Below are positions 1-64,000 of a stretch of DNA of 64,000 bases, in pieces (position 1 is the stretch's first letter; each line of letters opens with the position of its first letter). The notes below the pieces were generated by a model. The model saw only the letters and a list, made by a program, of their open reading frames with translations, did no database searches and was not told the DNA's origin. The stretch is from Candidatus Sumerlaeota bacterium. Lineage in GTDB: Bacteria > UBP6 > UBA1177. The translations under genes and the position numbers were made by a program. Where the stretch lies: NCBI GenBank assembly GCA_007132725.1, contig SLOD01000011.1, positions 117 through 64,116 on the forward strand, written 5' to 3'.

Positions 1-315
<315 letters not shown>

Positions 316-365
316 TAACGATTCTTTTTTAATTTCAAGATTTCCTATTCCTAAATAAAAGAAGA

Positions 366-1325
366 TCATTCTTTTTCTATCATTGAAAGAGATATCTGAT
401 GGTACCACAGCCATAGAAGACCTAAAATAGTAACGGGAATGATCTGGGACATATGTAAAACAACAGCAACCGCCATTCTCTTTTCATAAAGTATCGCAAA
501 AAATCTTAAAGAATAAACTATAGCTGCCTGAAATACTGCCAGTCCACCCGGTGTAGGTGCCGCAAGCATCCCGAGATTTGCAGCACAAAGCATAAAAATA
601 TAGCCGACAAGAGGAATTTCAACACCAAAAGCTCTGGAAATAAGTATATATACAACAAGCTCCATAGACCAGACAAAAAAACTGAGAAAAGTTACGGCAA
701 AAAACGCTTTAGGAGATTTAATGGAAGATGCCCCGGAAATAAATTTTTCAGCGACATCAACAAAAAAAGAAAGAACTTTAAACTTTTTTCTTATAGAAAA
801 CAGTATCTTTTCCGGTATTTTTGAAAATGTACCAAACATTATAAAAAGAAAAAGGAGCATGAAAAAAGAAAAGGCAAACAAAGCGAGAGTTTTAACATTA
901 GGAGGAAGAGGGTAAATAAAAAGAATAACAAAAAGAAGAAAAGCTATTGTAAGCCCGTCAAACACCCTCTCCACAAATATTGAAGCTAACACTGATGTTT
1001 TACTCACTTTTCTTCTATTTCCAGTCACCCATGCCCTGGCAAACTCACCTATCCTTACCGGCATAATATTGTTTACAGCATATCCGCTGATAGTGAGCAT
1101 CGTCAGTTCTCCGACCTTGAAATCTCCAATATGAGAAGTGAGAAGTTTCCATCTCAACCCCCTTACAGCAAAAGAAAGCAGATAAAAGAATACTCCACTC
1201 AGTATAAGCAGAGATCTTCCTTCAAAGAGGTATTCCCTAAAAAGAACCATATCAAGATCTTTAAGAAGAAAATAGAAAAGAAAAGCTGTGAGAAAGAAAC
1301 TTAAAATTGTCTTATACTTTTTCAT
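366..1325 (-). CDS. UPF0104 / lysylphosphatidylglycerol-synthase-TM-like (flippase-like) integral membrane protein.
   Basis: Polytopic membrane protein of 319 aa with the family-typical C-terminal PTPGGLAVFQ (PGG[LIV]G[VA]xE-like) motif. Confidence 0.55.
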   Translation of the reverse strand: MKKYKTILSFFLTAFLFYFLLKDLDMVLFREYLFEGRSLLILSGVFFYLLSFAVRGLRWKLLTSHIGDFKVGELTMLTISGYAVNNIMPVRIGEFARAWVTGNRRKVSKTSVLASIFVERVFDGLTIAFLLFVILFIYPLPPNVKTLALFAFSFFMLLFLFIMFGTFSKIPEKILFSIRKKFKVLSFFVDVAEKFISGASSIKSPKAFFAVTFLSFFVWSMELVVYILISRAFGVEIPLVGYIFMLCAANLGMLAAPTPGGLAVFQAAIVYSLRFFAILYEKRMAVAVVLHMSQIIPVTILGLLWLWYHQISLSMIEKE

Positions 1326-2068
1326 TAACTTTTATTCCCGCTCTCTATAGAAAACCGGACGACCCTGTTAAACTCAGAAACAAGATCCTTCATACCTGAC
1401 AATACAGAATCAACTCTACCGGTTCTTGAAAAAGATTCAAGGTCTTTCGCTATTTCTGCCAAACTTGTCGCCCCTATACTTGCTGCAGAACTTTTGATCG
1501 TGTGGAAATTTCTCACCATCAGCTCTTTATCGCCTCCTTTTCTAAGGACATCTTCTATCTCTAATATCCTTTTTTGAGTATCAGCAATAAAAAGATCAAA
1601 AAGTTCTTTTGCCCAGCAAGAGTCGCCGTCAGCCGAAACCATAAGTGTTTTAATGTCTACCGGAGAAGTGGAGGGACTATTTTTAAACAGGAGTTTCCTC
1701 AACATTTTTTCCAGAATTTCAACATCAACAGGTTTTGAGATAAACTCGTCCATTCCGGCATCTGTACAAAGCTTTCTGTTTTCTTCAAGATCATCTCCGG
1801 TAACAGCAATGATGCTTGTCTTTTCCAGATCATTTACCCTTTCTATCTGTCTTATTTTTTCAGCAACTTCATACCCATCCATCTCAGGCATTTTGCAGTC
1901 AAGCAAAATTGCAGCAGGCTTTTTTTCATTAAAAACTCTCAAAGCTTCCAACCCGCTCTTTGCTGTTAAAACTTCATAACCGAGCTTTTTAACGATCTTT
2001 GATTCGATCTCGATATTCAGATCGTTGTCATCTACGACAAGAACAATCTTTTTATCCATAACTACCAC
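1325..2068 (-). CDS. Response-regulator receiver domain fused to a C-terminal Hpt (histidine phosphotransfer) domain.
   Basis: N-terminus IVLVVDDN...LLDCKMPEMDG...KP is the CheY-like DD/D/K signature. C-terminus HTIKSSAASIGA matches the Hpt HxxKG/S-S-A-xxGA motif. Confidence 0.7.
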   Translation of the reverse strand: MVVMDKKIVLVVDDNDLNIEIESKIVKKLGYEVLTAKSGLEALRVFNEKKPAAILLDCKMPEMDGYEVAEKIRQIERVNDLEKTSIIAVTGDDLEENRKLCTDAGMDEFISKPVDVEILEKMLRKLLFKNSPSTSPVDIKTLMVSADGDSCWAKELFDLFIADTQKRILEIEDVLRKGGDKELMVRNFHTIKSSAASIGATSLAEIAKDLESFSRTGRVDSVLSGMKDLVSEFNRVVRFSIESGNKS

Positions 2069-2081
2069 CTTCTCTTCCGGC

Positions 2082-3350
2082 TTAATCGTTTTGTGTTTTG
2101 CTATATATCCGTCTCAATTTGTTTTTAAGTCTTTCCATCACTTCAAAGTTAAAAACAGGGCTTCTCCATGAAGAAAGAGAATTGTTTTGGTACATCGGTT
2201 CCTTGTCAAAGTCAAGAAGACTTTCTTTTAAATGTTTGTCATAGAGAACTGTCCCGGGAACAGGAGAAAATTCGCTCAAATAAGGTCTGGCTCCAATGTT
2301 ATCAACAAAATCTATTGTCTCCTCTACCTCCTCTACAGCCTGTCCCGGAATACCGCAAAGAAGATATACCCCTATCTTATCTTTCCCGGATCCTGACATT
2401 TTTAACATCTCAACAACATTTACCAACTGATCCCTGTCTGTTTTTCTGTCAAAGCGGTTAAAAGCTGTTTCAAATCCGAATCTCAGTTGGGGAAAGTCAT
2501 AAAGATTAAAAATTTTGCATAATTCGTTATCCACTTCTTTTAAATGAAGACCGTTGGGGGTGTGAAAACGGTACTTTTCCGGGGGAATATTTTTTAAAAA
2601 TTCTTTTAAATATCTCCCCTTCTCAAGAAGAAGAGCATCATCATAAAAAGCTACATCCGTGAAGCCGGTCCTTTTATTCCATGCTTCAAGGTCATACACC
2701 TGCTTTTCAATGTTTTTTATCTTAACTTCAGGATAAAACAGGGAACTTGAACAGTAGGAACATCTGTTGGGACATCCTTCCACAAGGTTTGCAGGAAAAA
2801 ACTTCAAATGATCAACATATCTTGATCCTGTTCCTGTGATCTCTTCATTCACAGGATATTTTCCAGTCACTGCGTGCACACCCTTAATACCATTAAAAAC
2901 ATTAGGAATAAGTGTTGCCGCTGTTCCCCCAACTTCAATTTCAACCCCGGGGAACACCTTTAAGACAATATCTATTGTTGAGATTACCGATCTGTACCAG
3001 TAGGTCATGCCGGTTGATATTAATATTTTATCAGGGACATCTGTTTCCATAAGGAGTTTTTTGATCTTGTTGTCTGATGCTCCGAAACGGTTGAATTTTC
3101 GTCTTACAAAAAACAGTTCTTCAGGTTTATCCACTTCTTTTTTCCAATAAGAATGTCTTCCCCACGATCTGTAAGCGGGAGGGTAAAAGCCGTTTTCCCC
3201 TATTTCTCTGCCGTCAAGAAAATTTAAATAAGTTACATCATCCCCTCTTTTTTCAAAGTGCTCCATTATCCTTAATAATCCTAACGGAGCTGCCCATAAA
3301 TTATAAGCAGTAAAATCTTCCACAGGAGGATTTATAGTGAGTACCTTCAT
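2082..3350 (-). CDS. B12-binding-domain radical SAM enzyme.
   Basis: CPNRCSYCS (CxxxCxxC) radical SAM cluster motif; N-terminal region resembles a cobalamin-binding Rossmann domain. Ends 14 nt upstream of the REC-Hpt gene. Confidence 0.7.
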   Translation of the reverse strand: MKVLTINPPVEDFTAYNLWAAPLGLLRIMEHFEKRGDDVTYLNFLDGREIGENGFYPPAYRSWGRHSYWKKEVDKPEELFFVRRKFNRFGASDNKIKKLLMETDVPDKILISTGMTYWYRSVISTIDIVLKVFPGVEIEVGGTAATLIPNVFNGIKGVHAVTGKYPVNEEITGTGSRYVDHLKFFPANLVEGCPNRCSYCSSSLFYPEVKIKNIEKQVYDLEAWNKRTGFTDVAFYDDALLLEKGRYLKEFLKNIPPEKYRFHTPNGLHLKEVDNELCKIFNLYDFPQLRFGFETAFNRFDRKTDRDQLVNVVEMLKMSGSGKDKIGVYLLCGIPGQAVEEVEETIDFVDNIGARPYLSEFSPVPGTVLYDKHLKESLLDFDKEPMYQNNSLSSWRSPVFNFEVMERLKNKLRRIYSKTQND

Positions 3351-3360
3351 TTATTTAATG

Positions 3361-3771
3361 TCAGATCTTGAAATTATCGGGAAAAAGTTCACTCAGCAAA
3401 ACCCTTTTTTCGATTTCACCATTATCCGCATTAACAAGAACGATCTCCATGCCGGGATTAAAGTCGGCAAGCACCTGTCTGCAAATTCCACAAGGAAAAA
3501 CAGCTTTCCCGTCCAGAACAGAGGCTATAACTATTGCAATAATAGTTTTATCTCCATTGGTTACAGCATTGAACAATGCCGTTCTTTCAGCACAAACCGT
3601 TGCCCCGAAAGAAGAGTTTTCAACATTAACACCGTCATACATTTGTCCCGATTCTGTTATAATAACAGAGCCAACCTTGAACCCCGAATAAGGAGCATGT
3701 GCATTTTTTCTTATTTCAACAGCCCTTTTAACAGCTTTTTTCAATATGAGATCATCCATCTTTCCGCTCAA
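3361..3771 (-). CDS. cdd: Cytidine deaminase.
   Basis: 136 aa with the zinc-binding CAE...PCGxCRQ motifs (CAERTALFNAV, PCGICRQVL). Confidence 0.85.
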   Translation of the reverse strand: MSGKMDDLILKKAVKRAVEIRKNAHAPYSGFKVGSVIITESGQMYDGVNVENSSFGATVCAERTALFNAVTNGDKTIIAIVIASVLDGKAVFPCGICRQVLADFNPGMEIVLVNADNGEIEKRVLLSELFPDNFKI

Positions 3772-4624
3772 GTAAAAAAGATATGAAACGGGTCATCAGT
3801 TGAGAAAATTTTTCTTCAACAAGAGCTGCATTTTCCGTTACCTCTTCATGTGTGAGAGGATCGGAGGATATTCCCGCAGCTTTATTTGATATAAAACTTA
3901 TACCGGCAACCTCAATTCCCGCATGTTTGGCAGCTATAACTTCCGGAACTGTTGACATTCCAACAGCATCCCCTCCTGTTTTTTCGATCATACGGATCTC
4001 AGCAGGCGTCTCAAAAGAGGGGCCGGTCACTCCAGTATAGATTCCTTCTTTTAAATGGAGAGATATCTCCTGTGCAGCTTTTTTAAGTAAAAGTCCAAGC
4101 TTTTTGCTGTATACATTTGACATATCAGGGAATCTGTCACCAAACTGATCTAAATTTCTGCCTATCAAAGGGTTTGTTCCCATCATATTGATATGATCCC
4201 TTATGATCATAAGATCCCCTGCATTAAAATCCCGGTTTACTCCTCCGGCCGCATTCGTTACTATCAGCTTTTTTATCCCAAGTTTTATCAAAACCCTGAC
4301 AGGAAAAACAACCTCCTCCATTTGATAGCCTTCATAGTAGTGTATTCTTCCCTGCATTATCCAGAAAGTTTCAGAACTATCTCTGAACCTTGCAAGAACA
4401 AGCCTGCCCTTGTGTCCTGTTACTGATGAAACCGGAAAGTCCGGTATATCCCCGTATGATATTTCAAAAACATTTTCTGTTTTTTCAGCAAAATTTCCTA
4501 ATCCGCTTCCCAATATTACAGCAACATCGGGAAGAGAGTATTCATATTGAGCTGTTTTTTGCTTTATGAACTCTACAGCATTTAAAATTTTTTCCATTAT
4601 CCCACCACTGGCATCATATCTCAT
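3752..4624 (-). CDS. punA: Purine nucleoside phosphorylase (PNP/MTAP family I).
   Basis: GSGLG phosphate loop and MSTVPEV...ISNKAAG core. Likely true start at MEKILNAV (about 4597). Confidence 0.75.
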   Translation of the reverse strand: MRYDASGGIMEKILNAVEFIKQKTAQYEYSLPDVAVILGSGLGNFAEKTENVFEISYGDIPDFPVSSVTGHKGRLVLARFRDSSETFWIMQGRIHYYEGYQMEEVVFPVRVLIKLGIKKLIVTNAAGGVNRDFNAGDLMIIRDHINMMGTNPLIGRNLDQFGDRFPDMSNVYSKKLGLLLKKAAQEISLHLKEGIYTGVTGPSFETPAEIRMIEKTGGDAVGMSTVPEVIAAKHAGIEVAGISFISNKAAGISSDPLTHEEVTENAALVEEKFSQLMTRFISFLLERKDG

Positions 4625-6033
4625 TATAAATATCTGTAGAAAGCCCTGTAAGCTTTAAATGTGTGGTAAATATCAGCTTTGGAAGCAACCTCTAATGGAG
4701 CGTGCATTGAAAGAAGAGGAGTGCCGCAGTCAACAACATCCATGCCATATTCAGCAATGAACATCGCGATTGTTCCACCACCACCTTGATCCACTTTACC
4801 AAGTTCAGCTGTCTGCCACTTCACACTGTCCTTATTAAAAGCACTGCGGCATTCTGCAACAAATTCAGCATGAGCCTCATTTGAATTGCTTTTCCCTCTG
4901 ACGCCGGTAAATTTAGTGAGACATACACCCCACCCTATTTTGCCGGAATTCATTTTTTCCATTGTTCCGGCCCATTCAGGGTCTATGCCGGCATTTACAT
5001 CGGCACTGAGAAATTTACTGTCAGCAAGATTGTTTATAAGCGTGTTGTAGTCCCCCTTGCCGTAAAGGTTTATTATTTTATTTACAGCCCGCTCAAGAAT
5101 GTTTGAATTTGCACCCGCATTCCCTTTCGACCCGATCTCTTCTTTATCAAAAAACATTGCGATCTTATTCTTTTTTGATTTTCCACAATCAAAAAGAGCT
5201 TCCATCGCAGCATAGGAACACACTCTGTCATCCTGACCATGTGCTCCGACAAAACTTCTATCAAAACCTATATCTCTTGCCTTGCCTGAAGGAACCAACT
5301 GAAGCTCGGAAGATACAAAATCTTCTTCAGAAAAGCCGTATTTGGAGTTGAGATGATCCAATATAGCCAGTTTTACGGCATCTTTTTCATATTTAAATTT
5401 ATACGGTATGGAGCCGACAAGAATGTTAAGATTTTCACCCTCTATTACTGTTCCGGCTTTTTTCTGCATTTGATCCTGGGCAAGATGAGGAAGAAGATCG
5501 TTTATTGTAAAAACCGGATCTTTATCATCTTCTCCTATACATACATCTATCTTTTTGCCGTTTTCAAGGATAACAACCCCGTGAAGAGCAAGAGGTCTGG
5601 TTACCCACTGATATTTTTTTATTCCACCATAATAATGAGTTTTGAAATAGGCCATATCCTCCGCTTCGTAAAGCGGATAACCCTTAAGATCTATCCTCGG
5701 AGTATCAATATGTGCCCCGACCATTAAAAAACCATCCTTGAATTTTGTATCATTTATTTCAGCAAGAACACATGATACATTGTCAAAGTTGATAAAGAGC
5801 TTTTTATCTTTCGAGGTTGCCTTATCAATATTGACATAACCTTGTTCAGAAGCTTTTTTTTCTATGTACTTGACAGCCTCCCTTTCAGTTTTAGCATTAT
5901 CCAGAAAAGATTTATAGCCTTCAGAAAATTTCATAATTACATTAAGCTCTTTACCGGAGATACCTTCCCATCCCGATTTTTTAGTGTAAGTCAACTTTTT
6001 CGGGTCATTGTTTTTTTCTTTTTTCTTCATCAT
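4624..6033 (-). CDS. M18-family (aspartyl/aminopeptidase 1-like) zinc aminopeptidase.
   Basis: 469 aa with HIDTPR...D...EE...H-type metal ligand spacing typical of the M18/M42 clan. Confidence 0.6.
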   Translation of the reverse strand: MMKKKEKNNDPKKLTYTKKSGWEGISGKELNVIMKFSEGYKSFLDNAKTEREAVKYIEKKASEQGYVNIDKATSKDKKLFINFDNVSCVLAEINDTKFKDGFLMVGAHIDTPRIDLKGYPLYEAEDMAYFKTHYYGGIKKYQWVTRPLALHGVVILENGKKIDVCIGEDDKDPVFTINDLLPHLAQDQMQKKAGTVIEGENLNILVGSIPYKFKYEKDAVKLAILDHLNSKYGFSEEDFVSSELQLVPSGKARDIGFDRSFVGAHGQDDRVCSYAAMEALFDCGKSKKNKIAMFFDKEEIGSKGNAGANSNILERAVNKIINLYGKGDYNTLINNLADSKFLSADVNAGIDPEWAGTMEKMNSGKIGWGVCLTKFTGVRGKSNSNEAHAEFVAECRSAFNKDSVKWQTAELGKVDQGGGGTIAMFIAEYGMDVVDCGTPLLSMHAPLEVASKADIYHTFKAYRAFYRYL

Positions 6034-6158
6034 AGTGACACCTCTTTTAACATTAGCAAATCAAAGAACCAGTAAATGATAACCAATAATGTAAAAATTT
6101 CACTTTTTTATTTTAAATTGCAGTTTTGTTTCAATTTCAGTCGCTATAGAGCTTAATT

Positions 6159-6199
6159 TGTATAATTTTTTTTGACATTGACCAAAAAGCAAATATAAT
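6159..6199 (+). promoter_or_regulatory. Sigma70-like promoter(s) for the downstream wHTH/REC/HD-GYP genes: extended -10 TGTATAAT at about 6159-6166, and TTGACA (6172-6177)-16 nt-TATAAT (6194-6199).
   Basis: Read directly. Followed by a GGAGG RBS at about 6226-6230 and an ATG at 6237. The region is divergent from the aminopeptidase gene. Confidence 0.5.
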
Positions 6200-6203
6200 T
6201 TTT

Positions 6204-6821
6204 TTGTCAATGTTTTTTGCAACTATGGAGGCTGGCATGACTTATTTACCCCTTTCCTATCTTCTGGGATCTAGAGCAAAAGTGGACATTCTCAGAATTT
6301 TGGTTAGCAAGCAGAATTTTACTGGAAGAAAAATCGCAACTCTTAGCAGTACCAACCCTAATTCAAACAAAAAGGCTCTTGATTTTCTTCTTGAAACAGG
6401 GCTGATCAACAGAGAGCATGTCGGAAATGCTTTTCACTACAGTTTAAACGAAAACCATCTTCTTTATGAGCCTGTAATAAATCTTTTTAAAGAAGAGGAA
6501 AAAACCGTCAACAAAATAATGAAAGCGGGTAGTTCTTTTATAGAAGAATATGCCCCTAAAACTTTAGCAGGCTTCATATCGTATCTCAAAAGCGACCTTG
6601 TCCTCACATTGCTTGCCCACTCTTTCCCGAAAGAAGAAATGAAAAACCATATCTTTGAAAAAACCGGGTTTAAAGTTTCTATCGAAGTAATAGATACTTT
6701 GAATTTAAGCGAAAGCGATATTACACGATTTATAGACAGATCTTACTTTTGGAATAATTACAAAACGATCATGAAAATGATCAACTCAAGAGATGTCGTT
6801 AAAAACTTTTTTAACTTTTAA
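6204..6821 (+). CDS. Hypothetical protein with an N-terminal winged-HTH-like region. Likely true start is the ATG at 6237 (MTYLPLSYLL).
   Basis: GGAGG sits 6 nt upstream of 6237. VDILRILVSK...GLINREHVGNAFHYSL resembles an ArsR/MarR-type wHTH. No enzymatic motif seen. Confidence 0.4.
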   Translation: MSMFFATMEAGMTYLPLSYLLGSRAKVDILRILVSKQNFTGRKIATLSSTNPNSNKKALDFLLETGLINREHVGNAFHYSLNENHLLYEPVINLFKEEEKTVNKIMKAGSSFIEEYAPKTLAGFISYLKSDLVLTLLAHSFPKEEMKNHIFEKTGFKVSIEVIDTLNLSESDITRFIDRSYFWNNYKTIMKMINSRDVVKNFFNF

Positions 6822-6836
6822 GACCGGAGGATAATA

Positions 6837-7253
6837 ATGGACAGAAAAAAAATGACCGTACTGGTTCTTGACGATGAGGAAAATATTCTTTCCAGCCTTA
6901 AAAGAATACTTGAAGGATGTGGTTATACTGTCATTACAAAAAGTAAGCCGGAAGAGGCTATTGATTATGTACGGAACAATGTTGTTCATATTGCATTGCT
7001 GGATATCCTTATGCCGAATATGGATGGAATAACAGTCCTCAACATAATTAAAGAGATCAGTGGACTGACTCAGGTTGTAATGATGAGTGCATACAGCACC
7101 GTGGATCGAATAGTATCAGCACTTGAAAACGGAGCCAATGATTTTCTGCTAAAGCCTTTTGATAATATTGATGCTTTTATTTCCATCATAGAAAATTCAG
7201 AAAGCAAACTTTTAAGATGGCAGAAAATATTATCTGAAACCGGAGCAATTTAA
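6837..7253 (+). CDS. Stand-alone response-regulator receiver (CheY-like).
   Basis: VLVLDDEEN...LLDILMPNMDG...S...KPF signature. Strong RBS GGAGGataataATG. Confidence 0.8.
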   Translation: MDRKKMTVLVLDDEENILSSLKRILEGCGYTVITKSKPEEAIDYVRNNVVHIALLDILMPNMDGITVLNIIKEISGLTQVVMMSAYSTVDRIVSALENGANDFLLKPFDNIDAFISIIENSESKLLRWQKILSETGAI

Positions 7254-7254
7254 T

Positions 7255-8526
7255 TTGACGACCCACCCTCAGTCAAGGCTAACCCATTTTCCCATACAGG
7301 ACGTTAATCTGCCCTCTTCTTTTGCGGCAGATTTTTTAAGTGAATTATCAAAAGCCACAGAAAAAGATAAAAACGGAGAAAATTTACATCACAGTTTAAG
7401 AGTCGCTGTCATTGCGCATAAAATAGGGAAAAAAGCCGGTTTAGATAAAAAATCTCTCAAAGAGCTGTTTTTTTCTGCTTTACTCCATGATATAGGCGGA
7501 GTGATCACCACTCAACATGTGATGGAAGATATTGTTCAAACACCCGATATTTTGGGTCAGAAAAATGACTTTTTTATTTTTTCACATCCTCATAGAAGTG
7601 AAACCATGTTACAAAGCTTTCCAACTTTCAGGGCAATTAGTGAAGTTGTAGGATCCCATCACGAATTTTTTGATGGAAGCGGCTTTCCAGCAGGTCTGTC
7701 AGGAAAGAACATCCCTTTTTTATCACGAATTATCAGAATTGCCGATACTGTTGATATATTGTTGAGACTCCACACTTTCAATAAGTCAGATGAACTACTC
7801 GGGCTTCTGAATATCATTGCGGGAGAAGAATTTGATCCTGATATTTATAAAATTTTTGTTGAAATTGTGACCGGAACAAATTTGCTTGAAAAATTAAAAA
7901 CTGCTGAAGTGGTTGAAGCTGAAATCTCTCAAATAAAAAAAACTATGGAAGATGACTATTATTTCTCCTCTCCGGATACAATAAACCGGTTTTTTAAAAC
8001 TGTTGCTATTTTAACAGACAATTTAACATCTTTTGAAGATAATCACTCTTTAAGAGTTGCGGAAATTTCTGTTCAAATAGCTTATCTTCTTGATCTGGAT
8101 CAGGAAGAAGTGCTATCTATAAGGTGGGCTGCATTTCTTCACGATATTGGCAAACTTGTCGGGAATAGAGAAGTATATACTAAAAAAGAGAAGCTATCAG
8201 AAAAAGAGTGGTTAATGATAAGAACCCATTCTCAAAGATCCTACGACATTATTAATAAAATAGGGGGCATGAAAAAAATTGCCTACTATATTTTACACCA
8301 TCATGAAAACTTCGATGGAACAGGATATCCTGAAAATCTTTCCGGAAAAAGAATACCTCTTGCATCAAGGATTCTCAGAGTGGCTGATGCTTTCGATGCC
8401 ATGACATCAAACAGAATATATCATAGAAAGAAAGATTGGCAAAGAGCATTGAAAGAGTTGAGAAAATATTCTGGAACTCAGTTCGATCCGGAAATAGTTG
8501 AAACTTTTTTCGCTAATATTTCGTAG
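7255..8526 (+). CDS. Tandem HD-GYP domain protein (c-di-GMP phosphodiesterase family), TTG start 1 nt after the REC stop.
   Basis: Domain 1: HHSLRVA...LHDIGG...HHEFFDGSGFP (GYP degenerated to GFP). Domain 2: NHSLRVA...LHDIGK...HHHENFDGTGYP...D (canonical). Confidence 0.75.
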   Translation: MTTHPQSRLTHFPIQDVNLPSSFAADFLSELSKATEKDKNGENLHHSLRVAVIAHKIGKKAGLDKKSLKELFFSALLHDIGGVITTQHVMEDIVQTPDILGQKNDFFIFSHPHRSETMLQSFPTFRAISEVVGSHHEFFDGSGFPAGLSGKNIPFLSRIIRIADTVDILLRLHTFNKSDELLGLLNIIAGEEFDPDIYKIFVEIVTGTNLLEKLKTAEVVEAEISQIKKTMEDDYYFSSPDTINRFFKTVAILTDNLTSFEDNHSLRVAEISVQIAYLLDLDQEEVLSIRWAAFLHDIGKLVGNREVYTKKEKLSEKEWLMIRTHSQRSYDIINKIGGMKKIAYYILHHHENFDGTGYPENLSGKRIPLASRILRVADAFDAMTSNRIYHRKKDWQRALKELRKYSGTQFDPEIVETFFANIS

Positions 8527-8568
8527 TAGTAACAAATTACAGGACACTTAAATTAAGAATGAAGAAGT

Positions 8569-10593
8569 TTATCCTTCTTCCTTAGGCTCTTCCTCTTTAG
8601 GTTCTTCTTTAGGTTCCTCTTTAGGTTCCTCTTTAGGTTCCTCTTTAGGTTCCTCTTTAGGTTCCTCTTTAGGTTCTTCTTTAGGTTCCTCTTTAGGTTC
8701 CTCTTTAGGTTCCTCTTTAGGTTCCTCTTTAGGTTCCTCTTCCTCGGGTTCTTTTTTGGGATCCTCCTCAGACTTTACTTGAGGCTCTTCTTCTTCAGAT
8801 TTTTTCTTTTTCTTTGCTTTTGGAGCAGCCTTGGCTTTTTTTTCAGGTTCCGTTTTTTCCACTTTATCTCCATCAGGAGATTCTTTGTCTACTTTTTCCG
8901 GTTGTTCTTCAGGCTGTTCTTCAGCTTCTTCTTTTTCCAGAACTTTGAAACTATCCCCTATAGAACCAAGTTTTTCGGGCACCTTTTCGACTTTTGCAGA
9001 TTCTTCAATATTTTCCTGCAACTCCTTGTCACTTACAGCTTTGATACTCAAAGATACTTTTCTGTCTGCATCGGAAATGGATTTAATTATAACTTCCATT
9101 GTATCTCCGACATTGTATTCCTTATTTTCATCTTCGAATTCCGACCTATGTACAAGACCTTCAATAGTATCAAAAACTTTTACGAAAACTCCAAAATCAG
9201 CTATTTTTACAACTTCAACCTCGATCTTTTCTCCCGCTTCGTGCTGTTCTTTGAATATTTTCCAAGGATCTTCTGTGAGTTGCTTTACTCCAAGAGAGAA
9301 CCTTTGTTTTTCGGAATCTATGTTAAGCACCATAGCTTCAACTTCATCCCCTTTCTTATAGTATTCCGAGGGATGTTTAAGCTTTCTGTCCCATGTTATG
9401 TCCGAAGTTCTGACTAAACCATCGATTCCGTCTTCTACACCTACAAAAATACCAAAATCTGTAATATTCCTTATGGTTCCTTTGACAATGGTGTTTACAG
9501 GGTATTTCTCTTTCAACAGATCCCACGGATTAGGTTCGATCTGTTTCATACCCAAAGATATCCGTCTGTTTTCAACATCAATTTCAAGTATTTTAACTTC
9601 GACTTCGTCCCCTATCGCCACCATTTTTCCAGGATGTTTTATTCTACGGGTCCAAGACATTTCAGAAATATGGATCAGACCTTCAATACCCTTTTCAAGC
9701 TCAACAAAAGCTCCGTAGTCTTCAAGAGAAACAACCTCACCTGTTACAACCGTTCCAACACCGTATTTTTCAGTAGCATACTTCCATGGATCTTCAGTTA
9801 TCTGCTTTATTCCAAGACTTACTCTTTCAGACTCTTTATCAAATTTGAGTATTTTAACATCTACTTCATCTCCGATCTTAAACATTTCTGACGGGTGATT
9901 TACCCTGCCCCAGGACATATCCGTGATGTGGAGTAAGCCGTCAATTCCACCCAAGTCAACAAAAACTCCGTAATAGGTTATATTTTTTACAAGCCCTTTG
10001 ACTATGGTTTCTTCAGCAAGCTTTTCAAGTGTGGAAGCTTTTAAAGATTCTCTTTCTTTTTCAAGAAAATCTCTTCTGCTTATCACAATGTTCCCTTTCT
10101 TTTTGTCACATTTGATAACCTTGAAATCAAAATTTCTCCCTATCAGCTCATCAACATTTTTAATAGGACGGAGAGCAACTTGTGAATTTGGGAGAAAAGC
10201 TTTCACCCCAATATCAACTGCCAATCCGCCATTTACTTTTGCAACAATAGTACCATTTACCAAAGAACCTTCATCATAAGCCTTTTCCACTGTCTCCCAG
10301 ATCTTAAGTTTTTCGGCTTTTTCTTTTGAAAGACAAATGTTCCCCCCTTCATCTTCCCATTTTTCAACGATGACCTCTACCACATCTCCAACTTTGAGAT
10401 TACTGATCTCTTCTGCTGAAAACTCTGAGGCGGAAATCACACCGTCACTCTTTAGACCTACATCCACAAGGATGAAGTCTTTTCTGACAACACGAACCTC
10501 TCCTTTACAAAGTTCTTCGCTTCCCATCTCTCTTTCACCGGGAAGAAATTCTTCAAGCATTTCTTCAAAACTTTTTTTTGTTTCATCCGTCAT
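8569..10593 (-). CDS. rpsA: 30S ribosomal protein S1 (six S1 domains) with a ~120-aa Lys/Glu/Pro-rich C-terminal extension ending in 12 x PKEE(P).
   Basis: Repeated S1-domain signature (G.V.G.V...GaFV.l..g.dGLlHiS.....r) six times. Confidence 0.85.
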   Translation of the reverse strand: MTDETKKSFEEMLEEFLPGEREMGSEELCKGEVRVVRKDFILVDVGLKSDGVISASEFSAEEISNLKVGDVVEVIVEKWEDEGGNICLSKEKAEKLKIWETVEKAYDEGSLVNGTIVAKVNGGLAVDIGVKAFLPNSQVALRPIKNVDELIGRNFDFKVIKCDKKKGNIVISRRDFLEKERESLKASTLEKLAEETIVKGLVKNITYYGVFVDLGGIDGLLHITDMSWGRVNHPSEMFKIGDEVDVKILKFDKESERVSLGIKQITEDPWKYATEKYGVGTVVTGEVVSLEDYGAFVELEKGIEGLIHISEMSWTRRIKHPGKMVAIGDEVEVKILEIDVENRRISLGMKQIEPNPWDLLKEKYPVNTIVKGTIRNITDFGIFVGVEDGIDGLVRTSDITWDRKLKHPSEYYKKGDEVEAMVLNIDSEKQRFSLGVKQLTEDPWKIFKEQHEAGEKIEVEVVKIADFGVFVKVFDTIEGLVHRSEFEDENKEYNVGDTMEVIIKSISDADRKVSLSIKAVSDKELQENIEESAKVEKVPEKLGSIGDSFKVLEKEEAEEQPEEQPEKVDKESPDGDKVEKTEPEKKAKAAPKAKKKKKSEEEEPQVKSEEDPKKEPEEEEPKEEPKEEPKEEPKEEPKEEPKEEPKEEPKEEPKEEPKEEPKEEPKEEEPKEEG
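8584..8750. repeat. Near-perfect 15-bp tandem repeat (ttcctctttaggttc x~11) at the 3' end of rpsA encoding the PKEE repeats. Not a CRISPR array (no spacers).
   Basis: Direct reading. Confidence 0.85.
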
Positions 10594-10729
10594 TTGTAAA
10601 AATACCTCCTGTTAATATATTCGCTGCTCAGAAACGGAACACTGAACAAACGTGAATGGGATTATAAATTCATAAAGTAAGTTGTCAATAAAAAAAATGT
10701 TGACTTAAAGTCTTTAATTGAGTTAGATA

Positions 10730-13700
10730 TTGGGGCTGATGAGAGCTTATGCTCTAAGAAAATTAACTGAATGTTTGGTTAAAATTATTAATATAACTGT
10801 ATTGGAGGCAATCTTGAAAAAGTTCTTCTTCCTCTCTTTAGTTCTCTTTTTATCAATCTTACCGGAATATCTATCGGCAGATAATGTTGCGGTGTTCCCT
10901 ATCGGAGCCAGCCAAAGAAGCGAATGGAGTCTTGCAAAAGATGTTGACAGGATCATTGACAGAGATCTTCATAAAATAAGTGCTGCCAAAGCCTTGTCTT
11001 TTAGAGAAATCCTTTCTGCCGCTAACAGGAAACTTCTTGCAAGCTGCAGAGCTGATCTTAACTGTCAAAGGGAGATTTCCACAAAAGCAGGACGAAGAGA
11101 TATAGACTTTTTCCTTTTCTCAAGGCTCAGATTTGCTGAAAACAGAGATGTAGTTGTACAGACATATCTTTTTGATAGAAGATACAGCCGGCTTGAAACG
11201 GTTACACTTGAGATGGATTACAATATTTTTGCGGATGAAATAGCAGATAAACTTTTCCAAGCATGGAACAACATGCTGTCCAGACATGTTACCAAAGCAG
11301 CCCCTCCACCTCGCCAAAGGTTCGATGATGATTTTGATGATGATTTTGACAGGAGAGACAGGAGAAGAGAGAGAGAAGATTATGGAAGACCCGCCCCCAG
11401 AACATCGGAAGCTATAATTGCAGAAGGTTTCAGAGCTTATGCTGACGGCAATCTAAGACAAGCGAGATCCCTTTTCCAAAAAGCCGCTTCAAGAGATGTT
11501 GTTGCTCAAAGGCTTTTTAACGCTGTCGATGAGATCGGAAAATATTTAGCAAGAGCAAATGCATCCATAAAGGCGAAAAGATATGAAGAAGCTATTCCAA
11601 TTATAGCTAAAGCGGAAAGCCTTGATGAATCAATAAAAACCCTTGGTCAGAAATACGGAGTATTTTATCAGGAACCTGTCGAAAGAAAAACTTACCTTGA
11701 ACCTACACCAAGAGACATGAAGGTTGTAGAGTCTATACATAAAAGATATGCAGGAAAAACTGAAAAAGCAAGGAGAGACAGGGCTGCCGGAATATCGGAG
11801 ATAGACAAGTGGATAAACCAGAGGATCCGGGATAGAGAAGCAAAGATGAAGCAGTTTGTTGTTGATTCCGAAAACGCTGCTGCCCAGGAAAAGAAGGAAC
11901 TTGCTGAACTGAGAAAAGAAATAAAAGAGCTTCGCCACAAATGGGAACAGGAAGATGATGAAATAGAACAGAAAATCGTTGCTCTTGAAAGCAACCTGAC
12001 TTTGCTTGAACAAAGGGTTAAGGGTGTTGTAAAAGTATCAACAGAAAAAGAAGAAAAAGCAAGGAAGGCGGAGCTCGCAGCAGTAGATAAAAAATATAAG
12101 GAGCTTTTGAAAAAACTTCGTGAAGAAAGAAATGCTTTTTATGAAAAGCAAAAAGCGGAACTTGAAGAAGGTTCAAAAAATGTAGAAGCAAAAGTTGCGA
12201 AACTCCAGAAGCAAAAAAGTGAAAATGAGGAAGCTATAAGAAAGATAGATAAAAAGATAGAAGCTGCTACCAGAGAGTTTGAAGAATCAGAAAGAAAATA
12301 CTCAAGAGGAACTGAAGGGGTTAGGCTGAAACAGGAAGACGAAGACAGAAGATTCGCCGTTGAAGTTGAGAAGGAATATCAGGCTAAATTCGATGAATTA
12401 AACGAAAAATTAAGAGCTTATGATAAAAAAGATGCGGAGAGAAGAGAAGCCCTGAAGGTATTTGACAGAGAAATAGAAGACTTCCTTATGAAAAATGTGG
12501 AAATTATGTCTGCGTTTCAGGAAGATGTTGAAAAAGAAAGAACCGTTCTTGATAAAAAGTATAAAGGAAAGAAAGAAACCGCCGCTTCAGATGCTGAAAA
12601 AGAGTGGAACAAAAAACTTGAAGACTTTACTTCAGAAAAAAATGAGATAGAAGCCAAAATAGCAGAAGAAGAAACTCCGGCTTTAAAGAAACAGTTGGCA
12701 CAAATTGAAAAAAAGATATCAGCCCATGAAGAAAACAAAGACTCGTTTATCGCAGAAAAAGTTATGCAGGTGGAAATGGAACATGAGATGAAGTCTGCAG
12801 AACTTGATATGAAGCTTGTAAACAGGAACAACGAGCTTCAAAAAGAAAATAATGCTTTCAGAGATAAAAAACTGGCTGAAAAAAAGAAAGCCGAAGCCGA
12901 CTACAAAAATTTCCTCAAAAGAAAAGAGGATTTTAGAAAAAGCATAGAACGACAGGTAGAAATGGCACAGAAAGACAGAGACAATAAAATCGAAAAACGT
13001 AGAAAAGAAAGAGGTGCTCTTGCCACTACTTGGGAAAAAGAAGCAGAAAAAAGAAAACTTGCTTTTGAAAAGTCTATACAACCTGACAGAAATTTAAGGG
13101 AAAAACTTATTAAAGCAAATGAAAAGATCGACGATGATATTGTAAAAATCAATGATGCCTGGGAAAATCGGAGTCAAGATATAAGAATAGAACACCATAC
13201 CTCCTCAGAAAAATTTGAGGAAAATTGGAAAGAGCGATTCTCAAAAACAGAAGAAGAGTTTAAAGAAGCCAGAGAAGCTGTCGAAGACAAGTATGCTGAT
13301 AAACAACTGCAAGCCAGAGAAGCCCAGAAACGACAGAGAGTTGAATGGGAAGAAGCGATACAGGCTTTAAATGAGAAAAAAGCAAGGAATCAAAAAGAAA
13401 GACAAGCTATACTTGATCAAAAAAGGATGGAATGGGAAGAAAGACAGGCTGAAAGAAAAAGAGAAGAAGAGCAGAGAAAAATTGACAGAGAAAACTTTGC
13501 CGAAGAAATGAAAAGACTGAATACAGAAGATCGGGCTGAAGCAGCTATGAAGCGGAAAGATGTTGAAAGAAGATTCAAAGAAGCCACTGGCGATATATAT
13601 CAAGCTCAAATTGACGAAATCCGCAGCAAATTTCCTGACGATTTCAGATACACCAGAAGAAGAGAAGTTGTAGGAGTAAGAGCAAGCGAAAATATCCAGC

Positions 13701-13993
13701 TATTAAAAGCCAGCGCTCTTGCTCAAAGCGGACTTTTAAAATTACAGGACAGAGATATTCTCAATGCAAAAAGGCTTTTTGCCGAAACTCTGTTCCTTGA
13801 CAGTAACAACAAGATAGCACTGGATGGTATGAGATCCATTGAACTTACTGCGAAATCAATGTACTGGGAAGCTTTCGGAATGAGAGAAACAGACAGGGCC
13901 AAGGCAAGAGAAATATTTTCCTTGCTGGTACAAACACTGATGCCGTCCAGCGAATATTTTGTCAGAGCTAAAATTGCACTCGAAGACTTATAA
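10730..13993 (+). CDS. Large secreted or periplasmic coiled-coil protein of ~1060 aa. Probable true start is TTG 10814 (MKKFFFLSLVLFLSIL signal peptide) with GGAGG at 10804-10808. Architecture: ~130-aa N-domain, DDDFDDDFDRRDRRRERE linker, ~700 aa of E/K/R-rich heptad coil, C-terminal TPR-like helical domain.
   Basis: Signal peptide and extreme charged-coil composition read from the translation. No catalytic motifs. Its 3' end overlaps the dxr 3' end convergently by 6 nt. Confidence 0.55.
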   Translation: MGLMRAYALRKLTECLVKIINITVLEAILKKFFFLSLVLFLSILPEYLSADNVAVFPIGASQRSEWSLAKDVDRIIDRDLHKISAAKALSFREILSAANRKLLASCRADLNCQREISTKAGRRDIDFFLFSRLRFAENRDVVVQTYLFDRRYSRLETVTLEMDYNIFADEIADKLFQAWNNMLSRHVTKAAPPPRQRFDDDFDDDFDRRDRRREREDYGRPAPRTSEAIIAEGFRAYADGNLRQARSLFQKAASRDVVAQRLFNAVDEIGKYLARANASIKAKRYEEAIPIIAKAESLDESIKTLGQKYGVFYQEPVERKTYLEPTPRDMKVVESIHKRYAGKTEKARRDRAAGISEIDKWINQRIRDREAKMKQFVVDSENAAAQEKKELAELRKEIKELRHKWEQEDDEIEQKIVALESNLTLLEQRVKGVVKVSTEKEEKARKAELAAVDKKYKELLKKLREERNAFYEKQKAELEEGSKNVEAKVAKLQKQKSENEEAIRKIDKKIEAATREFEESERKYSRGTEGVRLKQEDEDRRFAVEVEKEYQAKFDELNEKLRAYDKKDAERREALKVFDREIEDFLMKNVEIMSAFQEDVEKERTVLDKKYKGKKETAASDAEKEWNKKLEDFTSEKNEIEAKIAEEETPALKKQLAQIEKKISAHEENKDSFIAEKVMQVEMEHEMKSAELDMKLVNRNNELQKENNAFRDKKLAEKKKAEADYKNFLKRKEDFRKSIERQVEMAQKDRDNKIEKRRKERGALATTWEKEAEKRKLAFEKSIQPDRNLREKLIKANEKIDDDIVKINDAWENRSQDIRIEHHTSSEKFEENWKERFSKTEEEFKEAREAVEDKYADKQLQAREAQKRQRVEWEEAIQALNEKKARNQKERQAILDQKRMEWEERQAERKREEEQRKIDRENFAEEMKRLNTEDRAEAAMKRKDVERRFKEATGDIYQAQIDEIRSKFPDDFRYTRRREVVGVRASENIQLLKASALAQSGLLKLQDRDILNAKRLFAETLFLDSNNKIALDGMRSIELTAKSMYWEAFGMRETDRAKAREIFSLLVQTLMPSSEYFVRAKIALEDL

Positions 13994-15142
13994 TAGAGTT
14001 TTTGAATACTTTTCTATCTTTCTGATCAGTTCTTCTATTTCATAAATATACGTCGGGGAATTGATACCTGAAAACTTTTCAACTGACTTAGAAACTATTT
14101 CGTGAATACCTCTGATCTTTATTTCCTTTTTAATAAATTTGTCAACAGCGATCTCATCTGAAACAGCATAAGCTATCATCCCTGAGTAGTCTTCGTGTTT
14201 AATAAGGTCGAAAGCTATTTTTAAAAGTGGATACTTTTTAAGATCCGGAGAATAAAAAGACATTTTTTTCCCGGAATAAGAAAATAAAACATCAGGAATG
14301 TTCTCTGTCAGAGGAAGCATTTCCGGATATGCAAGAGCAGCGGCAACAGGCCCCAGCATGCTGCTTGGTGCCACCTGTGCTTTGCTGGATCCATCCTTGA
14401 ATAAAATTATCGCATGAACATCCACTTCCGGATGGATCAAGACATCCAGCTTTTCAGGCTGAATTCCAAAAAGCCAGTAGGCCTCTATAAGCTCAAGACC
14501 TTTATTGAGCATTGTTGCACTGTCAATCGTCACCTTCGCACCCATATTCCATACCGGATGATTTAATGCCGCTTGCACATCGCTGTTAAGCATCTCTTCC
14601 AAAGAGATATCTCTGAATGCACCACCAGAGGCAGTTAAATAGACTTTTAGTGAATTTTCAATATCATTTTCCCCAATTATCTGCATTAAAGCAGCATGTT
14701 CACTATCTACCGGAATTATTTTATTTCTGTCTGAAGTAATATTTTTGCCAAGAAGACACCCCGCTATGACAACAGACTCTTTATTTGCAAGACATACAGG
14801 AATGCCCATTTTTACGGCTTCCACTGTTGTTTTCCATCCGGCATTTCCAGCAATTGCCATTACAATTTTGTCAGGATGTAAATTGAGTAATTTTAAAAGC
14901 CCTTCTTCTCCACTAAAGATACTTGTTTTATCAAATTCAACCTCACTTTCTTTATCTTTTTCTTTAACTGAAACTGCCTGCAAAGAAGAACGATGCTTAC
15001 TTATTATGGCGTTAAGCCCGGAAATGTTATCCCCTGCACTGCAGCCTATAAGTTCAAACTTTTCGGGAAATGCTGAAATTATCTTTTCAGCACTTGTACC
15101 GACCGAACCGGTTATCCCTAAAACTACAATTTTACAACGCAT
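13988..15142 (-). CDS. dxr: 1-deoxy-D-xylulose-5-phosphate reductoisomerase.
   Basis: N-terminal KIVVLGITGSVGTS NADPH loop; ~384 aa typical Dxr. Confidence 0.85.
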   Translation of the reverse strand: MRCKIVVLGITGSVGTSAEKIISAFPEKFELIGCSAGDNISGLNAIISKHRSSLQAVSVKEKDKESEVEFDKTSIFSGEEGLLKLLNLHPDKIVMAIAGNAGWKTTVEAVKMGIPVCLANKESVVIAGCLLGKNITSDRNKIIPVDSEHAALMQIIGENDIENSLKVYLTASGGAFRDISLEEMLNSDVQAALNHPVWNMGAKVTIDSATMLNKGLELIEAYWLFGIQPEKLDVLIHPEVDVHAIILFKDGSSKAQVAPSSMLGPVAAALAYPEMLPLTENIPDVLFSYSGKKMSFYSPDLKKYPLLKIAFDLIKHEDYSGMIAYAVSDEIAVDKFIKKEIKIRGIHEIVSKSVEKFSGINSPTYIYEIEELIRKIEKYSKTLL

Positions 15143-15995
15143 AGGACCTTATCAGAAAACCGATAAAAATTATAGCAACAGAAAAAAGAAGGGAATCACA
15201 TCTGTCAAGAATTCCTCCATGACCTGGAAAGAGTTTTCCTGAATCTTTAACCCCGGCATTTCTCTTTATCAAAGATTCAACCAAGTCTCCTGCTTGTCCG
15301 AAAATCCCGATAAAAAGTGAAACAGTGATGACATACCAGGCACTTTCATATTTTAGCAGAGTAAACGCAAAAACTGCACCGGTTATAACTGAAAACAGTG
15401 TTCCGGAGACAGCACCCTCCCAGGTTTTATTAGGACTTATCACAGGTGCAAATTTTCTTTTCCCGAAAAACCTTCCACCATAATATGCTCCGGTATCACA
15501 TATCCAGGGAACAACAAAAGCAAAAGCGAGCCAATGATGACCATCTGTCTGATGTCTGATAGCAGAAAAAAGTCCGAAAGTGAGCCCCAAATAGAAAAAA
15601 CCTGATAGATAAAGCAACATCTTTTTCAACTTCATATCCACACTGTCCTTTCCGATTAACGAAAGAACAGGAATTAAAACAACGGCACCGGTAGCAGTGA
15701 GGAAAAACCGTCTTAACAACGGAAGCATGGTGTAGAAGTCATTTATAGTGATATCCCCTATGCTCCTGATCGCTCCCAGACCATTTATACTGTCTATCAT
15801 AAGCAGCATCAAAACAGATGAAAAGGCAAAAAGGATGTCTTTTTTTAAATTAAAAATGGATATGAATTCCAAATAAGCAAGATAAGCAAATATCATCATC
15901 AGCCAGACAAATATTCTTTCCGGAAGAAGGTATACCGCTGACATAACAACAGGTATTAAAAGAAGTCCCGTTACATATCTTTTCCATTCTTTCAT
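15132..15995 (-). CDS. cdsA: Phosphatidate cytidylyltransferase.
   Basis: Polytopic membrane protein with the CdsA C-terminal signature GHGGILDRxDS. Confidence 0.85.
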   Translation of the reverse strand: MKEWKRYVTGLLLIPVVMSAVYLLPERIFVWLMMIFAYLAYLEFISIFNLKKDILFAFSSVLMLLMIDSINGLGAIRSIGDITINDFYTMLPLLRRFFLTATGAVVLIPVLSLIGKDSVDMKLKKMLLYLSGFFYLGLTFGLFSAIRHQTDGHHWLAFAFVVPWICDTGAYYGGRFFGKRKFAPVISPNKTWEGAVSGTLFSVITGAVFAFTLLKYESAWYVITVSLFIGIFGQAGDLVESLIKRNAGVKDSGKLFPGHGGILDRCDSLLFSVAIIFIGFLIRSYAL

Positions 15996-15996
15996 T

Positions 15997-16833
15997 TCAA
16001 CTCCTTATCTGTTCCGTAGTTTTTCCAAATCGTCTTTCTCTGTTTGAATACTCTTTTATAGCATCTACAAAATTTTCCTTTTTAAAGTCAGGCCACAATA
16101 CATCTGTAAAATAAAGCTCAGAGTAGGCTATCTGCCACAACAGATAGTTACTTATCCTTATTTCACCTGAAGTCCTTAACAATAGATCAGGGTCAGGAAT
16201 ATCATGAGTGTAAAGGTGTTTTTTCATCACTTGGGAGTCAATATCTTCAACTTCCAGGTACCCCTTTTTCACTTGAAGAGCTATCTCTTTTACCGCTTTT
16301 AATATTTCATCCCTTGAACCATAACCCAGAGCAACGGTCAAAGTCATCTCATAACTTTGGCTTGAGGTTTCCTCAGATAAAGCAAGTGCTGCTTCTCTGA
16401 TCTTTTCAGGGACATTGCCCAAATCACCGATGAAATTAAGACGGATATTATTGTCAAGAAGCAAGTCCCGTCTCTTTTTGACACTTTGAGCAAGAAGAGA
16501 CATTAAACCATCCACTTCATCTCTGGGCCTTGACCAGTTCTCAGAAGAAAAAGCGTATAAAGTTAAATACCTTACCCCTATTTCTCTACTGAACCTAACT
16601 ATTTCATCTACCCTTTTTTCACCCTCAGCATGTCCTTTTAATCTGTTCCAAAATCTTTTTTTCGCCCATCTTCCATTCCCATCCATTATAACGGCTACAT
16701 GAGAAGGTATTTTATAGCCATTAAGTCCATATTTTTCTAGTCTTTCTTTCGTCATTTTACACCGAGATATTTGACTGGATTCACCCCTGTTTTCCTTCCA
16801 GAGCCTTATTAGCTTTTTCTGTGAGTTTCGCAA
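15997..16833 (-). CDS. uppS: Undecaprenyl-diphosphate synthase (isoprenyl transferase). Likely true start MTKERLEKYG at about 16755.
   Basis: HVAVIMDGNGRWAKKR and ...SxxNWxRP... motifs. Confidence 0.85.
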   Translation of the reverse strand: MRNSQKKLIRLWKENRGESSQISRCKMTKERLEKYGLNGYKIPSHVAVIMDGNGRWAKKRFWNRLKGHAEGEKRVDEIVRFSREIGVRYLTLYAFSSENWSRPRDEVDGLMSLLAQSVKKRRDLLLDNNIRLNFIGDLGNVPEKIREAALALSEETSSQSYEMTLTVALGYGSRDEILKAVKEIALQVKKGYLEVEDIDSQVMKKHLYTHDIPDPDLLLRTSGEIRISNYLLWQIAYSELYFTDVLWPDFKKENFVDAIKEYSNRERRFGKTTEQIRS

Positions 16834-17704
16834 TATAAGAATTGTTCTTTTCCATTGAAGCAGCCATTTTGAGCTGCGTTAAAGCAGATTTATAGTCCTT
16901 TTGATCCATTGCTTTACATGCCAGCCGGGCAAATCTTCTGGCTTGCGGGTTTTCAATAGTATCTTCCAGATTTTCCTCGTATGCCACTTTCATCCTGAAA
17001 TCGAATCTTTTAAGTTCAGGATTTTCAGAAAGCATTCTGTCATATATAGCTCTCCTGTTGGGGTGACTGAGGACAGAGTACGCTTCATTTGCTCTTTTCG
17101 TTATTTCATATGTCATATTCCGTATGTCAGAAGGAACATTCCTGAATTTATCAGGATGATATTTTCTTGCTAAAGAAACATACTTTTTTTTGATCTCTTC
17201 ACTTGCCGCCTTGGAAGATAGGTTGAAAAACTGATAATAATTCAGGTTATCCATCGAAGAAAAAAAGTTTTTGATCGTCTCGATGAAATCCTTGGTCATT
17301 ATGTCCGGCACCTTAACATTTCTCTCTATCTTCTCTATCACATTTTTTACAGCAGTGAGCAAAGTCTCACTGTTGACCGGGAGTTTAAAAAATGCTGCTG
17401 CTCCGTATTTGTCAGCGATCCCTTGGGAAACTTCCGGACCTTCAGGCACACCAAGCAAAATAAAGCTTTTAGCTTTACTGATAACAGGTAAAGCTTTTAA
17501 CCAGACACCTTCTTTTAAAAGAGACGAAACTATGACCGTAGAATATTCAGACAAGGGAAGTTTTGAAAGAGATTTTATTTCAGATACAGTATCCACCTCG
17601 CTTTCACTGATCTTATTGACTAAAAACAGTTTAAGGGATTGTAGATACTTTTCATCTTTCATCAGTATAAGGATTTTCGGTTTCATATCACTACTCCAAA
17701 CCAA
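16781..17704 (-). CDS. J-domain protein with an N-terminal degenerate (pseudo-)receiver domain and a C-terminal TPR-like helical region.
   Basis: J domain: [16 protein letters not shown]-terminus: MKPKILIL...VIVSSLL (no phospho-acceptor Asp)...FFKLP (REC-like K-P). Confidence 0.6.
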
Positions 17705-19232
17705 GAATGTTTAATGAAATTTTCTGGATTTTACCTGTTTCCTGATCGACTGCGCTTACATTCAGCACACCGTTAGTGTCAATCTCAAATTTAACTTCTA
17801 TTTTCAGCTCACCTCTCAGGGCTTTTCTTAAATTGGAAAGAGTCAGCTCCCCCATCAGGTGCGATTCGCTTTTTTTCTTTCCATCCCCCTGATATATCTC
17901 GATTCTAACAGCGTCCTGATTGTCTCTGGCATTTGTAAAAATGTTGGTCCTTTCAATGGGTAGAGGAGAATTTTTATCAACAAGTATTTCAATATAATCT
18001 CCTACTGACCCGACCCCTAAAGAAAGAGGTATGACATCAAGTAAAACAGGCGAAGCTTCACTGTAATCACTGACAAGAGTTTGGCCTAAAATACTGGCAC
18101 CCATTGAAATAACAAGAACAGATTCTATTCCGTAAAAAGGCGACTGTTGAAAAAACCGGGCTACTTTCTGCTGGACATAAGGAATTTTAGTTGATCCGCC
18201 GACAAGTATCACAGCATCAATATCTTCGGGTTTAAGGTGAGCATTTTCCATTGCTTTGTCACAGATATCAAATGTCTGTGATATAATAGGATCTATTATT
18301 TCATGATAAAGCCTTCTGTCAATAACTCTTTCATAGTCTTTTCTTGAACCGTCAGCCATAGGAACGATCCCTTTTATAAGCACTTTTATTTTTTCTTCTG
18401 TACTTAAAGATATTTTGATCCTTTCTGCTTCAGACAGAAGAATAGTTTGCATTTCGTTGTTCACAGGCAGTTCTGTATCAAAAGTTGTCTCTATATCAAC
18501 GACCATGAATTGAACAAGAGCTGCATCTATATCGTCTCCTCCAAGGAAACTGTCTCCTGCGGTTGAAAGCACCTCAAAAAAATTGTCCTTGACTTCAAGT
18601 ATGGTTACATCAAAAGTGCCTCCTCCAAAATCAAAAACAACGATTTTTTCGTTTAGATTGTTCCCGAAACCATACGCCAGTGCTGCTGCTGTGGGTTCGT
18701 TTATTATTCTTAAAACATTAAGTCCTGCAAGTTTTCCGGCATCCTGGGTTGCTCTTCTTTGAGCTTCATTATAATTTGCTGGAACAGTTATAACAGCATC
18801 GGTAACTTCAAAGCCAAGGTAATCCTGAGCCGCTTTTTTAGCTTTTTTTAAAACTAACGATGAAATAACTTGAGGTGTTATCCTTTTACCGAATATTTCT
18901 ATTTCAATTGAATCATTTTTACCGCCAACAACCTTGTAAGGAAACTTACTTGCAAACTTTCTTGTATCGGAGTGAGAATACTTTCTCCCTATTATCCTTT
19001 TTATACTGTAAATAGTGTTTATCGGATTTAAATGTCTTCGTTCTTTAGCTTTTTTCCCTACTATCACATTTTTTCCTTCATTTAAAAACGAAACAACAGA
19101 GGGCATTATTTTGTCGTCTTCCTCTCCTTTTATAGGAATGATCTGAGGCATTCCATCTCTGACGATAGAAACAGTAGTGGTAGAAGTACCGAGGTCTATG
19201 CCAAGTACAAAATTTGCAAATTTGTTAACCAT
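17691..19232 (-). CDS. Hsp70-family ATPase lacking the C-terminal alpha-helical lid (nucleotide-binding domain + beta-sandwich substrate-binding domain only, 513 aa).
   Basis: [12 protein letters not shown] (phosphate 1), [12 protein letters not shown] (phosphate 2), [12 protein letters not shown] (adenosine). Ends at a beta-SBD-like ...[13 protein letters not shown]... with no lid. Confidence 0.75.
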
Positions 19233-19244
19233 TCAAGATACCTT

Positions 19245-19808
19245 TTAAATTTCCATAACATCATTTTCTTTAGCTTTTGCACAATCTTCAAGTTTTTTGA
19301 TGAAATCATTAAGCTCTTTCTGCACTTTTTCTGAAAACTTTTTTTCTTCATCTTCTGTTATTTCTTTATTTTTCTGAGCCTGTTTTATTTCTGCCAAAGC
19401 ATCCCTTCTGAAGTTTCTCATGCTTACTCTGTATTTTTCGGTAAGTTGGCTCAACTGTTTTACCAGTTCTTTTCTCCTTTCTTCAGTTAAAGAAGGCACC
19501 GGAACTTTAATGTTCGAACCGTCATTGATAGGATTAAACCCGATATTAGCATTTCTGATAGCACCTTCTATCTCTTTGAGAACATTTCTGTCAAAAGGCT
19601 GTACCAGTAAAAGTCTGGGATCGGGAGAGGAAATGGACGCTAACTGATTAAGAGGAGTTTTAACCCCGTAGTAATCAACAAAAATGTTTTCCAGAAGCTT
19701 TGGCGATGCTTTCCCTGTGCGATATTGAGTCGTTTCAGTTTTGTAAGCATCAAGGGATTTTTCAAATTTTTCTTTCAGTTCAGTAAAAAAAAGTTCCTGC
19801 TCCAACAT
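19245..19808 (-). CDS. frr: Ribosome recycling factor.
   Basis: 187 aa with a typical RRF N-terminus and overall pattern. Confidence 0.85.
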   Translation of the reverse strand: MLEQELFFTELKEKFEKSLDAYKTETTQYRTGKASPKLLENIFVDYYGVKTPLNQLASISSPDPRLLLVQPFDRNVLKEIEGAIRNANIGFNPINDGSNIKVPVPSLTEERRKELVKQLSQLTEKYRVSMRNFRRDALAEIKQAQKNKEITEDEEKKFSEKVQKELNDFIKKLEDCAKAKENDVMEI

Positions 19809-19837
19809 TCTTTCCTCCTAAAATATAAAAATACTTA

Positions 19838-20572
19838 TCAACTGTCAAAATCTTTCAGGTCCCGGTGTGAAACCAGACTCCCTACAGCATCCCCTCTTAT
19901 AGCGGCAAGGATGTTTCCTTTTTTAAAGATATTTACGATTTTTACCGGCAACCTGTTTTCTTCACACAAAGACATTGCCGTCATGTCCATTACTCGGAGC
20001 TTTTTTTCCATGGCTTCATTAAATGTTGTTCTTTTTATAAAAACGGCATCGCTGTGCTCATGGGGATCTTTATCATAAAGTCCATCAACCTTTGTTGCTT
20101 TAACAAGCAGTTCTGCCTTGATCTCTGCCGCTCTTAAAGCTGCGGCAGTATCTGTGGTAAAAAAAGGATTCCCGGTTCCTGCAGCAAAAATTACGACTCT
20201 TTTTTTCTCAAGATGTCTCAAAGCCTTTTCAAGAATAAAAGGTTCAGCTACTTTGTTTATTTCTATTGCTGTCATTGCTCTGGACGGTATACCGTTAGCT
20301 TGAAAAGCAGACTTCAAAGCGAGACTGTTGATGACAGTTGCGAGCATTCCCATGAAGTCACCGGTAACTCTATCCAGACCCGTATCTTTATTAGCCGTCA
20401 GTCCTCTGAATATATTGCCTCCGCCTATAACGATTGCAACCTCAATGCCTTCTTTGTGCAAGGATCTTATTTCTCCTGAAAGGTAGTCAAGGAAATCTTG
20501 ATCTATCGGCTTTCCATTTTCACTTAATAACGCTTCCCCGCTTATTTTTATAAGAACTCTTTTATACATCAC
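19838..20572 (-). CDS. pyrH: UMP kinase.
   Basis: KRVLIKISGEAL amino-acid-kinase fold; 244 aa. Confidence 0.85.
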   Translation of the reverse strand: MMYKRVLIKISGEALLSENGKPIDQDFLDYLSGEIRSLHKEGIEVAIVIGGGNIFRGLTANKDTGLDRVTGDFMGMLATVINSLALKSAFQANGIPSRAMTAIEINKVAEPFILEKALRHLEKKRVVIFAAGTGNPFFTTDTAAALRAAEIKAELLVKATKVDGLYDKDPHEHSDAVFIKRTTFNEAMEKKLRVMDMTAMSLCEENRLPVKIVNIFKKGNILAAIRGDAVGSLVSHRDLKDFDS

Positions 20573-20753
20573 CGATGCCTCTCAAAATTACGCTATCGAA
20601 CATTATAGTATTGGAACAAAGTTTTCAAGTTTATCTCACAAGAAAATGTAAAAAAACAGCGACATCCACTCATTATTTCCATTTCTTTAACTTGAAAGAA
20701 CCTAAAATGTATGGTAATAGGTGGTCAACTGTTATTTAAGTTAACGGAGTGTT

Positions 20754-21818
20754 TTGATGAAAACAGATACTCATTTTTGTTTTACAGTCATTTTTTTACT
20801 TCTTCTGGGATTCCCTTACTTTATTACAGGGATCTCTGCAAAAGAAATTCTTTTCAAAGATGTAAACTTTGAATTATGTGTCAAAGAACATATTGATGAT
20901 AACTCCAACACAATCACAACCGGGCATCTTGAAAACATTGAAAAGCTTGAGTGCAACAACAGAGAGATATTTGTTATTGAGGGGATAGAATACATGTCCG
21001 GACTTAAGAAAGTCTCTTTCAGAAACAACTCCATAAGTGACATATCTCCCCTTAGAGTACTTACAAAACTTAATGAGCTTTGGCTTACCGGTAATTTTAT
21101 TGAAAATACCGACCCTCTTGCAGAGCTAACCGCTCTTTTGGTACTTGGGCTGGGGAACAATAAAATAAAAGAAGTAAAATCTATTTCACAACTTAAAAAT
21201 TTAACCCGGCTTGGAATAGAAAACAATATGGTTACCGACATATCTCCACTTTCGAACCTGCAAAACCTTCAGGCACTTGCAATGAGCGGAAATAAGGTCA
21301 AAGACATAAAGCCATTAAGCAAGATGAAAAAACTTTCCTGGATATGGGCTGATTCAAATAATATATCAGATATTTCTCCATTATCGTCAATGCACTGGAT
21401 AACACATGTAGAGCTTGGAAACAACAACATATCCTCTGTTTTACCAATTAAAAACCTTAAGAACATTGTAAGGCTCGGACTTGACTCAAACAGTATAAAA
21501 GATGCTACTCCACTGAAAAATATGTCTGCACTTAAAAGTCTCGCTATTTCTAAAAACAGGCTTTCTGAAATAAGTTTTATAAAGCAACTTCACAACCTTA
21601 CCTGGCTTGGGGCTTCACATAATAATATTTCTAACATAGAACCGTTAACATCTCTAACAAAGTTAAAACATCTTCTTTTAAGCAACAACGCTATAAAAGA
21701 TGTCAACCCCCTTTTAAACTTAAAAAATCTCAAACATGTTGACTTGTCTAATAATCCTGTTTCCGATTTTTCTGTGCTTGATCCTTTAACTGACTCCGGA
21801 GCTGTCGTCATAAAATAA
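20754..21818 (+). CDS. Secreted leucine-rich-repeat protein (internalin-like 22-residue LRRs, ~13 repeats) with an N-terminal signal peptide.
   Basis: Repeats of LxxLxxLxxLxLxxNxIxDIxPL, e.g. NISDISPLSS..., MVTDISPLSNLQNLQAL. Confidence 0.75.
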   Translation: MMKTDTHFCFTVIFLLLLGFPYFITGISAKEILFKDVNFELCVKEHIDDNSNTITTGHLENIEKLECNNREIFVIEGIEYMSGLKKVSFRNNSISDISPLRVLTKLNELWLTGNFIENTDPLAELTALLVLGLGNNKIKEVKSISQLKNLTRLGIENNMVTDISPLSNLQNLQALAMSGNKVKDIKPLSKMKKLSWIWADSNNISDISPLSSMHWITHVELGNNNISSVLPIKNLKNIVRLGLDSNSIKDATPLKNMSALKSLAISKNRLSEISFIKQLHNLTWLGASHNNISNIEPLTSLTKLKHLLLSNNAIKDVNPLLNLKNLKHVDLSNNPVSDFSVLDPLTDSGAVVIK

Positions 21819-21946
21819 GTTTGTAAATAAATTTTACATCTATTTGTTAAATTTTTAACAATGTAAATACTGTTAAAGCAACAGGGCGGGAAAAAGCATG
21901 TTTTTTCAGCCTATTACCAGGGCACACTTTTTGCTACATCATCCTG

Positions 21947-23113
21947 TTGTTGTTTGAACTAGCGAGTGAGTGTATTGAAATGTCTTTAAAAGAAAATGCT
22001 ACCTGCTTTAACTCTCAAACTTTGGTAAGTAATTTTGCACAAGATGTCCAGACTTATTCTCCGGCAAGCTCCAGAGATAAAGTTACATCAAAGCCTAAAA
22101 ACGAAAACCTTTACCCTTTAAAACTGGATTGGAATGAATCCACTGTCCCCCCCTCTCCTCTCGTTAAAGAAGCTTTGAAAAATGCTCTTGAAAAAGAGAT
22201 AAATCTTCTCAACTGGTACCCTGAACTTTACAGCAAAAAGTTGGTATCAAAACTTACTGAATATACTAACAGATCTGCAGATGAAATTCTTGTTACAAAC
22301 GGCAGTGATGACGCATTGGAGCTTATATGTAAAATTTTCCTTGATCCAGGAGACCATGTTCTTGTACCTTTCCCTACATACACTCACTTTATAACATATG
22401 TTCAATCAAGAGGGGCAGTATTGAAAAAAGTGGAAACCCCGGACCCGTTTTCCCCGGATATAACTTCAATAATCAATAACGTTACCAAGGATACGAAGTT
22501 GATATATATTGTTAATCCCAATAATCCAACAGGAGTTCTTCTTTCAAAAAAACAGATTTCAACAGTCTGTTCCGTCGCAAAAAACAGTGTGATACTTGTT
22601 GATGAAGCTTATTTTGAGTTTTCCGGAGAAAGTGTGAGCGATCTTGTTGAAACATATCCTAATTTGATAGTGACACGAACTCTCTCTAAGGCATGGGCTC
22701 TTGCAGGTTTAAGAGTTGGATATATCCTCACAAATCCACTTACCATCAAGGACCTTGCCCGAGTTTTGAATCCAAAGAGCGTAAGTGCTCTTGCTCAGGT
22801 TGCAGCCTATGCAGCATTATCTGATCCACAATATATGAACCGTTTTGTAAGAGAAGTTGAAGCAAGCAAAATGCTTCTATTGGATTTTTTCAAAAAAAAC
22901 AACATCAACGCTTATGACAGTGCTGCAAACTATATAATGGTGCAACACCCTAAGCTGGAGCGATTACTCTACGAAATGGAGAATGAAAATATTTTTGTGA
23001 GAGACAGGAGCTTTTTTAAAAATCTGCCAGGTTTTTTTAGAATAACACTCGGTAATCATTTGCAAACTGATGAACTCTTAACAAGACTCGAAAGGGTTCT
23101 TTCAAGAATTTAA
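21947..23113 (+). CDS. Class I/II PLP-dependent aminotransferase, histidinol-phosphate aminotransferase (HisC/CobD) family.
   Basis: ...NPNNPTG...VDEAY.EF... and SKAWALAGLRVGY (PLP-lysine SKxxxxxGxRxGY). Confidence 0.65.
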   Translation: MLFELASECIEMSLKENATCFNSQTLVSNFAQDVQTYSPASSRDKVTSKPKNENLYPLKLDWNESTVPPSPLVKEALKNALEKEINLLNWYPELYSKKLVSKLTEYTNRSADEILVTNGSDDALELICKIFLDPGDHVLVPFPTYTHFITYVQSRGAVLKKVETPDPFSPDITSIINNVTKDTKLIYIVNPNNPTGVLLSKKQISTVCSVAKNSVILVDEAYFEFSGESVSDLVETYPNLIVTRTLSKAWALAGLRVGYILTNPLTIKDLARVLNPKSVSALAQVAAYAALSDPQYMNRFVREVEASKMLLLDFFKKNNINAYDSAANYIMVQHPKLERLLYEMENENIFVRDRSFFKNLPGFFRITLGNHLQTDELLTRLERVLSRI

Positions 23114-23151
23114 AACTTTTCTTCATTTTTTCAGGAATATAGAGCATAATT

Positions 23152-23778
23152 TTGTTGTTTGTCTTTTGTCAGAGCTTGGGCTTTGCGTTTTGTTTAGGAG
23201 AGGAAGCAAAGTTGGAAGAACTTATCAAAGAAAACCTTGATGTTATCTTCAGTTACTCATTATTTATCACGGGTAACAGGGAAAAAGCTCTTGACCTTAT
23301 GCAGGATACAATAATTACCGTCTTACGAAAAAAACACCTCTATAAAGAACAGACCTATTTCAAGTCATGGATATTTAAGGTTCTAAAAAACAACTTTATC
23401 AACACTTTAAAAAAAGAAAGTATCCGTAATGAAATAAATTTAACTGACATTTCCAATGAAGGAGAGGAAACACCTGTTTTTTTAAATCGGGACAATGCGG
23501 GAATTGAATATCTAAACGACCCGATCCTTAGAAGTAAAATATATGAGGTGTTCTCTGATATGCCACAGGAATATAAAGATGTCGTTACATTAGTTGAAAT
23601 AAGTGAAATGTCGTATGAAGAAGTTTCTCAGGCACTTGATATTCCATTGGGAACAGTAATGAGCAGACTTCACAGAGGACGGATGTATCTTAGAAAAATG
23701 CTTCGTAAAGAAGCTGGTGAGTTAAAAATAATTTCAAAAAAAGGACAGGAAAAATGCACGACAAAAAATGCGATTTAA
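23152..23778 (+). CDS. ECF-type RNA polymerase sigma factor. A plausible alternative start is TTG 23212 with RBS AGGAGAGG.
   Basis: Region 2 (...DLMQDTIITV...) and region 4 HTH (DIPLGTVMSRLHRGR). Confidence 0.75.
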   Translation: MLFVFCQSLGFAFCLGEEAKLEELIKENLDVIFSYSLFITGNREKALDLMQDTIITVLRKKHLYKEQTYFKSWIFKVLKNNFINTLKKESIRNEINLTDISNEGEETPVFLNRDNAGIEYLNDPILRSKIYEVFSDMPQEYKDVVTLVEISEMSYEEVSQALDIPLGTVMSRLHRGRMYLRKMLRKEAGELKIISKKGQEKCTTKNAI

Positions 23779-24575
23779 ACGAACTTTTTATTGAACAACT
23801 CATTGACAGTGAGTTGGATTTTAGTGAAAGTTCTGAAGTTTCACTTCACATTGAAAGCTGTGCCAACTGTAAAAAAATATATGATGAACTGAAATTTGTC
23901 CGCGTCATCATGAAAGATGTTGAAAAAAGAGAAACGCTCTCCCCAATTGAAAAAGAAGGTTTCTATAATATGATCGAAAAACATGCTGCCAAACTCTCAG
24001 TATGGGGGAAAATAAAAACTTTTCTAAATACAAAAAGCCATTTTATATTTGCTTTCACCTCTATGTCTTTTATTTTACTGACAGCTTTTTTTATTTTTTC
24101 AATTTTAAACATTGACAGCAGCAGGGACCTTATAATACAGGAAATAATTTCTGCCCATGACAACAATTTTCCGGAAGAATTCAGTATGACTGCCAGCGAA
24201 GAATCTCTCAAGAATGTTAACCTGAAACAGCTGAAAGTCGATCCTGTAGTAATAAGAGAACTGGCTAAGATATCCCCTGTATTAAAAGGGCGTCATACAT
24301 CTATTGCCGCTCAACCCATGGCTAAAATAAAACTGAAAGATAAAAATTCTACCGGAACTCTTTTAATGAGCAGAAAAAACGACACTATAAAAAATGTATT
24401 TCAAAATGCAAACTGTGTAGTGAGATATCCTGATGGAAAAACTTGCAAAGCTACATCATACGAACAGGACGGCAAAGAAATAGTTTACTGGGCATCAAAA
24501 GAGAATGAATATGTTTTTGTGTCGGACAACAGAGATTTGAGTTCAAGAATGATACGCCTTATTGGTTCCCATTAA
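23754..24575 (+). CDS. Anti-sigma factor (zinc-finger type, single TM) cognate to the upstream ECF sigma.
   Basis: N-terminal HxxxCxxC (HIESCANCKK) zinc-finger anti-sigma motif; one TM (FIFAFTSMSFILLTAFFIF). Overlaps the sigma gene 3' end. Confidence 0.65.
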   Translation: MHDKKCDLNELFIEQLIDSELDFSESSEVSLHIESCANCKKIYDELKFVRVIMKDVEKRETLSPIEKEGFYNMIEKHAAKLSVWGKIKTFLNTKSHFIFAFTSMSFILLTAFFIFSILNIDSSRDLIIQEIISAHDNNFPEEFSMTASEESLKNVNLKQLKVDPVVIRELAKISPVLKGRHTSIAAQPMAKIKLKDKNSTGTLLMSRKNDTIKNVFQNANCVVRYPDGKTCKATSYEQDGKEIVYWASKENEYVFVSDNRDLSSRMIRLIGSH

Positions 24576-24586
24576 AGTTTAACCGT

Positions 24587-27500
24587 TCAACTATTATCAA
24601 CATCTTTTATTTTTGAAACCTCTTTTTTTAATTTAGAAGTTTCGGTATTAAGTTTTTTGGAAACCTGATAAATGCTGTCAACCATCCCGGTATTTTCCTG
24701 AGTTATCTTTCTGATATCACTTAAAGAAATATCAACCGAGCGCACCTCGTCAGTATGGTCTTCGATTATTTTTCTTACATCGTTCATTTGTCTTGAAATG
24801 GTCTTGAACTGACCTATTATTTCACTGATAAATTTTACCGTATTGTTAACGGATGACCTTCCTGAAACAACTTTTTCAGAAGTATCATCTATCAGTTTTT
24901 TTATTGTCACGACAGCATTGGAAGTTTGTAAAGAAAGTTCTCTGACAGAATCTGCCACAACAGCAAAGCCTTTTCCGGCATCACCTGCTCTGGCTGCTTC
25001 AATAGCGGCATTAAGAGAAAGGAGGTTTGTCTGGAAAGCAATATCATCTACAACTTCAACTATGTTTGAAACCTCTAAAGCACTGTATTCTATCCTTTCT
25101 ATTGATTCCACAGCTTCGCTGAGGACGGAAGTGGAGAGATCGGCTTTTTTTGAAATATCAGAAACCGTTTCATGCATGACCTGTACTTCATCTTTTGTTT
25201 CCTCAAGCTTGCCTGTTATATCAGACAATGTAGAAGATGCTGTATCTATCATTGCATAAGTTGCATTAAATTTTTCAGCGGTCATACCCGTATTCGATGA
25301 TATTACTTTAGATATATCTCCGAGAGTATCAGAAAGTTTTTGAACATGCAGTATTATGTCTTTAAGATTTTTCGTTCTGGTCGCAATTGTGCTGCTCATA
25401 GTAGTTTCTCTATCCTTTATCTCAGCACTTTTCTTTCTGATATAGGACACTGCCATGTATCCGGCAGCAAGAAGAATAATAAGCCTAAACCACCATGTCT
25501 GCCAGAAAAAAGGTTTAATGACGATAATGAGAGATACCCCCTCATTATTCCACACATTATCATTGTTGGCTGCAAGCACCTTGAATTCATACTCTCCGGG
25601 ACCTAAATTAGTATAGAAAGCATTTCTCTGTGTGCCGACATTTCTCCATCTGTCATCAAAACCCTTCAATTTATATTTAAATGTCACCTGATCAGGAAAA
25701 AGTAAGCTCAGCCCGGTATATTCAAAAGAAACCATCGTTGTACCCGGTTCGAAAGAAAACCTCTTTCTGCCATGGACAGGATAAGTGACATCATCTATAG
25801 TTACAGATGTAATATGAACAGGAGGCACCACAGAGTTGTGTCTCATATCTCCCGGATCAGCAACAACCAAGCCTTCTGCAGTAGGCACCCATATTCTGCC
25901 ATCTCTGCTCCTCCAGATGTTAGGCTGTGTTCCTCCGTTACACTCAGGAGTTAAAAGACCATCTTTAAACCCGAAAGTTCTGGGTTCGACAGTAGAAGTC
26001 CTTCCACTAAGAAAAGAGTCAAGGTCACTTTTCTCTATAAATTTTATCCCCTTGTTGGATGTCAACCATAAGTTACCGTTGAAATCCTCAGTAACATCGA
26101 AAATAGTTCTTGTATCCAATCCCCTGCTTCTGTCAATTGTTACTGCCCCCAGCTCTTTGTCATAAATAGTGAGTCCATTTTCCGAGGCAAAAAACAGTCT
26201 TCCGTCAAAAGCGGAGTAAATAGACAAGGTCCCAATATTCTCAAGATTTGTAAATTCAGTGATCAGTTTTTCACCTTGAACTCTAAACGGTCCTAACTTC
26301 GTTGCAATCCATATTGAACCCGATCTGTCTTCTGTAATACCCGACAGACCTATATTATCAGTCCCGGGCAAGGTAATAATTTTGTCTCCTTTCATATAAG
26401 CAAGGCCACCTGTAAGCATCCCTATCCAAAGAGTACCTCTTGAATCTTTGAACAGGGCAGAAATGTCTTTGCCCGGCAAACCATCAAACTCATCATATAA
26501 TCTGGCTACTCCGTCTTTCAGCCTTAGGAGTCCTTTTCCATAGACTCCGGCCCACAAAACTCTGTCATTATCTTCAAACAAAGAGAGCACAGTATCATAA
26601 GATTCCAACTTTCCCCTGAAAGTGTATCTTGTCAACTTGTTATCCCTCAACCGGTACAATGCACCCGCCCAGGTTCCAAGCCACATTGAACCATCATGAC
26701 TCTCAAAAACAGGAAAAACTACAGGCTGATCTAAGCCGCTATGTCTTCCATAAGTTATAAACTTCCCCTCCTTGAACCGGTAAAGACCGTAACCGCTGGT
26801 ACCGACCCAGACACTCCCTTCTCTATCCTCAAGGATACTGAAAACATAATTTTTACCTATAGAGCTGACATAGTTATCATCATCGGAACATATTCTGAAG
26901 AGTCCATCGTTGTATGTCCCCACAAAAACACATTCATGGTTATCAACATACAGCCCGCTTATCATTCTGTTAGCAAAAAACTCAGGTCTATATGAGCGGG
27001 ATCTACCAGAGACAGTATCAAACAAATATACTCCGGCACCTCTTGTTCCAAGCAGAAAACTTCTCTCGTCTATAGCCACAGCTTTGGTTATTTCGCGTGG
27101 AAATTTAAGTTCTTTTGTGGCTCTTGTTCCCTGGAGCCTTGAAAAGTAACTTTCTGTTCCAACCCATATTGTCCCGTCACCGCCTTTAATAACTTCTCCT
27201 ACGTTATCTGATGGAAGCCCGGACGATTTATTGATTACTGCTTCAACGCCGTTTTCTCCTAACACAACAAGACCATTTCTCCTTGTTCCAAAATAAAAAG
27301 TTCCATTGTTATCTTCAGCACCGGAAGTGATATTGTTGCTTGGAAGACCTTTTTGAGTATCAAAAATTTCATAGGTTTCATCTATATAGTTAAATTTTAT
27401 AATTCCTCCGCCATCTGTCCCTATCCACAGATAAGGTTTGGTCGAATCTTCCAGAATAAGTTCTGTTTTGTGGTTATCAACAGGAAAAAAGGAGTCGTCG

Positions 27501-27724
27501 TAAACATCCATTTTTATTCCGTCAAATTTAACAAAACCCTCTTCCGTTCCAAGCCACATAAAACCATCTCTTGCCTGAACCATTGTTCTCACAGAGTTTT
27601 GGGGAAGTCCGGACAAAATATCGTAGCTGTCGATCATAAATTGATCAAGGGAAATATCTCTGGATAAACCATCAAGCACCATCATAGAAATAAAAACCAA
27701 AAAATAAACAACTGTTTTTTTCAT
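24587..27724 (-). CDS. Methyl-accepting chemotaxis protein with a large periplasmic two-component-regulator-propeller + Y_Y_Y sensor module, one TM, and a cytoplasmic MCP signalling domain.
   Basis: Signal peptide and repeated Reg_prop-like blades (GLPxNxVxxxxxDxxGxxWxGT). Y_Y_Y-like [18 protein letters not shown], then [20 protein letters not shown]-terminal highly conserved MCP core [31 protein letters not shown]. Confidence 0.7.
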
Positions 27725-27791
27725 GTTTGTTTTCCCGTTCAGTCAATCTCCTGCTACAGTAAGGATATTTAATTAAGACAAAAATCTCAAG

Positions 27792-28706
27792 TTATTTGTT
27801 ATTAAGTAATAAAAAGAAAGGGAGCTTTATTAACTTTTCCCATACTATCAGCAAGGTGCCCAAACTGATAGATAAAAGACCGATATAAAAACCATGTTCC
27901 GGCTTTTCATATAGGAGCACAAAAGCCATTAAAGTTGTAACGGCAGGCTTTAACATAAATATCAAGGAAGCACTGACAGCGGAAAAGCGTTTTATCGTTT
28001 CGAAAAATGTAACATACCCTATTCCGGTAACAACAAAACCAAGGTAAAAAAAGGCAATGATATTTTCAGGAACTCCAAAAAACTCCAAGGGAAGCGAAAG
28101 TTTTTTACCGGACAGTGCTATAAAAATTCCACTTGCTGCCAATCCTAAAGGAAACGCAACCATATTCAATGTTAATGGCTGTATCTTTGAAACCATTTTT
28201 TTGCTCAACAAAGTATATGAAGCAAAAGCAATCGCAGAGAAAACCGCAAAAACAACACCAGTGCCCGCAACAAAATTTTCTCCCTGCATTATAATGAAAA
28301 TGCCCGTTATCCCGATAAAAAAACCCACCACCTTTTTTAAAGAGAACTTTTCATAACCAAGAATAACTGCAAAAATAAAAACAAAGCCGGGATTTGAACA
28401 GAATATTGTTGCCGCAGTTGATGCAGAGCTGTATTTTACTGCAACTTGAAGAAAACTCATTGCAAGGAATGTATTCAAAAAGCCAAGCATAGATACAGCT
28501 AACCAGTCTTTTTTACTAAGTGATCTTATTTCCAAAAATCTTTTCTTCGTCCCGGGATAAAAAAAGAAAAACAATGCTCCTGCGGTAAATCTCCAGAAAG
28601 TAAGGGCGTATGGGTCTATCGTATCCATAAGCGGTTTTGAAACAACTTCCATAGATGAAAAAATAAACAGTGTGAGAAGAAAGTAAACCACATCGCCTCC
28701 TGCCAA
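27792..28706 (-). CDS. EamA/DMT-superfamily transporter (10 TM).
   Basis: Two EamA-like halves and overall hydropathy. Confidence 0.6.
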   Translation of the reverse strand: MAGGDVVYFLLTLFIFSSMEVVSKPLMDTIDPYALTFWRFTAGALFFFFYPGTKKRFLEIRSLSKKDWLAVSMLGFLNTFLAMSFLQVAVKYSSASTAATIFCSNPGFVFIFAVILGYEKFSLKKVVGFFIGITGIFIIMQGENFVAGTGVVFAVFSAIAFASYTLLSKKMVSKIQPLTLNMVAFPLGLAASGIFIALSGKKLSLPLEFFGVPENIIAFFYLGFVVTGIGYVTFFETIKRFSAVSASLIFMLKPAVTTLMAFVLLYEKPEHGFYIGLLSISLGTLLIVWEKLIKLPFFLLLNNK

Positions 28707-28753
28707 CGATCAGACCGATGTAATCTCAATTGTTTTAAAAAGTCAATTTTAGC

Positions 28754-30241
28754 TTAATTTATAAAAAACTTAAAGACCTTTGAGGCGAAAGTAATTTCTT
28801 TGATAACATTCAAAAAATCTATGAAATCCCGTGGCATGGAACGAACCAAGAAGTATTTAAAAGAAACCGCATAAAGGATCAGGGTGACTGTGCCAGTGAT
28901 GATCAGTCTTACAACAGGATATGAAAAATCGGTTAACATGAGTCCGACAAAATAGACAACCGTACCTATCGGAGCAGTTACAAGAAAAACAGGGGCCAAA
29001 TAAGTTATAAGCTCTGTCGTTTTTAAGTTGACCTGCAGTTTTAATAAAAAAGTTACCATAACATAGCTTAAAAATATGGCAATTGATGTAGAAACTGCTA
29101 CCCCGCTTACGCCCCACTCTTTACCGATGTAAGCTCCACCGATTACCAGCGTGGCATAAATAACTTGGAGCCAGGTTCTTTTATAAACAGCTCCCAGAGA
29201 CTTTACTAAAGCGTCACTAATTTTATATGCTGTCCTGAAAAATAAACTTATTATCAAAACCTTAAATAAAACTTCTACATCATCCCAGTTAGGGCCCAAA
29301 ACCGTCCTGATCAGGTCCCCCCCCATAACCAGAGAAAAAACGGTTATAGGAAGTGCCATCAATGCAACAAAAGCTGTTATGTTGAGGAAAACATATTTAA
29401 TTTTTTCATGCTTATCCTGATATTTTGCAAACAGAGGAAAAAGCACTTTGTCTAAGACAGACCCTATTAAATTGGTTGGAACCAACAACAATTGATATGC
29501 CCGATTATAGAAACCAAGACTGAAGCTGCCTAAAGCTCTGCTCACAACAAAGTTGTCTCCCTGAAGAGCAAAATTGTTGACTACTCTTGATAATGTAAAA
29601 CCTGTGCCAAGAAACAAAAGATCTTTAACAGATGACATTGTTACATTTAAAGACAGAGGGATTCTTTTTATAATAAGTAATGATATCGTTTTAACTGCCG
29701 CCTGTGCTATATGGGCAAAAACCAGAGACCACGCCCCCAGTCCTGCCAAAGCAAAAAATATAGCAAAACCGCCATATAAAAACAGAGAAAAGATATTTAT
29801 CAAGCTTAGTTGTTTGAATTTCATATCCCTTTGCAGTAAAGACTGGGGTACTCCGGATATACTGTGAATAATAAAAATTAGAGAAAAAACTCTAAGCATA
29901 GGTATATTTTCTATACCGACAAATCCGGCAATTGCGGAGGCGAAAATATAAATAACCAGATAAATTATCAACCCGAATAATATGTTTAGAATATTTCCTG
30001 TAACTATATCACTTTCAGTTAAAGTCTTTTTCTGAATAATTGCCGGACCTATACCCATCATCCAGAATATTTCAGCAAAACTGACAACAACATAAACTGC
30101 GGCAACAGCACCGAATTCCACGGGAAGTAAAAGTCGGGACAATATTGTCATGATCAAAAGCTTCATCATGACAGTCCCCACACTCATAAAGCTCATCCAG
30201 TAAACACCCAAAACCGCTTTTTTACGATCACTACCGGACAA
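28754..30241 (-). CDS. wzx: Polysaccharide/O-unit flippase (Wzx, MOP superfamily).
   Basis: ~12-14 TM protein of 495 aa with polysaccharide-biosynthesis-protein family pattern. Confidence 0.6.
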   Translation of the reverse strand: MSGSDRKKAVLGVYWMSFMSVGTVMMKLLIMTILSRLLLPVEFGAVAAVYVVVSFAEIFWMMGIGPAIIQKKTLTESDIVTGNILNILFGLIIYLVIYIFASAIAGFVGIENIPMLRVFSLIFIIHSISGVPQSLLQRDMKFKQLSLINIFSLFLYGGFAIFFALAGLGAWSLVFAHIAQAAVKTISLLIIKRIPLSLNVTMSSVKDLLFLGTGFTLSRVVNNFALQGDNFVVSRALGSFSLGFYNRAYQLLLVPTNLIGSVLDKVLFPLFAKYQDKHEKIKYVFLNITAFVALMALPITVFSLVMGGDLIRTVLGPNWDDVEVLFKVLIISLFFRTAYKISDALVKSLGAVYKRTWLQVIYATLVIGGAYIGKEWGVSGVAVSTSIAIFLSYVMVTFLLKLQVNLKTTELITYLAPVFLVTAPIGTVVYFVGLMLTDFSYPVVRLIITGTVTLILYAVSFKYFLVRSMPRDFIDFLNVIKEITFASKVFKFFIN

Positions 30242-30276
30242 TTCAAATCCCCTCTAAAAAACAACAGACCAAATCT

Positions 30277-30936
30277 TCATTTATAGTTTTCTTCATACCA
30301 TTTTCCATGGATACAAGCTACAATAACAGGAACCGTTTTTATTTTCAATATCTTGGCAATAGTTAAACGATGTCTTCCGTCTACAAAATAAAAATCTCCG
30401 TTCCGCCCTATACAGACTCTTATTTCGTCCCATGGTCTGTAAGATCCCAATTCTTCTTGGCTCTTATAACCGTTCCTTTTAATTTCTTCATAGAGTTCAT
30501 CATCTTGTTTTAACCTGGCATCCCATGATTCTATGCTATCACATCCAAATCGTGGAGTTCCCCCCTTTATCTGTTCACAGACACGATGATAAAAATCTGT
30601 TTTATTCCAAGGAACCCCAAGAGCATAGTGTTGGTAGCTCGATGAAAAAAAATCTATCTCACCAAGCTCGACGATGTTGTTGTCCCAATCCCCATAAATT
30701 ATTTTGCCAATTTGGAAGGGCGACTTTCTGCCCTCTACAAGTCGGTCTTTTACTGCATATTTTATTTTTTCAGTAGGAATCCAAAGCAGTTTCTTCAAGG
30801 GTCTGGTTCTATTGGGTAAAAACTTTTCAACCACTAAAAACAAATTCCAAAGATAAAAAATAAAAAGCTTTTTGATTTTTCTAAGAAACAGATATTTTTT
30901 TATGAAGCTGTATGCCGAACTGTTTTTAAAGCTCAT
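30277..30936 (-). CDS. Hypothetical protein; C-terminal FVDGRHRLTIAKIL motif reminiscent of the ParB/sulfiredoxin-fold DGxHR motif.
   Basis: Translation only; no confident family assignment. Confidence 0.3.
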   Translation of the reverse strand: MSFKNSSAYSFIKKYLFLRKIKKLFIFYLWNLFLVVEKFLPNRTRPLKKLLWIPTEKIKYAVKDRLVEGRKSPFQIGKIIYGDWDNNIVELGEIDFFSSSYQHYALGVPWNKTDFYHRVCEQIKGGTPRFGCDSIESWDARLKQDDELYEEIKRNGYKSQEELGSYRPWDEIRVCIGRNGDFYFVDGRHRLTIAKILKIKTVPVIVACIHGKWYEENYK

Positions 30937-32152
30937 TCTTCTTTTTCCGACTCATTATTAACTCTGTTCCGTACAGAGATGTGAAAACTATTAAATATGA
31001 ATTTTTTTCCAAATCCCCACTAAAAAATGCTGTTATCAATGCAAAAAGTGCATACCAGAAAAAAACTCCTTTACAATTGAATCTTTTTTTCGATATTACC
31101 GGGTAAAAAAGAGGATACATGGCAAAAACAAATAAGATCAAGCCTATGAGTCCTGTTTCTGCAAGCAGTTCCAGAATAATGTTATGCGGATAGGTATGAA
31201 CAGAGTACTTATAGCTGCCAACACCTTTCCCCAGTACCGGGTTTTTGACAAAATCATCCCAGGCTGTGGTGTACAAAGATATTCTGGATTGTATATTTCT
31301 TTCTTCCCAAACAGTAGCTCCTCCTCTTGTAATATAGTCATCAAGCCCTAAATTTAGGAGTCCTGCAAATAAAAACAGCAACATAATAATCACATGGGGA
31401 GTCAACAACCAATACTTCTTGTTTCTAAACAGTACCTTTGAATATTTAAAAAGAAGTATCATTATCAGTCCCAAAAGAGGTGCTCTTGAACCGCTAAGGA
31501 CAATTGAAAAGATAAATATGGCAACGAGCAAGTATTTAAGTACCGGTTTTTTTAAAACATTTAAAGATGCTATCAAACTTAAACCGGCTTCTCTGGCAAC
31601 CCATATAGGGTTTAGACCAAAAAATCTTATCCTTCCGACAAGCCCTTCTGTCAACCATGTTTTTGCAATAAAAAAACTCTGGAATACTCCTATGAAAAGT
31701 ATAGCTTTTTCTATTTTTTCCTTAGTGTTATTTTTTCCTAATAACAGCCATGCAGAAAGCAGAAACCCGGAAAAAACACCTTTTAGCATAAACAAATTAA
31801 TTTTTTCCAAAGCATAAGACTGATGATATGTATTACGGGATTGTACAAAATAGTTAATATAGAGATAGATCAAAAAAATTAACCACGGACCAAAAACTTT
31901 AAACAAAGTGGTAAAAGGCTCTATATCAATTTTAGGCTTCAAACTTAATTTTTTAAGCATAAATCCTAAAACAAGCAGACATGAAAGCAGAAACCAGATC
32001 AGCAGTGCCCCGCCATCTTCTCTCAACACACCTATATCTTTTAAGAACAAACCCCAGACTGTCAAACCTATTGACGGCAGCAAAAACAATACAGGGGCAG
32101 CTCCCACCAAAAAGACAATTATTATCAAGGGGAGATAAAATAGTATGTTCAT
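30926..32152 (-). CDS. wzy: O-antigen polymerase/ligase family membrane protein (Wzy-like).
   Basis: Polytopic, with a large periplasmic loop near the C-terminus; position in the glycan locus. Confidence 0.5.
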   Translation of the reverse strand: MNILFYLPLIIIVFLVGAAPVLFLLPSIGLTVWGLFLKDIGVLREDGGALLIWFLLSCLLVLGFMLKKLSLKPKIDIEPFTTLFKVFGPWLIFLIYLYINYFVQSRNTYHQSYALEKINLFMLKGVFSGFLLSAWLLLGKNNTKEKIEKAILFIGVFQSFFIAKTWLTEGLVGRIRFFGLNPIWVAREAGLSLIASLNVLKKPVLKYLLVAIFIFSIVLSGSRAPLLGLIMILLFKYSKVLFRNKKYWLLTPHVIIMLLFLFAGLLNLGLDDYITRGGATVWEERNIQSRISLYTTAWDDFVKNPVLGKGVGSYKYSVHTYPHNIILELLAETGLIGLILFVFAMYPLFYPVISKKRFNCKGVFFWYALFALITAFFSGDLEKNSYLIVFTSLYGTELIMSRKKKNEL

Positions 32153-32182
32153 TCCTGTTAAACCCCTCTTTTTATTTAAATA

Positions 32183-33085
32183 TCAGAAGCGGTTTTCTTT
32201 TATATTTTTTCTATAGCTCAAAAAAGATATAAAAAGTTTTTTTAAAGCAGTAAAAGGAGTACCCGTTTTAAAAATATACTTTATACACTTCAATAAATTT
32301 TTCTGCTTGAAGTATCTTTTAGCTATTTCTATATTTTGAGCAGTGTAAATTGCTTTTTGCTTCTCTTTATCAAAAGAATTGATTATCGGAGCTACTTTTA
32401 AAATATAGTGTTTTCTAAACTCCACTCCTCTCTCTACATCAGATGGAGTATTTCTTTTTAGAACATATCTGGTCATGCAGACTTGAGGAACTGCAACAGC
32501 TTTATACTTCTGAGATAGCCGGACACAAAATTCTATGTCCTGGTCTCTTTTCATAGTAGTATCAAAACCTCCTGTTTCAAGCCAAGCATCCTTGCTGACC
32601 AAAAGAACACTTGAAAGTAAGCTCACTTGCATAGACAGCAGACCGAAACAGATGTCCCCTTCTTTTTCAGCCATTATCACTCGACGCCTTCCATCAAAAA
32701 ATATATTTTCATAAGAAGTGTAACAAAAAGCGTGGTCTTTGCTTTTACCGGATAGTCTTTCGATCTGAATACGGATTTTGGATGGATGAAAAATATCGTC
32801 ATCATCCAGTAAGGCTATATATTTACCTTCTGCATTAGATACTCCAGTGTTGCGAGCTGCCGAACCATTAAGATTTTTTTCATGCTTAATATATTTCACT
32901 TTCGGGTTGTCTTTATATTTTTGAAGCTTACCTTCTGTTTCAAGCTGAAAATGTGTTCCTAAACCATTATCATCTACAACAATAACTTCTATATTTTCAT
33001 AATCCTGTCCCAATGCACTGTCTACAGCCCTGCAAATAATATCAGAACCTTTGTGCGTGGGGATGACAATGGAAACCATATCCAT
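32183..33085 (-). CDS. Family 2 glycosyltransferase.
   Basis: VSIVIPTHK...VIVVDDNG and DDDD motifs. Confidence 0.75.
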   Translation of the reverse strand: MDMVSIVIPTHKGSDIICRAVDSALGQDYENIEVIVVDDNGLGTHFQLETEGKLQKYKDNPKVKYIKHEKNLNGSAARNTGVSNAEGKYIALLDDDDIFHPSKIRIQIERLSGKSKDHAFCYTSYENIFFDGRRRVIMAEKEGDICFGLLSMQVSLLSSVLLVSKDAWLETGGFDTTMKRDQDIEFCVRLSQKYKAVAVPQVCMTRYVLKRNTPSDVERGVEFRKHYILKVAPIINSFDKEKQKAIYTAQNIEIAKRYFKQKNLLKCIKYIFKTGTPFTALKKLFISFLSYRKNIKENRF

Positions 33086-33106
33086 GTTGCTATACTCGCC
33101 TCCGCT

Positions 33107-34228
33107 CTATATTTTGCCTGTTAAAATGGTTCTATATATTTTTAAATATTCTTCTGACATTTTTTTTATGTCGTACTTCTTTGATCTTTCTATACACCTT
33201 TTCGCAACCTTTTCATATTCTTTTTCCCGATCAAGCAGCCACTTGATCTTGTCTGCCAGATCCTTCTCATTCTCCTTTTCAAACAGAATGCCAGCCCCAG
33301 AGACAATCTCAGACAAACCGCTGATATTACTTGCAACAACAGGTTTGCCTGCTGCCATACCCTCAATAGCGACCAGTCCAAAACCTTCCCAGTGGGAAGA
33401 AACTACTATTAAGTCAGATGTTTTAAGTATTTCAGGGATATCCTTTCTTATACCTAAAAACTTCACTCTCTGAGAAACACCCGAAATGTCTGCTAATTTT
33501 TCATTTTCTTCTTTGAGGGGTCCGTCCCCTGCCAACAGTAAAAAAACATTTTCAGGCAAATACTTCATAGCTTTTATCACTGTGGCCTGATCTTTTTGTT
33601 TAGAAAACCTTCCCACCATGCACAATAATTTAGTGTTTTCTGTTAAAGTACTGTCTATTTCCGATTTAGAACACGGGACAGCTTTGCTAAAACTGGCAAG
33701 ATCAACTCCATTATAGACAACTTTAAACTTGTCTCTGTTTTTCCTTGAGATTTTTATCCAATCCATAAGGTTTTTCTGTGTCCCGTCACTTATGGAAATA
33801 ACCGTATCATAAGCACTGTACATGAACTGTTCCAGTATTCTAAAATAAAATCTTCCCCGTCTCCTGTTGTGGGTGCTGTGTTCCGTGGTGATAAATTTTG
33901 GTCTGTACTTTTTCATAAACGATCTGGAAACCAATGAAACCCAGTAATTACAAGGGAATAAATGACTATGGACAATGTCATACTTTCCTTTTAAAATATG
34001 TTTTTTTATATAAATTACATTCATAGGACAATATATTTTTCTTCTTGGGACGACATCCACCTGAATATTATTTTTCTTAAGCTTTTCACCAAAGAATTTT
34101 TTTTTGTCACTTAAAATAAGGACGTGAGCTTCAACATTTTCATCTCTGTTCATATACAAAGCAGACTCTTCAACAAGTTTTTCAGCCCCCCCTGCACTTA
34201 AAGAGTTGATAATATGGAGAATTTTCAT
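33107..34228 (-). CDS. Family 4 (GT-B) glycosyltransferase.
   Basis: C-terminal EGFGLVAIEGMAAGKPVVAS (E-x7-E motif). Confidence 0.75.
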   Translation of the reverse strand: MKILHIINSLSAGGAEKLVEESALYMNRDENVEAHVLILSDKKKFFGEKLKKNNIQVDVVPRRKIYCPMNVIYIKKHILKGKYDIVHSHLFPCNYWVSLVSRSFMKKYRPKFITTEHSTHNRRRGRFYFRILEQFMYSAYDTVISISDGTQKNLMDWIKISRKNRDKFKVVYNGVDLASFSKAVPCSKSEIDSTLTENTKLLCMVGRFSKQKDQATVIKAMKYLPENVFLLLAGDGPLKEENEKLADISGVSQRVKFLGIRKDIPEILKTSDLIVVSSHWEGFGLVAIEGMAAGKPVVASNISGLSEIVSGAGILFEKENEKDLADKIKWLLDREKEYEKVAKRCIERSKKYDIKKMSEEYLKIYRTILTGKI

Positions 34229-35367
34229 TCGCCATCCTTTAAATCTTTGTTTTTAAACTGTAAAATTTTTTTTACTTCTTCCATATAAGCGTCAACAACG
34301 ACTTTTCTATTAAATTCTCTTTCCATCTTTTTCCTTCCTTCAAGACCCATTTCCCTTTTTTTATCATAAGGAATATTAATAAATTTTATGATCGTATCAA
34401 CTAAACTTTCAACACTTTTAACTCTAAACCCTAAACCACTCACTCCTTCATCAAAAGTTTCAATGCAACCGGGTACTTTTGATGCAAGAAGAGGTCTTCC
34501 TGTTGAAGCCGCTTCAAGAAGAACATTACAGATTCCTTCATGATAAGAAGGAATCACTATCGCATGGCTTTGCTTGTACAACTTATGCATATCCTCTTTA
34601 CTCAAGACTCCATCATAAATTACTGTTTTATTTTCAATGTATGGTTTTAAAATATTTTCATATTTCTTTTCCGCTCTTCCCGCAACATGAAATTCCGTAT
34701 AAGGATATCTGTCTCTAATTTTTTTTGCTGCTTCAAGATACTCAAAAACACCCTTTTCTTTCATTATTCTTCCTGCAAAGAAAAATCTTAATCTTCCATC
34801 ATCTTCCGGATATTTCTCAAAGTTATGATGATCAGTATTGACTCCTGAGCCTGGAATTATTTTTGCTTTACCCTCTTTTACAATGTTGTTTCCGGTCATA
34901 AAATCTTTTATTGAACTGTTTTGAAAAAATACCCTGCTTGCTCCTTTCAGCCCTGACTTATAGAGCAACAACGATATCTTCGCCAGCAATCCTTTTCCCT
35001 CTATAGATGTCCCTAGTCCGGTAATATTAGAAATATATGGAACACCCGTTATTCTGCATGCGATACCACCGAAAACATTTGGCTTTATTGTGTAGGTAAA
35101 AACCACATCCGGTTTTATATCCTTCATTATCTTTATGTATTTAACAAGAAGAAGAATGTCCTTCAAGGGATTTATTCCCCTTCTGTTAACAGGAGCTAAA
35201 ACAATTTTGCAGCCTAAACTCCTGAAATAATGTGTTCTTTCACCATCAGGAGTTGCAATTGCCACACTATACCCCTCTTTTATTATGGTGTCTATCAATT
35301 CAACTCTGAAGCTATATAAACCGCTTATGGAGTTCGTTATAACCACAACTTTTTTATCATAAACCAT
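34225..35367 (-). CDS. Family 4 (GT-B) glycosyltransferase.
   Basis: HEGICNVLLEAASTGRPLLAS. Confidence 0.75.
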   Translation of the reverse strand: MVYDKKVVVITNSISGLYSFRVELIDTIIKEGYSVAIATPDGERTHYFRSLGCKIVLAPVNRRGINPLKDILLLVKYIKIMKDIKPDVVFTYTIKPNVFGGIACRITGVPYISNITGLGTSIEGKGLLAKISLLLYKSGLKGASRVFFQNSSIKDFMTGNNIVKEGKAKIIPGSGVNTDHHNFEKYPEDDGRLRFFFAGRIMKEKGVFEYLEAAKKIRDRYPYTEFHVAGRAEKKYENILKPYIENKTVIYDGVLSKEDMHKLYKQSHAIVIPSYHEGICNVLLEAASTGRPLLASKVPGCIETFDEGVSGLGFRVKSVESLVDTIIKFINIPYDKKREMGLEGRKKMEREFNRKVVVDAYMEEVKKILQFKNKDLKDGE

Positions 35368-36001
35368 TGTTGTTTTCCAAACTGTTTACTTTTAAATATT
35401 CCAACAGCAGATATCCATTATCAAGTTTTTCCCTTACAACAACTTCACTAATTGCTTTATGAGAAAAAATGGAAGCAAAGTTTTCACTTGAAACTGTTGA
35501 AAAAATTCTTAATTTTGAACTCCAAGCTGAAATGTGCATTATTTTAGCCATTGTTTTTGCTATCCCTTTTCCCTGATATCTTCCATCCACTACTCTCCCT
35601 ACAAATACTTTTGAGTTTATGAAACATCTCAAGAAAAAATATCCGGCAATCTTATCCCCGTCAAAAACTCCCATCATTATGAATGAGGGGTTTTTAAGCA
35701 GCCTTTTCAGAGTCTTGACATCAAAAGAGTGGGGTTTAAAAAACTTAAACTGTTCCTGATCCTGCTCTTTAAAAAAAGCTTCAAGGTATTTCAGGTCATC
35801 AAATTTTATAAATCTGTAAACCAATTGACCATCATTTTGTTTTTCCATATTTTCAACAAGATTTTTTGTCAGTTTTTTAGAGTGAAGAAATGAAAAGATC
35901 AAGCCATTGACACTTTCAGCAATTATCCATATAGAAGGGAACTTTCGTTTAAACCATATCAGGAACTTTATCATTCCCACAGTCCTTTTATTATCAGGCA
36001 A
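35357..36001 (-). CDS. GNAT-family N-acetyltransferase. Likely start MIKFLIW at about 35974.
   Basis: RVVDGRYQGKGIAKTM = acetyl-CoA-binding R/Q-x-x-G-x-G/A motif. Confidence 0.55.
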   Translation of the reverse strand: MPDNKRTVGMIKFLIWFKRKFPSIWIIAESVNGLIFSFLHSKKLTKNLVENMEKQNDGQLVYRFIKFDDLKYLEAFFKEQDQEQFKFFKPHSFDVKTLKRLLKNPSFIMMGVFDGDKIAGYFFLRCFINSKVFVGRVVDGRYQGKGIAKTMAKIMHISAWSSKLRIFSTVSSENFASIFSHKAISEVVVREKLDNGYLLLEYLKVNSLENNNGL

Positions 36002-37083
36002 ATCCTTTTTAGATCTTCGTCTGTCATCTTTGTGTCACTTGGAAGACAGACTCCGTTTTCAAATAAACTTTCTGCAACTGTTCCCGCTATGTGATCATAT
36101 TTTTTAAAGAATGGTTGGAGGTGCATCGGTTTCCATATAGGTCTTGCTTCGATATTATCTTTTTCAAGTGCTTCCATTATGTCGATTGGTTTTATTTTGC
36201 CGTTTAACTGGATACAGGTTAGCCAGAAGTTTGGTTCATTCCAACTATTTTCAGGCATAAATTCAAGTCCTTGAAGATTTGAAAGTTCTTTTTTATAGAA
36301 TTCAAAGATGTATTTTTTCTTTGCAACTCTTCTATCAAGAACTTTTAGCTGACCTCTCCCTATTCCTGCAAGAATATTACTCATTCTGTAATTAAATCCT
36401 ATCTCGCTGTGCTGGTAGTGTCTCGCCTCGTCCTTGCTTTGTGTTGACCAGAACCTTACTTTTTCTATTTTTCCTTTGTCTTGAGATACAAGCATACCCC
36501 CCCCTGAAGTGGTTATTATCTTGTTCCCGTTAAAGGAAAAAACACCATAATCTCCAAAGGTACCAGTATGTTTTCCTTTGTAGTATGATCCTAAAGACTC
36601 AGCCGCGTCTTCAATGAGGACAGCATTGTGTTCCTTGCATATTTTAACAATTTCGTCCATATCTGTACTGAGTCCGTAAAGATGGACTACTATAACTGCT
36701 TTTGCATGAGGATACCTTTCAAACGCTTTTTCAAGTGCTAAAGGACACATGTTCCATGTTTTAAGATCACTGTCTATAAAAACCGGGGTCGCATTTTGAT
36801 AGATTATCGGATTGGCCGTTGCAGAAAAAGTTAAAGATTGACAAAAAACAATATCGTCTTTTTCCACACCTGCCGCTTTCAAAGCAAGATGAATTGCAGC
36901 GGTTCCGGTTATCAATGCAGCAGCGTGCTTACTTTCCGTTTTAAGAGCAAATTCTTTTTCAAATTCATCTACATTCTTCCCAAGAGATGTTATCCAGTTG
37001 GAATCAAAAGCCTCTTTCACAAAATCCTGTTCAAACCCTTCTTCGCTCATATGCGGAGATACAAGTAATATTTGCTTTCCCAT
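35971..37083 (-). CDS. DegT/DnrJ/EryC1/StrS-family sugar aminotransferase (PglE-like).
   Basis: Fold-type I PLP enzyme pattern with ...FSFNGNKIITTSGGGM... (PLP lysine). Confidence 0.75.
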   Translation of the reverse strand: MGKQILLVSPHMSEEGFEQDFVKEAFDSNWITSLGKNVDEFEKEFALKTESKHAAALITGTAAIHLALKAAGVEKDDIVFCQSLTFSATANPIIYQNATPVFIDSDLKTWNMCPLALEKAFERYPHAKAVIVVHLYGLSTDMDEIVKICKEHNAVLIEDAAESLGSYYKGKHTGTFGDYGVFSFNGNKIITTSGGGMLVSQDKGKIEKVRFWSTQSKDEARHYQHSEIGFNYRMSNILAGIGRGQLKVLDRRVAKKKYIFEFYKKELSNLQGLEFMPENSWNEPNFWLTCIQLNGKIKPIDIMEALEKDNIEARPIWKPMHLQPFFKKYDHIAGTVAESLFENGVCLPSDTKMTDEDLKRICLIIKGLWE

Positions 37084-37111
37084 GTGTCCGATCCTTTTTA
37101 TGTTTATTCTT

Positions 37112-37801
37112 TTACAGGTTTTTCTCCAACAGCTTTTTGCTGAATTTTATTTTTTCATCATATTCACCTTTGTCAATTTTTCCAGTTCTAAGCAGATAAT
37201 CTCCAAAATCTTCAGCTGTATCCATTCCCTTTGTAACTACATCATCACGTTTAAAAACTTTGGCAAGTGTCATCAGAATAATTTTACAATCTTTCAGGAA
37301 AGAAATATCTTTAACATATTGAAGATCCAAAGAAAGCTTTTCTTCCCAGGAAATATTGTTTCTTCCGTTAACTTGTGCCCACCCTGTAATTCCAGGCAGA
37401 ACACTATGTCTTTTTTTTTGCTCGTCCGTCATAAAAACCATATCTTTAACAAGTTGAGGCCTTGGACCTACAATGCTCATATCTCCCCTGATAACATTAA
37501 TAAATTCCGGAAGCTCATCAAGACTCGTTGACCTTAAAAATTTTCCGAACCCTGTAAGCCTTTTATTGTCGGGGAGCAACTCCCCATTGTCATCTTTTTC
37601 ATTTGTCATTGTCCTGAATTTATTCATGGTAAAAATTCTTTCATTAAGTCCCGGTCTTTTCTGGGTAAAAAATACCGGACTTCCAAGCTTAACCTTAACC
37701 ATAAAAGACAAAGCTAAAAAAAGAGGAAAAAAAACGATCAGGGCTATAAATGAAAGTACAAGATCAAAGATCCTTTTGAAGAACCCTCTGTAGACCATCA
37801 C
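37112..37801 (-). CDS. Bacterial sugar transferase (small monotopic phosphoglycosyltransferase, PglC/WbaP-C-like).
   Basis: N-terminal re-entrant helix, KRPGLNERIF...NKFRTM and ...DELP motif. Confidence 0.75.
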   Translation of the reverse strand: MMVYRGFFKRIFDLVLSFIALIVFFPLFLALSFMVKVKLGSPVFFTQKRPGLNERIFTMNKFRTMTNEKDDNGELLPDNKRLTGFGKFLRSTSLDELPEFINVIRGDMSIVGPRPQLVKDMVFMTDEQKKRHSVLPGITGWAQVNGRNNISWEEKLSLDLQYVKDISFLKDCKIILMTLAKVFKRDDVVTKGMDTAEDFGDYLLRTGKIDKGEYDEKIKFSKKLLEKNL

Positions 37802-37855
37802 TTTATTTTGTCATAGTTGATATCGTTATTAAATTTACCAAAAACCTTTTCATCT

Positions 37856-39055
37856 TTACATCTTGCTGTCAAGATACTTGTTTTTTTCAATATGACCAAA
37901 ATCAGGAATAAGTTTAAAAAACTCGGAAAGTATCTCCTCCTTAGTCCAGATACCGTTATTTTTCAGTTTTTGCATATTGAGAACAAATTTATCAAGAAGA
38001 GTTCGGTCTATGTTTATTTCATTTCTGACTATCCCTATATCTTTGAATCTGATAATATTAACCTCTTCGCTTTTCATGTAAAACTCTTCGTAACTTTTTT
38101 CTCCGGCAGTGTCACTTTGAAAAAAGAAACAGGGCCACTTCCCGTTTTTTATCAATTCATCAGATCTTTTTCGGGCTTCATCCTCCGTTTCGCACAAAAA
38201 AGGAGTATAATTATTTGCTTCAAGAAACTTTACAGCTATATCTGAAAATTTCATCATATTTAACTTTTCGCTGAGCTTTGGAAAAAAAATATCTCTGTTC
38301 TTACCCGTCAATGCAGACATTAAACAAAGTTCCCCACCTTCCTGTTGTGTAACAAAATATCTTTTTACATCGTCAGGTGCAGAGATCGGCTCTCTTTTCA
38401 TAAGTCTATTTTGAAAGCTGTGAAGAAGACTTCCATCTGAAAAAGCTACATTGGCAAACCTCGCAGTAGAAATAGCGATATCTCCACCTTCTTTTATAAG
38501 AAACATCTCCATTATCCTTTTAGAAGCTCCCATCATATTAACAGGGTTGGCAGCTTTATCTGTTGACACACAGAAATATTTTTTGGGACTGCCCGTGCCC
38601 GAAGATCTTAAAAACCGGAGATTCTTTATTGTGTTTAAAACATTTACTTCAACAAGCCTCATAAGAGTGTAGGGATCTTTTTCGCTTCGTACATGTTTCA
38701 ATGCGGAAAGGTTTAAAATATAGTCATAATTCCTCTGGTTTTTTAAGAAGGCATCAAAGATATCGCTGCCGCAATCTATAGCAAATGTTTTGAACTCCCC
38801 TTCGATGTAGCCTAACGAACTCCTGACATGCCTGACAAGTTCTACAAGATTGTTCTCACTTATGTCAACGACATGCAGCAGTTTGGGGTTTCTCCTGAAA
38901 ATTTCAAAAACCACGGACTGCCCTATTGAGCCTGCTCCACCCACAACAAGAAAGGATGATCCGGATATTTCCTCTTTCAAAAAACAATCGTTTTCGTTTA
39001 TATCTTCTGTAAAAAGTTTTTCTTTTCTTCCGATCAGCGAAACAACATCCATCAT
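37856..39055 (-). CDS. Nucleoside-diphosphate-sugar 4,6-dehydratase/epimerase (CapD/PglF-like, soluble form).
   Basis: VVGGAGSIGQS NAD(P) loop, SxxK ...YxxxK short-chain dehydrogenase/reductase (SDR) features. Confidence 0.65.
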   Translation of the reverse strand: MMDVVSLIGRKEKLFTEDINENDCFLKEEISGSSFLVVGGAGSIGQSVVFEIFRRNPKLLHVVDISENNLVELVRHVRSSLGYIEGEFKTFAIDCGSDIFDAFLKNQRNYDYILNLSALKHVRSEKDPYTLMRLVEVNVLNTIKNLRFLRSSGTGSPKKYFCVSTDKAANPVNMMGASKRIMEMFLIKEGGDIAISTARFANVAFSDGSLLHSFQNRLMKREPISAPDDVKRYFVTQQEGGELCLMSALTGKNRDIFFPKLSEKLNMMKFSDIAVKFLEANNYTPFLCETEDEARKRSDELIKNGKWPCFFFQSDTAGEKSYEEFYMKSEEVNIIRFKDIGIVRNEINIDRTLLDKFVLNMQKLKNNGIWTKEEILSEFFKLIPDFGHIEKNKYLDSKM

Positions 39056-39102
39056 TTACCCTCAAGACAATGAAGCTTGATCAATGTCTAAATAAAAACT
39101 TG

Positions 39103-40698
39103 TCAAACCTTACTTTTCCCGATACGGGTTGCATCTTTATAAGATTTCAGCATAACCATAAAAAACTCTTTTGAAAAAACAACTGTGATCCCTAAAAATA
39201 GAGAAAGAAAAATAATCATGAACCCTGTAAATTTTATTTGGGGGGAACTTCTCAAAACATGGGCATCAGGAACATCTATTACTCGCACAGGAGGAAGACC
39301 GAAGCGGGCATCTATTGCAGTCTCATAAAGTTTTGAGGATAAAGCCAGTATCATCTTTTCAGAAATTTCCACATCTCTTTTAAGTTTTGAAAATGTAAAA
39401 AAAAGTTCCGGAGCTTTTTTCTGCTCCATATCAACTTCAGACAAAAGGGATCCTATATTTCTTATGGTTCTGTCAAACTGTGAAATATTATCTTGCAACA
39501 TTCTTTTTAAGAGGTCGGCACTGCTGGATATCTCTTTTTTTACAGCGATCATTGCAGGATGGTCATGAGTCAGTTTTTGTGAAAGATCGTTTTTTTTAAA
39601 TATCAAGTTGTTATGATGTTTCAAAGTATCCTGGGCAGCTAAATCTCCAGGTAAAGCAGGAACAACTACCGGCGTATCGGGGGAAATTTGAATGCTTTCG
39701 ATTATTCCGGAAATAACATCTCTTTTAAGACGAACATCCTCCATTTCCTGACGAAGAGATGAATGTTTTCTTAAAAGTTCTGATATTTGTACTTCCGGAA
39801 CAAGCGCTTTTTCCTTTTCCTGAAACTGTATCAGCAAATCACTTTTTTCATCCAGATCAGCTATCAAATCATCCAGTATGCCGGCAACATAGGATGTCTT
39901 GGACTGGGAATCTTCTTGAGACCATTTTTCTTTAAGGTCAATGTATTCGCCTATCAGGTCATTAACTATCTGAGCTGCCATGAAAGGACTTTCGTGAGCA
40001 AAGTTGAGAATCAGCATTCCCGACTCTTCGCGCATTTGAACATTCAAGTTATCGCTGAAAAATTTTCTGGTGTCAATAATGTTTTGAGATTCAAAACGGA
40101 ATGTTTCCGGAACATCAAACCCTCCAACTTTGGATATACTGAACAACTCTTTTTCTAAAGAACAATCTTCATCCCATTTGCATGTGGCTGTATTTCCATC
40201 GCAACTTATTGTATAGGTCAGTTTCTGTGCAATTATTTCACCCTCACAGTATTTAAGTTCATCGGGAACTGAGTTAAATAACAAAAAACCGTTTCCTGAC
40301 GGGGTGCCAAACAAAACTCTCATAACATGGTTGAAAACATTGTTGTTTTTACGCTCAATTTTCATAAAGAGATTATTTTTTTCTATGACAGCATCCCGTA
40401 GTCTTCTGCTTCCAAAAACTTCATATTCTATAGATCTGCCTTGACTTTTACCCATTCCCATAACCATAGTTAAGGGAGAATGTAAACCTGTAGATGGCTC
40501 GGGACTTACAATCTCCATGGACGAGTAAACATTGTAAACGGGTGTGATAAAAAATAGAAAGTAGAAAATCGATATGACAAAAACTATAGCGGAAGATAGA
40601 GCAAAAAGTTTTTTATTTCTTAAAAAAACAATAAGTATCTCTCCGATAGATATTTCTTTTTCTTCACTCTCACTGTTTTTGCTAAACCTTTCTGTCAT
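39103..40698 (-). CDS. Polysaccharide chain-length determinant (Wzz/PCP-family) protein.
   Basis: N- and C-terminal TM helices flanking a long coiled periplasmic region. Confidence 0.55.
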   Translation of the reverse strand: MTERFSKNSESEEKEISIGEILIVFLRNKKLFALSSAIVFVISIFYFLFFITPVYNVYSSMEIVSPEPSTGLHSPLTMVMGMGKSQGRSIEYEVFGSRRLRDAVIEKNNLFMKIERKNNNVFNHVMRVLFGTPSGNGFLLFNSVPDELKYCEGEIIAQKLTYTISCDGNTATCKWDEDCSLEKELFSISKVGGFDVPETFRFESQNIIDTRKFFSDNLNVQMREESGMLILNFAHESPFMAAQIVNDLIGEYIDLKEKWSQEDSQSKTSYVAGILDDLIADLDEKSDLLIQFQEKEKALVPEVQISELLRKHSSLRQEMEDVRLKRDVISGIIESIQISPDTPVVVPALPGDLAAQDTLKHHNNLIFKKNDLSQKLTHDHPAMIAVKKEISSSADLLKRMLQDNISQFDRTIRNIGSLLSEVDMEQKKAPELFFTFSKLKRDVEISEKMILALSSKLYETAIDARFGLPPVRVIDVPDAHVLRSSPQIKFTGFMIIFLSLFLGITVVFSKEFFMVMLKSYKDATRIGKSKV

Positions 40699-40847
40699 TT
40701 CCTCTATCCTCTACTCTTTGCAGAAAAAATGCAAATTCAACAACTAGCAGAATACTACTAAAAAAAACATACAAATCAAGAAAACGCATGTTTAAAGACA
40801 ACACTTGTGCAGCAAAAAACGATAAAATCATTAAAAATATTATCTAG

Positions 40848-42158
40848 CTACAAAGAACCTCTCGCTATCAGTTTTATGAAATCTTCTCCTTTCGCTTTTC
40901 CAAAAGTTTCATCCAGCTTACTTTCTTTATAGGGAAAAAAATCTATCTTTATCCCTTTTGATATTTCTGCCACTTTCTTTTTGAGTGTGTGAATATATTT
41001 TTTATATTCCTTTTTCTCCATCATCTCAAATCGGGCATAGGGAGTCAATGGCTTGGGTGAGAATGGGGTGACAGAAAGAGAAACTTCACCCAAAGCTTTT
41101 TTATCTTTGACCGATCTTAAAAGTGTGGCAACGCCTTCGGCTTCTTCTACGGGATCTGTCCCCGGCAAACCGGCTATGAAGTATATCTTTGTTTTTATTC
41201 CGAAATTTCTTAAGATTTTTAATGCATCAAATATTGTGTCGTCTTTTACAGATTTCAACACCGCTTTTCTTGTCTCATAGCAACCACTTTCTATAGCAAC
41301 AGAAACACTTTTAACCCCGCACTTTTTTAGTATTTCAACCCTCTTCTCTGTTATATCGGAGATTCTTATCGAACTGAGAGAAAGAGAAATATTGTAAAAA
41401 GATGCTTTCTCAAGAACGAGATCAAAACAGCTGACATTTGCAAGAGAAGTCCCCATTAAAGCAAGACCGTCTTTAATGACAAAAGGCTTTTCTATAAAAT
41501 CAGAAACTTTGTTACAATTCGTTTCCCTGAAATTTTTATAGGCATATGATGCTGCACAGAATTTGCATTTCAAAGAGCATCCTCTGTTCAGCTCAATGAT
41601 CACTCTGTTGTTGAAGTCATTCCCCATTTTATGTAACAGAGGGTTGGAACAAACAAAAAATTCACAGGACTCGGTTCTCGTTGGAAATGCTCCTGATTTT
41701 TGAGAAGTGACACAGTAAGGAAGGACATTAAAATAGTTAAGAAGCTCTTCTCTCGCATTGAAGCTGAGAAGCTTTCGGATGTCTTCTTCCATACATTCTC
41801 CTTCTCCGATAAAAACCGCATCAAATATTTGAGTTAAAGGTTCCGGATTAAGTGTCGCTGCTATTCCTCCACATATAAATATAGGAAACAAACCTCTGTC
41901 TCTATCTCTCTTTAACAAAGGAACACCGCTCTCTTTCATGATTTGAGCAAAATTGATCATATCAGGGGCGTAAGAAAGCGACACAAATACTACCGGTCTG
42001 TCTGTAAGTTTCGTGCCATTAAATATGCCTGCCTTCGAGTCCGAAACTATCAAATCCGGAAATATATCGGAAAAAGCATTAAAAAACCAATGTACTGCTA
42101 AATTAGACAAAGCAAAAGAACGCTTCTGCGGATATAAAAAAACAGGAGAAGTTAACAC
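40848..42158 (-). CDS. B12-binding-domain radical SAM enzyme; starts 4 nt after the ftsZ stop.
   Basis: B12-domain-like N-terminus (...FICGGIAATLNP...FIGEGE) and CSLKCKFCAAS radical SAM motif. Confidence 0.65.
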   Translation of the reverse strand: MLTSPVFLYPQKRSFALSNLAVHWFFNAFSDIFPDLIVSDSKAGIFNGTKLTDRPVVFVSLSYAPDMINFAQIMKESGVPLLKRDRDRGLFPIFICGGIAATLNPEPLTQIFDAVFIGEGECMEEDIRKLLSFNAREELLNYFNVLPYCVTSQKSGAFPTRTESCEFFVCSNPLLHKMGNDFNNRVIIELNRGCSLKCKFCAASYAYKNFRETNCNKVSDFIEKPFVIKDGLALMGTSLANVSCFDLVLEKASFYNISLSLSSIRISDITEKRVEILKKCGVKSVSVAIESGCYETRKAVLKSVKDDTIFDALKILRNFGIKTKIYFIAGLPGTDPVEEAEGVATLLRSVKDKKALGEVSLSVTPFSPKPLTPYARFEMMEKKEYKKYIHTLKKKVAEISKGIKIDFFPYKESKLDETFGKAKGEDFIKLIARGSL

Positions 42159-42162
42159 TGTT

Positions 42163-43557
42163 CTATCTTTTCTTTTCTATGGTAATTTTTTCGTCATAGA
42201 CCTTGTGCTTCTCTGTTTGATAGACCTGGGCATTAATTTTTTTCATTCTTAAAAATGCAGGGATATCTTTGTTTTCCGGATCAAAGTCCATGTTTTCAGG
42301 AATCTCTATCTCTTCATCAAAATCCTCTGTTGAAGAAACATTTACATCTTCAATTAAAATCTCATCTTCCATACGGATATTATTTTCATCATTATCCAAT
42401 GCCGCCGCCGGGGCTAATTCATCAAACTCGGTATCAGTATCTCCATAGTCATATTCTTCAGCTTTAACCTCATCAAAACTTTGTGTTTCCTTTGTTTCTG
42501 TTTCAAAAAGTTTCTCCTGAGCATTGATATCAACTTTTTTAAAGTTTTTAGAGAGTTCTCCGAATTCAACAACATCTTCTGTTGCTTCAGCAACTATTAA
42601 TGCATGAACTTTATCACAGTTGTCATTGACAGATGCACCCCATATCAAGTCTCCATCTTCATGAAGCTTATTGCTTAAATAGGAAGCCGCTTCAACAAAT
42701 TCAGTCAGAGGAACTGATGCTCCACCAAAGTGAAGAAGCATTTTTTTAGAATTGGACACCGCAAAATCTGCAAGCAAAGGATTGTTCAAAGCCTCTTTTA
42801 CGGCATTAACTGCCGCAGATTCACCCGTTGCACTGCCAAATCCAAACATTGCAAGGCCCATATTGGTCATGGTTGATTTAACATCGGCAAAGTCAACATT
42901 TATATAAGATTTATTACTTATAAGTTCAGAAATATTTCGAACAGCATACATCAACACTTCGTTGGGCTTTTTAAACATGTCCATAGCCATGTCATTCTGA
43001 TCTGCAATGGCCAGCAATCTCTGATTAGGAACAACGACCATCGTATCTACAAACTTACTTAAAGCTTCCATTCCTTCTTTAGCATACCTGTGTTTTTTCT
43101 TTGCTTCAAAGTCAAAAGGCTTGGTAACTATTCCCACAGTAAGGATACCTGCATCTTTTGCGATCTGTGCAATAACAGGAGCTGCTCCAGTTCCAGTGCC
43201 ACCACCCATTCCTGCAGTAATAAACAGCATATCCAGTCCTTCAATTACTGTGGCTATCTCTATTTTGCTTTCTTCTGCGGCGAGTCGTCCTACTTCAGGG
43301 ACACCCCCAGCTCCTTGTCCTTTGGTAAGTTCAGGACCAAGCTGCACTTTAAGCTCTGATTTTGAACCATCAAGAGCCTGAACATCGGTATTTACCGCTG
43401 CTATCAATACTTCGTTGAAAACTGTATAGCTGTTTTCTGATTGACGGCTATTGATCTCATTTCTCTCTTCACAGATCATATCAATAGCATTACATCCTCC
43501 TCCTCCGACACCCATAACTCCAATTTTTACTACCGTGTTTTTAGGAATTGCGGTCAT
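42163..43557 (-). CDS. ftsZ: Cell division GTPase FtsZ, with a long acidic linker, conserved C-terminal peptide DIPAFLR, and an unusually long (~27 aa) Lys-rich C-terminal variable tail.
   Basis: GVGGGGCNAI, GGGTGTGAAPVIA tubulin signature. Confidence 0.9.
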   Translation of the reverse strand: MTAIPKNTVVKIGVMGVGGGGCNAIDMICEERNEINSRQSENSYTVFNEVLIAAVNTDVQALDGSKSELKVQLGPELTKGQGAGGVPEVGRLAAEESKIEIATVIEGLDMLFITAGMGGGTGTGAAPVIAQIAKDAGILTVGIVTKPFDFEAKKKHRYAKEGMEALSKFVDTMVVVPNQRLLAIADQNDMAMDMFKKPNEVLMYAVRNISELISNKSYINVDFADVKSTMTNMGLAMFGFGSATGESAAVNAVKEALNNPLLADFAVSNSKKMLLHFGGASVPLTEFVEAASYLSNKLHEDGDLIWGASVNDNCDKVHALIVAEATEDVVEFGELSKNFKKVDINAQEKLFETETKETQSFDEVKAEEYDYGDTDTEFDELAPAAALDNDENNIRMEDEILIEDVNVSSTEDFDEEIEIPENMDFDPENKDIPAFLRMKKINAQVYQTEKHKVYDEKITIEKKR

Positions 43558-43602
43558 AATCTCCTCCTTTTAATATATCTATTTTCAAACATTCAAAAAC
43601 AG

Positions 43603-44835
43603 CTATTCAAAAAATTTCCTGAAAAAATCTCCAAGCTTCATAAAAAAACCTGTCCCTTTATCTCTAAATTTCATTTTTTCGTGCTGAGCAAAGTAATTCA
43701 CTATCCCCACCGATGTTGAAAAAGAGGGGGAACTCAATACATCTTTAAAGCCACTGCTGGCTTCATTTATTTTAGGTCGCCCTACTCTTACAGGTTGCTC
43801 AAAGACATCCTTGGCCAAAGACTGAATATCCTTTAATTCAGCAGTGCCTCCTGTGAGAACAATATTAGTCTGAATAAGGCTTTCTTTCATTTCATCATTA
43901 AGTCGCTTTCTAGCGGCCATAAGTATTTCTTCCACTCTGGGAGACAGAACACTGGCGAGGAAGTGCACTTTTTTTACTTTCTTTTCATCTGTTCCTATAA
44001 TACTTACTTCTATTTCTTCATCACTTGAAACAAAGTCCGGACGTGCACTTCCATATCTGCATTTTATCCTTTCAGCTTCAACAGGTGGAATTCTCATAGC
44101 ATAGCTGATGTCCGTGGTAATATACCTGCCACCCATGGGTATGACGCTCGTATAAACAGGATCTCCATTATGGTACACAGCTATATCAGTCGTCCCTTCT
44201 CCTATGTCCACCAAAGCCACACCCAGCTGTTTTTCATCTTCTTCCAGAACAGCCCAGCTGCCGGCTATTCCGTTTGCAAGGACATCTTCCACCATCAGAC
44301 CTGCGTCTTCAACAGATTTAGCCAGGTTCCGGAGCATAGCACTTGAAGCTGTTATAATATGGACTTTCCCTTCCAGTCTTCTGCCAGCCATTCCTTTAGG
44401 ATTTCTTATCCCCGCCTGATCATCAACAACAAACTCCCCTATCTCTACATTTATTATCTGTCTATCACTCGGCAGACTAATATTTCTTGCCTGCTCTATG
44501 ACCCGATCTATATCGGTCTGTGAAACTTCTTTTCCTCTTACTGTTACAACACCATGACTGTTCATAGAAGAAACATGTTCTCCTGAAAGACCGATATAGG
44601 CAGACTTTATGTGTATGTCTGCTATTTTTTCCGCTTCCATAACAGATTCCTGAATGGCTCTTGTAGTTGCCTCCATATTCACCACACTGCCAGCTATAAT
44701 GCCGTTTTCATTATACGCAACACCTTTTCCGATAAACTGCAACTTCTTTTCCGACTCGATTTTTGCAACAAGAGTGGCAACCTTTTTGGTGCCGACATCC
44801 AGAGCAACGATAACATTATCATTTTTAGGCATCAC
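43603..44835 (-). CDS. ftsA: Cell division protein FtsA.
   Basis: Actin-fold ATPase; position between ftsQ and ftsZ. Confidence 0.85.
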   Translation of the reverse strand: MMPKNDNVIVALDVGTKKVATLVAKIESEKKLQFIGKGVAYNENGIIAGSVVNMEATTRAIQESVMEAEKIADIHIKSAYIGLSGEHVSSMNSHGVVTVRGKEVSQTDIDRVIEQARNISLPSDRQIINVEIGEFVVDDQAGIRNPKGMAGRRLEGKVHIITASSAMLRNLAKSVEDAGLMVEDVLANGIAGSWAVLEEDEKQLGVALVDIGEGTTDIAVYHNGDPVYTSVIPMGGRYITTDISYAMRIPPVEAERIKCRYGSARPDFVSSDEEIEVSIIGTDEKKVKKVHFLASVLSPRVEEILMAARKRLNDEMKESLIQTNIVLTGGTAELKDIQSLAKDVFEQPVRVGRPKINEASSGFKDVLSSPSFSTSVGIVNYFAQHEKMKFRDKGTGFFMKLGDFFRKFFE

Positions 44836-45673
44836 TCCCCCTCTTTATTTTTTCAGTAACTTTCCCGACAATTATTCTTTTGTTCTTACCCTTCCCTTCA
44901 AAAATATATTCTCCTGCCCATATATTTTTCTGAGTAAGCTTTCCAGCTGTATCAAAAAAACGGACAGCCATATTTATAACTTCATCTTCTCCTTCAAAGC
45001 GACCTAAATGAATTACAGTTACTTTTTTGTCATCTGTTTCACAATCCAAGGTGTAATGTCCCGACCTGTCATACCGCATACTTCTTATCGAGCAAAGATC
45101 GCCTGCGTTTCTCCAACTATCTGAAATAGTAACAGCCTCTCTTATCTTCTTTCCCCTTTCCCAGCCATCTCCAACAGCATTATTATCAATGTGGAAGAAC
45201 GGAATATCGTCATCTATTTCTCCGGGAAAAGTCTTTTTAAAAACCACTCCCTCTTCATCTGCAAACCACATAGTATATACCGCATCTTCTTCTTTATTTT
45301 GCCTTACATTGCTTACAACTACAGCCGGGACAAACTCTTCGATAACGATTCTTACAGCATCAGGAAACATTTTCTTTACTGTACATCTTTTTACCCATCC
45401 TGTAGAATAAAGATATTTTTCAAGAGACCTTTCGTCAACATCAAACCAGCTTACACTTTCATTCAGACCTGTTAATAGTAATACGGCATCTCTATTCAAT
45501 CTCCCAAGCCCTTCTATTTCGATCTTTTCGGGATGAATAATGACAGCCTCGCTTCCTTTCCATACTTCGATAATATCATTTGCATAAATAAAGCCGGCAA
45601 TGTATATGAAAACAAAAACATATATTGCAGTAAAAATTAAAAAGTACTTTAGAGTTTTTACTACTTTTCTCAT
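44825..45673 (-). CDS. ftsQ: Cell division protein FtsQ/DivIB (single TM + POTRA).
   Basis: N-terminal TM, size and position. Confidence 0.7.
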   Translation of the reverse strand: MRKVVKTLKYFLIFTAIYVFVFIYIAGFIYANDIIEVWKGSEAVIIHPEKIEIEGLGRLNRDAVLLLTGLNESVSWFDVDERSLEKYLYSTGWVKRCTVKKMFPDAVRIVIEEFVPAVVVSNVRQNKEEDAVYTMWFADEEGVVFKKTFPGEIDDDIPFFHIDNNAVGDGWERGKKIREAVTISDSWRNAGDLCSIRSMRYDRSGHYTLDCETDDKKVTVIHLGRFEGEDEVINMAVRFFDTAGKLTQKNIWAGEYIFEGKGKNKRIIVGKVTEKIKRGSDA

Positions 45674-46614
45674 TCTGTCAAAGCCTCTTCAATTAACAGT
45701 TCCATCAATTTTAAAAAGCTTATTCCACGCTTTTTTGCTATCATGGGAACTAAAGAATGGGCGGTCATCCCGGGCAGAGTATTTATCTCAAGCATCACAT
45801 ACTCCTCGGCATTAACCATAAAGTCGCTTCTTGTGACACCTTTGCAGCCTATAAACTGATGCATCTCCAAAGAAGCCTTCCATATTTCTTTAGAAACTTT
45901 ATCACTATAATCCGGATCCACAATATATTTCGTTTTATCTGTCAGGTATTTGGATTCATAGTCATAAAACTCATTTGCCGGAACAATTTCAACATCACCT
46001 ATCACTTCCCCTCTTAAAACAGAAACATTGATTTCTCTTCCTTTAAAATATTTTTCACACAGAAACAATGCTCCGTGTTTTAGATTTTCGACTCTGTTTT
46101 TCCACTCTTGTTCAGATCTTATAATATAAACCCCCCTGCTTGAACCATTAAAAGGATCTTTAAGAACAACTGGAAATTCGTATGGAGGATCAAGGTTTTT
46201 AGAGATATTTACAGTACATCCATCGGCAATTTTTATTTTCAGATATTTCATTACAGCTCTGGAAATGATCTTATCCATACTGACAGCACTGGCAGTCACA
46301 CCTGATCCTGTATAAGCAATGCTCATCATTTCAAGTAGCCCCTGTACTGCACCGTCCTCTCCATAGGTACCGTGTAAGCCGTTTACCACCACATCCGGTT
46401 TTATTTTTCTCAGTTTTCTGTCAAGGTTGTGATCGACATCAACAAAAACCGTATTACTGTAACCCCCGTCAAGAAGAACTTTTTTTATTACTCCGCCTGT
46501 TTCAAGACTCACCTCTCTTTCATCGGACATCCCTCCGGCAAGTACGGCGATCTTCATTTTTTTATGAAGCATTGTATTATTCATCCCAAAAACTAACCTC
46601 TGGCTCAAGATCAA
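45670..46614 (-). CDS. ddl: D-alanine--D-alanine ligase. Likely start MKIAVLAGGMS at about 46557.
   Basis: ATP-grasp motifs. Confidence 0.85.
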   Translation of the reverse strand: MILSQRLVFGMNNTMLHKKMKIAVLAGGMSDEREVSLETGGVIKKVLLDGGYSNTVFVDVDHNLDRKLRKIKPDVVVNGLHGTYGEDGAVQGLLEMMSIAYTGSGVTASAVSMDKIISRAVMKYLKIKIADGCTVNISKNLDPPYEFPVVLKDPFNGSSRGVYIIRSEQEWKNRVENLKHGALFLCEKYFKGREINVSVLRGEVIGDVEIVPANEFYDYESKYLTDKTKYIVDPDYSDKVSKEIWKASLEMHQFIGCKGVTRSDFMVNAEEYVMLEINTLPGMTAHSLVPMIAKKRGISFLKLMELLIEEALTE

Positions 46615-47419
46615 TATTAAAAGTTTCTTTAACTTTATTTTTAGCTATATTTTTCAAATCACAAAAATCGCGGTAAAGGGCTGCTCCTTTGTTTAGAACA
46701 ATATTGGCGTGGTCTTCGCTTAAAGCTGCATCATTAACCCTGAAACCCTTCATTCCGGCTTTATCAAGCAAATATCCGGCACTCTCATTTTCTGGATTTT
46801 TAAAAAACGAGCCCGCACTTGGTTCATTTATTTTAAGTCTTTTAGAGAGATAGTACATTACTCTCTGTCTGACATTTTCCTGTGTATCTTTGACAAGTAT
46901 AAGATCTGCCCCGTAAATAACAAAAGATTTCGCCGGAGCATTTTCCAATTTTCTGTAACTGTATCGGGGAATATTCATGGAAACAGTCCCTTCAAAAATG
47001 ATATAAAGTGCTCCTGTCACATCGTCCCATGAATTTTCTGAAGGAGCAGAATTACCATAGAGTGCACCTCCCACCGTTCCCGGGATTCCCGCCATAAATT
47101 CAACTCCGGAAAGACCATTTTTTATAGAATAATCAAGAAGCTTACTGATAGAAACTCCGGCAGGCATAAAAACTTTCACAGCATTTTCACTGATATCTTC
47201 CGTGTTGCTTGTACCGATCATATCTGCCATATACAGGACAGGTTTGTTAACTTTTCCGGCAACGATGTTGCTGCCTCCTGCAAGTACATAAAAATCTTTA
47301 TTGTCCATAGTAAATCTGATTATATCGTCAACTGTCTCCGGAAAGTAGAGATCACATTCCGAATCTTTAATATTTAAAGTAAGAAGTTTCTCCATCGAGG
47401 CTTTCTTTTTCAGTTTCAT
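46577..47419 (-). CDS. murB: UDP-N-acetylenolpyruvoylglucosamine reductase.
   Basis: FAD-binding GGSN and C-terminal MurB pattern. Confidence 0.8.
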   Translation of the reverse strand: MKLKKKASMEKLLTLNIKDSECDLYFPETVDDIIRFTMDNKDFYVLAGGSNIVAGKVNKPVLYMADMIGTSNTEDISENAVKVFMPAGVSISKLLDYSIKNGLSGVEFMAGIPGTVGGALYGNSAPSENSWDDVTGALYIIFEGTVSMNIPRYSYRKLENAPAKSFVIYGADLILVKDTQENVRQRVMYYLSKRLKINEPSAGSFFKNPENESAGYLLDKAGMKGFRVNDAALSEDHANIVLNKGAALYRDFCDLKNIAKNKVKETFNIDLEPEVSFWDE

Positions 47420-47432
47420 ATCACTACCACAC

Positions 47433-48782
47433 TCAAACTAAGTGCTTAAATATATTATTTAAATCCCCTGCACCAACACAAATAAGAGCTGACACCCTTA
47501 ATTTCTCGATATCGTTTTTTAAAAACGAACCTGCTTCTTCTATGGAGGAAAAGTAATAAACATCTGAACATCCACTTTTTAAAAGATCATTATAAAGGTT
47601 CAGGGAGGTCAGTCCCTCTTCTTTTCCTTCCGGATTAAAAACAGGAAGAATTATCAAAGGACCCACTATAGTAACAGCTTTTTTAAACTGTTCATAAAAC
47701 GCATTAAAACGACTTGTTCTGTGTGGCTGAAAGATCAGTCCGAAATTTTTATATTTAATTTCAGCCTGCTCAACAACGGCCGTTATTTCAGTTGGATGGT
47801 GAGCATAGTCATCTATGAGTATAACTTTTCTGTAAACTCCTGCAATTTGGAATCTTCTCTCTACAGGGGGAAGTAAATCCCAGAAAGTTTCATCCAGGAC
47901 AGGCATTTCAATACCGGTACTGTCAAGATATTTTTTTGCAGCAAGCATCGAAGAAAACCTGTTCTGCAACATGTGAGGGGCGTCTTTGGCAGTCCCTGCA
48001 AAATATTCTCTGCCACTATCAGTTAAACACCATTTTCCGTCATTGAACAGAAAGTCTCCTGTCGATATGTTTTCATAACCTTCCCTGCTTTTTATCTCGG
48101 AGGTACTGGGAAAAGAATGTGCCTGAAAAAGTGAACAAAGAGAATCGCTCATTTCGTAGCCTCTCCCTATGATGAGATCTTTTCCTTTTCTCCTGATCAG
48201 ATACCTTTCAAACATTGCAAGCATATTTTCCCCTGTCTTAAAGAACTCCATGTGTTCCAATTCAAGGTTGTTTATCAACAATATTTCAGGGTCAACTTCA
48301 AAAATGGTTCCATCACTTTCATCCAGTTCCACTATGATGGGAGTATCACCATTTATATTAGATGCTCCATCACTTTTGCCGCCCGCATATATCGAAGGCT
48401 TCAAGCCTGCTTTCTTTAAAACATGATATATCATCCATGCGGTTGTAGTTTTTCCATGACTTCCTGCAACGCCTATCACAGGTTTTTCATTTAGAAGTGT
48501 AGCAAGGAAAGAACCTCTTGTATAAACCTTGATACCTTCTTCTTTCGCTTTAAATACTTCAACATTATCATCAGGAACAGCACTTGATCTAACAAGAACA
48601 TCAACACCGTTAAGGTGATCCACAGAATGACCGATATAACAATCCACTCCATTATCTTCAACCATTTTGTAATAGGGGCTGCTCAAAATATCACAACCCG
48701 AAACTGCATAACCGAGAGATTTAGTCATAAGAGCCAATCCACTTACTCCACAACCGCCTACTCCCATAAAATGAATATGCAT
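47433..48782 (-). CDS. murC: UDP-N-acetylmuramate--L-alanine ligase.
   Basis: IHFMGVGGCGVSGLA, GSHGKTTT. Confidence 0.85.
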   Translation of the reverse strand: MHIHFMGVGGCGVSGLALMTKSLGYAVSGCDILSSPYYKMVEDNGVDCYIGHSVDHLNGVDVLVRSSAVPDDNVEVFKAKEEGIKVYTRGSFLATLLNEKPVIGVAGSHGKTTTAWMIYHVLKKAGLKPSIYAGGKSDGASNINGDTPIIVELDESDGTIFEVDPEILLINNLELEHMEFFKTGENMLAMFERYLIRRKGKDLIIGRGYEMSDSLCSLFQAHSFPSTSEIKSREGYENISTGDFLFNDGKWCLTDSGREYFAGTAKDAPHMLQNRFSSMLAAKKYLDSTGIEMPVLDETFWDLLPPVERRFQIAGVYRKVILIDDYAHHPTEITAVVEQAEIKYKNFGLIFQPHRTSRFNAFYEQFKKAVTIVGPLIILPVFNPEGKEEGLTSLNLYNDLLKSGCSDVYYFSSIEEAGSFLKNDIEKLRVSALICVGAGDLNNIFKHLV

Positions 48783-48783
48783 T

Positions 48784-49884
48784 TCACCTCCCTGAAGCTC
48801 CTGTGAGGATCCTTTCTATATCGTTACATATTTTCCTGACAGCTACTGGAAATTGGAGGTTCATAACATTCCGCTTGATCCTGTCGGGATTTCGGAGGAA
48901 ATCCGATACCGCAGAATAAAGCTTTTTCACCTTTCCATGCATGCTTCCGGAATCTTCAACAATATATCCACAACCTTTCCTCGTTAACACTACTGCATTG
49001 CTCGTATGATGAGGTTCAATATTTGGCGGCAGAGCAACAAAAACAGCAGTACTTCCGGTACCCATAGTTTCAGACACGACATCAGAAGAAGGACGACATA
49101 TGAGCAGATCCGCGGTTTTGTAGTATTTTCCTCTCCCTTCATAGTGCATATAGCACAAAGACTCTATACCGTTTTTATCATAAAATATTTGCAGGTCTGC
49201 AACATCTTTTTCTCCTGTCTCATGAATCACAAAAAATTCTTTCCTCATTTCCGGATAGCGGAGAAAAAAACTCTTTACCAGTTCATTGATCGAATATGAA
49301 TTCTTTTTACAGGTAAATATCGTCATCAACTTTTTATCCGTAGGGATGTTTCGTGGAGCAGCGTCTAATATCTCTCTTCTGACAGGAACTCCCGAGGCAA
49401 GAAACTTTGAAGGATTCAAACCCGAAGCAGTCTCTTCAAACGGAACATAAGCTTTTGTGACATATGACGATATTTCTTTGTTGGCGGGAGAAAAAACACA
49501 GTTCTGCTCCATTATCAAAACGGGAATGTTTTTCTCTTTTGCAGCCTCTGCAACTGGAATAGCAGAAAAACCGCCTAAACATAGTACAGCATTCACCGAT
49601 TTCATTTCAATAACTTTCCCGGCATGATCCACAGCCGATTTTTTCTTTATTTTTTGCAGAAAACTTTTAAAGAAGCCTTTTTCTCCAGAGTAGGGGTTTA
49701 TTTTAACAACCTCGTATCCTGTTTCTCCCAGCAGCTTGTATTCAATACCGCCGGGTTCTCCTCCAAATATAAGCATAATCCCTTTTTGCCTAAGGCTTTC
49801 TGCCAGTACCATTGCCGGAATGAGTCTTTCTTTAGTTCCACCGCCGACGACTAGAACAGAAAATTTTGTTATTACTTTTTCCAT
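48784..49884 (-). CDS. murG: Undecaprenyl-PP-MurNAc-pentapeptide GlcNAc transferase.
   Basis: GT28 fold; GGGTKER-like N-terminal G-loop; position. Confidence 0.8.
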   Translation of the reverse strand: MEKVITKFSVLVVGGGTKERLIPAMVLAESLRQKGIMLIFGGEPGGIEYKLLGETGYEVVKINPYSGEKGFFKSFLQKIKKKSAVDHAGKVIEMKSVNAVLCLGGFSAIPVAEAAKEKNIPVLIMEQNCVFSPANKEISSYVTKAYVPFEETASGLNPSKFLASGVPVRREILDAAPRNIPTDKKLMTIFTCKKNSYSINELVKSFFLRYPEMRKEFFVIHETGEKDVADLQIFYDKNGIESLCYMHYEGRGKYYKTADLLICRPSSDVVSETMGTGSTAVFVALPPNIEPHHTSNAVVLTRKGCGYIVEDSGSMHGKVKKLYSAVSDFLRNPDRIKRNVMNLQFPVAVRKICNDIERILTGASGR

Positions 49885-49898
49885 TTTCCACCTCCCGG

Positions 49899-50987
49899 TT
49901 AAAAATTGTTAAAACGGTTATCCGTGGTTACCGCATTTAAAATAAATCCGACCATCACGGAATAGGACATAAGTGCACTTCCACCATAGCTGATAAATGG
50001 CAAAGGTACCCCTTTATTCGGTAACGAAGAGGTAACGACACCTAAATTAATAAGCGTCTGCACAGCAAGCATAATAACAAAACCCGATATGAGGTAGAAT
50101 CCGAATCTGCTGTAAACTGATAGAGCAAAGTAACTGCCGATCATAAACATTAATACAAAAAGAGAAATTAAAACCAAAGATCCTGCGAAACCAAACTCTT
50201 CGCCAATAATTGAATATATAAAATCGGTATGCGCCTCCGGCAGATACCTCATTTTCTTTTGACTGTTCCCAAACCCCACCCCGGTTTTCCCTCCTCTACC
50301 TAAAGCGATTTCGCTTTGAACCTGCTGATATCCGGAAGACTGTCTGTATTGCCAGGGATCAAGAAACGACCTGATCCTTTCTACCCTATACGGCTTCATA
50401 AGTATCAGAAAAGAAAACCCTATCACAGCTAGAACTCCGAGAACGACTATATATTTGAACCTCATACCGCCCATTAAAAGAAGAAACAAAGCTACAGAAA
50501 AAATTATGAGTCCTGTTCCCAGATCTTCAAAAGCAATAAGAGACACTATTATCAATACAACAAAGAACGGATATATCAATTCCTTTAAAAGTCCGATCCT
50601 CTCTCTTTTATTACAAATCACCTCCGCCATATAAAAAACTACTACTATTTTTGCAAACTCAGAAGGTTGTACCATCATAAAACCAAGATTGATCCATCTC
50701 TTTGAGCCGTTAACCTCAGTCCCTACAAGGTAAGTGGCTATCAATACAAGTATAATGAGTACAACAGCGTATTTTATCCAGGTCCTGACAGCATCTATAT
50801 TCACAATGTAGCACAAAGCCATTGCAGACAAAGCCATCATAAGGTTTATTATCAACGATCTGAGAATGGGAAAGACAGACTCGTTAACAGGATGAACATT
50901 GAAAACCCTTATATTAAACACCATAACTGTTCCGAAGATCACCAAAAGGAAGAAAATGGAAAAATAAAGTTTCAATGCTTTAGTCAT
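49899..50987 (-). CDS. ftsW: SEDS-family peptidoglycan glycosyltransferase FtsW.
   Basis: 10-TM; C-terminal LPFISYGGSA. Confidence 0.85.
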   Translation of the reverse strand: MTKALKLYFSIFFLLVIFGTVMVFNIRVFNVHPVNESVFPILRSLIINLMMALSAMALCYIVNIDAVRTWIKYAVVLIILVLIATYLVGTEVNGSKRWINLGFMMVQPSEFAKIVVVFYMAEVICNKRERIGLLKELIYPFFVVLIIVSLIAFEDLGTGLIIFSVALFLLLMGGMRFKYIVVLGVLAVIGFSFLILMKPYRVERIRSFLDPWQYRQSSGYQQVQSEIALGRGGKTGVGFGNSQKKMRYLPEAHTDFIYSIIGEEFGFAGSLVLISLFVLMFMIGSYFALSVYSRFGFYLISGFVIMLAVQTLINLGVVTSSLPNKGVPLPFISYGGSALMSYSVMVGFILNAVTTDNRFNNF

Positions 50988-52282
50988 TCAGACATCTCTT
51001 TTTTTAACCCGAAAACTTTGTTTTTAAAATCATTGCCTCTTTCAATATAGTTTTTATACCAGTCAAAACTGGAACATGCCGGAGAAAAAAGAACAACACC
51101 GCGGTTTTCAGACAATTTGAAAGATATTTCAACAGCTTCCTGCATAGACTCGGCTTCAACAAGTGGAAAAAAGTCTTCAAAACAGGGCTTTATTCTACTT
51201 TTAGCTTCTCCGATAAGAACAACTCCTTTGCACCTTGTTTCTGCAAGTTCTCGAAGAACCTCATAACTCCCTCCTTTGTCAACACCGCCAAGTATAAGAA
51301 CAACCTCTTTGTCAGAGTATCCCGACAAAGATTTTTCGGTTGCAGCGACATTAGTCCCTTTTGAATCATTGATAAACACTACATCGCCAATTTTATCTAC
51401 AAACTCCATCCTATGGGGAAGTGGGGTAAAATTGTTAACAGCCTTTCTTATGATCTCAAAATCCTTAACCCACTCGGAAACAGCAAGAACAGAAGCCATT
51501 ATGTTTTCAACATTATGAACTCCTTCAAGTTTTGTCTCTTTCACAAAAATTTCATCGTTTCCGAGATAGATCACTCCATCCCTGTAACCAATTTCCCCTG
51601 TAAAGTCTAAAGAAAAGAATTTCTTTTCAACAGGAATCGCCCTGCAACCGGCAACTAATGCTTCGTCTCTGCCGTTCAGGACAAGAATTCCATCCGGACG
51701 AGTAAGTTTAGCCAACTTGACTTTCGTCATCACATATTCTTCGTAAGTTACATATCTGTCGAGATGATCAGGACTTACATTCAGGATCACAGAAACATCA
51801 GGGTTTACACTTGACAATGTTTCAAGTTGAAAAGAACTGATCTCTATTACAAGAAATTCATAGTTTTTACCTATTGCCTGAAATACGGGAGTTCCAATAT
51901 TTCCACAGAGGAAAGTGGAAAATCCTGCCTCTTTGAGAAGAGATGAAATAATGGAAACCGTAGTACTTTTTCCGTTTGTTCCTGTGACAGCAATAATTTT
52001 TTCATTTTTAAGATAACGACCTGCAAACTCGATATCACCTATCACTTCCACACCTTTTTCTCTTACACTGGCAACGGCAGGATGATCCGGAGAAAAGCCG
52101 GGGCTCACAATAGCAAGATCATAAACCGTATCCGGATCATAACGGTTCAGTTTTCCGTACAATATATTTCCATCTATAGCAGCAGGATTATCATCATAAA
52201 CAAATACAGAAAAACCCTTTTCTATAAGAAATTCAGCCACAGACGAACCGGAAACTCCCATTCCGAACACGACAGCTTTCAA
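50984..52282 (-). CDS. murD: UDP-N-acetylmuramoylalanine--D-glutamate ligase.
   Basis: Mur ligase P-loop GTNGKSTT; N-terminal Rossmann fold GMGVSG. Confidence 0.85.
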   Translation of the reverse strand: MKAVVFGMGVSGSSVAEFLIEKGFSVFVYDDNPAAIDGNILYGKLNRYDPDTVYDLAIVSPGFSPDHPAVASVREKGVEVIGDIEFAGRYLKNEKIIAVTGTNGKSTTVSIISSLLKEAGFSTFLCGNIGTPVFQAIGKNYEFLVIEISSFQLETLSSVNPDVSVILNVSPDHLDRYVTYEEYVMTKVKLAKLTRPDGILVLNGRDEALVAGCRAIPVEKKFFSLDFTGEIGYRDGVIYLGNDEIFVKETKLEGVHNVENIMASVLAVSEWVKDFEIIRKAVNNFTPLPHRMEFVDKIGDVVFINDSKGTNVAATEKSLSGYSDKEVVLILGGVDKGGSYEVLRELAETRCKGVVLIGEAKSRIKPCFEDFFPLVEAESMQEAVEISFKLSENRGVVLFSPACSSFDWYKNYIERGNDFKNKVFGLKKEMSE

Positions 52283-52291
52283 GCGAACCTC

Positions 52292-53572
52292 CTATTCAAG
52301 AAGTTCAAAGATTTCTTCCAACCTGTTACTCCTTGAACCTTTTAAGAGAAAAAGTCCTGTCTCAGGCAACAAAGGAACGACATCCTTGATATTGCCGAGA
52401 AAGACCACCCTTTTCTCATTCAAAAAACAGTGCTTAATTTTTTCGAACTCGCTTCCTATCAAAAAAGCCCTCTTTAACAATTTAAGAGTTTTTAAATAAT
52501 TTACAAGTTCTTGGTGCATTTTTTTTGATAATTCACCTAATTCGAACATACTTCCCAAAACCATACATATATTTTCATCCCCTTCTTCAATTGCTTTTTT
52601 ATAAAATCCGGCTATAGATCTCAGCATGGAATCCGGGTTGGCATTATAACAGTCAACTATAAATTTTCTTTCACCAACTTGTTTCGTTTCCCCCCTCATT
52701 TCAGGAATTTTGCTTTTTTTCAGCACTTCATTTAACTTTTCAGCTTTTCCTTCAACAACTTTAACAACTTCGGCTGCCGTCAAAAGATTGTCCACTAAAT
52801 ATTCCGGATATTCTTTAAATTCATTATAGCGGGATTTAAAACTATCCTGTTGATAAACTGCTATCTTATTAGAGCGTTCCTTATTTTTATCGATCCATTC
52901 TTTTACATATCTGTTGCTTATATCAGCAACAATAACTCCCCCGGTACCTTCAAAAAGCTCTAGTTTAGCATCGGCTAAATCCTGTTGTGACTTGAAGTTG
53001 CCTATATGAGCACTGCCTATGTTCGTGATCACAGAGTAATCAGGGTGAGCAATCTCGGAAAGTTTTTTTATCTCTCCTTTATGGTTCATTCCCATTTCAA
53101 GAACCATGTAATCGATGTTCATAGGGAGATTAAGTATAACCAGTGGAAGACCGATATGGTTATTCAGGTTACTCCAGGACCGGTAAACAGTTTTCCCGGA
53201 CAAAGAAAGAAATGTGGTAAGAAATTCTCTTGTAGTTGTTTTTCCATTGGAGCCAGTTAAAGCAATGACCTTTCCTCTGTACAAACTTCTCCTTTTTTTT
53301 GCCAATAGCGATAAAAATTCCAAAACATCGGGAACCTTTATAAACATTTCACTATCATGATCCCCTTCGTCCCCGACACAATAAACACCTTTTTCAAGGA
53401 GTTCTCCTATGTAACGGTGTCCATCATCATTTTCTCCCCTGAATGCAAAAAACAGAGATCCCTTTACCGCTTTCCTTGAATCAATGACAACACTTGATAT
53501 GAGTCCGCAGGGAATATCTTTTATATCAGCTACCTCTTGCAGGGTTGTTTTAAGTAATTCTGTGTCAAACAT
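52292..53572 (-). CDS. murF: UDP-MurNAc-tripeptide--D-alanyl-D-alanine ligase.
   Basis: GSNGKTTT; C-terminal LLKGSRS. Confidence 0.8.
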   Translation of the reverse strand: MFDTELLKTTLQEVADIKDIPCGLISSVVIDSRKAVKGSLFFAFRGENDDGHRYIGELLEKGVYCVGDEGDHDSEMFIKVPDVLEFLSLLAKKRRSLYRGKVIALTGSNGKTTTREFLTTFLSLSGKTVYRSWSNLNNHIGLPLVILNLPMNIDYMVLEMGMNHKGEIKKLSEIAHPDYSVITNIGSAHIGNFKSQQDLADAKLELFEGTGGVIVADISNRYVKEWIDKNKERSNKIAVYQQDSFKSRYNEFKEYPEYLVDNLLTAAEVVKVVEGKAEKLNEVLKKSKIPEMRGETKQVGERKFIVDCYNANPDSMLRSIAGFYKKAIEEGDENICMVLGSMFELGELSKKMHQELVNYLKTLKLLKRAFLIGSEFEKIKHCFLNEKRVVFLGNIKDVVPLLPETGLFLLKGSRSNRLEEIFELLE

Positions 53573-53574
53573 TT

Positions 53575-55026
53575 TTATCTCTCAAAATATTTTTCAACTT
53601 CAAGTTTATCAGAGAAAAACTTTTTCCCGTGTTTCGTAATTTGATAGTTTTCCGCACCTTTTCCTGCTATTATGACCACATCATCTCTTCTTTTAAGGTC
53701 TATCGCTTTTTTTATCGCTTCAGATCTGTCATGAATTACATGGATATCACAAAGATGTTGTGAACAACCGCTTTTTATATCTGTCACGATCGCTGAGGGG
53801 TCTTCATTTCTCGGGTTGTCATCAGTTATGAACACTATATCTGCATATTTGCAGACAACTCTCCCCATTTCCGGCCTTTTTCCCTTATCTCTATTGCCTC
53901 CCGCACCGAAAACCACAATTATCCGACCGCTTCCTGCAACTTCTTTTATTGTTGAGAGTATGTTTTCCAAAGCATCCGGAGTATGTGCGTAATCAATATA
54001 TACCGATTCGTTCTTTATCTCTTCCATCCTTCCCGGAACGGATATTTTTTTACAAATATTGGCAACCGAAAGTTCGAACCCGGTAAATCTTTCACAAGCC
54101 ATGATCGAACATGCTGCGTTGTAAACATTAAAACGACCTGCCATAGGGATTAGTTTTTTCAGGCTCTTATCTTTATATTTGAAAATGACCACAGAGCCAT
54201 TCAATGTCTGTTCTTTTACATCTACATACAGGTCGACACCCTTCTTTTTTAAAGAAACCGCCACCTTGTTTGCTTTGTCAGACAATTCCGAGTAGAGCCG
54301 CTCCCCATATATATCATCAACATTTATAACTGCGACACCCTCTTCCTTCAGGTGTTCTTCAAATAATTTTTTTTTTGCACGATAGTAGGATTCCATATCG
54401 AAGTGGTAGTCCATATGATCTCTTGAAAGATTGGTAAAAACCGCCACATCGAATTTTGTTCCCGCTACTCTCTCCTGTTCAAGACCGTGACTGCTTATTT
54501 CAGATACAACAACTTCAAACTTATCCAAAACCATTTTGTTTAGAAGTTCATACCACTTCCAAATAAAGGGAGTAGTATTTCTGGCCTCAAGAACTTTATC
54601 AGAAAATTTGTACCCCAGTGTACCTATAACACCACATTTCAGCCTGTTTTCAAGGCCACTTTCTATCATGTGTGTTATCGTGGTTTTACCATTAGTTCCA
54701 GTTACACCTATCATTTTTAATTTGTTTTGGGGGTTGTCATAAAAAATTGCTGAAACTTCTTTTAAAACAGAGAGAGCAGATTCGACCCTTATATAATTTT
54801 CACGATCAACACTGTTTTCTCCTACAGCAAGAAATGCTCCGTTTTTAAAAGCTTGGTCTACAAAGTCATGTCCATCGGCATTTTCACCTCTGATACAGAA
54901 AAACACACTTCCCAAGAGAGCTTCTCTGGAGTCTGCGGTGATATTTGTCAAAACAACATCTTTGAGCACAACTTTTTCTGAAATAATATATTTTGAAATA
55001 AGCTTAATGAATTTATTCAACTTCAT
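53575..55026 (-). CDS. murE: UDP-MurNAc-L-Ala-D-Glu--2,6-diaminopimelate ligase.
   Basis: GTNGKTT and the meso-DAP-specific DNPR motif (DDNPRNEDP). Confidence 0.85.
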   Translation of the reverse strand: MKLNKFIKLISKYIISEKVVLKDVVLTNITADSREALLGSVFFCIRGENADGHDFVDQAFKNGAFLAVGENSVDRENYIRVESALSVLKEVSAIFYDNPQNKLKMIGVTGTNGKTTITHMIESGLENRLKCGVIGTLGYKFSDKVLEARNTTPFIWKWYELLNKMVLDKFEVVVSEISSHGLEQERVAGTKFDVAVFTNLSRDHMDYHFDMESYYRAKKKLFEEHLKEEGVAVINVDDIYGERLYSELSDKANKVAVSLKKKGVDLYVDVKEQTLNGSVVIFKYKDKSLKKLIPMAGRFNVYNAACSIMACERFTGFELSVANICKKISVPGRMEEIKNESVYIDYAHTPDALENILSTIKEVAGSGRIIVVFGAGGNRDKGKRPEMGRVVCKYADIVFITDDNPRNEDPSAIVTDIKSGCSQHLCDIHVIHDRSEAIKKAIDLKRRDDVVIIAGKGAENYQITKHGKKFFSDKLEVEKYFER

Positions 55027-57088
55027 CAGCTACCTCTTCTGTCTGAACAGTCAGAACCGTTCCAAAAGGAACTGTTTCCCCGTCTTCAGGATACTGGCTT
55101 ACTATTCTCCCTGAGGGACTTCCTGAAACAACAAGATTCAGCCCCATTCTATTTGCAGTCTGAAGGGCAGAAGCAGCATTCATCTTTCTAAGATCTGGAA
55201 CTTTTATAAAGCTGAAAGCCGTTATTTTTTCATCTCTATCTTCACTTACTATACCTGAAGTAATATCTTTTTCAACCGATTCCATTGTCACAGCTTTTTT
55301 TTCCATCTCGTGGGAACTGCTATCAACCATTATACCTTGCAAAGGCAACACTCTGGCCGCTATATTTCTAAAAACAGGAGCAGCCACTGTACCTCCATAT
55401 TCTTTACCTTCCGGCTCATCTATCACCACCATCATAACCATAGAAGGATCATTACTTGGAACAGCACCGATAAAAGAGCATACGACCTTTGTAAAAGAGT
55501 ATCTGTTAGTCTCAAAATCAAATTTCTGAGAGGTTCCGGTCTTTCCCCCTACTCTAATTCCCGGGATTTGTGCTCTTCTTGCTGTACCCTCATCTACTAC
55601 ACCCTCAAGCATTCTAACCATGTTCCTGTCAGAATTATAGTTAAAAGCAAGTCTTTTCGGTTCAGGAACAGTCTGAAAAATTATTTTCCCAGTCGAAGGG
55701 TCCTCTATCCTGTCAACGATAGTAGGCTGCCACAAAACTCCTCCATTGTATATGGAAGCATACGCCCTTACCATCTGTACCATATTGGTAGCTAATCCTT
55801 GACCGAAAGAAATATTTGCCTTGTCTATCGGGTACCACTTACTATAGTGTCTTAACTGGGGAAAAGATTCTCCAGGAAGATTCAGCCCTGTTCTTTGTCC
55901 AAACCCAAAAAGATTTAAATAGTTATACAACTGCTTATTTTCGAGTCTATCTACAAGTTTTACCGTACCTATATTACTGGAGTATATTATTGTGTCCCTC
56001 AAAGTTAACCACTGATGCGGGCGAGTATCTCTGATCCACCTCCTTCCATACATAAATCTTCCATTTTCACCAGAGATCTTTTCTCCCGGTTTTACGAGAT
56101 TTTCATTCATTACCGCCATAATAGAAAAAACTTTGAAAGTAGATCCCGGCTCAAAAAGGTTTGCAACAACAAAATTCCTTCTTTCTCTCGGAGTATATTT
56201 GTAATATTTTTCGGGATCATAGGTTGGATAGTTTGCCATTGCAAGAATTTTTCCTGAAGCAGGATCCATTATCACTACTCCACCCCACTTTGCATTGACT
56301 TCATTCATCATTGACGACAGCTCTTCTTCTGCAATAAACTGAATTCTACTGTCAATTGTGAGATACAGATTTGCTCCGGGGGAAGAAGCCATTTCTTTCT
56401 CTATCTCTATTGAAACCTCTCCGGTTCCCGGGACAGTCAGCCTTCTGATACTTCTTTCTTTTCCTGTTAAATAGCGGTTATAGCTCATCTCGATCCCTTC
56501 CAGACCGACATCTTCATTTCTCTGGACGAAACCAATGACATTGGCAAGCATCTTACCCTGAGGATAAACTCTTTTATAACCATCATGAAAAATTATAAAT
56601 CTGAAGTCTGAAATCATTCTTGTAAGCAATCTTATTTCTTCGGGATTTACATTTTCTGTTTTATTGAGCTCTCTTAGTCTTTCCCGGAGTTTAATATTTT
56701 CTTCCTTCAATGCTCTTACTGTTTTAAATTCAGCATTACGCTGGAGATAATAAAAGTGTCCTTTTCTTTCTAAGATCTGAAGGATCCTTTGGGGACTGGT
56801 GTCCAGAACCTTAGCCAGAATGACAGCCATCCCGTTTTTTTCTCTAATCCCTGCAGAGTCAACTGCAATATCAACCTTTGGCTCACTCAAAGCTAAAAAC
56901 TCACCGTTCCTATCAAAAATAGAGCCTCTTTTACTTTTAATGGTTTTTATAACTTCATCGTATTTTGAATATTGGTGCAACACTTCATGCCTTACGATCT
57001 GGATCTGGTATGTCTTTAATAAAATTAGAATAAAAGAGAGGAAAATTACAAAGGAGATAAACAGAAAAAGTTTGTTTTCTCTGGACAT
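55013..57088 (-). CDS. ftsI: Class B penicillin-binding protein FtsI/PBP with a C-terminal PASTA domain.
   Basis: N-terminal TM, transpeptidase STFK, SSN, KTGT motifs; C-terminal PASTA-like FIKVPDL...LVVSGSPSGRIVSQ. Confidence 0.85.
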   Translation of the reverse strand: MSRENKLFLFISFVIFLSFILILLKTYQIQIVRHEVLHQYSKYDEVIKTIKSKRGSIFDRNGEFLALSEPKVDIAVDSAGIREKNGMAVILAKVLDTSPQRILQILERKGHFYYLQRNAEFKTVRALKEENIKLRERLRELNKTENVNPEEIRLLTRMISDFRFIIFHDGYKRVYPQGKMLANVIGFVQRNEDVGLEGIEMSYNRYLTGKERSIRRLTVPGTGEVSIEIEKEMASSPGANLYLTIDSRIQFIAEEELSSMMNEVNAKWGGVVIMDPASGKILAMANYPTYDPEKYYKYTPRERRNFVVANLFEPGSTFKVFSIMAVMNENLVKPGEKISGENGRFMYGRRWIRDTRPHQWLTLRDTIIYSSNIGTVKLVDRLENKQLYNYLNLFGFGQRTGLNLPGESFPQLRHYSKWYPIDKANISFGQGLATNMVQMVRAYASIYNGGVLWQPTIVDRIEDPSTGKIIFQTVPEPKRLAFNYNSDRNMVRMLEGVVDEGTARRAQIPGIRVGGKTGTSQKFDFETNRYSFTKVVCSFIGAVPSNDPSMVMMVVIDEPEGKEYGGTVAAPVFRNIAARVLPLQGIMVDSSSHEMEKKAVTMESVEKDITSGIVSEDRDEKITAFSFIKVPDLRKMNAASALQTANRMGLNLVVSGSPSGRIVSQYPEDGETVPFGTVLTVQTEEVADEVE

Positions 57089-57104
57089 AAACTGTCGCTC
57101 CGGT

Positions 57105-57461
57105 TCATCTTAAATCCAACACCTTATCTGATGTGGCAACCTTCAGTTCCAACTCTCCCGCTTTTCTCATAAGCTCTCTGGAAGATATCATCCTAAGGTA
57201 GTTGTTTTCAATTTCATTCTTTTTAAAAGCAAGTTCTCTTTTTCTGTCGATCTGTCTACCAATTTCAAACTGTTGCCTGTTTTTATAGGCTTTAAGATAG
57301 GAGTTAAAAATCAACATCGAACCCAAAATAAGTACCATCGCCATAAATAATACAACTTTGCAATTAAAAAGCATCATTTTTGTTCTTATTTTTCTAGGAA
57401 CAAAAAGTGCTTTAACGGACTTGTCTAAATTCTCCTCATTTACGTGTACGAACTCAGTCAT
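57105..57461 (-). CDS. ftsL: FtsL-like small bitopic cell-division protein.
   Basis: 118 aa, single TM followed by a coiled coil; position between rsmH and ftsI. Confidence 0.6.
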   Translation of the reverse strand: MTEFVHVNEENLDKSVKALFVPRKIRTKMMLFNCKVVLFMAMVLILGSMLIFNSYLKAYKNRQQFEIGRQIDRKRELAFKKNEIENNYLRMISSRELMRKAGELELKVATSDKVLDLR

Positions 57462-57481
57462 AATCCACCTCTTTATAAAGA

Positions 57482-58399
57482 TCAGTAATTTTTTTCCAGT
57501 ATCCTGAGTTTTGCACTCCTTGACCTTGGATTTTTTTCAATCTCCTTTTCTGAAGGCAAAACCGGTTTGTATACCTTAACTTTTCCGGCAGGAACTATAT
57601 TGTCTACTTTATCCTCGATGTAATAAGGAAGAAGATCTTTTCTGTCTTTAAAAAAGTTTTTGACGACCCTGTCCTCAGTAGAATGAAATGTAATAACCCC
57701 CATTTTTCCGTTTTCGGACAAAGTAGCAAAAGATCTTTCAAGCATCTTTTTAAGTTCTGTCATCTCATTATTTACGGCCATCCTTATCGCCATAAAAACT
57801 TGAGTAGCAGGATCTATCCCTCTGGGAAAAAACCGTTTGGTATTTTTGACGATCTCAGCTAACTCAAGAGTCGTCTTTTTTCCTTCTGATACAGCCTTTT
57901 TCAATGCCCTGGCAACTCTGCCGGATTCTCTTTCCTGAGCATATTCACTTAAAATCTTTTTAAGTTCTTTTTCAGACACTTTTTTTAAAAAATCAAGGGC
58001 CGTAGTCGTTTCTTCAATATCCATTCTCATATCAAGCAATCCATCATGTTTAACGGAAAAACCTCTTGAAGGGGTATCAAGTTGATGACTGCTTACCCCA
58101 AGATCGGCAAGAATTATATCAGCTCTATTAATTTTAAGGAGAAAAAGTATTTTATCCAAAGCTCCTGCATTGGATTTTACAACCTTTACATTACTGCAGT
58201 CCTTGAATTTATTTTTCAAAAAGTCTACTGCCGTGAGGTCCCTGTCAATAAGAACCGCTTTGATCTTTGGGTAACGACTGATGAACAACTCGGCATGCCC
58301 TCCGCCTCCTGATGTAAGATCAATGTACACCTGAGGATCTTTCACCGCCAAATGCTCAACCACTTCTGAGCTTAAAACTGGACGGTGAGTAAAATTCAT
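57482..58399 (-). CDS. rsmH: 16S rRNA (cytosine1402-N4)-methyltransferase.
   Basis: HxPVL...DxTxGxGGH SAM motifs. Confidence 0.85.
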   Translation of the reverse strand: MNFTHRPVLSSEVVEHLAVKDPQVYIDLTSGGGGHAELFISRYPKIKAVLIDRDLTAVDFLKNKFKDCSNVKVVKSNAGALDKILFLLKINRADIILADLGVSSHQLDTPSRGFSVKHDGLLDMRMDIEETTTALDFLKKVSEKELKKILSEYAQERESGRVARALKKAVSEGKKTTLELAEIVKNTKRFFPRGIDPATQVFMAIRMAVNNEMTELKKMLERSFATLSENGKMGVITFHSTEDRVVKNFFKDRKDLLPYYIEDKVDNIVPAGKVKVYKPVLPSEKEIEKNPRSRSAKLRILEKNY

Positions 58400-58400
58400 C

Positions 58401-58880
58401 TTAATCCCCTTTCATATTTTTCCTTACAGAATTCATGTATCCAAAAACCATATCGAAATCTGAGTCATCAACAGCTTCTGCACTTTCCAGACATTCTTTT
58501 GACCATATCTGAAGAGTTTCTATACTGCCCAGCAAAACAACATCTTTTTTTATTTCGCTATAATCTATCAGAGTTTTGGGCAATCTGAGTCTATTATGGT
58601 TGTCCAGTTCTATTGTTTCCGCTGCAGCAACATACCACCTTATAAACCTGTTTCTTATCCTTCCCTCGGGAAATTCATAAATTGTTTTCATTCTATCTTT
58701 CCACCCTTCGTTGGAAAAAACTTCCAGGTACTTCTCTTCTGAAGATAGTCCTCTGGACACCACTACTCTGTTACTTTCTCCAAGGCCCAAGGGCTCATAC
58801 CATACTGCAGGAAACGGAATTCTTCCCTTTGCATCCAGCTTATAGTCCTTTCTACCATGGAAAAGAGACTCTGAAAACAT
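58401..58880 (-). CDS. mraZ: Transcriptional regulator MraZ.
   Basis: Duplicated DxxGRxxxP motif (LDAKGRIPFP; second half similar). Confidence 0.8.
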   Translation of the reverse strand: MFSESLFHGRKDYKLDAKGRIPFPAVWYEPLGLGESNRVVVSRGLSSEEKYLEVFSNEGWKDRMKTIYEFPEGRIRNRFIRWYVAAAETIELDNHNRLRLPKTLIDYSEIKKDVVLLGSIETLQIWSKECLESAEAVDDSDFDMVFGYMNSVRKNMKGD

Positions 58881-58947
58881 TTGTCACCACTCTCTAGCCA
58901 TTTGATTACACCTTTTACCACAAAAAGTTTATGAAATCAATTTTTTT

Positions 58948-60726
58948 TTGTTTTTTTTAATTTATTTTTCCATATTCCATCTAAAATTTGATTTCGTATG
59001 TTTATTGACATATATTTATTATGTAGAAGAGAGTTTTAAATTGTTTTATGCGGGAGTGTTTATGGGAATTAAGGTAGGTGAATATTTTTTAAAAAAAGGG
59101 ATTATAACTGAAAACGATCTTAAAGAAGCTCTTGATTACCAGAAAAAAAGCAAAGGATACCTCGGTGAGATTCTTATGAAGCTGGAACATGTCAGTGAAA
59201 TGGATCTACTACAGTATCTTTCCAAACGGTTTAATGTTCAGTTTATTTCCACAGAAAAAATGGAAAAGATGGCTGTCCAAAAACCTTCTGACATAATCCC
59301 GGAAAAACTGGCTATTGAAAAGAACATCTTTCCTTTGAAATATTCATTCAACAGCTTCAGACTCACTCTTATTACCCATGAGCCCCAAAATATAGCTCTT
59401 TTTGATGAACTGAAAATCATTCTTACCGGTGTAAACACGATCATTCCTGTAGTCGCTGTTTCAAACGCAGTTAAAGCTTTAATTTACAAACAGTACCGCA
59501 GTGATCTTCAAGCTTTTGACAGACTGGTAAAAAAAGGCGTTGACCTCAACCTTATGACTCCGGGCAACGAAAAAGTCCTTGGGTATGACGATGCTGTCAC
59601 CGATGTCGGAAGTGTGATAGACGATATACAATCCGGAAGCGACGAAAAAAATGAAGAAAACTACAAAGACACTTTCTCAATGATAGTAAATCAAGGAGAA
59701 ATTCTAAGTATGACCGAAGGTTCTTCGGTAACTGCATCTATGGTCAGCCACATGCCAAGCTGGGTAAAAGAACAGCGGGGACAAATGATGGAGCTGCTCC
59801 GCATATTTGCCAACCTTCTTGACAGTTACAGGGAACGATCGTTTTTCGGACATACTCAGAGGGTTGCTGTCTTGTCTCAGGAACTTGGCAAAGAGCTGAA
59901 TCTATCAGAAGTTGAATTACATGACCTCCTTATTGCATCTTATCTCCATGATGTTGGGAAAAAACACCATCTTACGGCAATAAATATTCCTGAAAAAGTT
60001 AACTTGGAAAGGTTTATAAGATATTCAGAGATCGCAGCTAAAATTTTTGCATCTGTAGATTTTTCAAGACTGACAATGAGCTATCTGGCAAACATGTATG
60101 AAACTTACAATGGACGCGGACTGCCACATGGCTTGAGACTGGATGAAGTTCCCACAGGGTCTCAGGTTCTGCTATTAAGCGATTCTTTTGACTACATGAC
60201 AAGAGTATCAAAAATTCCGGTGCCGACTGCTTTTAATCAGTTGGCCGAGCTGAGATTTTTCTCAGAACGACTTATAGAAGCATTAAAAAAAGTTCAACAG
60301 ATCGATGCTATGCCATCATCTTCAAACAATCTTCCACATCTTGAAGCACTCATTATCAGCAGAAAAAGATTTGACCTTGATGATATAGCTGAAAAGCTCA
60401 ATCGCCTGAATGTAAAAACATACAGGGCAGAGCAAGTAGAAATAGCCGCTCAAATAATAAAAGAAAAAAAGGGGGCTTTAAACTTTATTATCTGTGATTT
60501 GGATATGCCGGAATCCGCCATTTCTCCTTTGAAACTTCTTGCTGCCATGAAACGAAAAGAAGATATTTCTGAAATTCCATTTTATTTCTTTTCACAACAT
60601 AACATTGAAAAAAATATTATAACTACAGCAAAAGCATTAAAAGCTTCCGGAGTATTTCCTAACTATCATCCCATTGAAATGACAAGAAAGATCGTTGAAG
60701 AAATTGTCAGACTTAAAAAATCTTAA
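58948..60726 (+). CDS. MshEN-like (T2SS-E N-terminal, candidate c-di-GMP-binding) domain + degenerate HD-GYP-like HD domain + C-terminal REC-like domain. Likely true start is ATG 59062 (MGIKVGEYF) with RBS GGGAG.
   Basis: KVGEYFLKKGIITENDLKEALDYQ fits the MshEN c-di-GMP motif RLGxxLLxxGxIxxxxLxxALxxQ. HD: HTQRVAV...YLHDVGKKHH...YNGRGLP...SDSFD. C-terminus: FIICDLDMPES... Confidence 0.6.
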   Translation: MFFLIYFSIFHLKFDFVCLLTYIYYVEESFKLFYAGVFMGIKVGEYFLKKGIITENDLKEALDYQKKSKGYLGEILMKLEHVSEMDLLQYLSKRFNVQFISTEKMEKMAVQKPSDIIPEKLAIEKNIFPLKYSFNSFRLTLITHEPQNIALFDELKIILTGVNTIIPVVAVSNAVKALIYKQYRSDLQAFDRLVKKGVDLNLMTPGNEKVLGYDDAVTDVGSVIDDIQSGSDEKNEENYKDTFSMIVNQGEILSMTEGSSVTASMVSHMPSWVKEQRGQMMELLRIFANLLDSYRERSFFGHTQRVAVLSQELGKELNLSEVELHDLLIASYLHDVGKKHHLTAINIPEKVNLERFIRYSEIAAKIFASVDFSRLTMSYLANMYETYNGRGLPHGLRLDEVPTGSQVLLLSDSFDYMTRVSKIPVPTAFNQLAELRFFSERLIEALKKVQQIDAMPSSSNNLPHLEALIISRKRFDLDDIAEKLNRLNVKTYRAEQVEIAAQIIKEKKGALNFIICDLDMPESAISPLKLLAAMKRKEDISEIPFYFFSQHNIEKNIITTAKALKASGVFPNYHPIEMTRKIVEEIVRLKKS

Positions 60727-60729
60727 AAC

Positions 60730-63099
60730 CTAAAAAAGTATAACGGAGCACCCTGAAGAGGTTTTCTGCTTATCATCATCTTCATGTAGCTGACAATTAC
60801 CATAGTGGCAGTACCCTTCTTTTCCATCATCTCTGATACATTTATTCCAGTTCTGGGAACTGTCTATCAAATATAAAAAGTCTTTACGGTTGTTATCGCA
60901 GACAACTTTATTGCAGGGAAGCTCTTCCGGCAACTCTCTATCGTTTCCGGCACAAACTCCATTTGAACATTTAGTGTCAACAGTACAAAAAAGATTGTCT
61001 TCACAAGTTACACCTTCATTTGCCGGCTCTTTTTTGCAGAGTCCAGTTTCATCATCACAAAAACCTGAAGAACAAAAATCATCAAGATGCGAGCAGTCAG
61101 TTTCCCCCCACTCCACACATTCTCCGGCTAAACATTTCATCCCCTCATAACATTTAGATCCAGGTTCTCCGCAATATGTTCCATCGGCTCTGGGCTCTTC
61201 TACACAACTTTTTGTTTCTTCATCACACAAACTGACAGTACATGGATTGCCTGTATCCGACTGACATGGCAAAGCATCAAACTCTCTTTCACAGTAACCA
61301 TTTACACAGCTTCCTTTACCACTACAAAAGTTCCCATCGTCACATTCGGTATCACTCGAACACTTGATCATATTTAAATTAAGAGAAGGGTCTCCCAGAT
61401 AATTGATACCGTACTTCATGGTCAGCAAAACAGAGCTGTTTGACCAATTTTCTTTGTTTTCCTGAAGGACTACAGCAGGATAAAGGTTGTTTGTGAGAGC
61501 GTTAACAAATTCAACCCCATAAGAAAAAAGATCCTGAGAAGAAAGGCTGTAGTTTTCCCATATAGATCCGTAAGCTACCTGCGTAGATGTTATAACACCT
61601 ACTGCCGAATTCAACAGAGTAGTATGTCCAAGATTTCTCCTGTTTTCAACTCTTCCGTTCAAGCAACTTCCTTGAAAAACAAAGGGTGAAGTATGGTCGC
61701 CAAAGCCCCGGGTCATATCAGAATCAACAAAAGTTTCACTCTTCATGTCCCACGAGCTGGGGTACCCAACCCCCTTTCTATCTCCCAGCCATATCGTCCT
61801 GACAGTATAAGATGACATTCCATGACCCATCCAGTAAACGATCCCATAGCTATCATTCCACGATTTCAGCATAGAATCATAGTTCAGCCCCTCTTTAGTG
61901 TCGGCATAAATTGATGGAGATGCCCCTTCGGTCTCAACAAGTATCTTTGTTTTAAAACCTGGAGGCAGGATATAGTTTTCGATGAACTTTGCAACATATG
62001 CCCCATCCATTTTAGGTGTAAAAGGTTGTCCGTCCTGATTTTCATAATAAGCAATAGAGGTGGGGAAAAGCAACTCTCTTCTGTATTCTGCCAAAGAAGG
62101 ACTTTCTTTTATATATCTTATCGTTCTGGCAAGAACCTTATCAACATTTTCGACTTCATCGTTATAAAAAGGAATGCGTCCGACTACCAACTCAAAAGCC
62201 AGAGTTATATCATCAGCACGTTCTCCGGGGATACCATTATTGTTTTTGTCTATATCTTCCGTTATTTCACCATAGAAAACATCGGTAGCTGTTTCCTCAT
62301 AAGCTTCTATCACTTCTCCTCTGTTAGGTCTGGCAACTATCATGGGAATATCGCTTCCCTCAGGGGAGGGGTCTCCGATGATCAGAAGAAAGTAGTAGTC
62401 TTTATAAACGGACCTCAACCATGCTCTTATTGCCTCAGCTCTTTCAAGTCCGGTCAAGTCCCCTGCTTTATAATCGCTTTCTGTCGCAACATCAACTCTG
62501 AAACCCTGTCCCCTTTTTGTGCCGATAAAGTTTACCAGTTCTCTTGATTCTCTTACAACCAGATCAGAGGTTAAAATTAAGAGAGAGTTTTTCTTTTCAA
62601 CGGGAGAAAGGGGTTGCATTGTCCTTTGCTCAAAATGCAACCTTATCTTTCTGATAAAGACAATTTCATCATCTGCTGTAGGGATCACAGGGTATAAAGT
62701 TAACGGGAACTCTTTACGGTCTCTTCTTAAAGTAGGAGGTCTTAAAAAATAAAAGTTTTTGACAGAAGGGAGTAGGTCCCCTTTGGTGGAAACAGGCATT
62801 ACTCTTTTCATACTGCTCAGTCTATAGAGCGGACGACCTCTTTTGAGATTTCCGGGAGCTTTGATATTTTCTTTTTCAAGAATTTCAACCTTTACAACCT
62901 TGGAGGGAAAAGAAAATCGTTTGTACGGCAATATTATTTTTTCGCCTGTACCATCAAGCAGATAGCCATCAATAAAAGGAATGACTTCCCCCCCTTTTGC
63001 CTGAAAAACAGGCTCGGGGATCTCAATATCCAGAGTAAAGCTGTAAAGAGAAGAAAAGCAAAAGAAAGTCAAAATAATAAAAATAATTTTCATAAACAT
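60730..63099 (-). CDS. Secreted peptidase C25 (gingipain/caspase-like fold) family protein with a C-terminal cysteine-rich repeat region.
   Basis: Signal peptide; ILTSDLV...YYFLLIIGD...WMGHGMSS...FVFQGSC consistent with a His/Cys dyad. The last ~200 aa carry >35 Cys in CxxGxC-type repeats. Confidence 0.45.
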   Translation of the reverse strand: MFMKIIFIILTFFCFSSLYSFTLDIEIPEPVFQAKGGEVIPFIDGYLLDGTGEKIILPYKRFSFPSKVVKVEILEKENIKAPGNLKRGRPLYRLSSMKRVMPVSTKGDLLPSVKNFYFLRPPTLRRDRKEFPLTLYPVIPTADDEIVFIRKIRLHFEQRTMQPLSPVEKKNSLLILTSDLVVRESRELVNFIGTKRGQGFRVDVATESDYKAGDLTGLERAEAIRAWLRSVYKDYYFLLIIGDPSPEGSDIPMIVARPNRGEVIEAYEETATDVFYGEITEDIDKNNNGIPGERADDITLAFELVVGRIPFYNDEVENVDKVLARTIRYIKESPSLAEYRRELLFPTSIAYYENQDGQPFTPKMDGAYVAKFIENYILPPGFKTKILVETEGASPSIYADTKEGLNYDSMLKSWNDSYGIVYWMGHGMSSYTVRTIWLGDRKGVGYPSSWDMKSETFVDSDMTRGFGDHTSPFVFQGSCLNGRVENRRNLGHTTLLNSAVGVITSTQVAYGSIWENYSLSSQDLFSYGVEFVNALTNNLYPAVVLQENKENWSNSSVLLTMKYGINYLGDPSLNLNMIKCSSDTECDDGNFCSGKGSCVNGYCEREFDALPCQSDTGNPCTVSLCDEETKSCVEEPRADGTYCGEPGSKCYEGMKCLAGECVEWGETDCSHLDDFCSSGFCDDETGLCKKEPANEGVTCEDNLFCTVDTKCSNGVCAGNDRELPEELPCNKVVCDNNRKDFLYLIDSSQNWNKCIRDDGKEGYCHYGNCQLHEDDDKQKTSSGCSVILF

Positions 63100-63177
63100 T
63101 AGCTCCTATTCAAAAAAACTGGATTGTACCTGCAATTTTAATACCAAAGAAAAAAGATAAAACAATTCAATTGATTA

Positions 63178-63876
63178 TCATAGATTTCTAAGAGCTTCTA
63201 CCAATTCTGTTTTTGAACGGGTCTTGTCATCAACTTTTTTTATTATTTTTGCCGGGACTCCCGCTACCACAGAGTAAGGCGGGATATCAGCCGTTACAAC
63301 AGCTCCGGCAGCGACAACAGAGCCTTTTCCTATCTTTACACCTTCCAAAACAACGGCATTCGCCCCCGTCAGTACATTATCTTCAATAACAACCGGGGTT
63401 GCACTTGGAGGTTCTATAACACCGGCTATCACTGTTCCGGCACCGATATGACAGTTTTTGCCGATCAAAGCTCTTCCTCCTACAACAGCATTCATGTCTA
63501 TCATTGTCCCTGCCCCTATTTCTGCACCGATATTTATAACTGCCCCCATCATTATAACGCACCTCTCTCCCACATCGACCTTGTCTCTGATAACGGCCCC
63601 GGGCTCTATTCGCGCATTGAATTTTGAGATATCTGCAAGAGGGACAGCAGAGTTATTTCTATCCACCTCTATTCTTCCAACCTCAATTTCCGGGTGTTTT
63701 TCTATGAATGCTCTGATTTTAACAAGTTCATCATACACCTCTACAAAGTCAATTCCGGCATAAAACTCATCGAAGCATGAAAAATCAACCGAAGAGACAG
63801 CTCCTTTAAAAAGAACCCTTGCCGGAGTTCTTTTTTTCGACTCACTGATAAATTTTATAATTTCACTGGCATCCAT
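63178..63876 (-). CDS. dapH: 2,3,4,5-tetrahydropyridine-2,6-dicarboxylate N-acetyltransferase (DapH, hexapeptide-repeat).
   Basis: N-terminal [21 protein letters not shown] resembles the DapH N-domain, followed by left-handed beta-helix hexapeptide repeats. Confidence 0.7.
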
Positions 63877-64000
63877 TGTTATCTCCCGATGTAAAAAAAC
63901 TACCTTTGCGAATAATAGGGAGTTTTTTTACCAACACAATTTTTTTCTCTTTTTCTTTATTTTTGCTCTTACAGTAATATGGTTTATAATTGAATTGTTT

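Follow-up and report, generated by a model that had tools for sequence, protein, structure and literature searches.

The 64-kb stretch of DNA analysed here, in the following called the window, encodes a 554-residue protein which, judged by its sequence, starts with a genuine MshEN-type c-di-GMP-binding module and continues with a degenerate HD-GYP-fold domain and a C-terminal receiver-fold domain. The MshEN domain probably binds c-di-GMP, and the HD-GYP-derived domain appears to have lost phosphodiesterase activity. On balance, we lean towards a stand-alone c-di-GMP effector which acts via protein contacts. The domain fusion is not new. It is already present in Wang et al. 2016, where M. xanthus MXAN_2809 is listed with a MshEN-HD-GYP-REC-DUF4388 layout (Supplementary Table 4, PMC5013675). 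In the literature searched, a function is reported neither for the proteins from the phylum UBP6 nor for MXAN_2809-type relatives, MXAN_2809 is named in one transcriptome list alone, and a c-di-GMP census paper on Leptospira contains no MshEN-HD-GYP fusion.

About 70 orthologues were found, and all 53 that were aligned at full length (33-77% identity) come from the uncultured candidate phylum UBP6. Their N-terminus, M-x-x-[KR]-[VI]-G-[EQ]-Y-F, is kept in 53 of 53 sequences and G6, F9, G35 and E36 are invariant. Because of this conservation the true start is placed upstream of the binding motif, and a start downstream of motif I, which the preliminary description had considered, is ruled out. 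The ATG at 59062 is preceded by GGGAG, and most orthologous loci have a GGAG-like element at the position of the ribosome-binding site. An upstream TTG start (58948) given by the ORF lister was rejected, as the extension of 38 residues would run into the conserved promoter and has no counterpart among the orthologues. A promoter of the form TTGATT-N16-18-TAnnnT precedes the ATG in 31 of 35 orthologous loci, at a distance of 26-87 nt (mostly 35-58) and whatever the neighbouring gene, as against a control rate of 2.75% at random positions. Rfam gave no riboswitch or other RNA match in the whole window, the leader included, there are no tRNAs in it, and no terminators were found in the intergenic region. 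Co-transcription with the downstream C25-peptidase-like gene (60730-63099) was dismissed since this gene is convergent, even though the two co-occur in 9 loci. The features are collected in Table 1.

Table 1. Features of the MshEN gene, its product and the adjoining intergenic region (positions in the window)
Feature	Position	Strand	Basis or remark
Gene for MshEN / degenerate HD-GYP / pseudo-receiver protein	59062..60726 (stop codon included)	+	ORF, Pfam, NCBIfam, 53 orthologues
Ribosome-binding site GGGAG	59052..59056	+	Sequence; 5 nt before ATG
Candidate sigma-70-type promoter of the gene itself, TTGATT-17 nt-TATATT	58988..59016	+	Consensus scan; 45 nt upstream of ATG
Complete MshEN (GSPII) domain, residues 1-157	59062..59532	+	phmmer, Foldseek, pLDDT 77-93
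c-di-GMP-binding motif I, residues 4-27, KVGEYFLKKGIITENDLKEALDYQ	59071..59142	+	Sequence match
Spacer KKSKG, residues 28-32	59143..59157	+	Sequence; V. cholerae MshEN also has 5 residues here
Motif II, residues 33-56, YLGEILMKLEHVSEMDLLQYLSKR	59158..59229	+	Positions 1 (Y), 10 (E) and 24 (R) deviate from the motif
Variable linker, residues 158-239	59533..59778	+	pLDDT <50 for 163-203 and 215-239
HD-GYP-fold domain, residues 240-412	59779..60297	+	HD_5, alignment, Foldseek, family invariants
Receiver-fold domain, residues 425-553	60334..60720	+	Foldseek, Pfam, column counts
mraZ, divergent neighbour, first dcw gene	58401..58880	-	Pfam MraZ 55.4 bits, two stretches; cluster content
Four GTGG-type repeats (GTGGT, GTGTA, TGGCT, GTGGT), ~10 nt apart	58886..58921	-	Just upstream of mraZ
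Candidate mraZ -35 element TTGATT	58935..58940	-	Consensus resemblance only; TTGATT or TTGCAA conserved in 6 aligned loci

MshEN was defined by Wang et al. 2016 (PMC5013675) as a 53-residue unit of tandem 24-residue motifs with a 5-residue spacer, each motif having the key residues R, L, G, L17, L21 and Q24. The first 56 residues of the window protein form such a tandem of two 24-residue motifs around a 5-residue spacer. A match at about residues 3-26 had been reported before; it holds, with the exact numbering 4-27 (motif I). The six key positions of motif I read K, V, G, L, L and Q, which fits the relaxed motif of Wang et al. in full and also the strict one if K is allowed in place of R and V in place of L. 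In its six-frame translation, the window contains no other match (mean of 0.03 matches in 30 shuffles). Across the family, position 1 is K in 43 and R in 10 proteins, while Gly is found in 53/53 and Gln in 51/53. What had been described as a weaker second half-motif is indeed motif II, which is non-canonical at several positions, Arg being replaced by Y33, the turn Gly by E42 and Gln by R56; Y33 lies outside even the relaxed set. Motif II retains L34, G35, L49 and L53, its key positions reading Y, L, G, L, L and R (Y in 48, L in 50, G in 53, L49 and L53 each in 52 of the 53 orthologues). At position 24 the family has R in 26 and Q in 18 members, and the turn Gly is present in 29/53. V5, L20, L24, L34, L49 and L53 are conserved across the family. 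The positions rated most important by Wang et al. 2016 (PMC5013675), backbone glycines and hydrophobic leucines, are thus kept throughout the family. In that study, the exchanges G11L and G40I abolish binding, Leu mutations cost more than 10-fold, and changes of Arg9 or Gln32 shift the affinity less than 5-fold; K4, Y33 and R56 may therefore be tolerable.

Profile and structure comparisons extend this picture to the complete domain. The NCBIfam model NF053729 ('53-residue c-di-GMP motif, MshE-related') matches residues 5-55 at model positions 2-52 of 53 with 54.1 bits against a cutoff of 38, and is matched by 53/53 orthologues. The Pfam profile PF05157 proposed in the preliminary description gave a score below threshold on the C-subdomain (20.3 bits versus 23.1). 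Using phmmer, residues 4-153 align with the N-terminal domains of PilB and PilF at E values between 6e-13 and 3.5e-15, and MshE (5HTL) is matched as well. The predicted model comprises a four-helix N-subdomain and an alpha/beta C-subdomain. Compared with the Vibrio complex, as had been suggested, it superposes on V. cholerae MshEN-c-di-GMP (5HTL) with a Foldseek TM of 0.76 and an rmsd of 3.0 over 143 columns; the TM to 9G1W is 0.67.

Concerning the central domain, the profile search gave a match to HD_5 (49.6 bits versus a gathering score of 27.2), and Foldseek returned 9RBZ, 4R8Z, 3TM8 and 4MCW. Residue alignment to PmGH (4MCW) and V-cGAP3 (5Z7C) places the first-site metal ligands at H264, H296-D297 and D377, all strictly invariant in the family; H, HD and a downstream D are thus retained, as stated previously. 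The second-site histidines are replaced, PmGH H250, H276 and H277 corresponding to Y321, M345 and Y346. H303 and Y346 are invariant (53/53), Y321 occurs in 52/53 and M345 in 47/53. With the defining motifs taken from bioRxiv 2021.11.05.467447, HHExh(D/N)GxGYP reads MYETYNGRGLP, where M345-Y346-E347 is the equivalent of HHE and G353-L354-P355 that of GYP. The earlier reading, YET...GRGLP, was right about the loss of the motif and wrong about the register, 'YET' being one residue off. The KPG motif is absent (the region reads IPEKVN), the GYP tyrosine is found in 11 of 53 orthologues, and the position of PmGH E185 is variable across the family. The domain is consequently an HD-GYP without the requirements of the canonical phosphodiesterase, and a sensor rather than a hydrolase is the better reading, as had been surmised.

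Disorder is predicted for the linker to this domain, apart from a short conserved stretch, FSMIVNQGEI (residues ~205-214), in which I208 is invariant and F205 and N210 nearly so. At the C-terminus, the REC-like domain of the preliminary description has a clear five-stranded alpha/beta receiver fold, with Foldseek TM values of 0.82-0.87 to DivK, RR468 and CheY (0.87 to DivK and RR468), though its Pfam score of 22 bits is under the threshold of 30.2. Its pocket is partly kept, namely the acceptor position D479 (51/53) and S511 (52/53), and partly lost: the acidic pair has become S433-R434-K435 and the Lys H536 (44/53). As the predicted model has a pTM of 0.45, it was used for the individual domains.

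We propose that the protein is cytoplasmic and that its MshEN domain would bind one c-di-GMP through the two tandem motifs; on binding, the C-terminal module would change its conformation or the way it contacts a partner. The HD-GYP-derived domain would be unable to build the two-metal centre for cutting c-di-GMP, and the receiver-fold domain would not be phosphorylatable in the usual way. The output would accordingly be protein-protein interaction with a partner. Signalling by protein contacts is suggested by analogy to other dead HD-GYP proteins which serve as regulators or receptors, HnoD, ECA3548 and DvhD (PMC13090378). The gene is monocistronic with a promoter of its own.

The invariance of H264, H296, D297, D377, H303 and Y346 (Y321 in 52/53), among orthologues down to 33% identity, is unexpected for an inert scaffold and counts against the effector model. 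Because the metal ligands and H303, Y321 and Y346 are so conserved, there is room for a working, altered active site. The protein may be a phosphohydrolase under c-di-GMP control whose metal centre has been remodelled: H...HD...D would hold one metal, Y321, Y346 and H303 would replace the lost histidines and MshEN would be an allosteric switch; c-di-GMP, pGpG, cGAMP or another nucleotide would be the substrate. One-metal HD hydrolases need no more ligands than H...HD...D, and the HD superfamily has many activities. Moreover, the signature H...H[D/E]...HLT...YE...GxGxP persists in a much larger DUF4388-containing family. We nevertheless judge a hydrolase to be rather unlikely. The family has lost the KPG motif, which contacts the substrate, as well as the tyrosine of GYP, and all HD-GYPs shown to cut c-di-GMP or cGAMP need two or three metals (bioRxiv 2021.11.05.467447). 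The HHE-substituted HD-GYPs that were tested, HnoD, ECA3548 and DvhD, are inactive, but in these the HD motif, which is kept here, is lost too.

Motif II bears on the effector model as well. A Tyr at the place where Arg stacks on the second guanine, together with the lost turn Gly (E42), counts against this model. The MshEN domain could be a relic that no longer binds c-di-GMP and serves docking or oligomerisation only, as in XpsE and other T2SS ATPase N-domains that do not bind; non-binding MshEN domains are noted in Wang et al. 2016 (PMC5013675). Three residues of motif II, Y33, E42 and H43 (positions 1, 10 and 11), fall outside even the relaxed motif, and several DUF4388-type relatives are without the Gly of motif I, e.g. 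P0075 (KLLDALV). Within UBP6, however, both glycines and all hydrophobic contact residues show little or no variation, the score on the curated 53-residue model exceeds its cutoff by 16 bits, and a Tyr might stack on guanine like the Arg side chain. We therefore regard a mere relic as improbable.

The core of MshEN, HD-GYP and receiver domains is also found in a larger family which adds a DUF4388 domain. By profile search, at least 178 clusters of 50% identity have a representative in the MshEN / non-canonical HD / pseudo-receiver family at E 1e-30 or better, and more than 100 cluster representatives of the MXAN_2809 type match at E 1e-34 or better. Among 17 aligned proteins, all of which match PF05157 at E 0.01 or better, 12 contain DUF4388; it is absent from the window protein and from four other short proteins (~540-555 aa). 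It would be a bold and, in our view, quite improbable step to consider the HD domain of the UBP6 family and its DUF4388 relatives a distinct catalytic subclass with a tyrosinate-ligated metal centre. In such a centre Y321 and Y346 may stand for two second-site histidines and H303 may be recruited, with another substrate or chemistry that may be switched by c-di-GMP at MshEN.

The preliminary description had raised the possibility of second-messenger input into the expression of the division (dcw) cluster, which starts with mraZ and has the order mraZ-rsmH-ftsI-murE-murF-murD-ftsW-murG-murC...ftsQ-ftsA-ftsZ. In the window, mraZ and the MshEN gene are divergent across a 181-bp spacer. That this spacer holds the promoters of both genes agrees with the promoter-like elements seen there, which lie back to back without overlap, ~47 nt apart across a T-rich tract. 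The pattern of GTGG repeats has one occurrence in the window and none in 100 shuffles; its CCAC columns are invariant in 6 loci, and the repeats are absent upstream of the MshEN gene where mraZ is not the neighbour. Given that a MraZ site made up of direct AAAGTG[T/G] repeats has been described (PMC8475190), the repeats are likely an MraZ operator, belonging to mraZ and not to the MshEN gene. Synteny was tested in 34 genome loci and 4 further contigs; 36 loci have a readable upstream region. A direct divergent mraZ neighbour is found in six of these 36: the window, L001, L020, L021, L031 and L033. As L031 is distant (37% identity), the adjacency may be old. In 4 more loci (L003, L005, L028, L029) mraZ is 1.4-5 kb away, and in the other 26 there is no mraZ in the available upstream sequence, which spans as much as 6-8 kb and is shorter in short loci. 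Three of the neighbours in these 26 loci were looked up: in L035 it is a conserved unknown gene that precedes DksA and PriA, in L038 MTHFR and in L037 an unknown gene. With synteny to mraZ restricted to 6/36 loci, a promoter that travels with the MshEN gene, MraZ-type boxes on the mraZ side and no DNA-binding domain detected in the protein by Pfam, NCBIfam or fold search, it is very unlikely that c-di-GMP levels are fed into dcw expression through the common promoter region. The adjacency would rather be synteny within one lineage than regulatory coupling.

Cyclic-dinucleotide signalling as such exists in the lineage. The window has a second locus at 6837-8526, given earlier as a REC and tandem HD-GYP pair, which comprises two genes, a canonical receiver gene (6837-7250) and a separate tandem HD-[HD-GYP] gene (7255-8526), the latter canonical. 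Furthermore, the orthologue in L023 has a REC-GGDEF gene as its immediate upstream neighbour. This was the only GGDEF gene recovered by tblastn from the window and all loci (~500 kb), with none in the window itself; the queries were two GGDEF and one EAL sequence, the PleD GGDEF and the EAL being approximate sequences. That there is no diguanylate cyclase in the window and one in ~500 kb of related sequence counts against the effector model.

If the N-domain binds c-di-GMP, the protein would be a conserved, single-copy c-di-GMP effector of the uncultured phylum UBP6 and a compact representative of the large MshEN / non-canonical HD / pseudo-receiver family. UBP6 is common in rumen and digester metagenomes. 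With its strictly conserved His-to-Tyr swaps at the metal ligands, the protein is reasonably suited for learning what 'degenerate' HD-GYP domains do. A route from c-di-GMP to the transcription of division genes is not opened by this finding.

Among known systems, the N-domain of V. cholerae MshE (5HTL) and the GSPII domains of PilB and PilF share with the window protein the two-subdomain fold, the tandem 24-residue motifs, the 5-residue spacer and the Gly and Leu contacts. In contrast to MshE and PilB, its MshEN domain comes without a T2SSE/PilB ATPase. MshE has Arg at position 1, whereas this candidate binding domain has K there in motif I and Y there in motif II. With ECA3548 (Pectobacterium, PilZN-PilZ-dead HD-GYP), HnoD (Shewanella) and DvhD (Desulfovibrio) it has in common an HD-GYP fold with a substituted HHE, and DvhD is the best structural match of its HD domain in Foldseek. 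ECA3548 likewise combines a dead HD-GYP with a dedicated c-di-GMP receptor domain in one protein, this being PilZ instead of MshEN, while in DvhD the dead HD-GYP itself is the c-di-GMP receptor (PMC13090378). The window protein has kept its HD dipeptide and its first-site ligands, whereas ECA3548, HnoD and DvhD have SQ, SE or HT; the absence of the KPG motif also sets it apart from these three. RpfG-type REC-HD-GYP regulators unite a receiver and an HD-GYP in a single protein, but here the order is reversed, with the receiver C-terminal, and both domains are degenerate (best NCBIfam match of the RpfG type, 61.5 bits versus a cutoff of 400).

MXAN_2809-type proteins have the same order of the first three domains, a likewise non-canonical receiver and the common HD signature GH..V, LH[D/E].GK, HLT, xYE for HHE and GxGxP. 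Unlike them, the window protein ends at residue 554 right after the receiver, without DUF4388. Its acceptor position is Asp, as against Glu in most of the long (DUF4388-type) proteins aligned, and neither the acidic pair nor the Lys is left in its receiver, whereas Lys-Pro is kept in most of the long proteins. The window protein belongs to UBP6 and MXAN_2809 to the Myxococcales; the glycines of the c-di-GMP motifs are kept in all UBP6 proteins but lost in many of the long relatives.

Region 58881-60726 comprises one plus-strand gene and, ahead of it, a 181-bp intergenic spacer; the gene starts at the ATG at 59062. This codon is preceded by GGGAG at 59052-56, and the product (554 aa) begins MGIKVGEYF. 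An upstream start at TTG 58948, taken from the ORF listing, was rejected: the 38 residues that it would add run across the conserved promoter, and no orthologue has them. Some 70 orthologues of full length (33-77% identity) were found, all in metagenome-assembled genomes. When one genome was scanned for each species, they fell in candidate phylum UBP6 (UBA1177, UBA1196, UBA1209, many rumen MAGs), some records being labelled Spirochaetales or Sumerlaeota by automated annotation.

An AlphaFold2 model built on 53 orthologues (mean pLDDT 79) contains three folded domains, with residues 163-239 as a disordered linker. Among solved structures, the N-terminal domain is best matched by MshEN with c-di-GMP (5HTL, TM 0.76), the Vibrio complex with which a preliminary description had proposed comparison. 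The middle domain is closest to the HD-GYP domains of DvhD (9RBZ), PA4781, Bd1817 and PmGH, and the C-terminal domain, earlier called REC-like, has the receiver fold of DivK, RR468 and CheY (TM 0.82-0.87). Apart from one-residue errors in numbering and register, the preliminary description of the protein is correct. The otherwise variable linker contains a short conserved motif, FSMIVNQGEI (residues about 205-214, window 59674-59703), in which I208 is invariant and F205 and N210 nearly so; its role may be in docking or autoinhibition.

We lean towards the view that the window protein is a c-di-GMP effector. The MshEN domain would bind c-di-GMP, as its motif predicts; the bound state would be passed on to a module made of a non-catalytic HD-GYP domain and a pseudo-receiver, and this module would signal through protein contacts.

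The state of the HD-GYP-like domain was read from an alignment with PmGH and from column counts over 53 orthologues. First-site metal ligands H264, H296-D297 and D377 are retained and invariant. The second-site histidines (PmGH numbering) are substituted, H250 by Y321, H276 by M345 and H277 by Y346; the family columns show no conservation of the third-site Glu, and by the same alignment and columns the window protein lacks the KPG motif, which holds the second guanine. The GYP tyrosine is Leu here and Tyr in only 11/53 orthologues. Because the second-site histidines, KPG and the GYP tyrosine are lost, the domain is, on its residues, not a canonical c-di-GMP phosphodiesterase by census criteria (bioRxiv 2021.11.05.467447). 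Degeneracy had been recognised before, in a register one residue out: HHE corresponds to M345-Y346-E347, not to YET. Against these losses stands a conservation of HD-domain residues beyond the needs of an inert scaffold. A new histidine, H303, is invariant, as are Y346 and the first-site ligands, in orthologues as distant as 33% identity; Y321 occurs in 52/53. Moreover, Y346 is present in at least 90% of 17 aligned proteins (alignment A4: window protein, short forms and DUF4388-bearing relatives), and the signature core (first His, HD/HE His, HLT, Glu of xYE) is common to the large DUF4388 family. That the HD domain is not dead is the main rival explanation, which we consider rather unlikely. 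The receiver retains Asp at the acceptor position (D479) and Ser (S511); its metal-binding acidic pair is now Ser-Arg-Lys and its conserved Lys is His. Ordinary phosphotransfer seems unlikely.

The 24-residue MshEN motif is fitted by residues 4-27 (KVGEYFLKKGIITENDLKEALDYQ), one residue off the numbering first given, in both the strict and the relaxed search form of Wang et al. (PMC5013675). The match is unique within the six-frame translation of the 64-kb window (mean of 0.03 matches over 30 shuffles). A spacer of exactly five residues leads to the second, weaker motif already noted (residues 33-56), which retains Leu-Gly and both downstream Leu and is substituted at three positions (first Arg to Tyr, turn Gly to Glu, last Gln to Arg). 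NF053729, the 53-position NCBIfam model of the tandem-motif unit, scores 54.1 bits (cutoff 38) and matches 53/53 aligned orthologues; throughout these, there is little or no variation at the two motif glycines and the hydrophobic contact residues. Whole N-domains of PilB and PilF align with residues 4-153, V. cholerae MshE with residues 4-66. According to Wang et al. (PMC5013675), the backbone glycines and hydrophobic leucines are critical; Arg or Gln substitution shifted affinity less than five-fold. Binding of c-di-GMP is predicted because these critical positions are conserved, and against this conservation we regard a non-binding, relic MshEN domain as improbable, more so than an HD domain that is not dead.

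By gene content, cyclic-dinucleotide signalling is present in the lineage, since it encodes a tandem HD-[HD-GYP] protein and a REC-GGDEF cyclase. The tandem protein resembles the V-cGAP type of enzyme; its first domain carries HD, HHE and GFP, and its second is fully canonical (HD, HHHE, GYP). The REC and tandem HD-GYP pair described at 6837-8526 does exist, in different reading frames, and could be two genes or one frameshifted RpfG-like fusion. The cyclase (GGEEF) belongs to UBP6 genome RA.bin96, in which it, an OmpR-type regulator and a hybrid histidine kinase occupy positions 2202-5900 of locus L023, directly upstream of the orthologue and in the same direction. About 500 kb of related sequence yielded no other diguanylate cyclase.

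Features of the window around the studied gene and of the HD-GYP pair
Feature	Position	Strand	Remark
CheY-like receiver gene	6837-7250	+	canonical
Tandem HD-[HD-GYP] protein	7255-8526	+	starts 4 nt after receiver, another frame
mraZ	58401-58880	minus	first gene of dcw cluster
Four GTGG-type repeats	58886-58921	minus	spacing about 10 nt; immediately upstream of mraZ
Promoter candidate of studied gene	58988-59016		TTGATT-17-TATATT
C25-peptidase-like gene	60730-63099	minus	downstream of studied gene, convergent

The proposal that c-di-GMP acts through this protein on the dcw division cluster is very improbable, as it fails a comparative test across 36 loci with readable upstream region (the window, 32 genome-scan loci, 3 contigs from protein look-up), the gene has its own promoter-like element and Pfam, NCBIfam and fold searches found no DNA-binding domain in the protein. 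The direct divergent neighbour is mraZ in 6/36 loci (window, L001, L020, L021, L033, distant L031); mraZ lies 1.4-5 kb away in four more, and in the other 26, among them the entire rumen clade, the available upstream sequence (6-8 kb at most, shorter for short loci) contains no mraZ. Where it was looked up, the upstream neighbour is MTHFR in L038, an unknown gene in L037 and, in L035, a conserved unknown gene that precedes DksA and PriA; the gene stands alone in every context inspected gene by gene (window, L035, L037, L038, L023). An element TTG[AC][TC][TA]-N16-18-TAnnn[TC] precedes the start by 26-87 nt (usually 35-58) in 31/35 loci, the rate at random positions being 2.75%, and the other four hold near-variants. 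The divergent spacer, correctly described as about 180 bp, contains this element and, on the mraZ side, a candidate mraZ promoter. Adjacency to mraZ is best explained as synteny that part of the phylum has kept; the convergent C25-peptidase-like neighbour, found in 9 related loci, is commoner.

The GTGG-type repeats, whose pattern occurs once in the window and in 0 of 100 shuffles, are similar to the TGGGN repeats of E. coli. They overlap the candidate mraZ promoter, their columns do not vary across six UBP6 loci, and they do not accompany the gene at loci without an mraZ neighbour. Probably they are the MraZ autoregulatory operator of UBP6, similar to the direct-repeat operator AAAGTG[T/G] of Mollicutes (PMC8475190). 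The dcw order is mraZ, rsmH, ftsI, murE, murF, murD, ftsW, murG, murC, then ftsQ, ftsA, ftsZ; murD directly follows murF (50984-53572, minus), and no mraY was seen between them or among the dcw genes scanned in the window. The C25 (gingipain-family) peptidase-like protein is 789 aa long; its N-terminus looks like a signal peptide and its C-terminal region is rich in Cys. For a 1087-aa ORF (10730-13993, +), Pfam gave nothing at E of 0.001 or better.

Searched with a profile, 1.84 billion cluster representatives yielded 178 proteins with E of 1e-30 or better; the top 150 include eight full-length UBP6-type representatives, the rest being mostly longer (640-920 aa). In a sample of twelve, eleven exceed 640 aa and 11/12 are MshEN, HD, REC, DUF4388; they share the unusual HD signature, with HLT after the HD-G-K segment, xYE replacing HHE, and GxGxP. 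Most DUF4388-bearing relatives (A4, P0112-P0178, P0075) have a receiver with Glu at the phospho-acceptor (IISEV) and Lys-Pro kept, and many of those in A4 have lost the motif-I glycine of MshEN, so that different superfamily branches have disabled different parts. Wang et al. 2016 name HD-GYP and REC among MshEN partners in their main text and catalogue exactly MshEN-HD-GYP-REC-DUF4388 for Myxococcus xanthus MXAN_2809; the sole paper naming MXAN_2809 in the searchable literature is a transcriptome list that reports no function. The window protein is therefore a short, DUF4388-less form, from another phylum, of a catalogued architecture without reported function. The domain fusion was already published in 2016, and dead HD-GYP receptors are an established concept. 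New, though modest, are the restriction of the DUF4388-less form to an uncultured phylum, the family-wide retention of the c-di-GMP motif and the pattern of His-to-Tyr replacement conserved in the metal site. That a dead HD-GYP domain can serve as a regulator or receptor has tested precedents: HnoD is an inhibitor of a partner phosphodiesterase, in ECA3548 such a domain is fused to PilZ receptor domains, and in DvhD it acts as the c-di-GMP receptor itself (PMC13090378).
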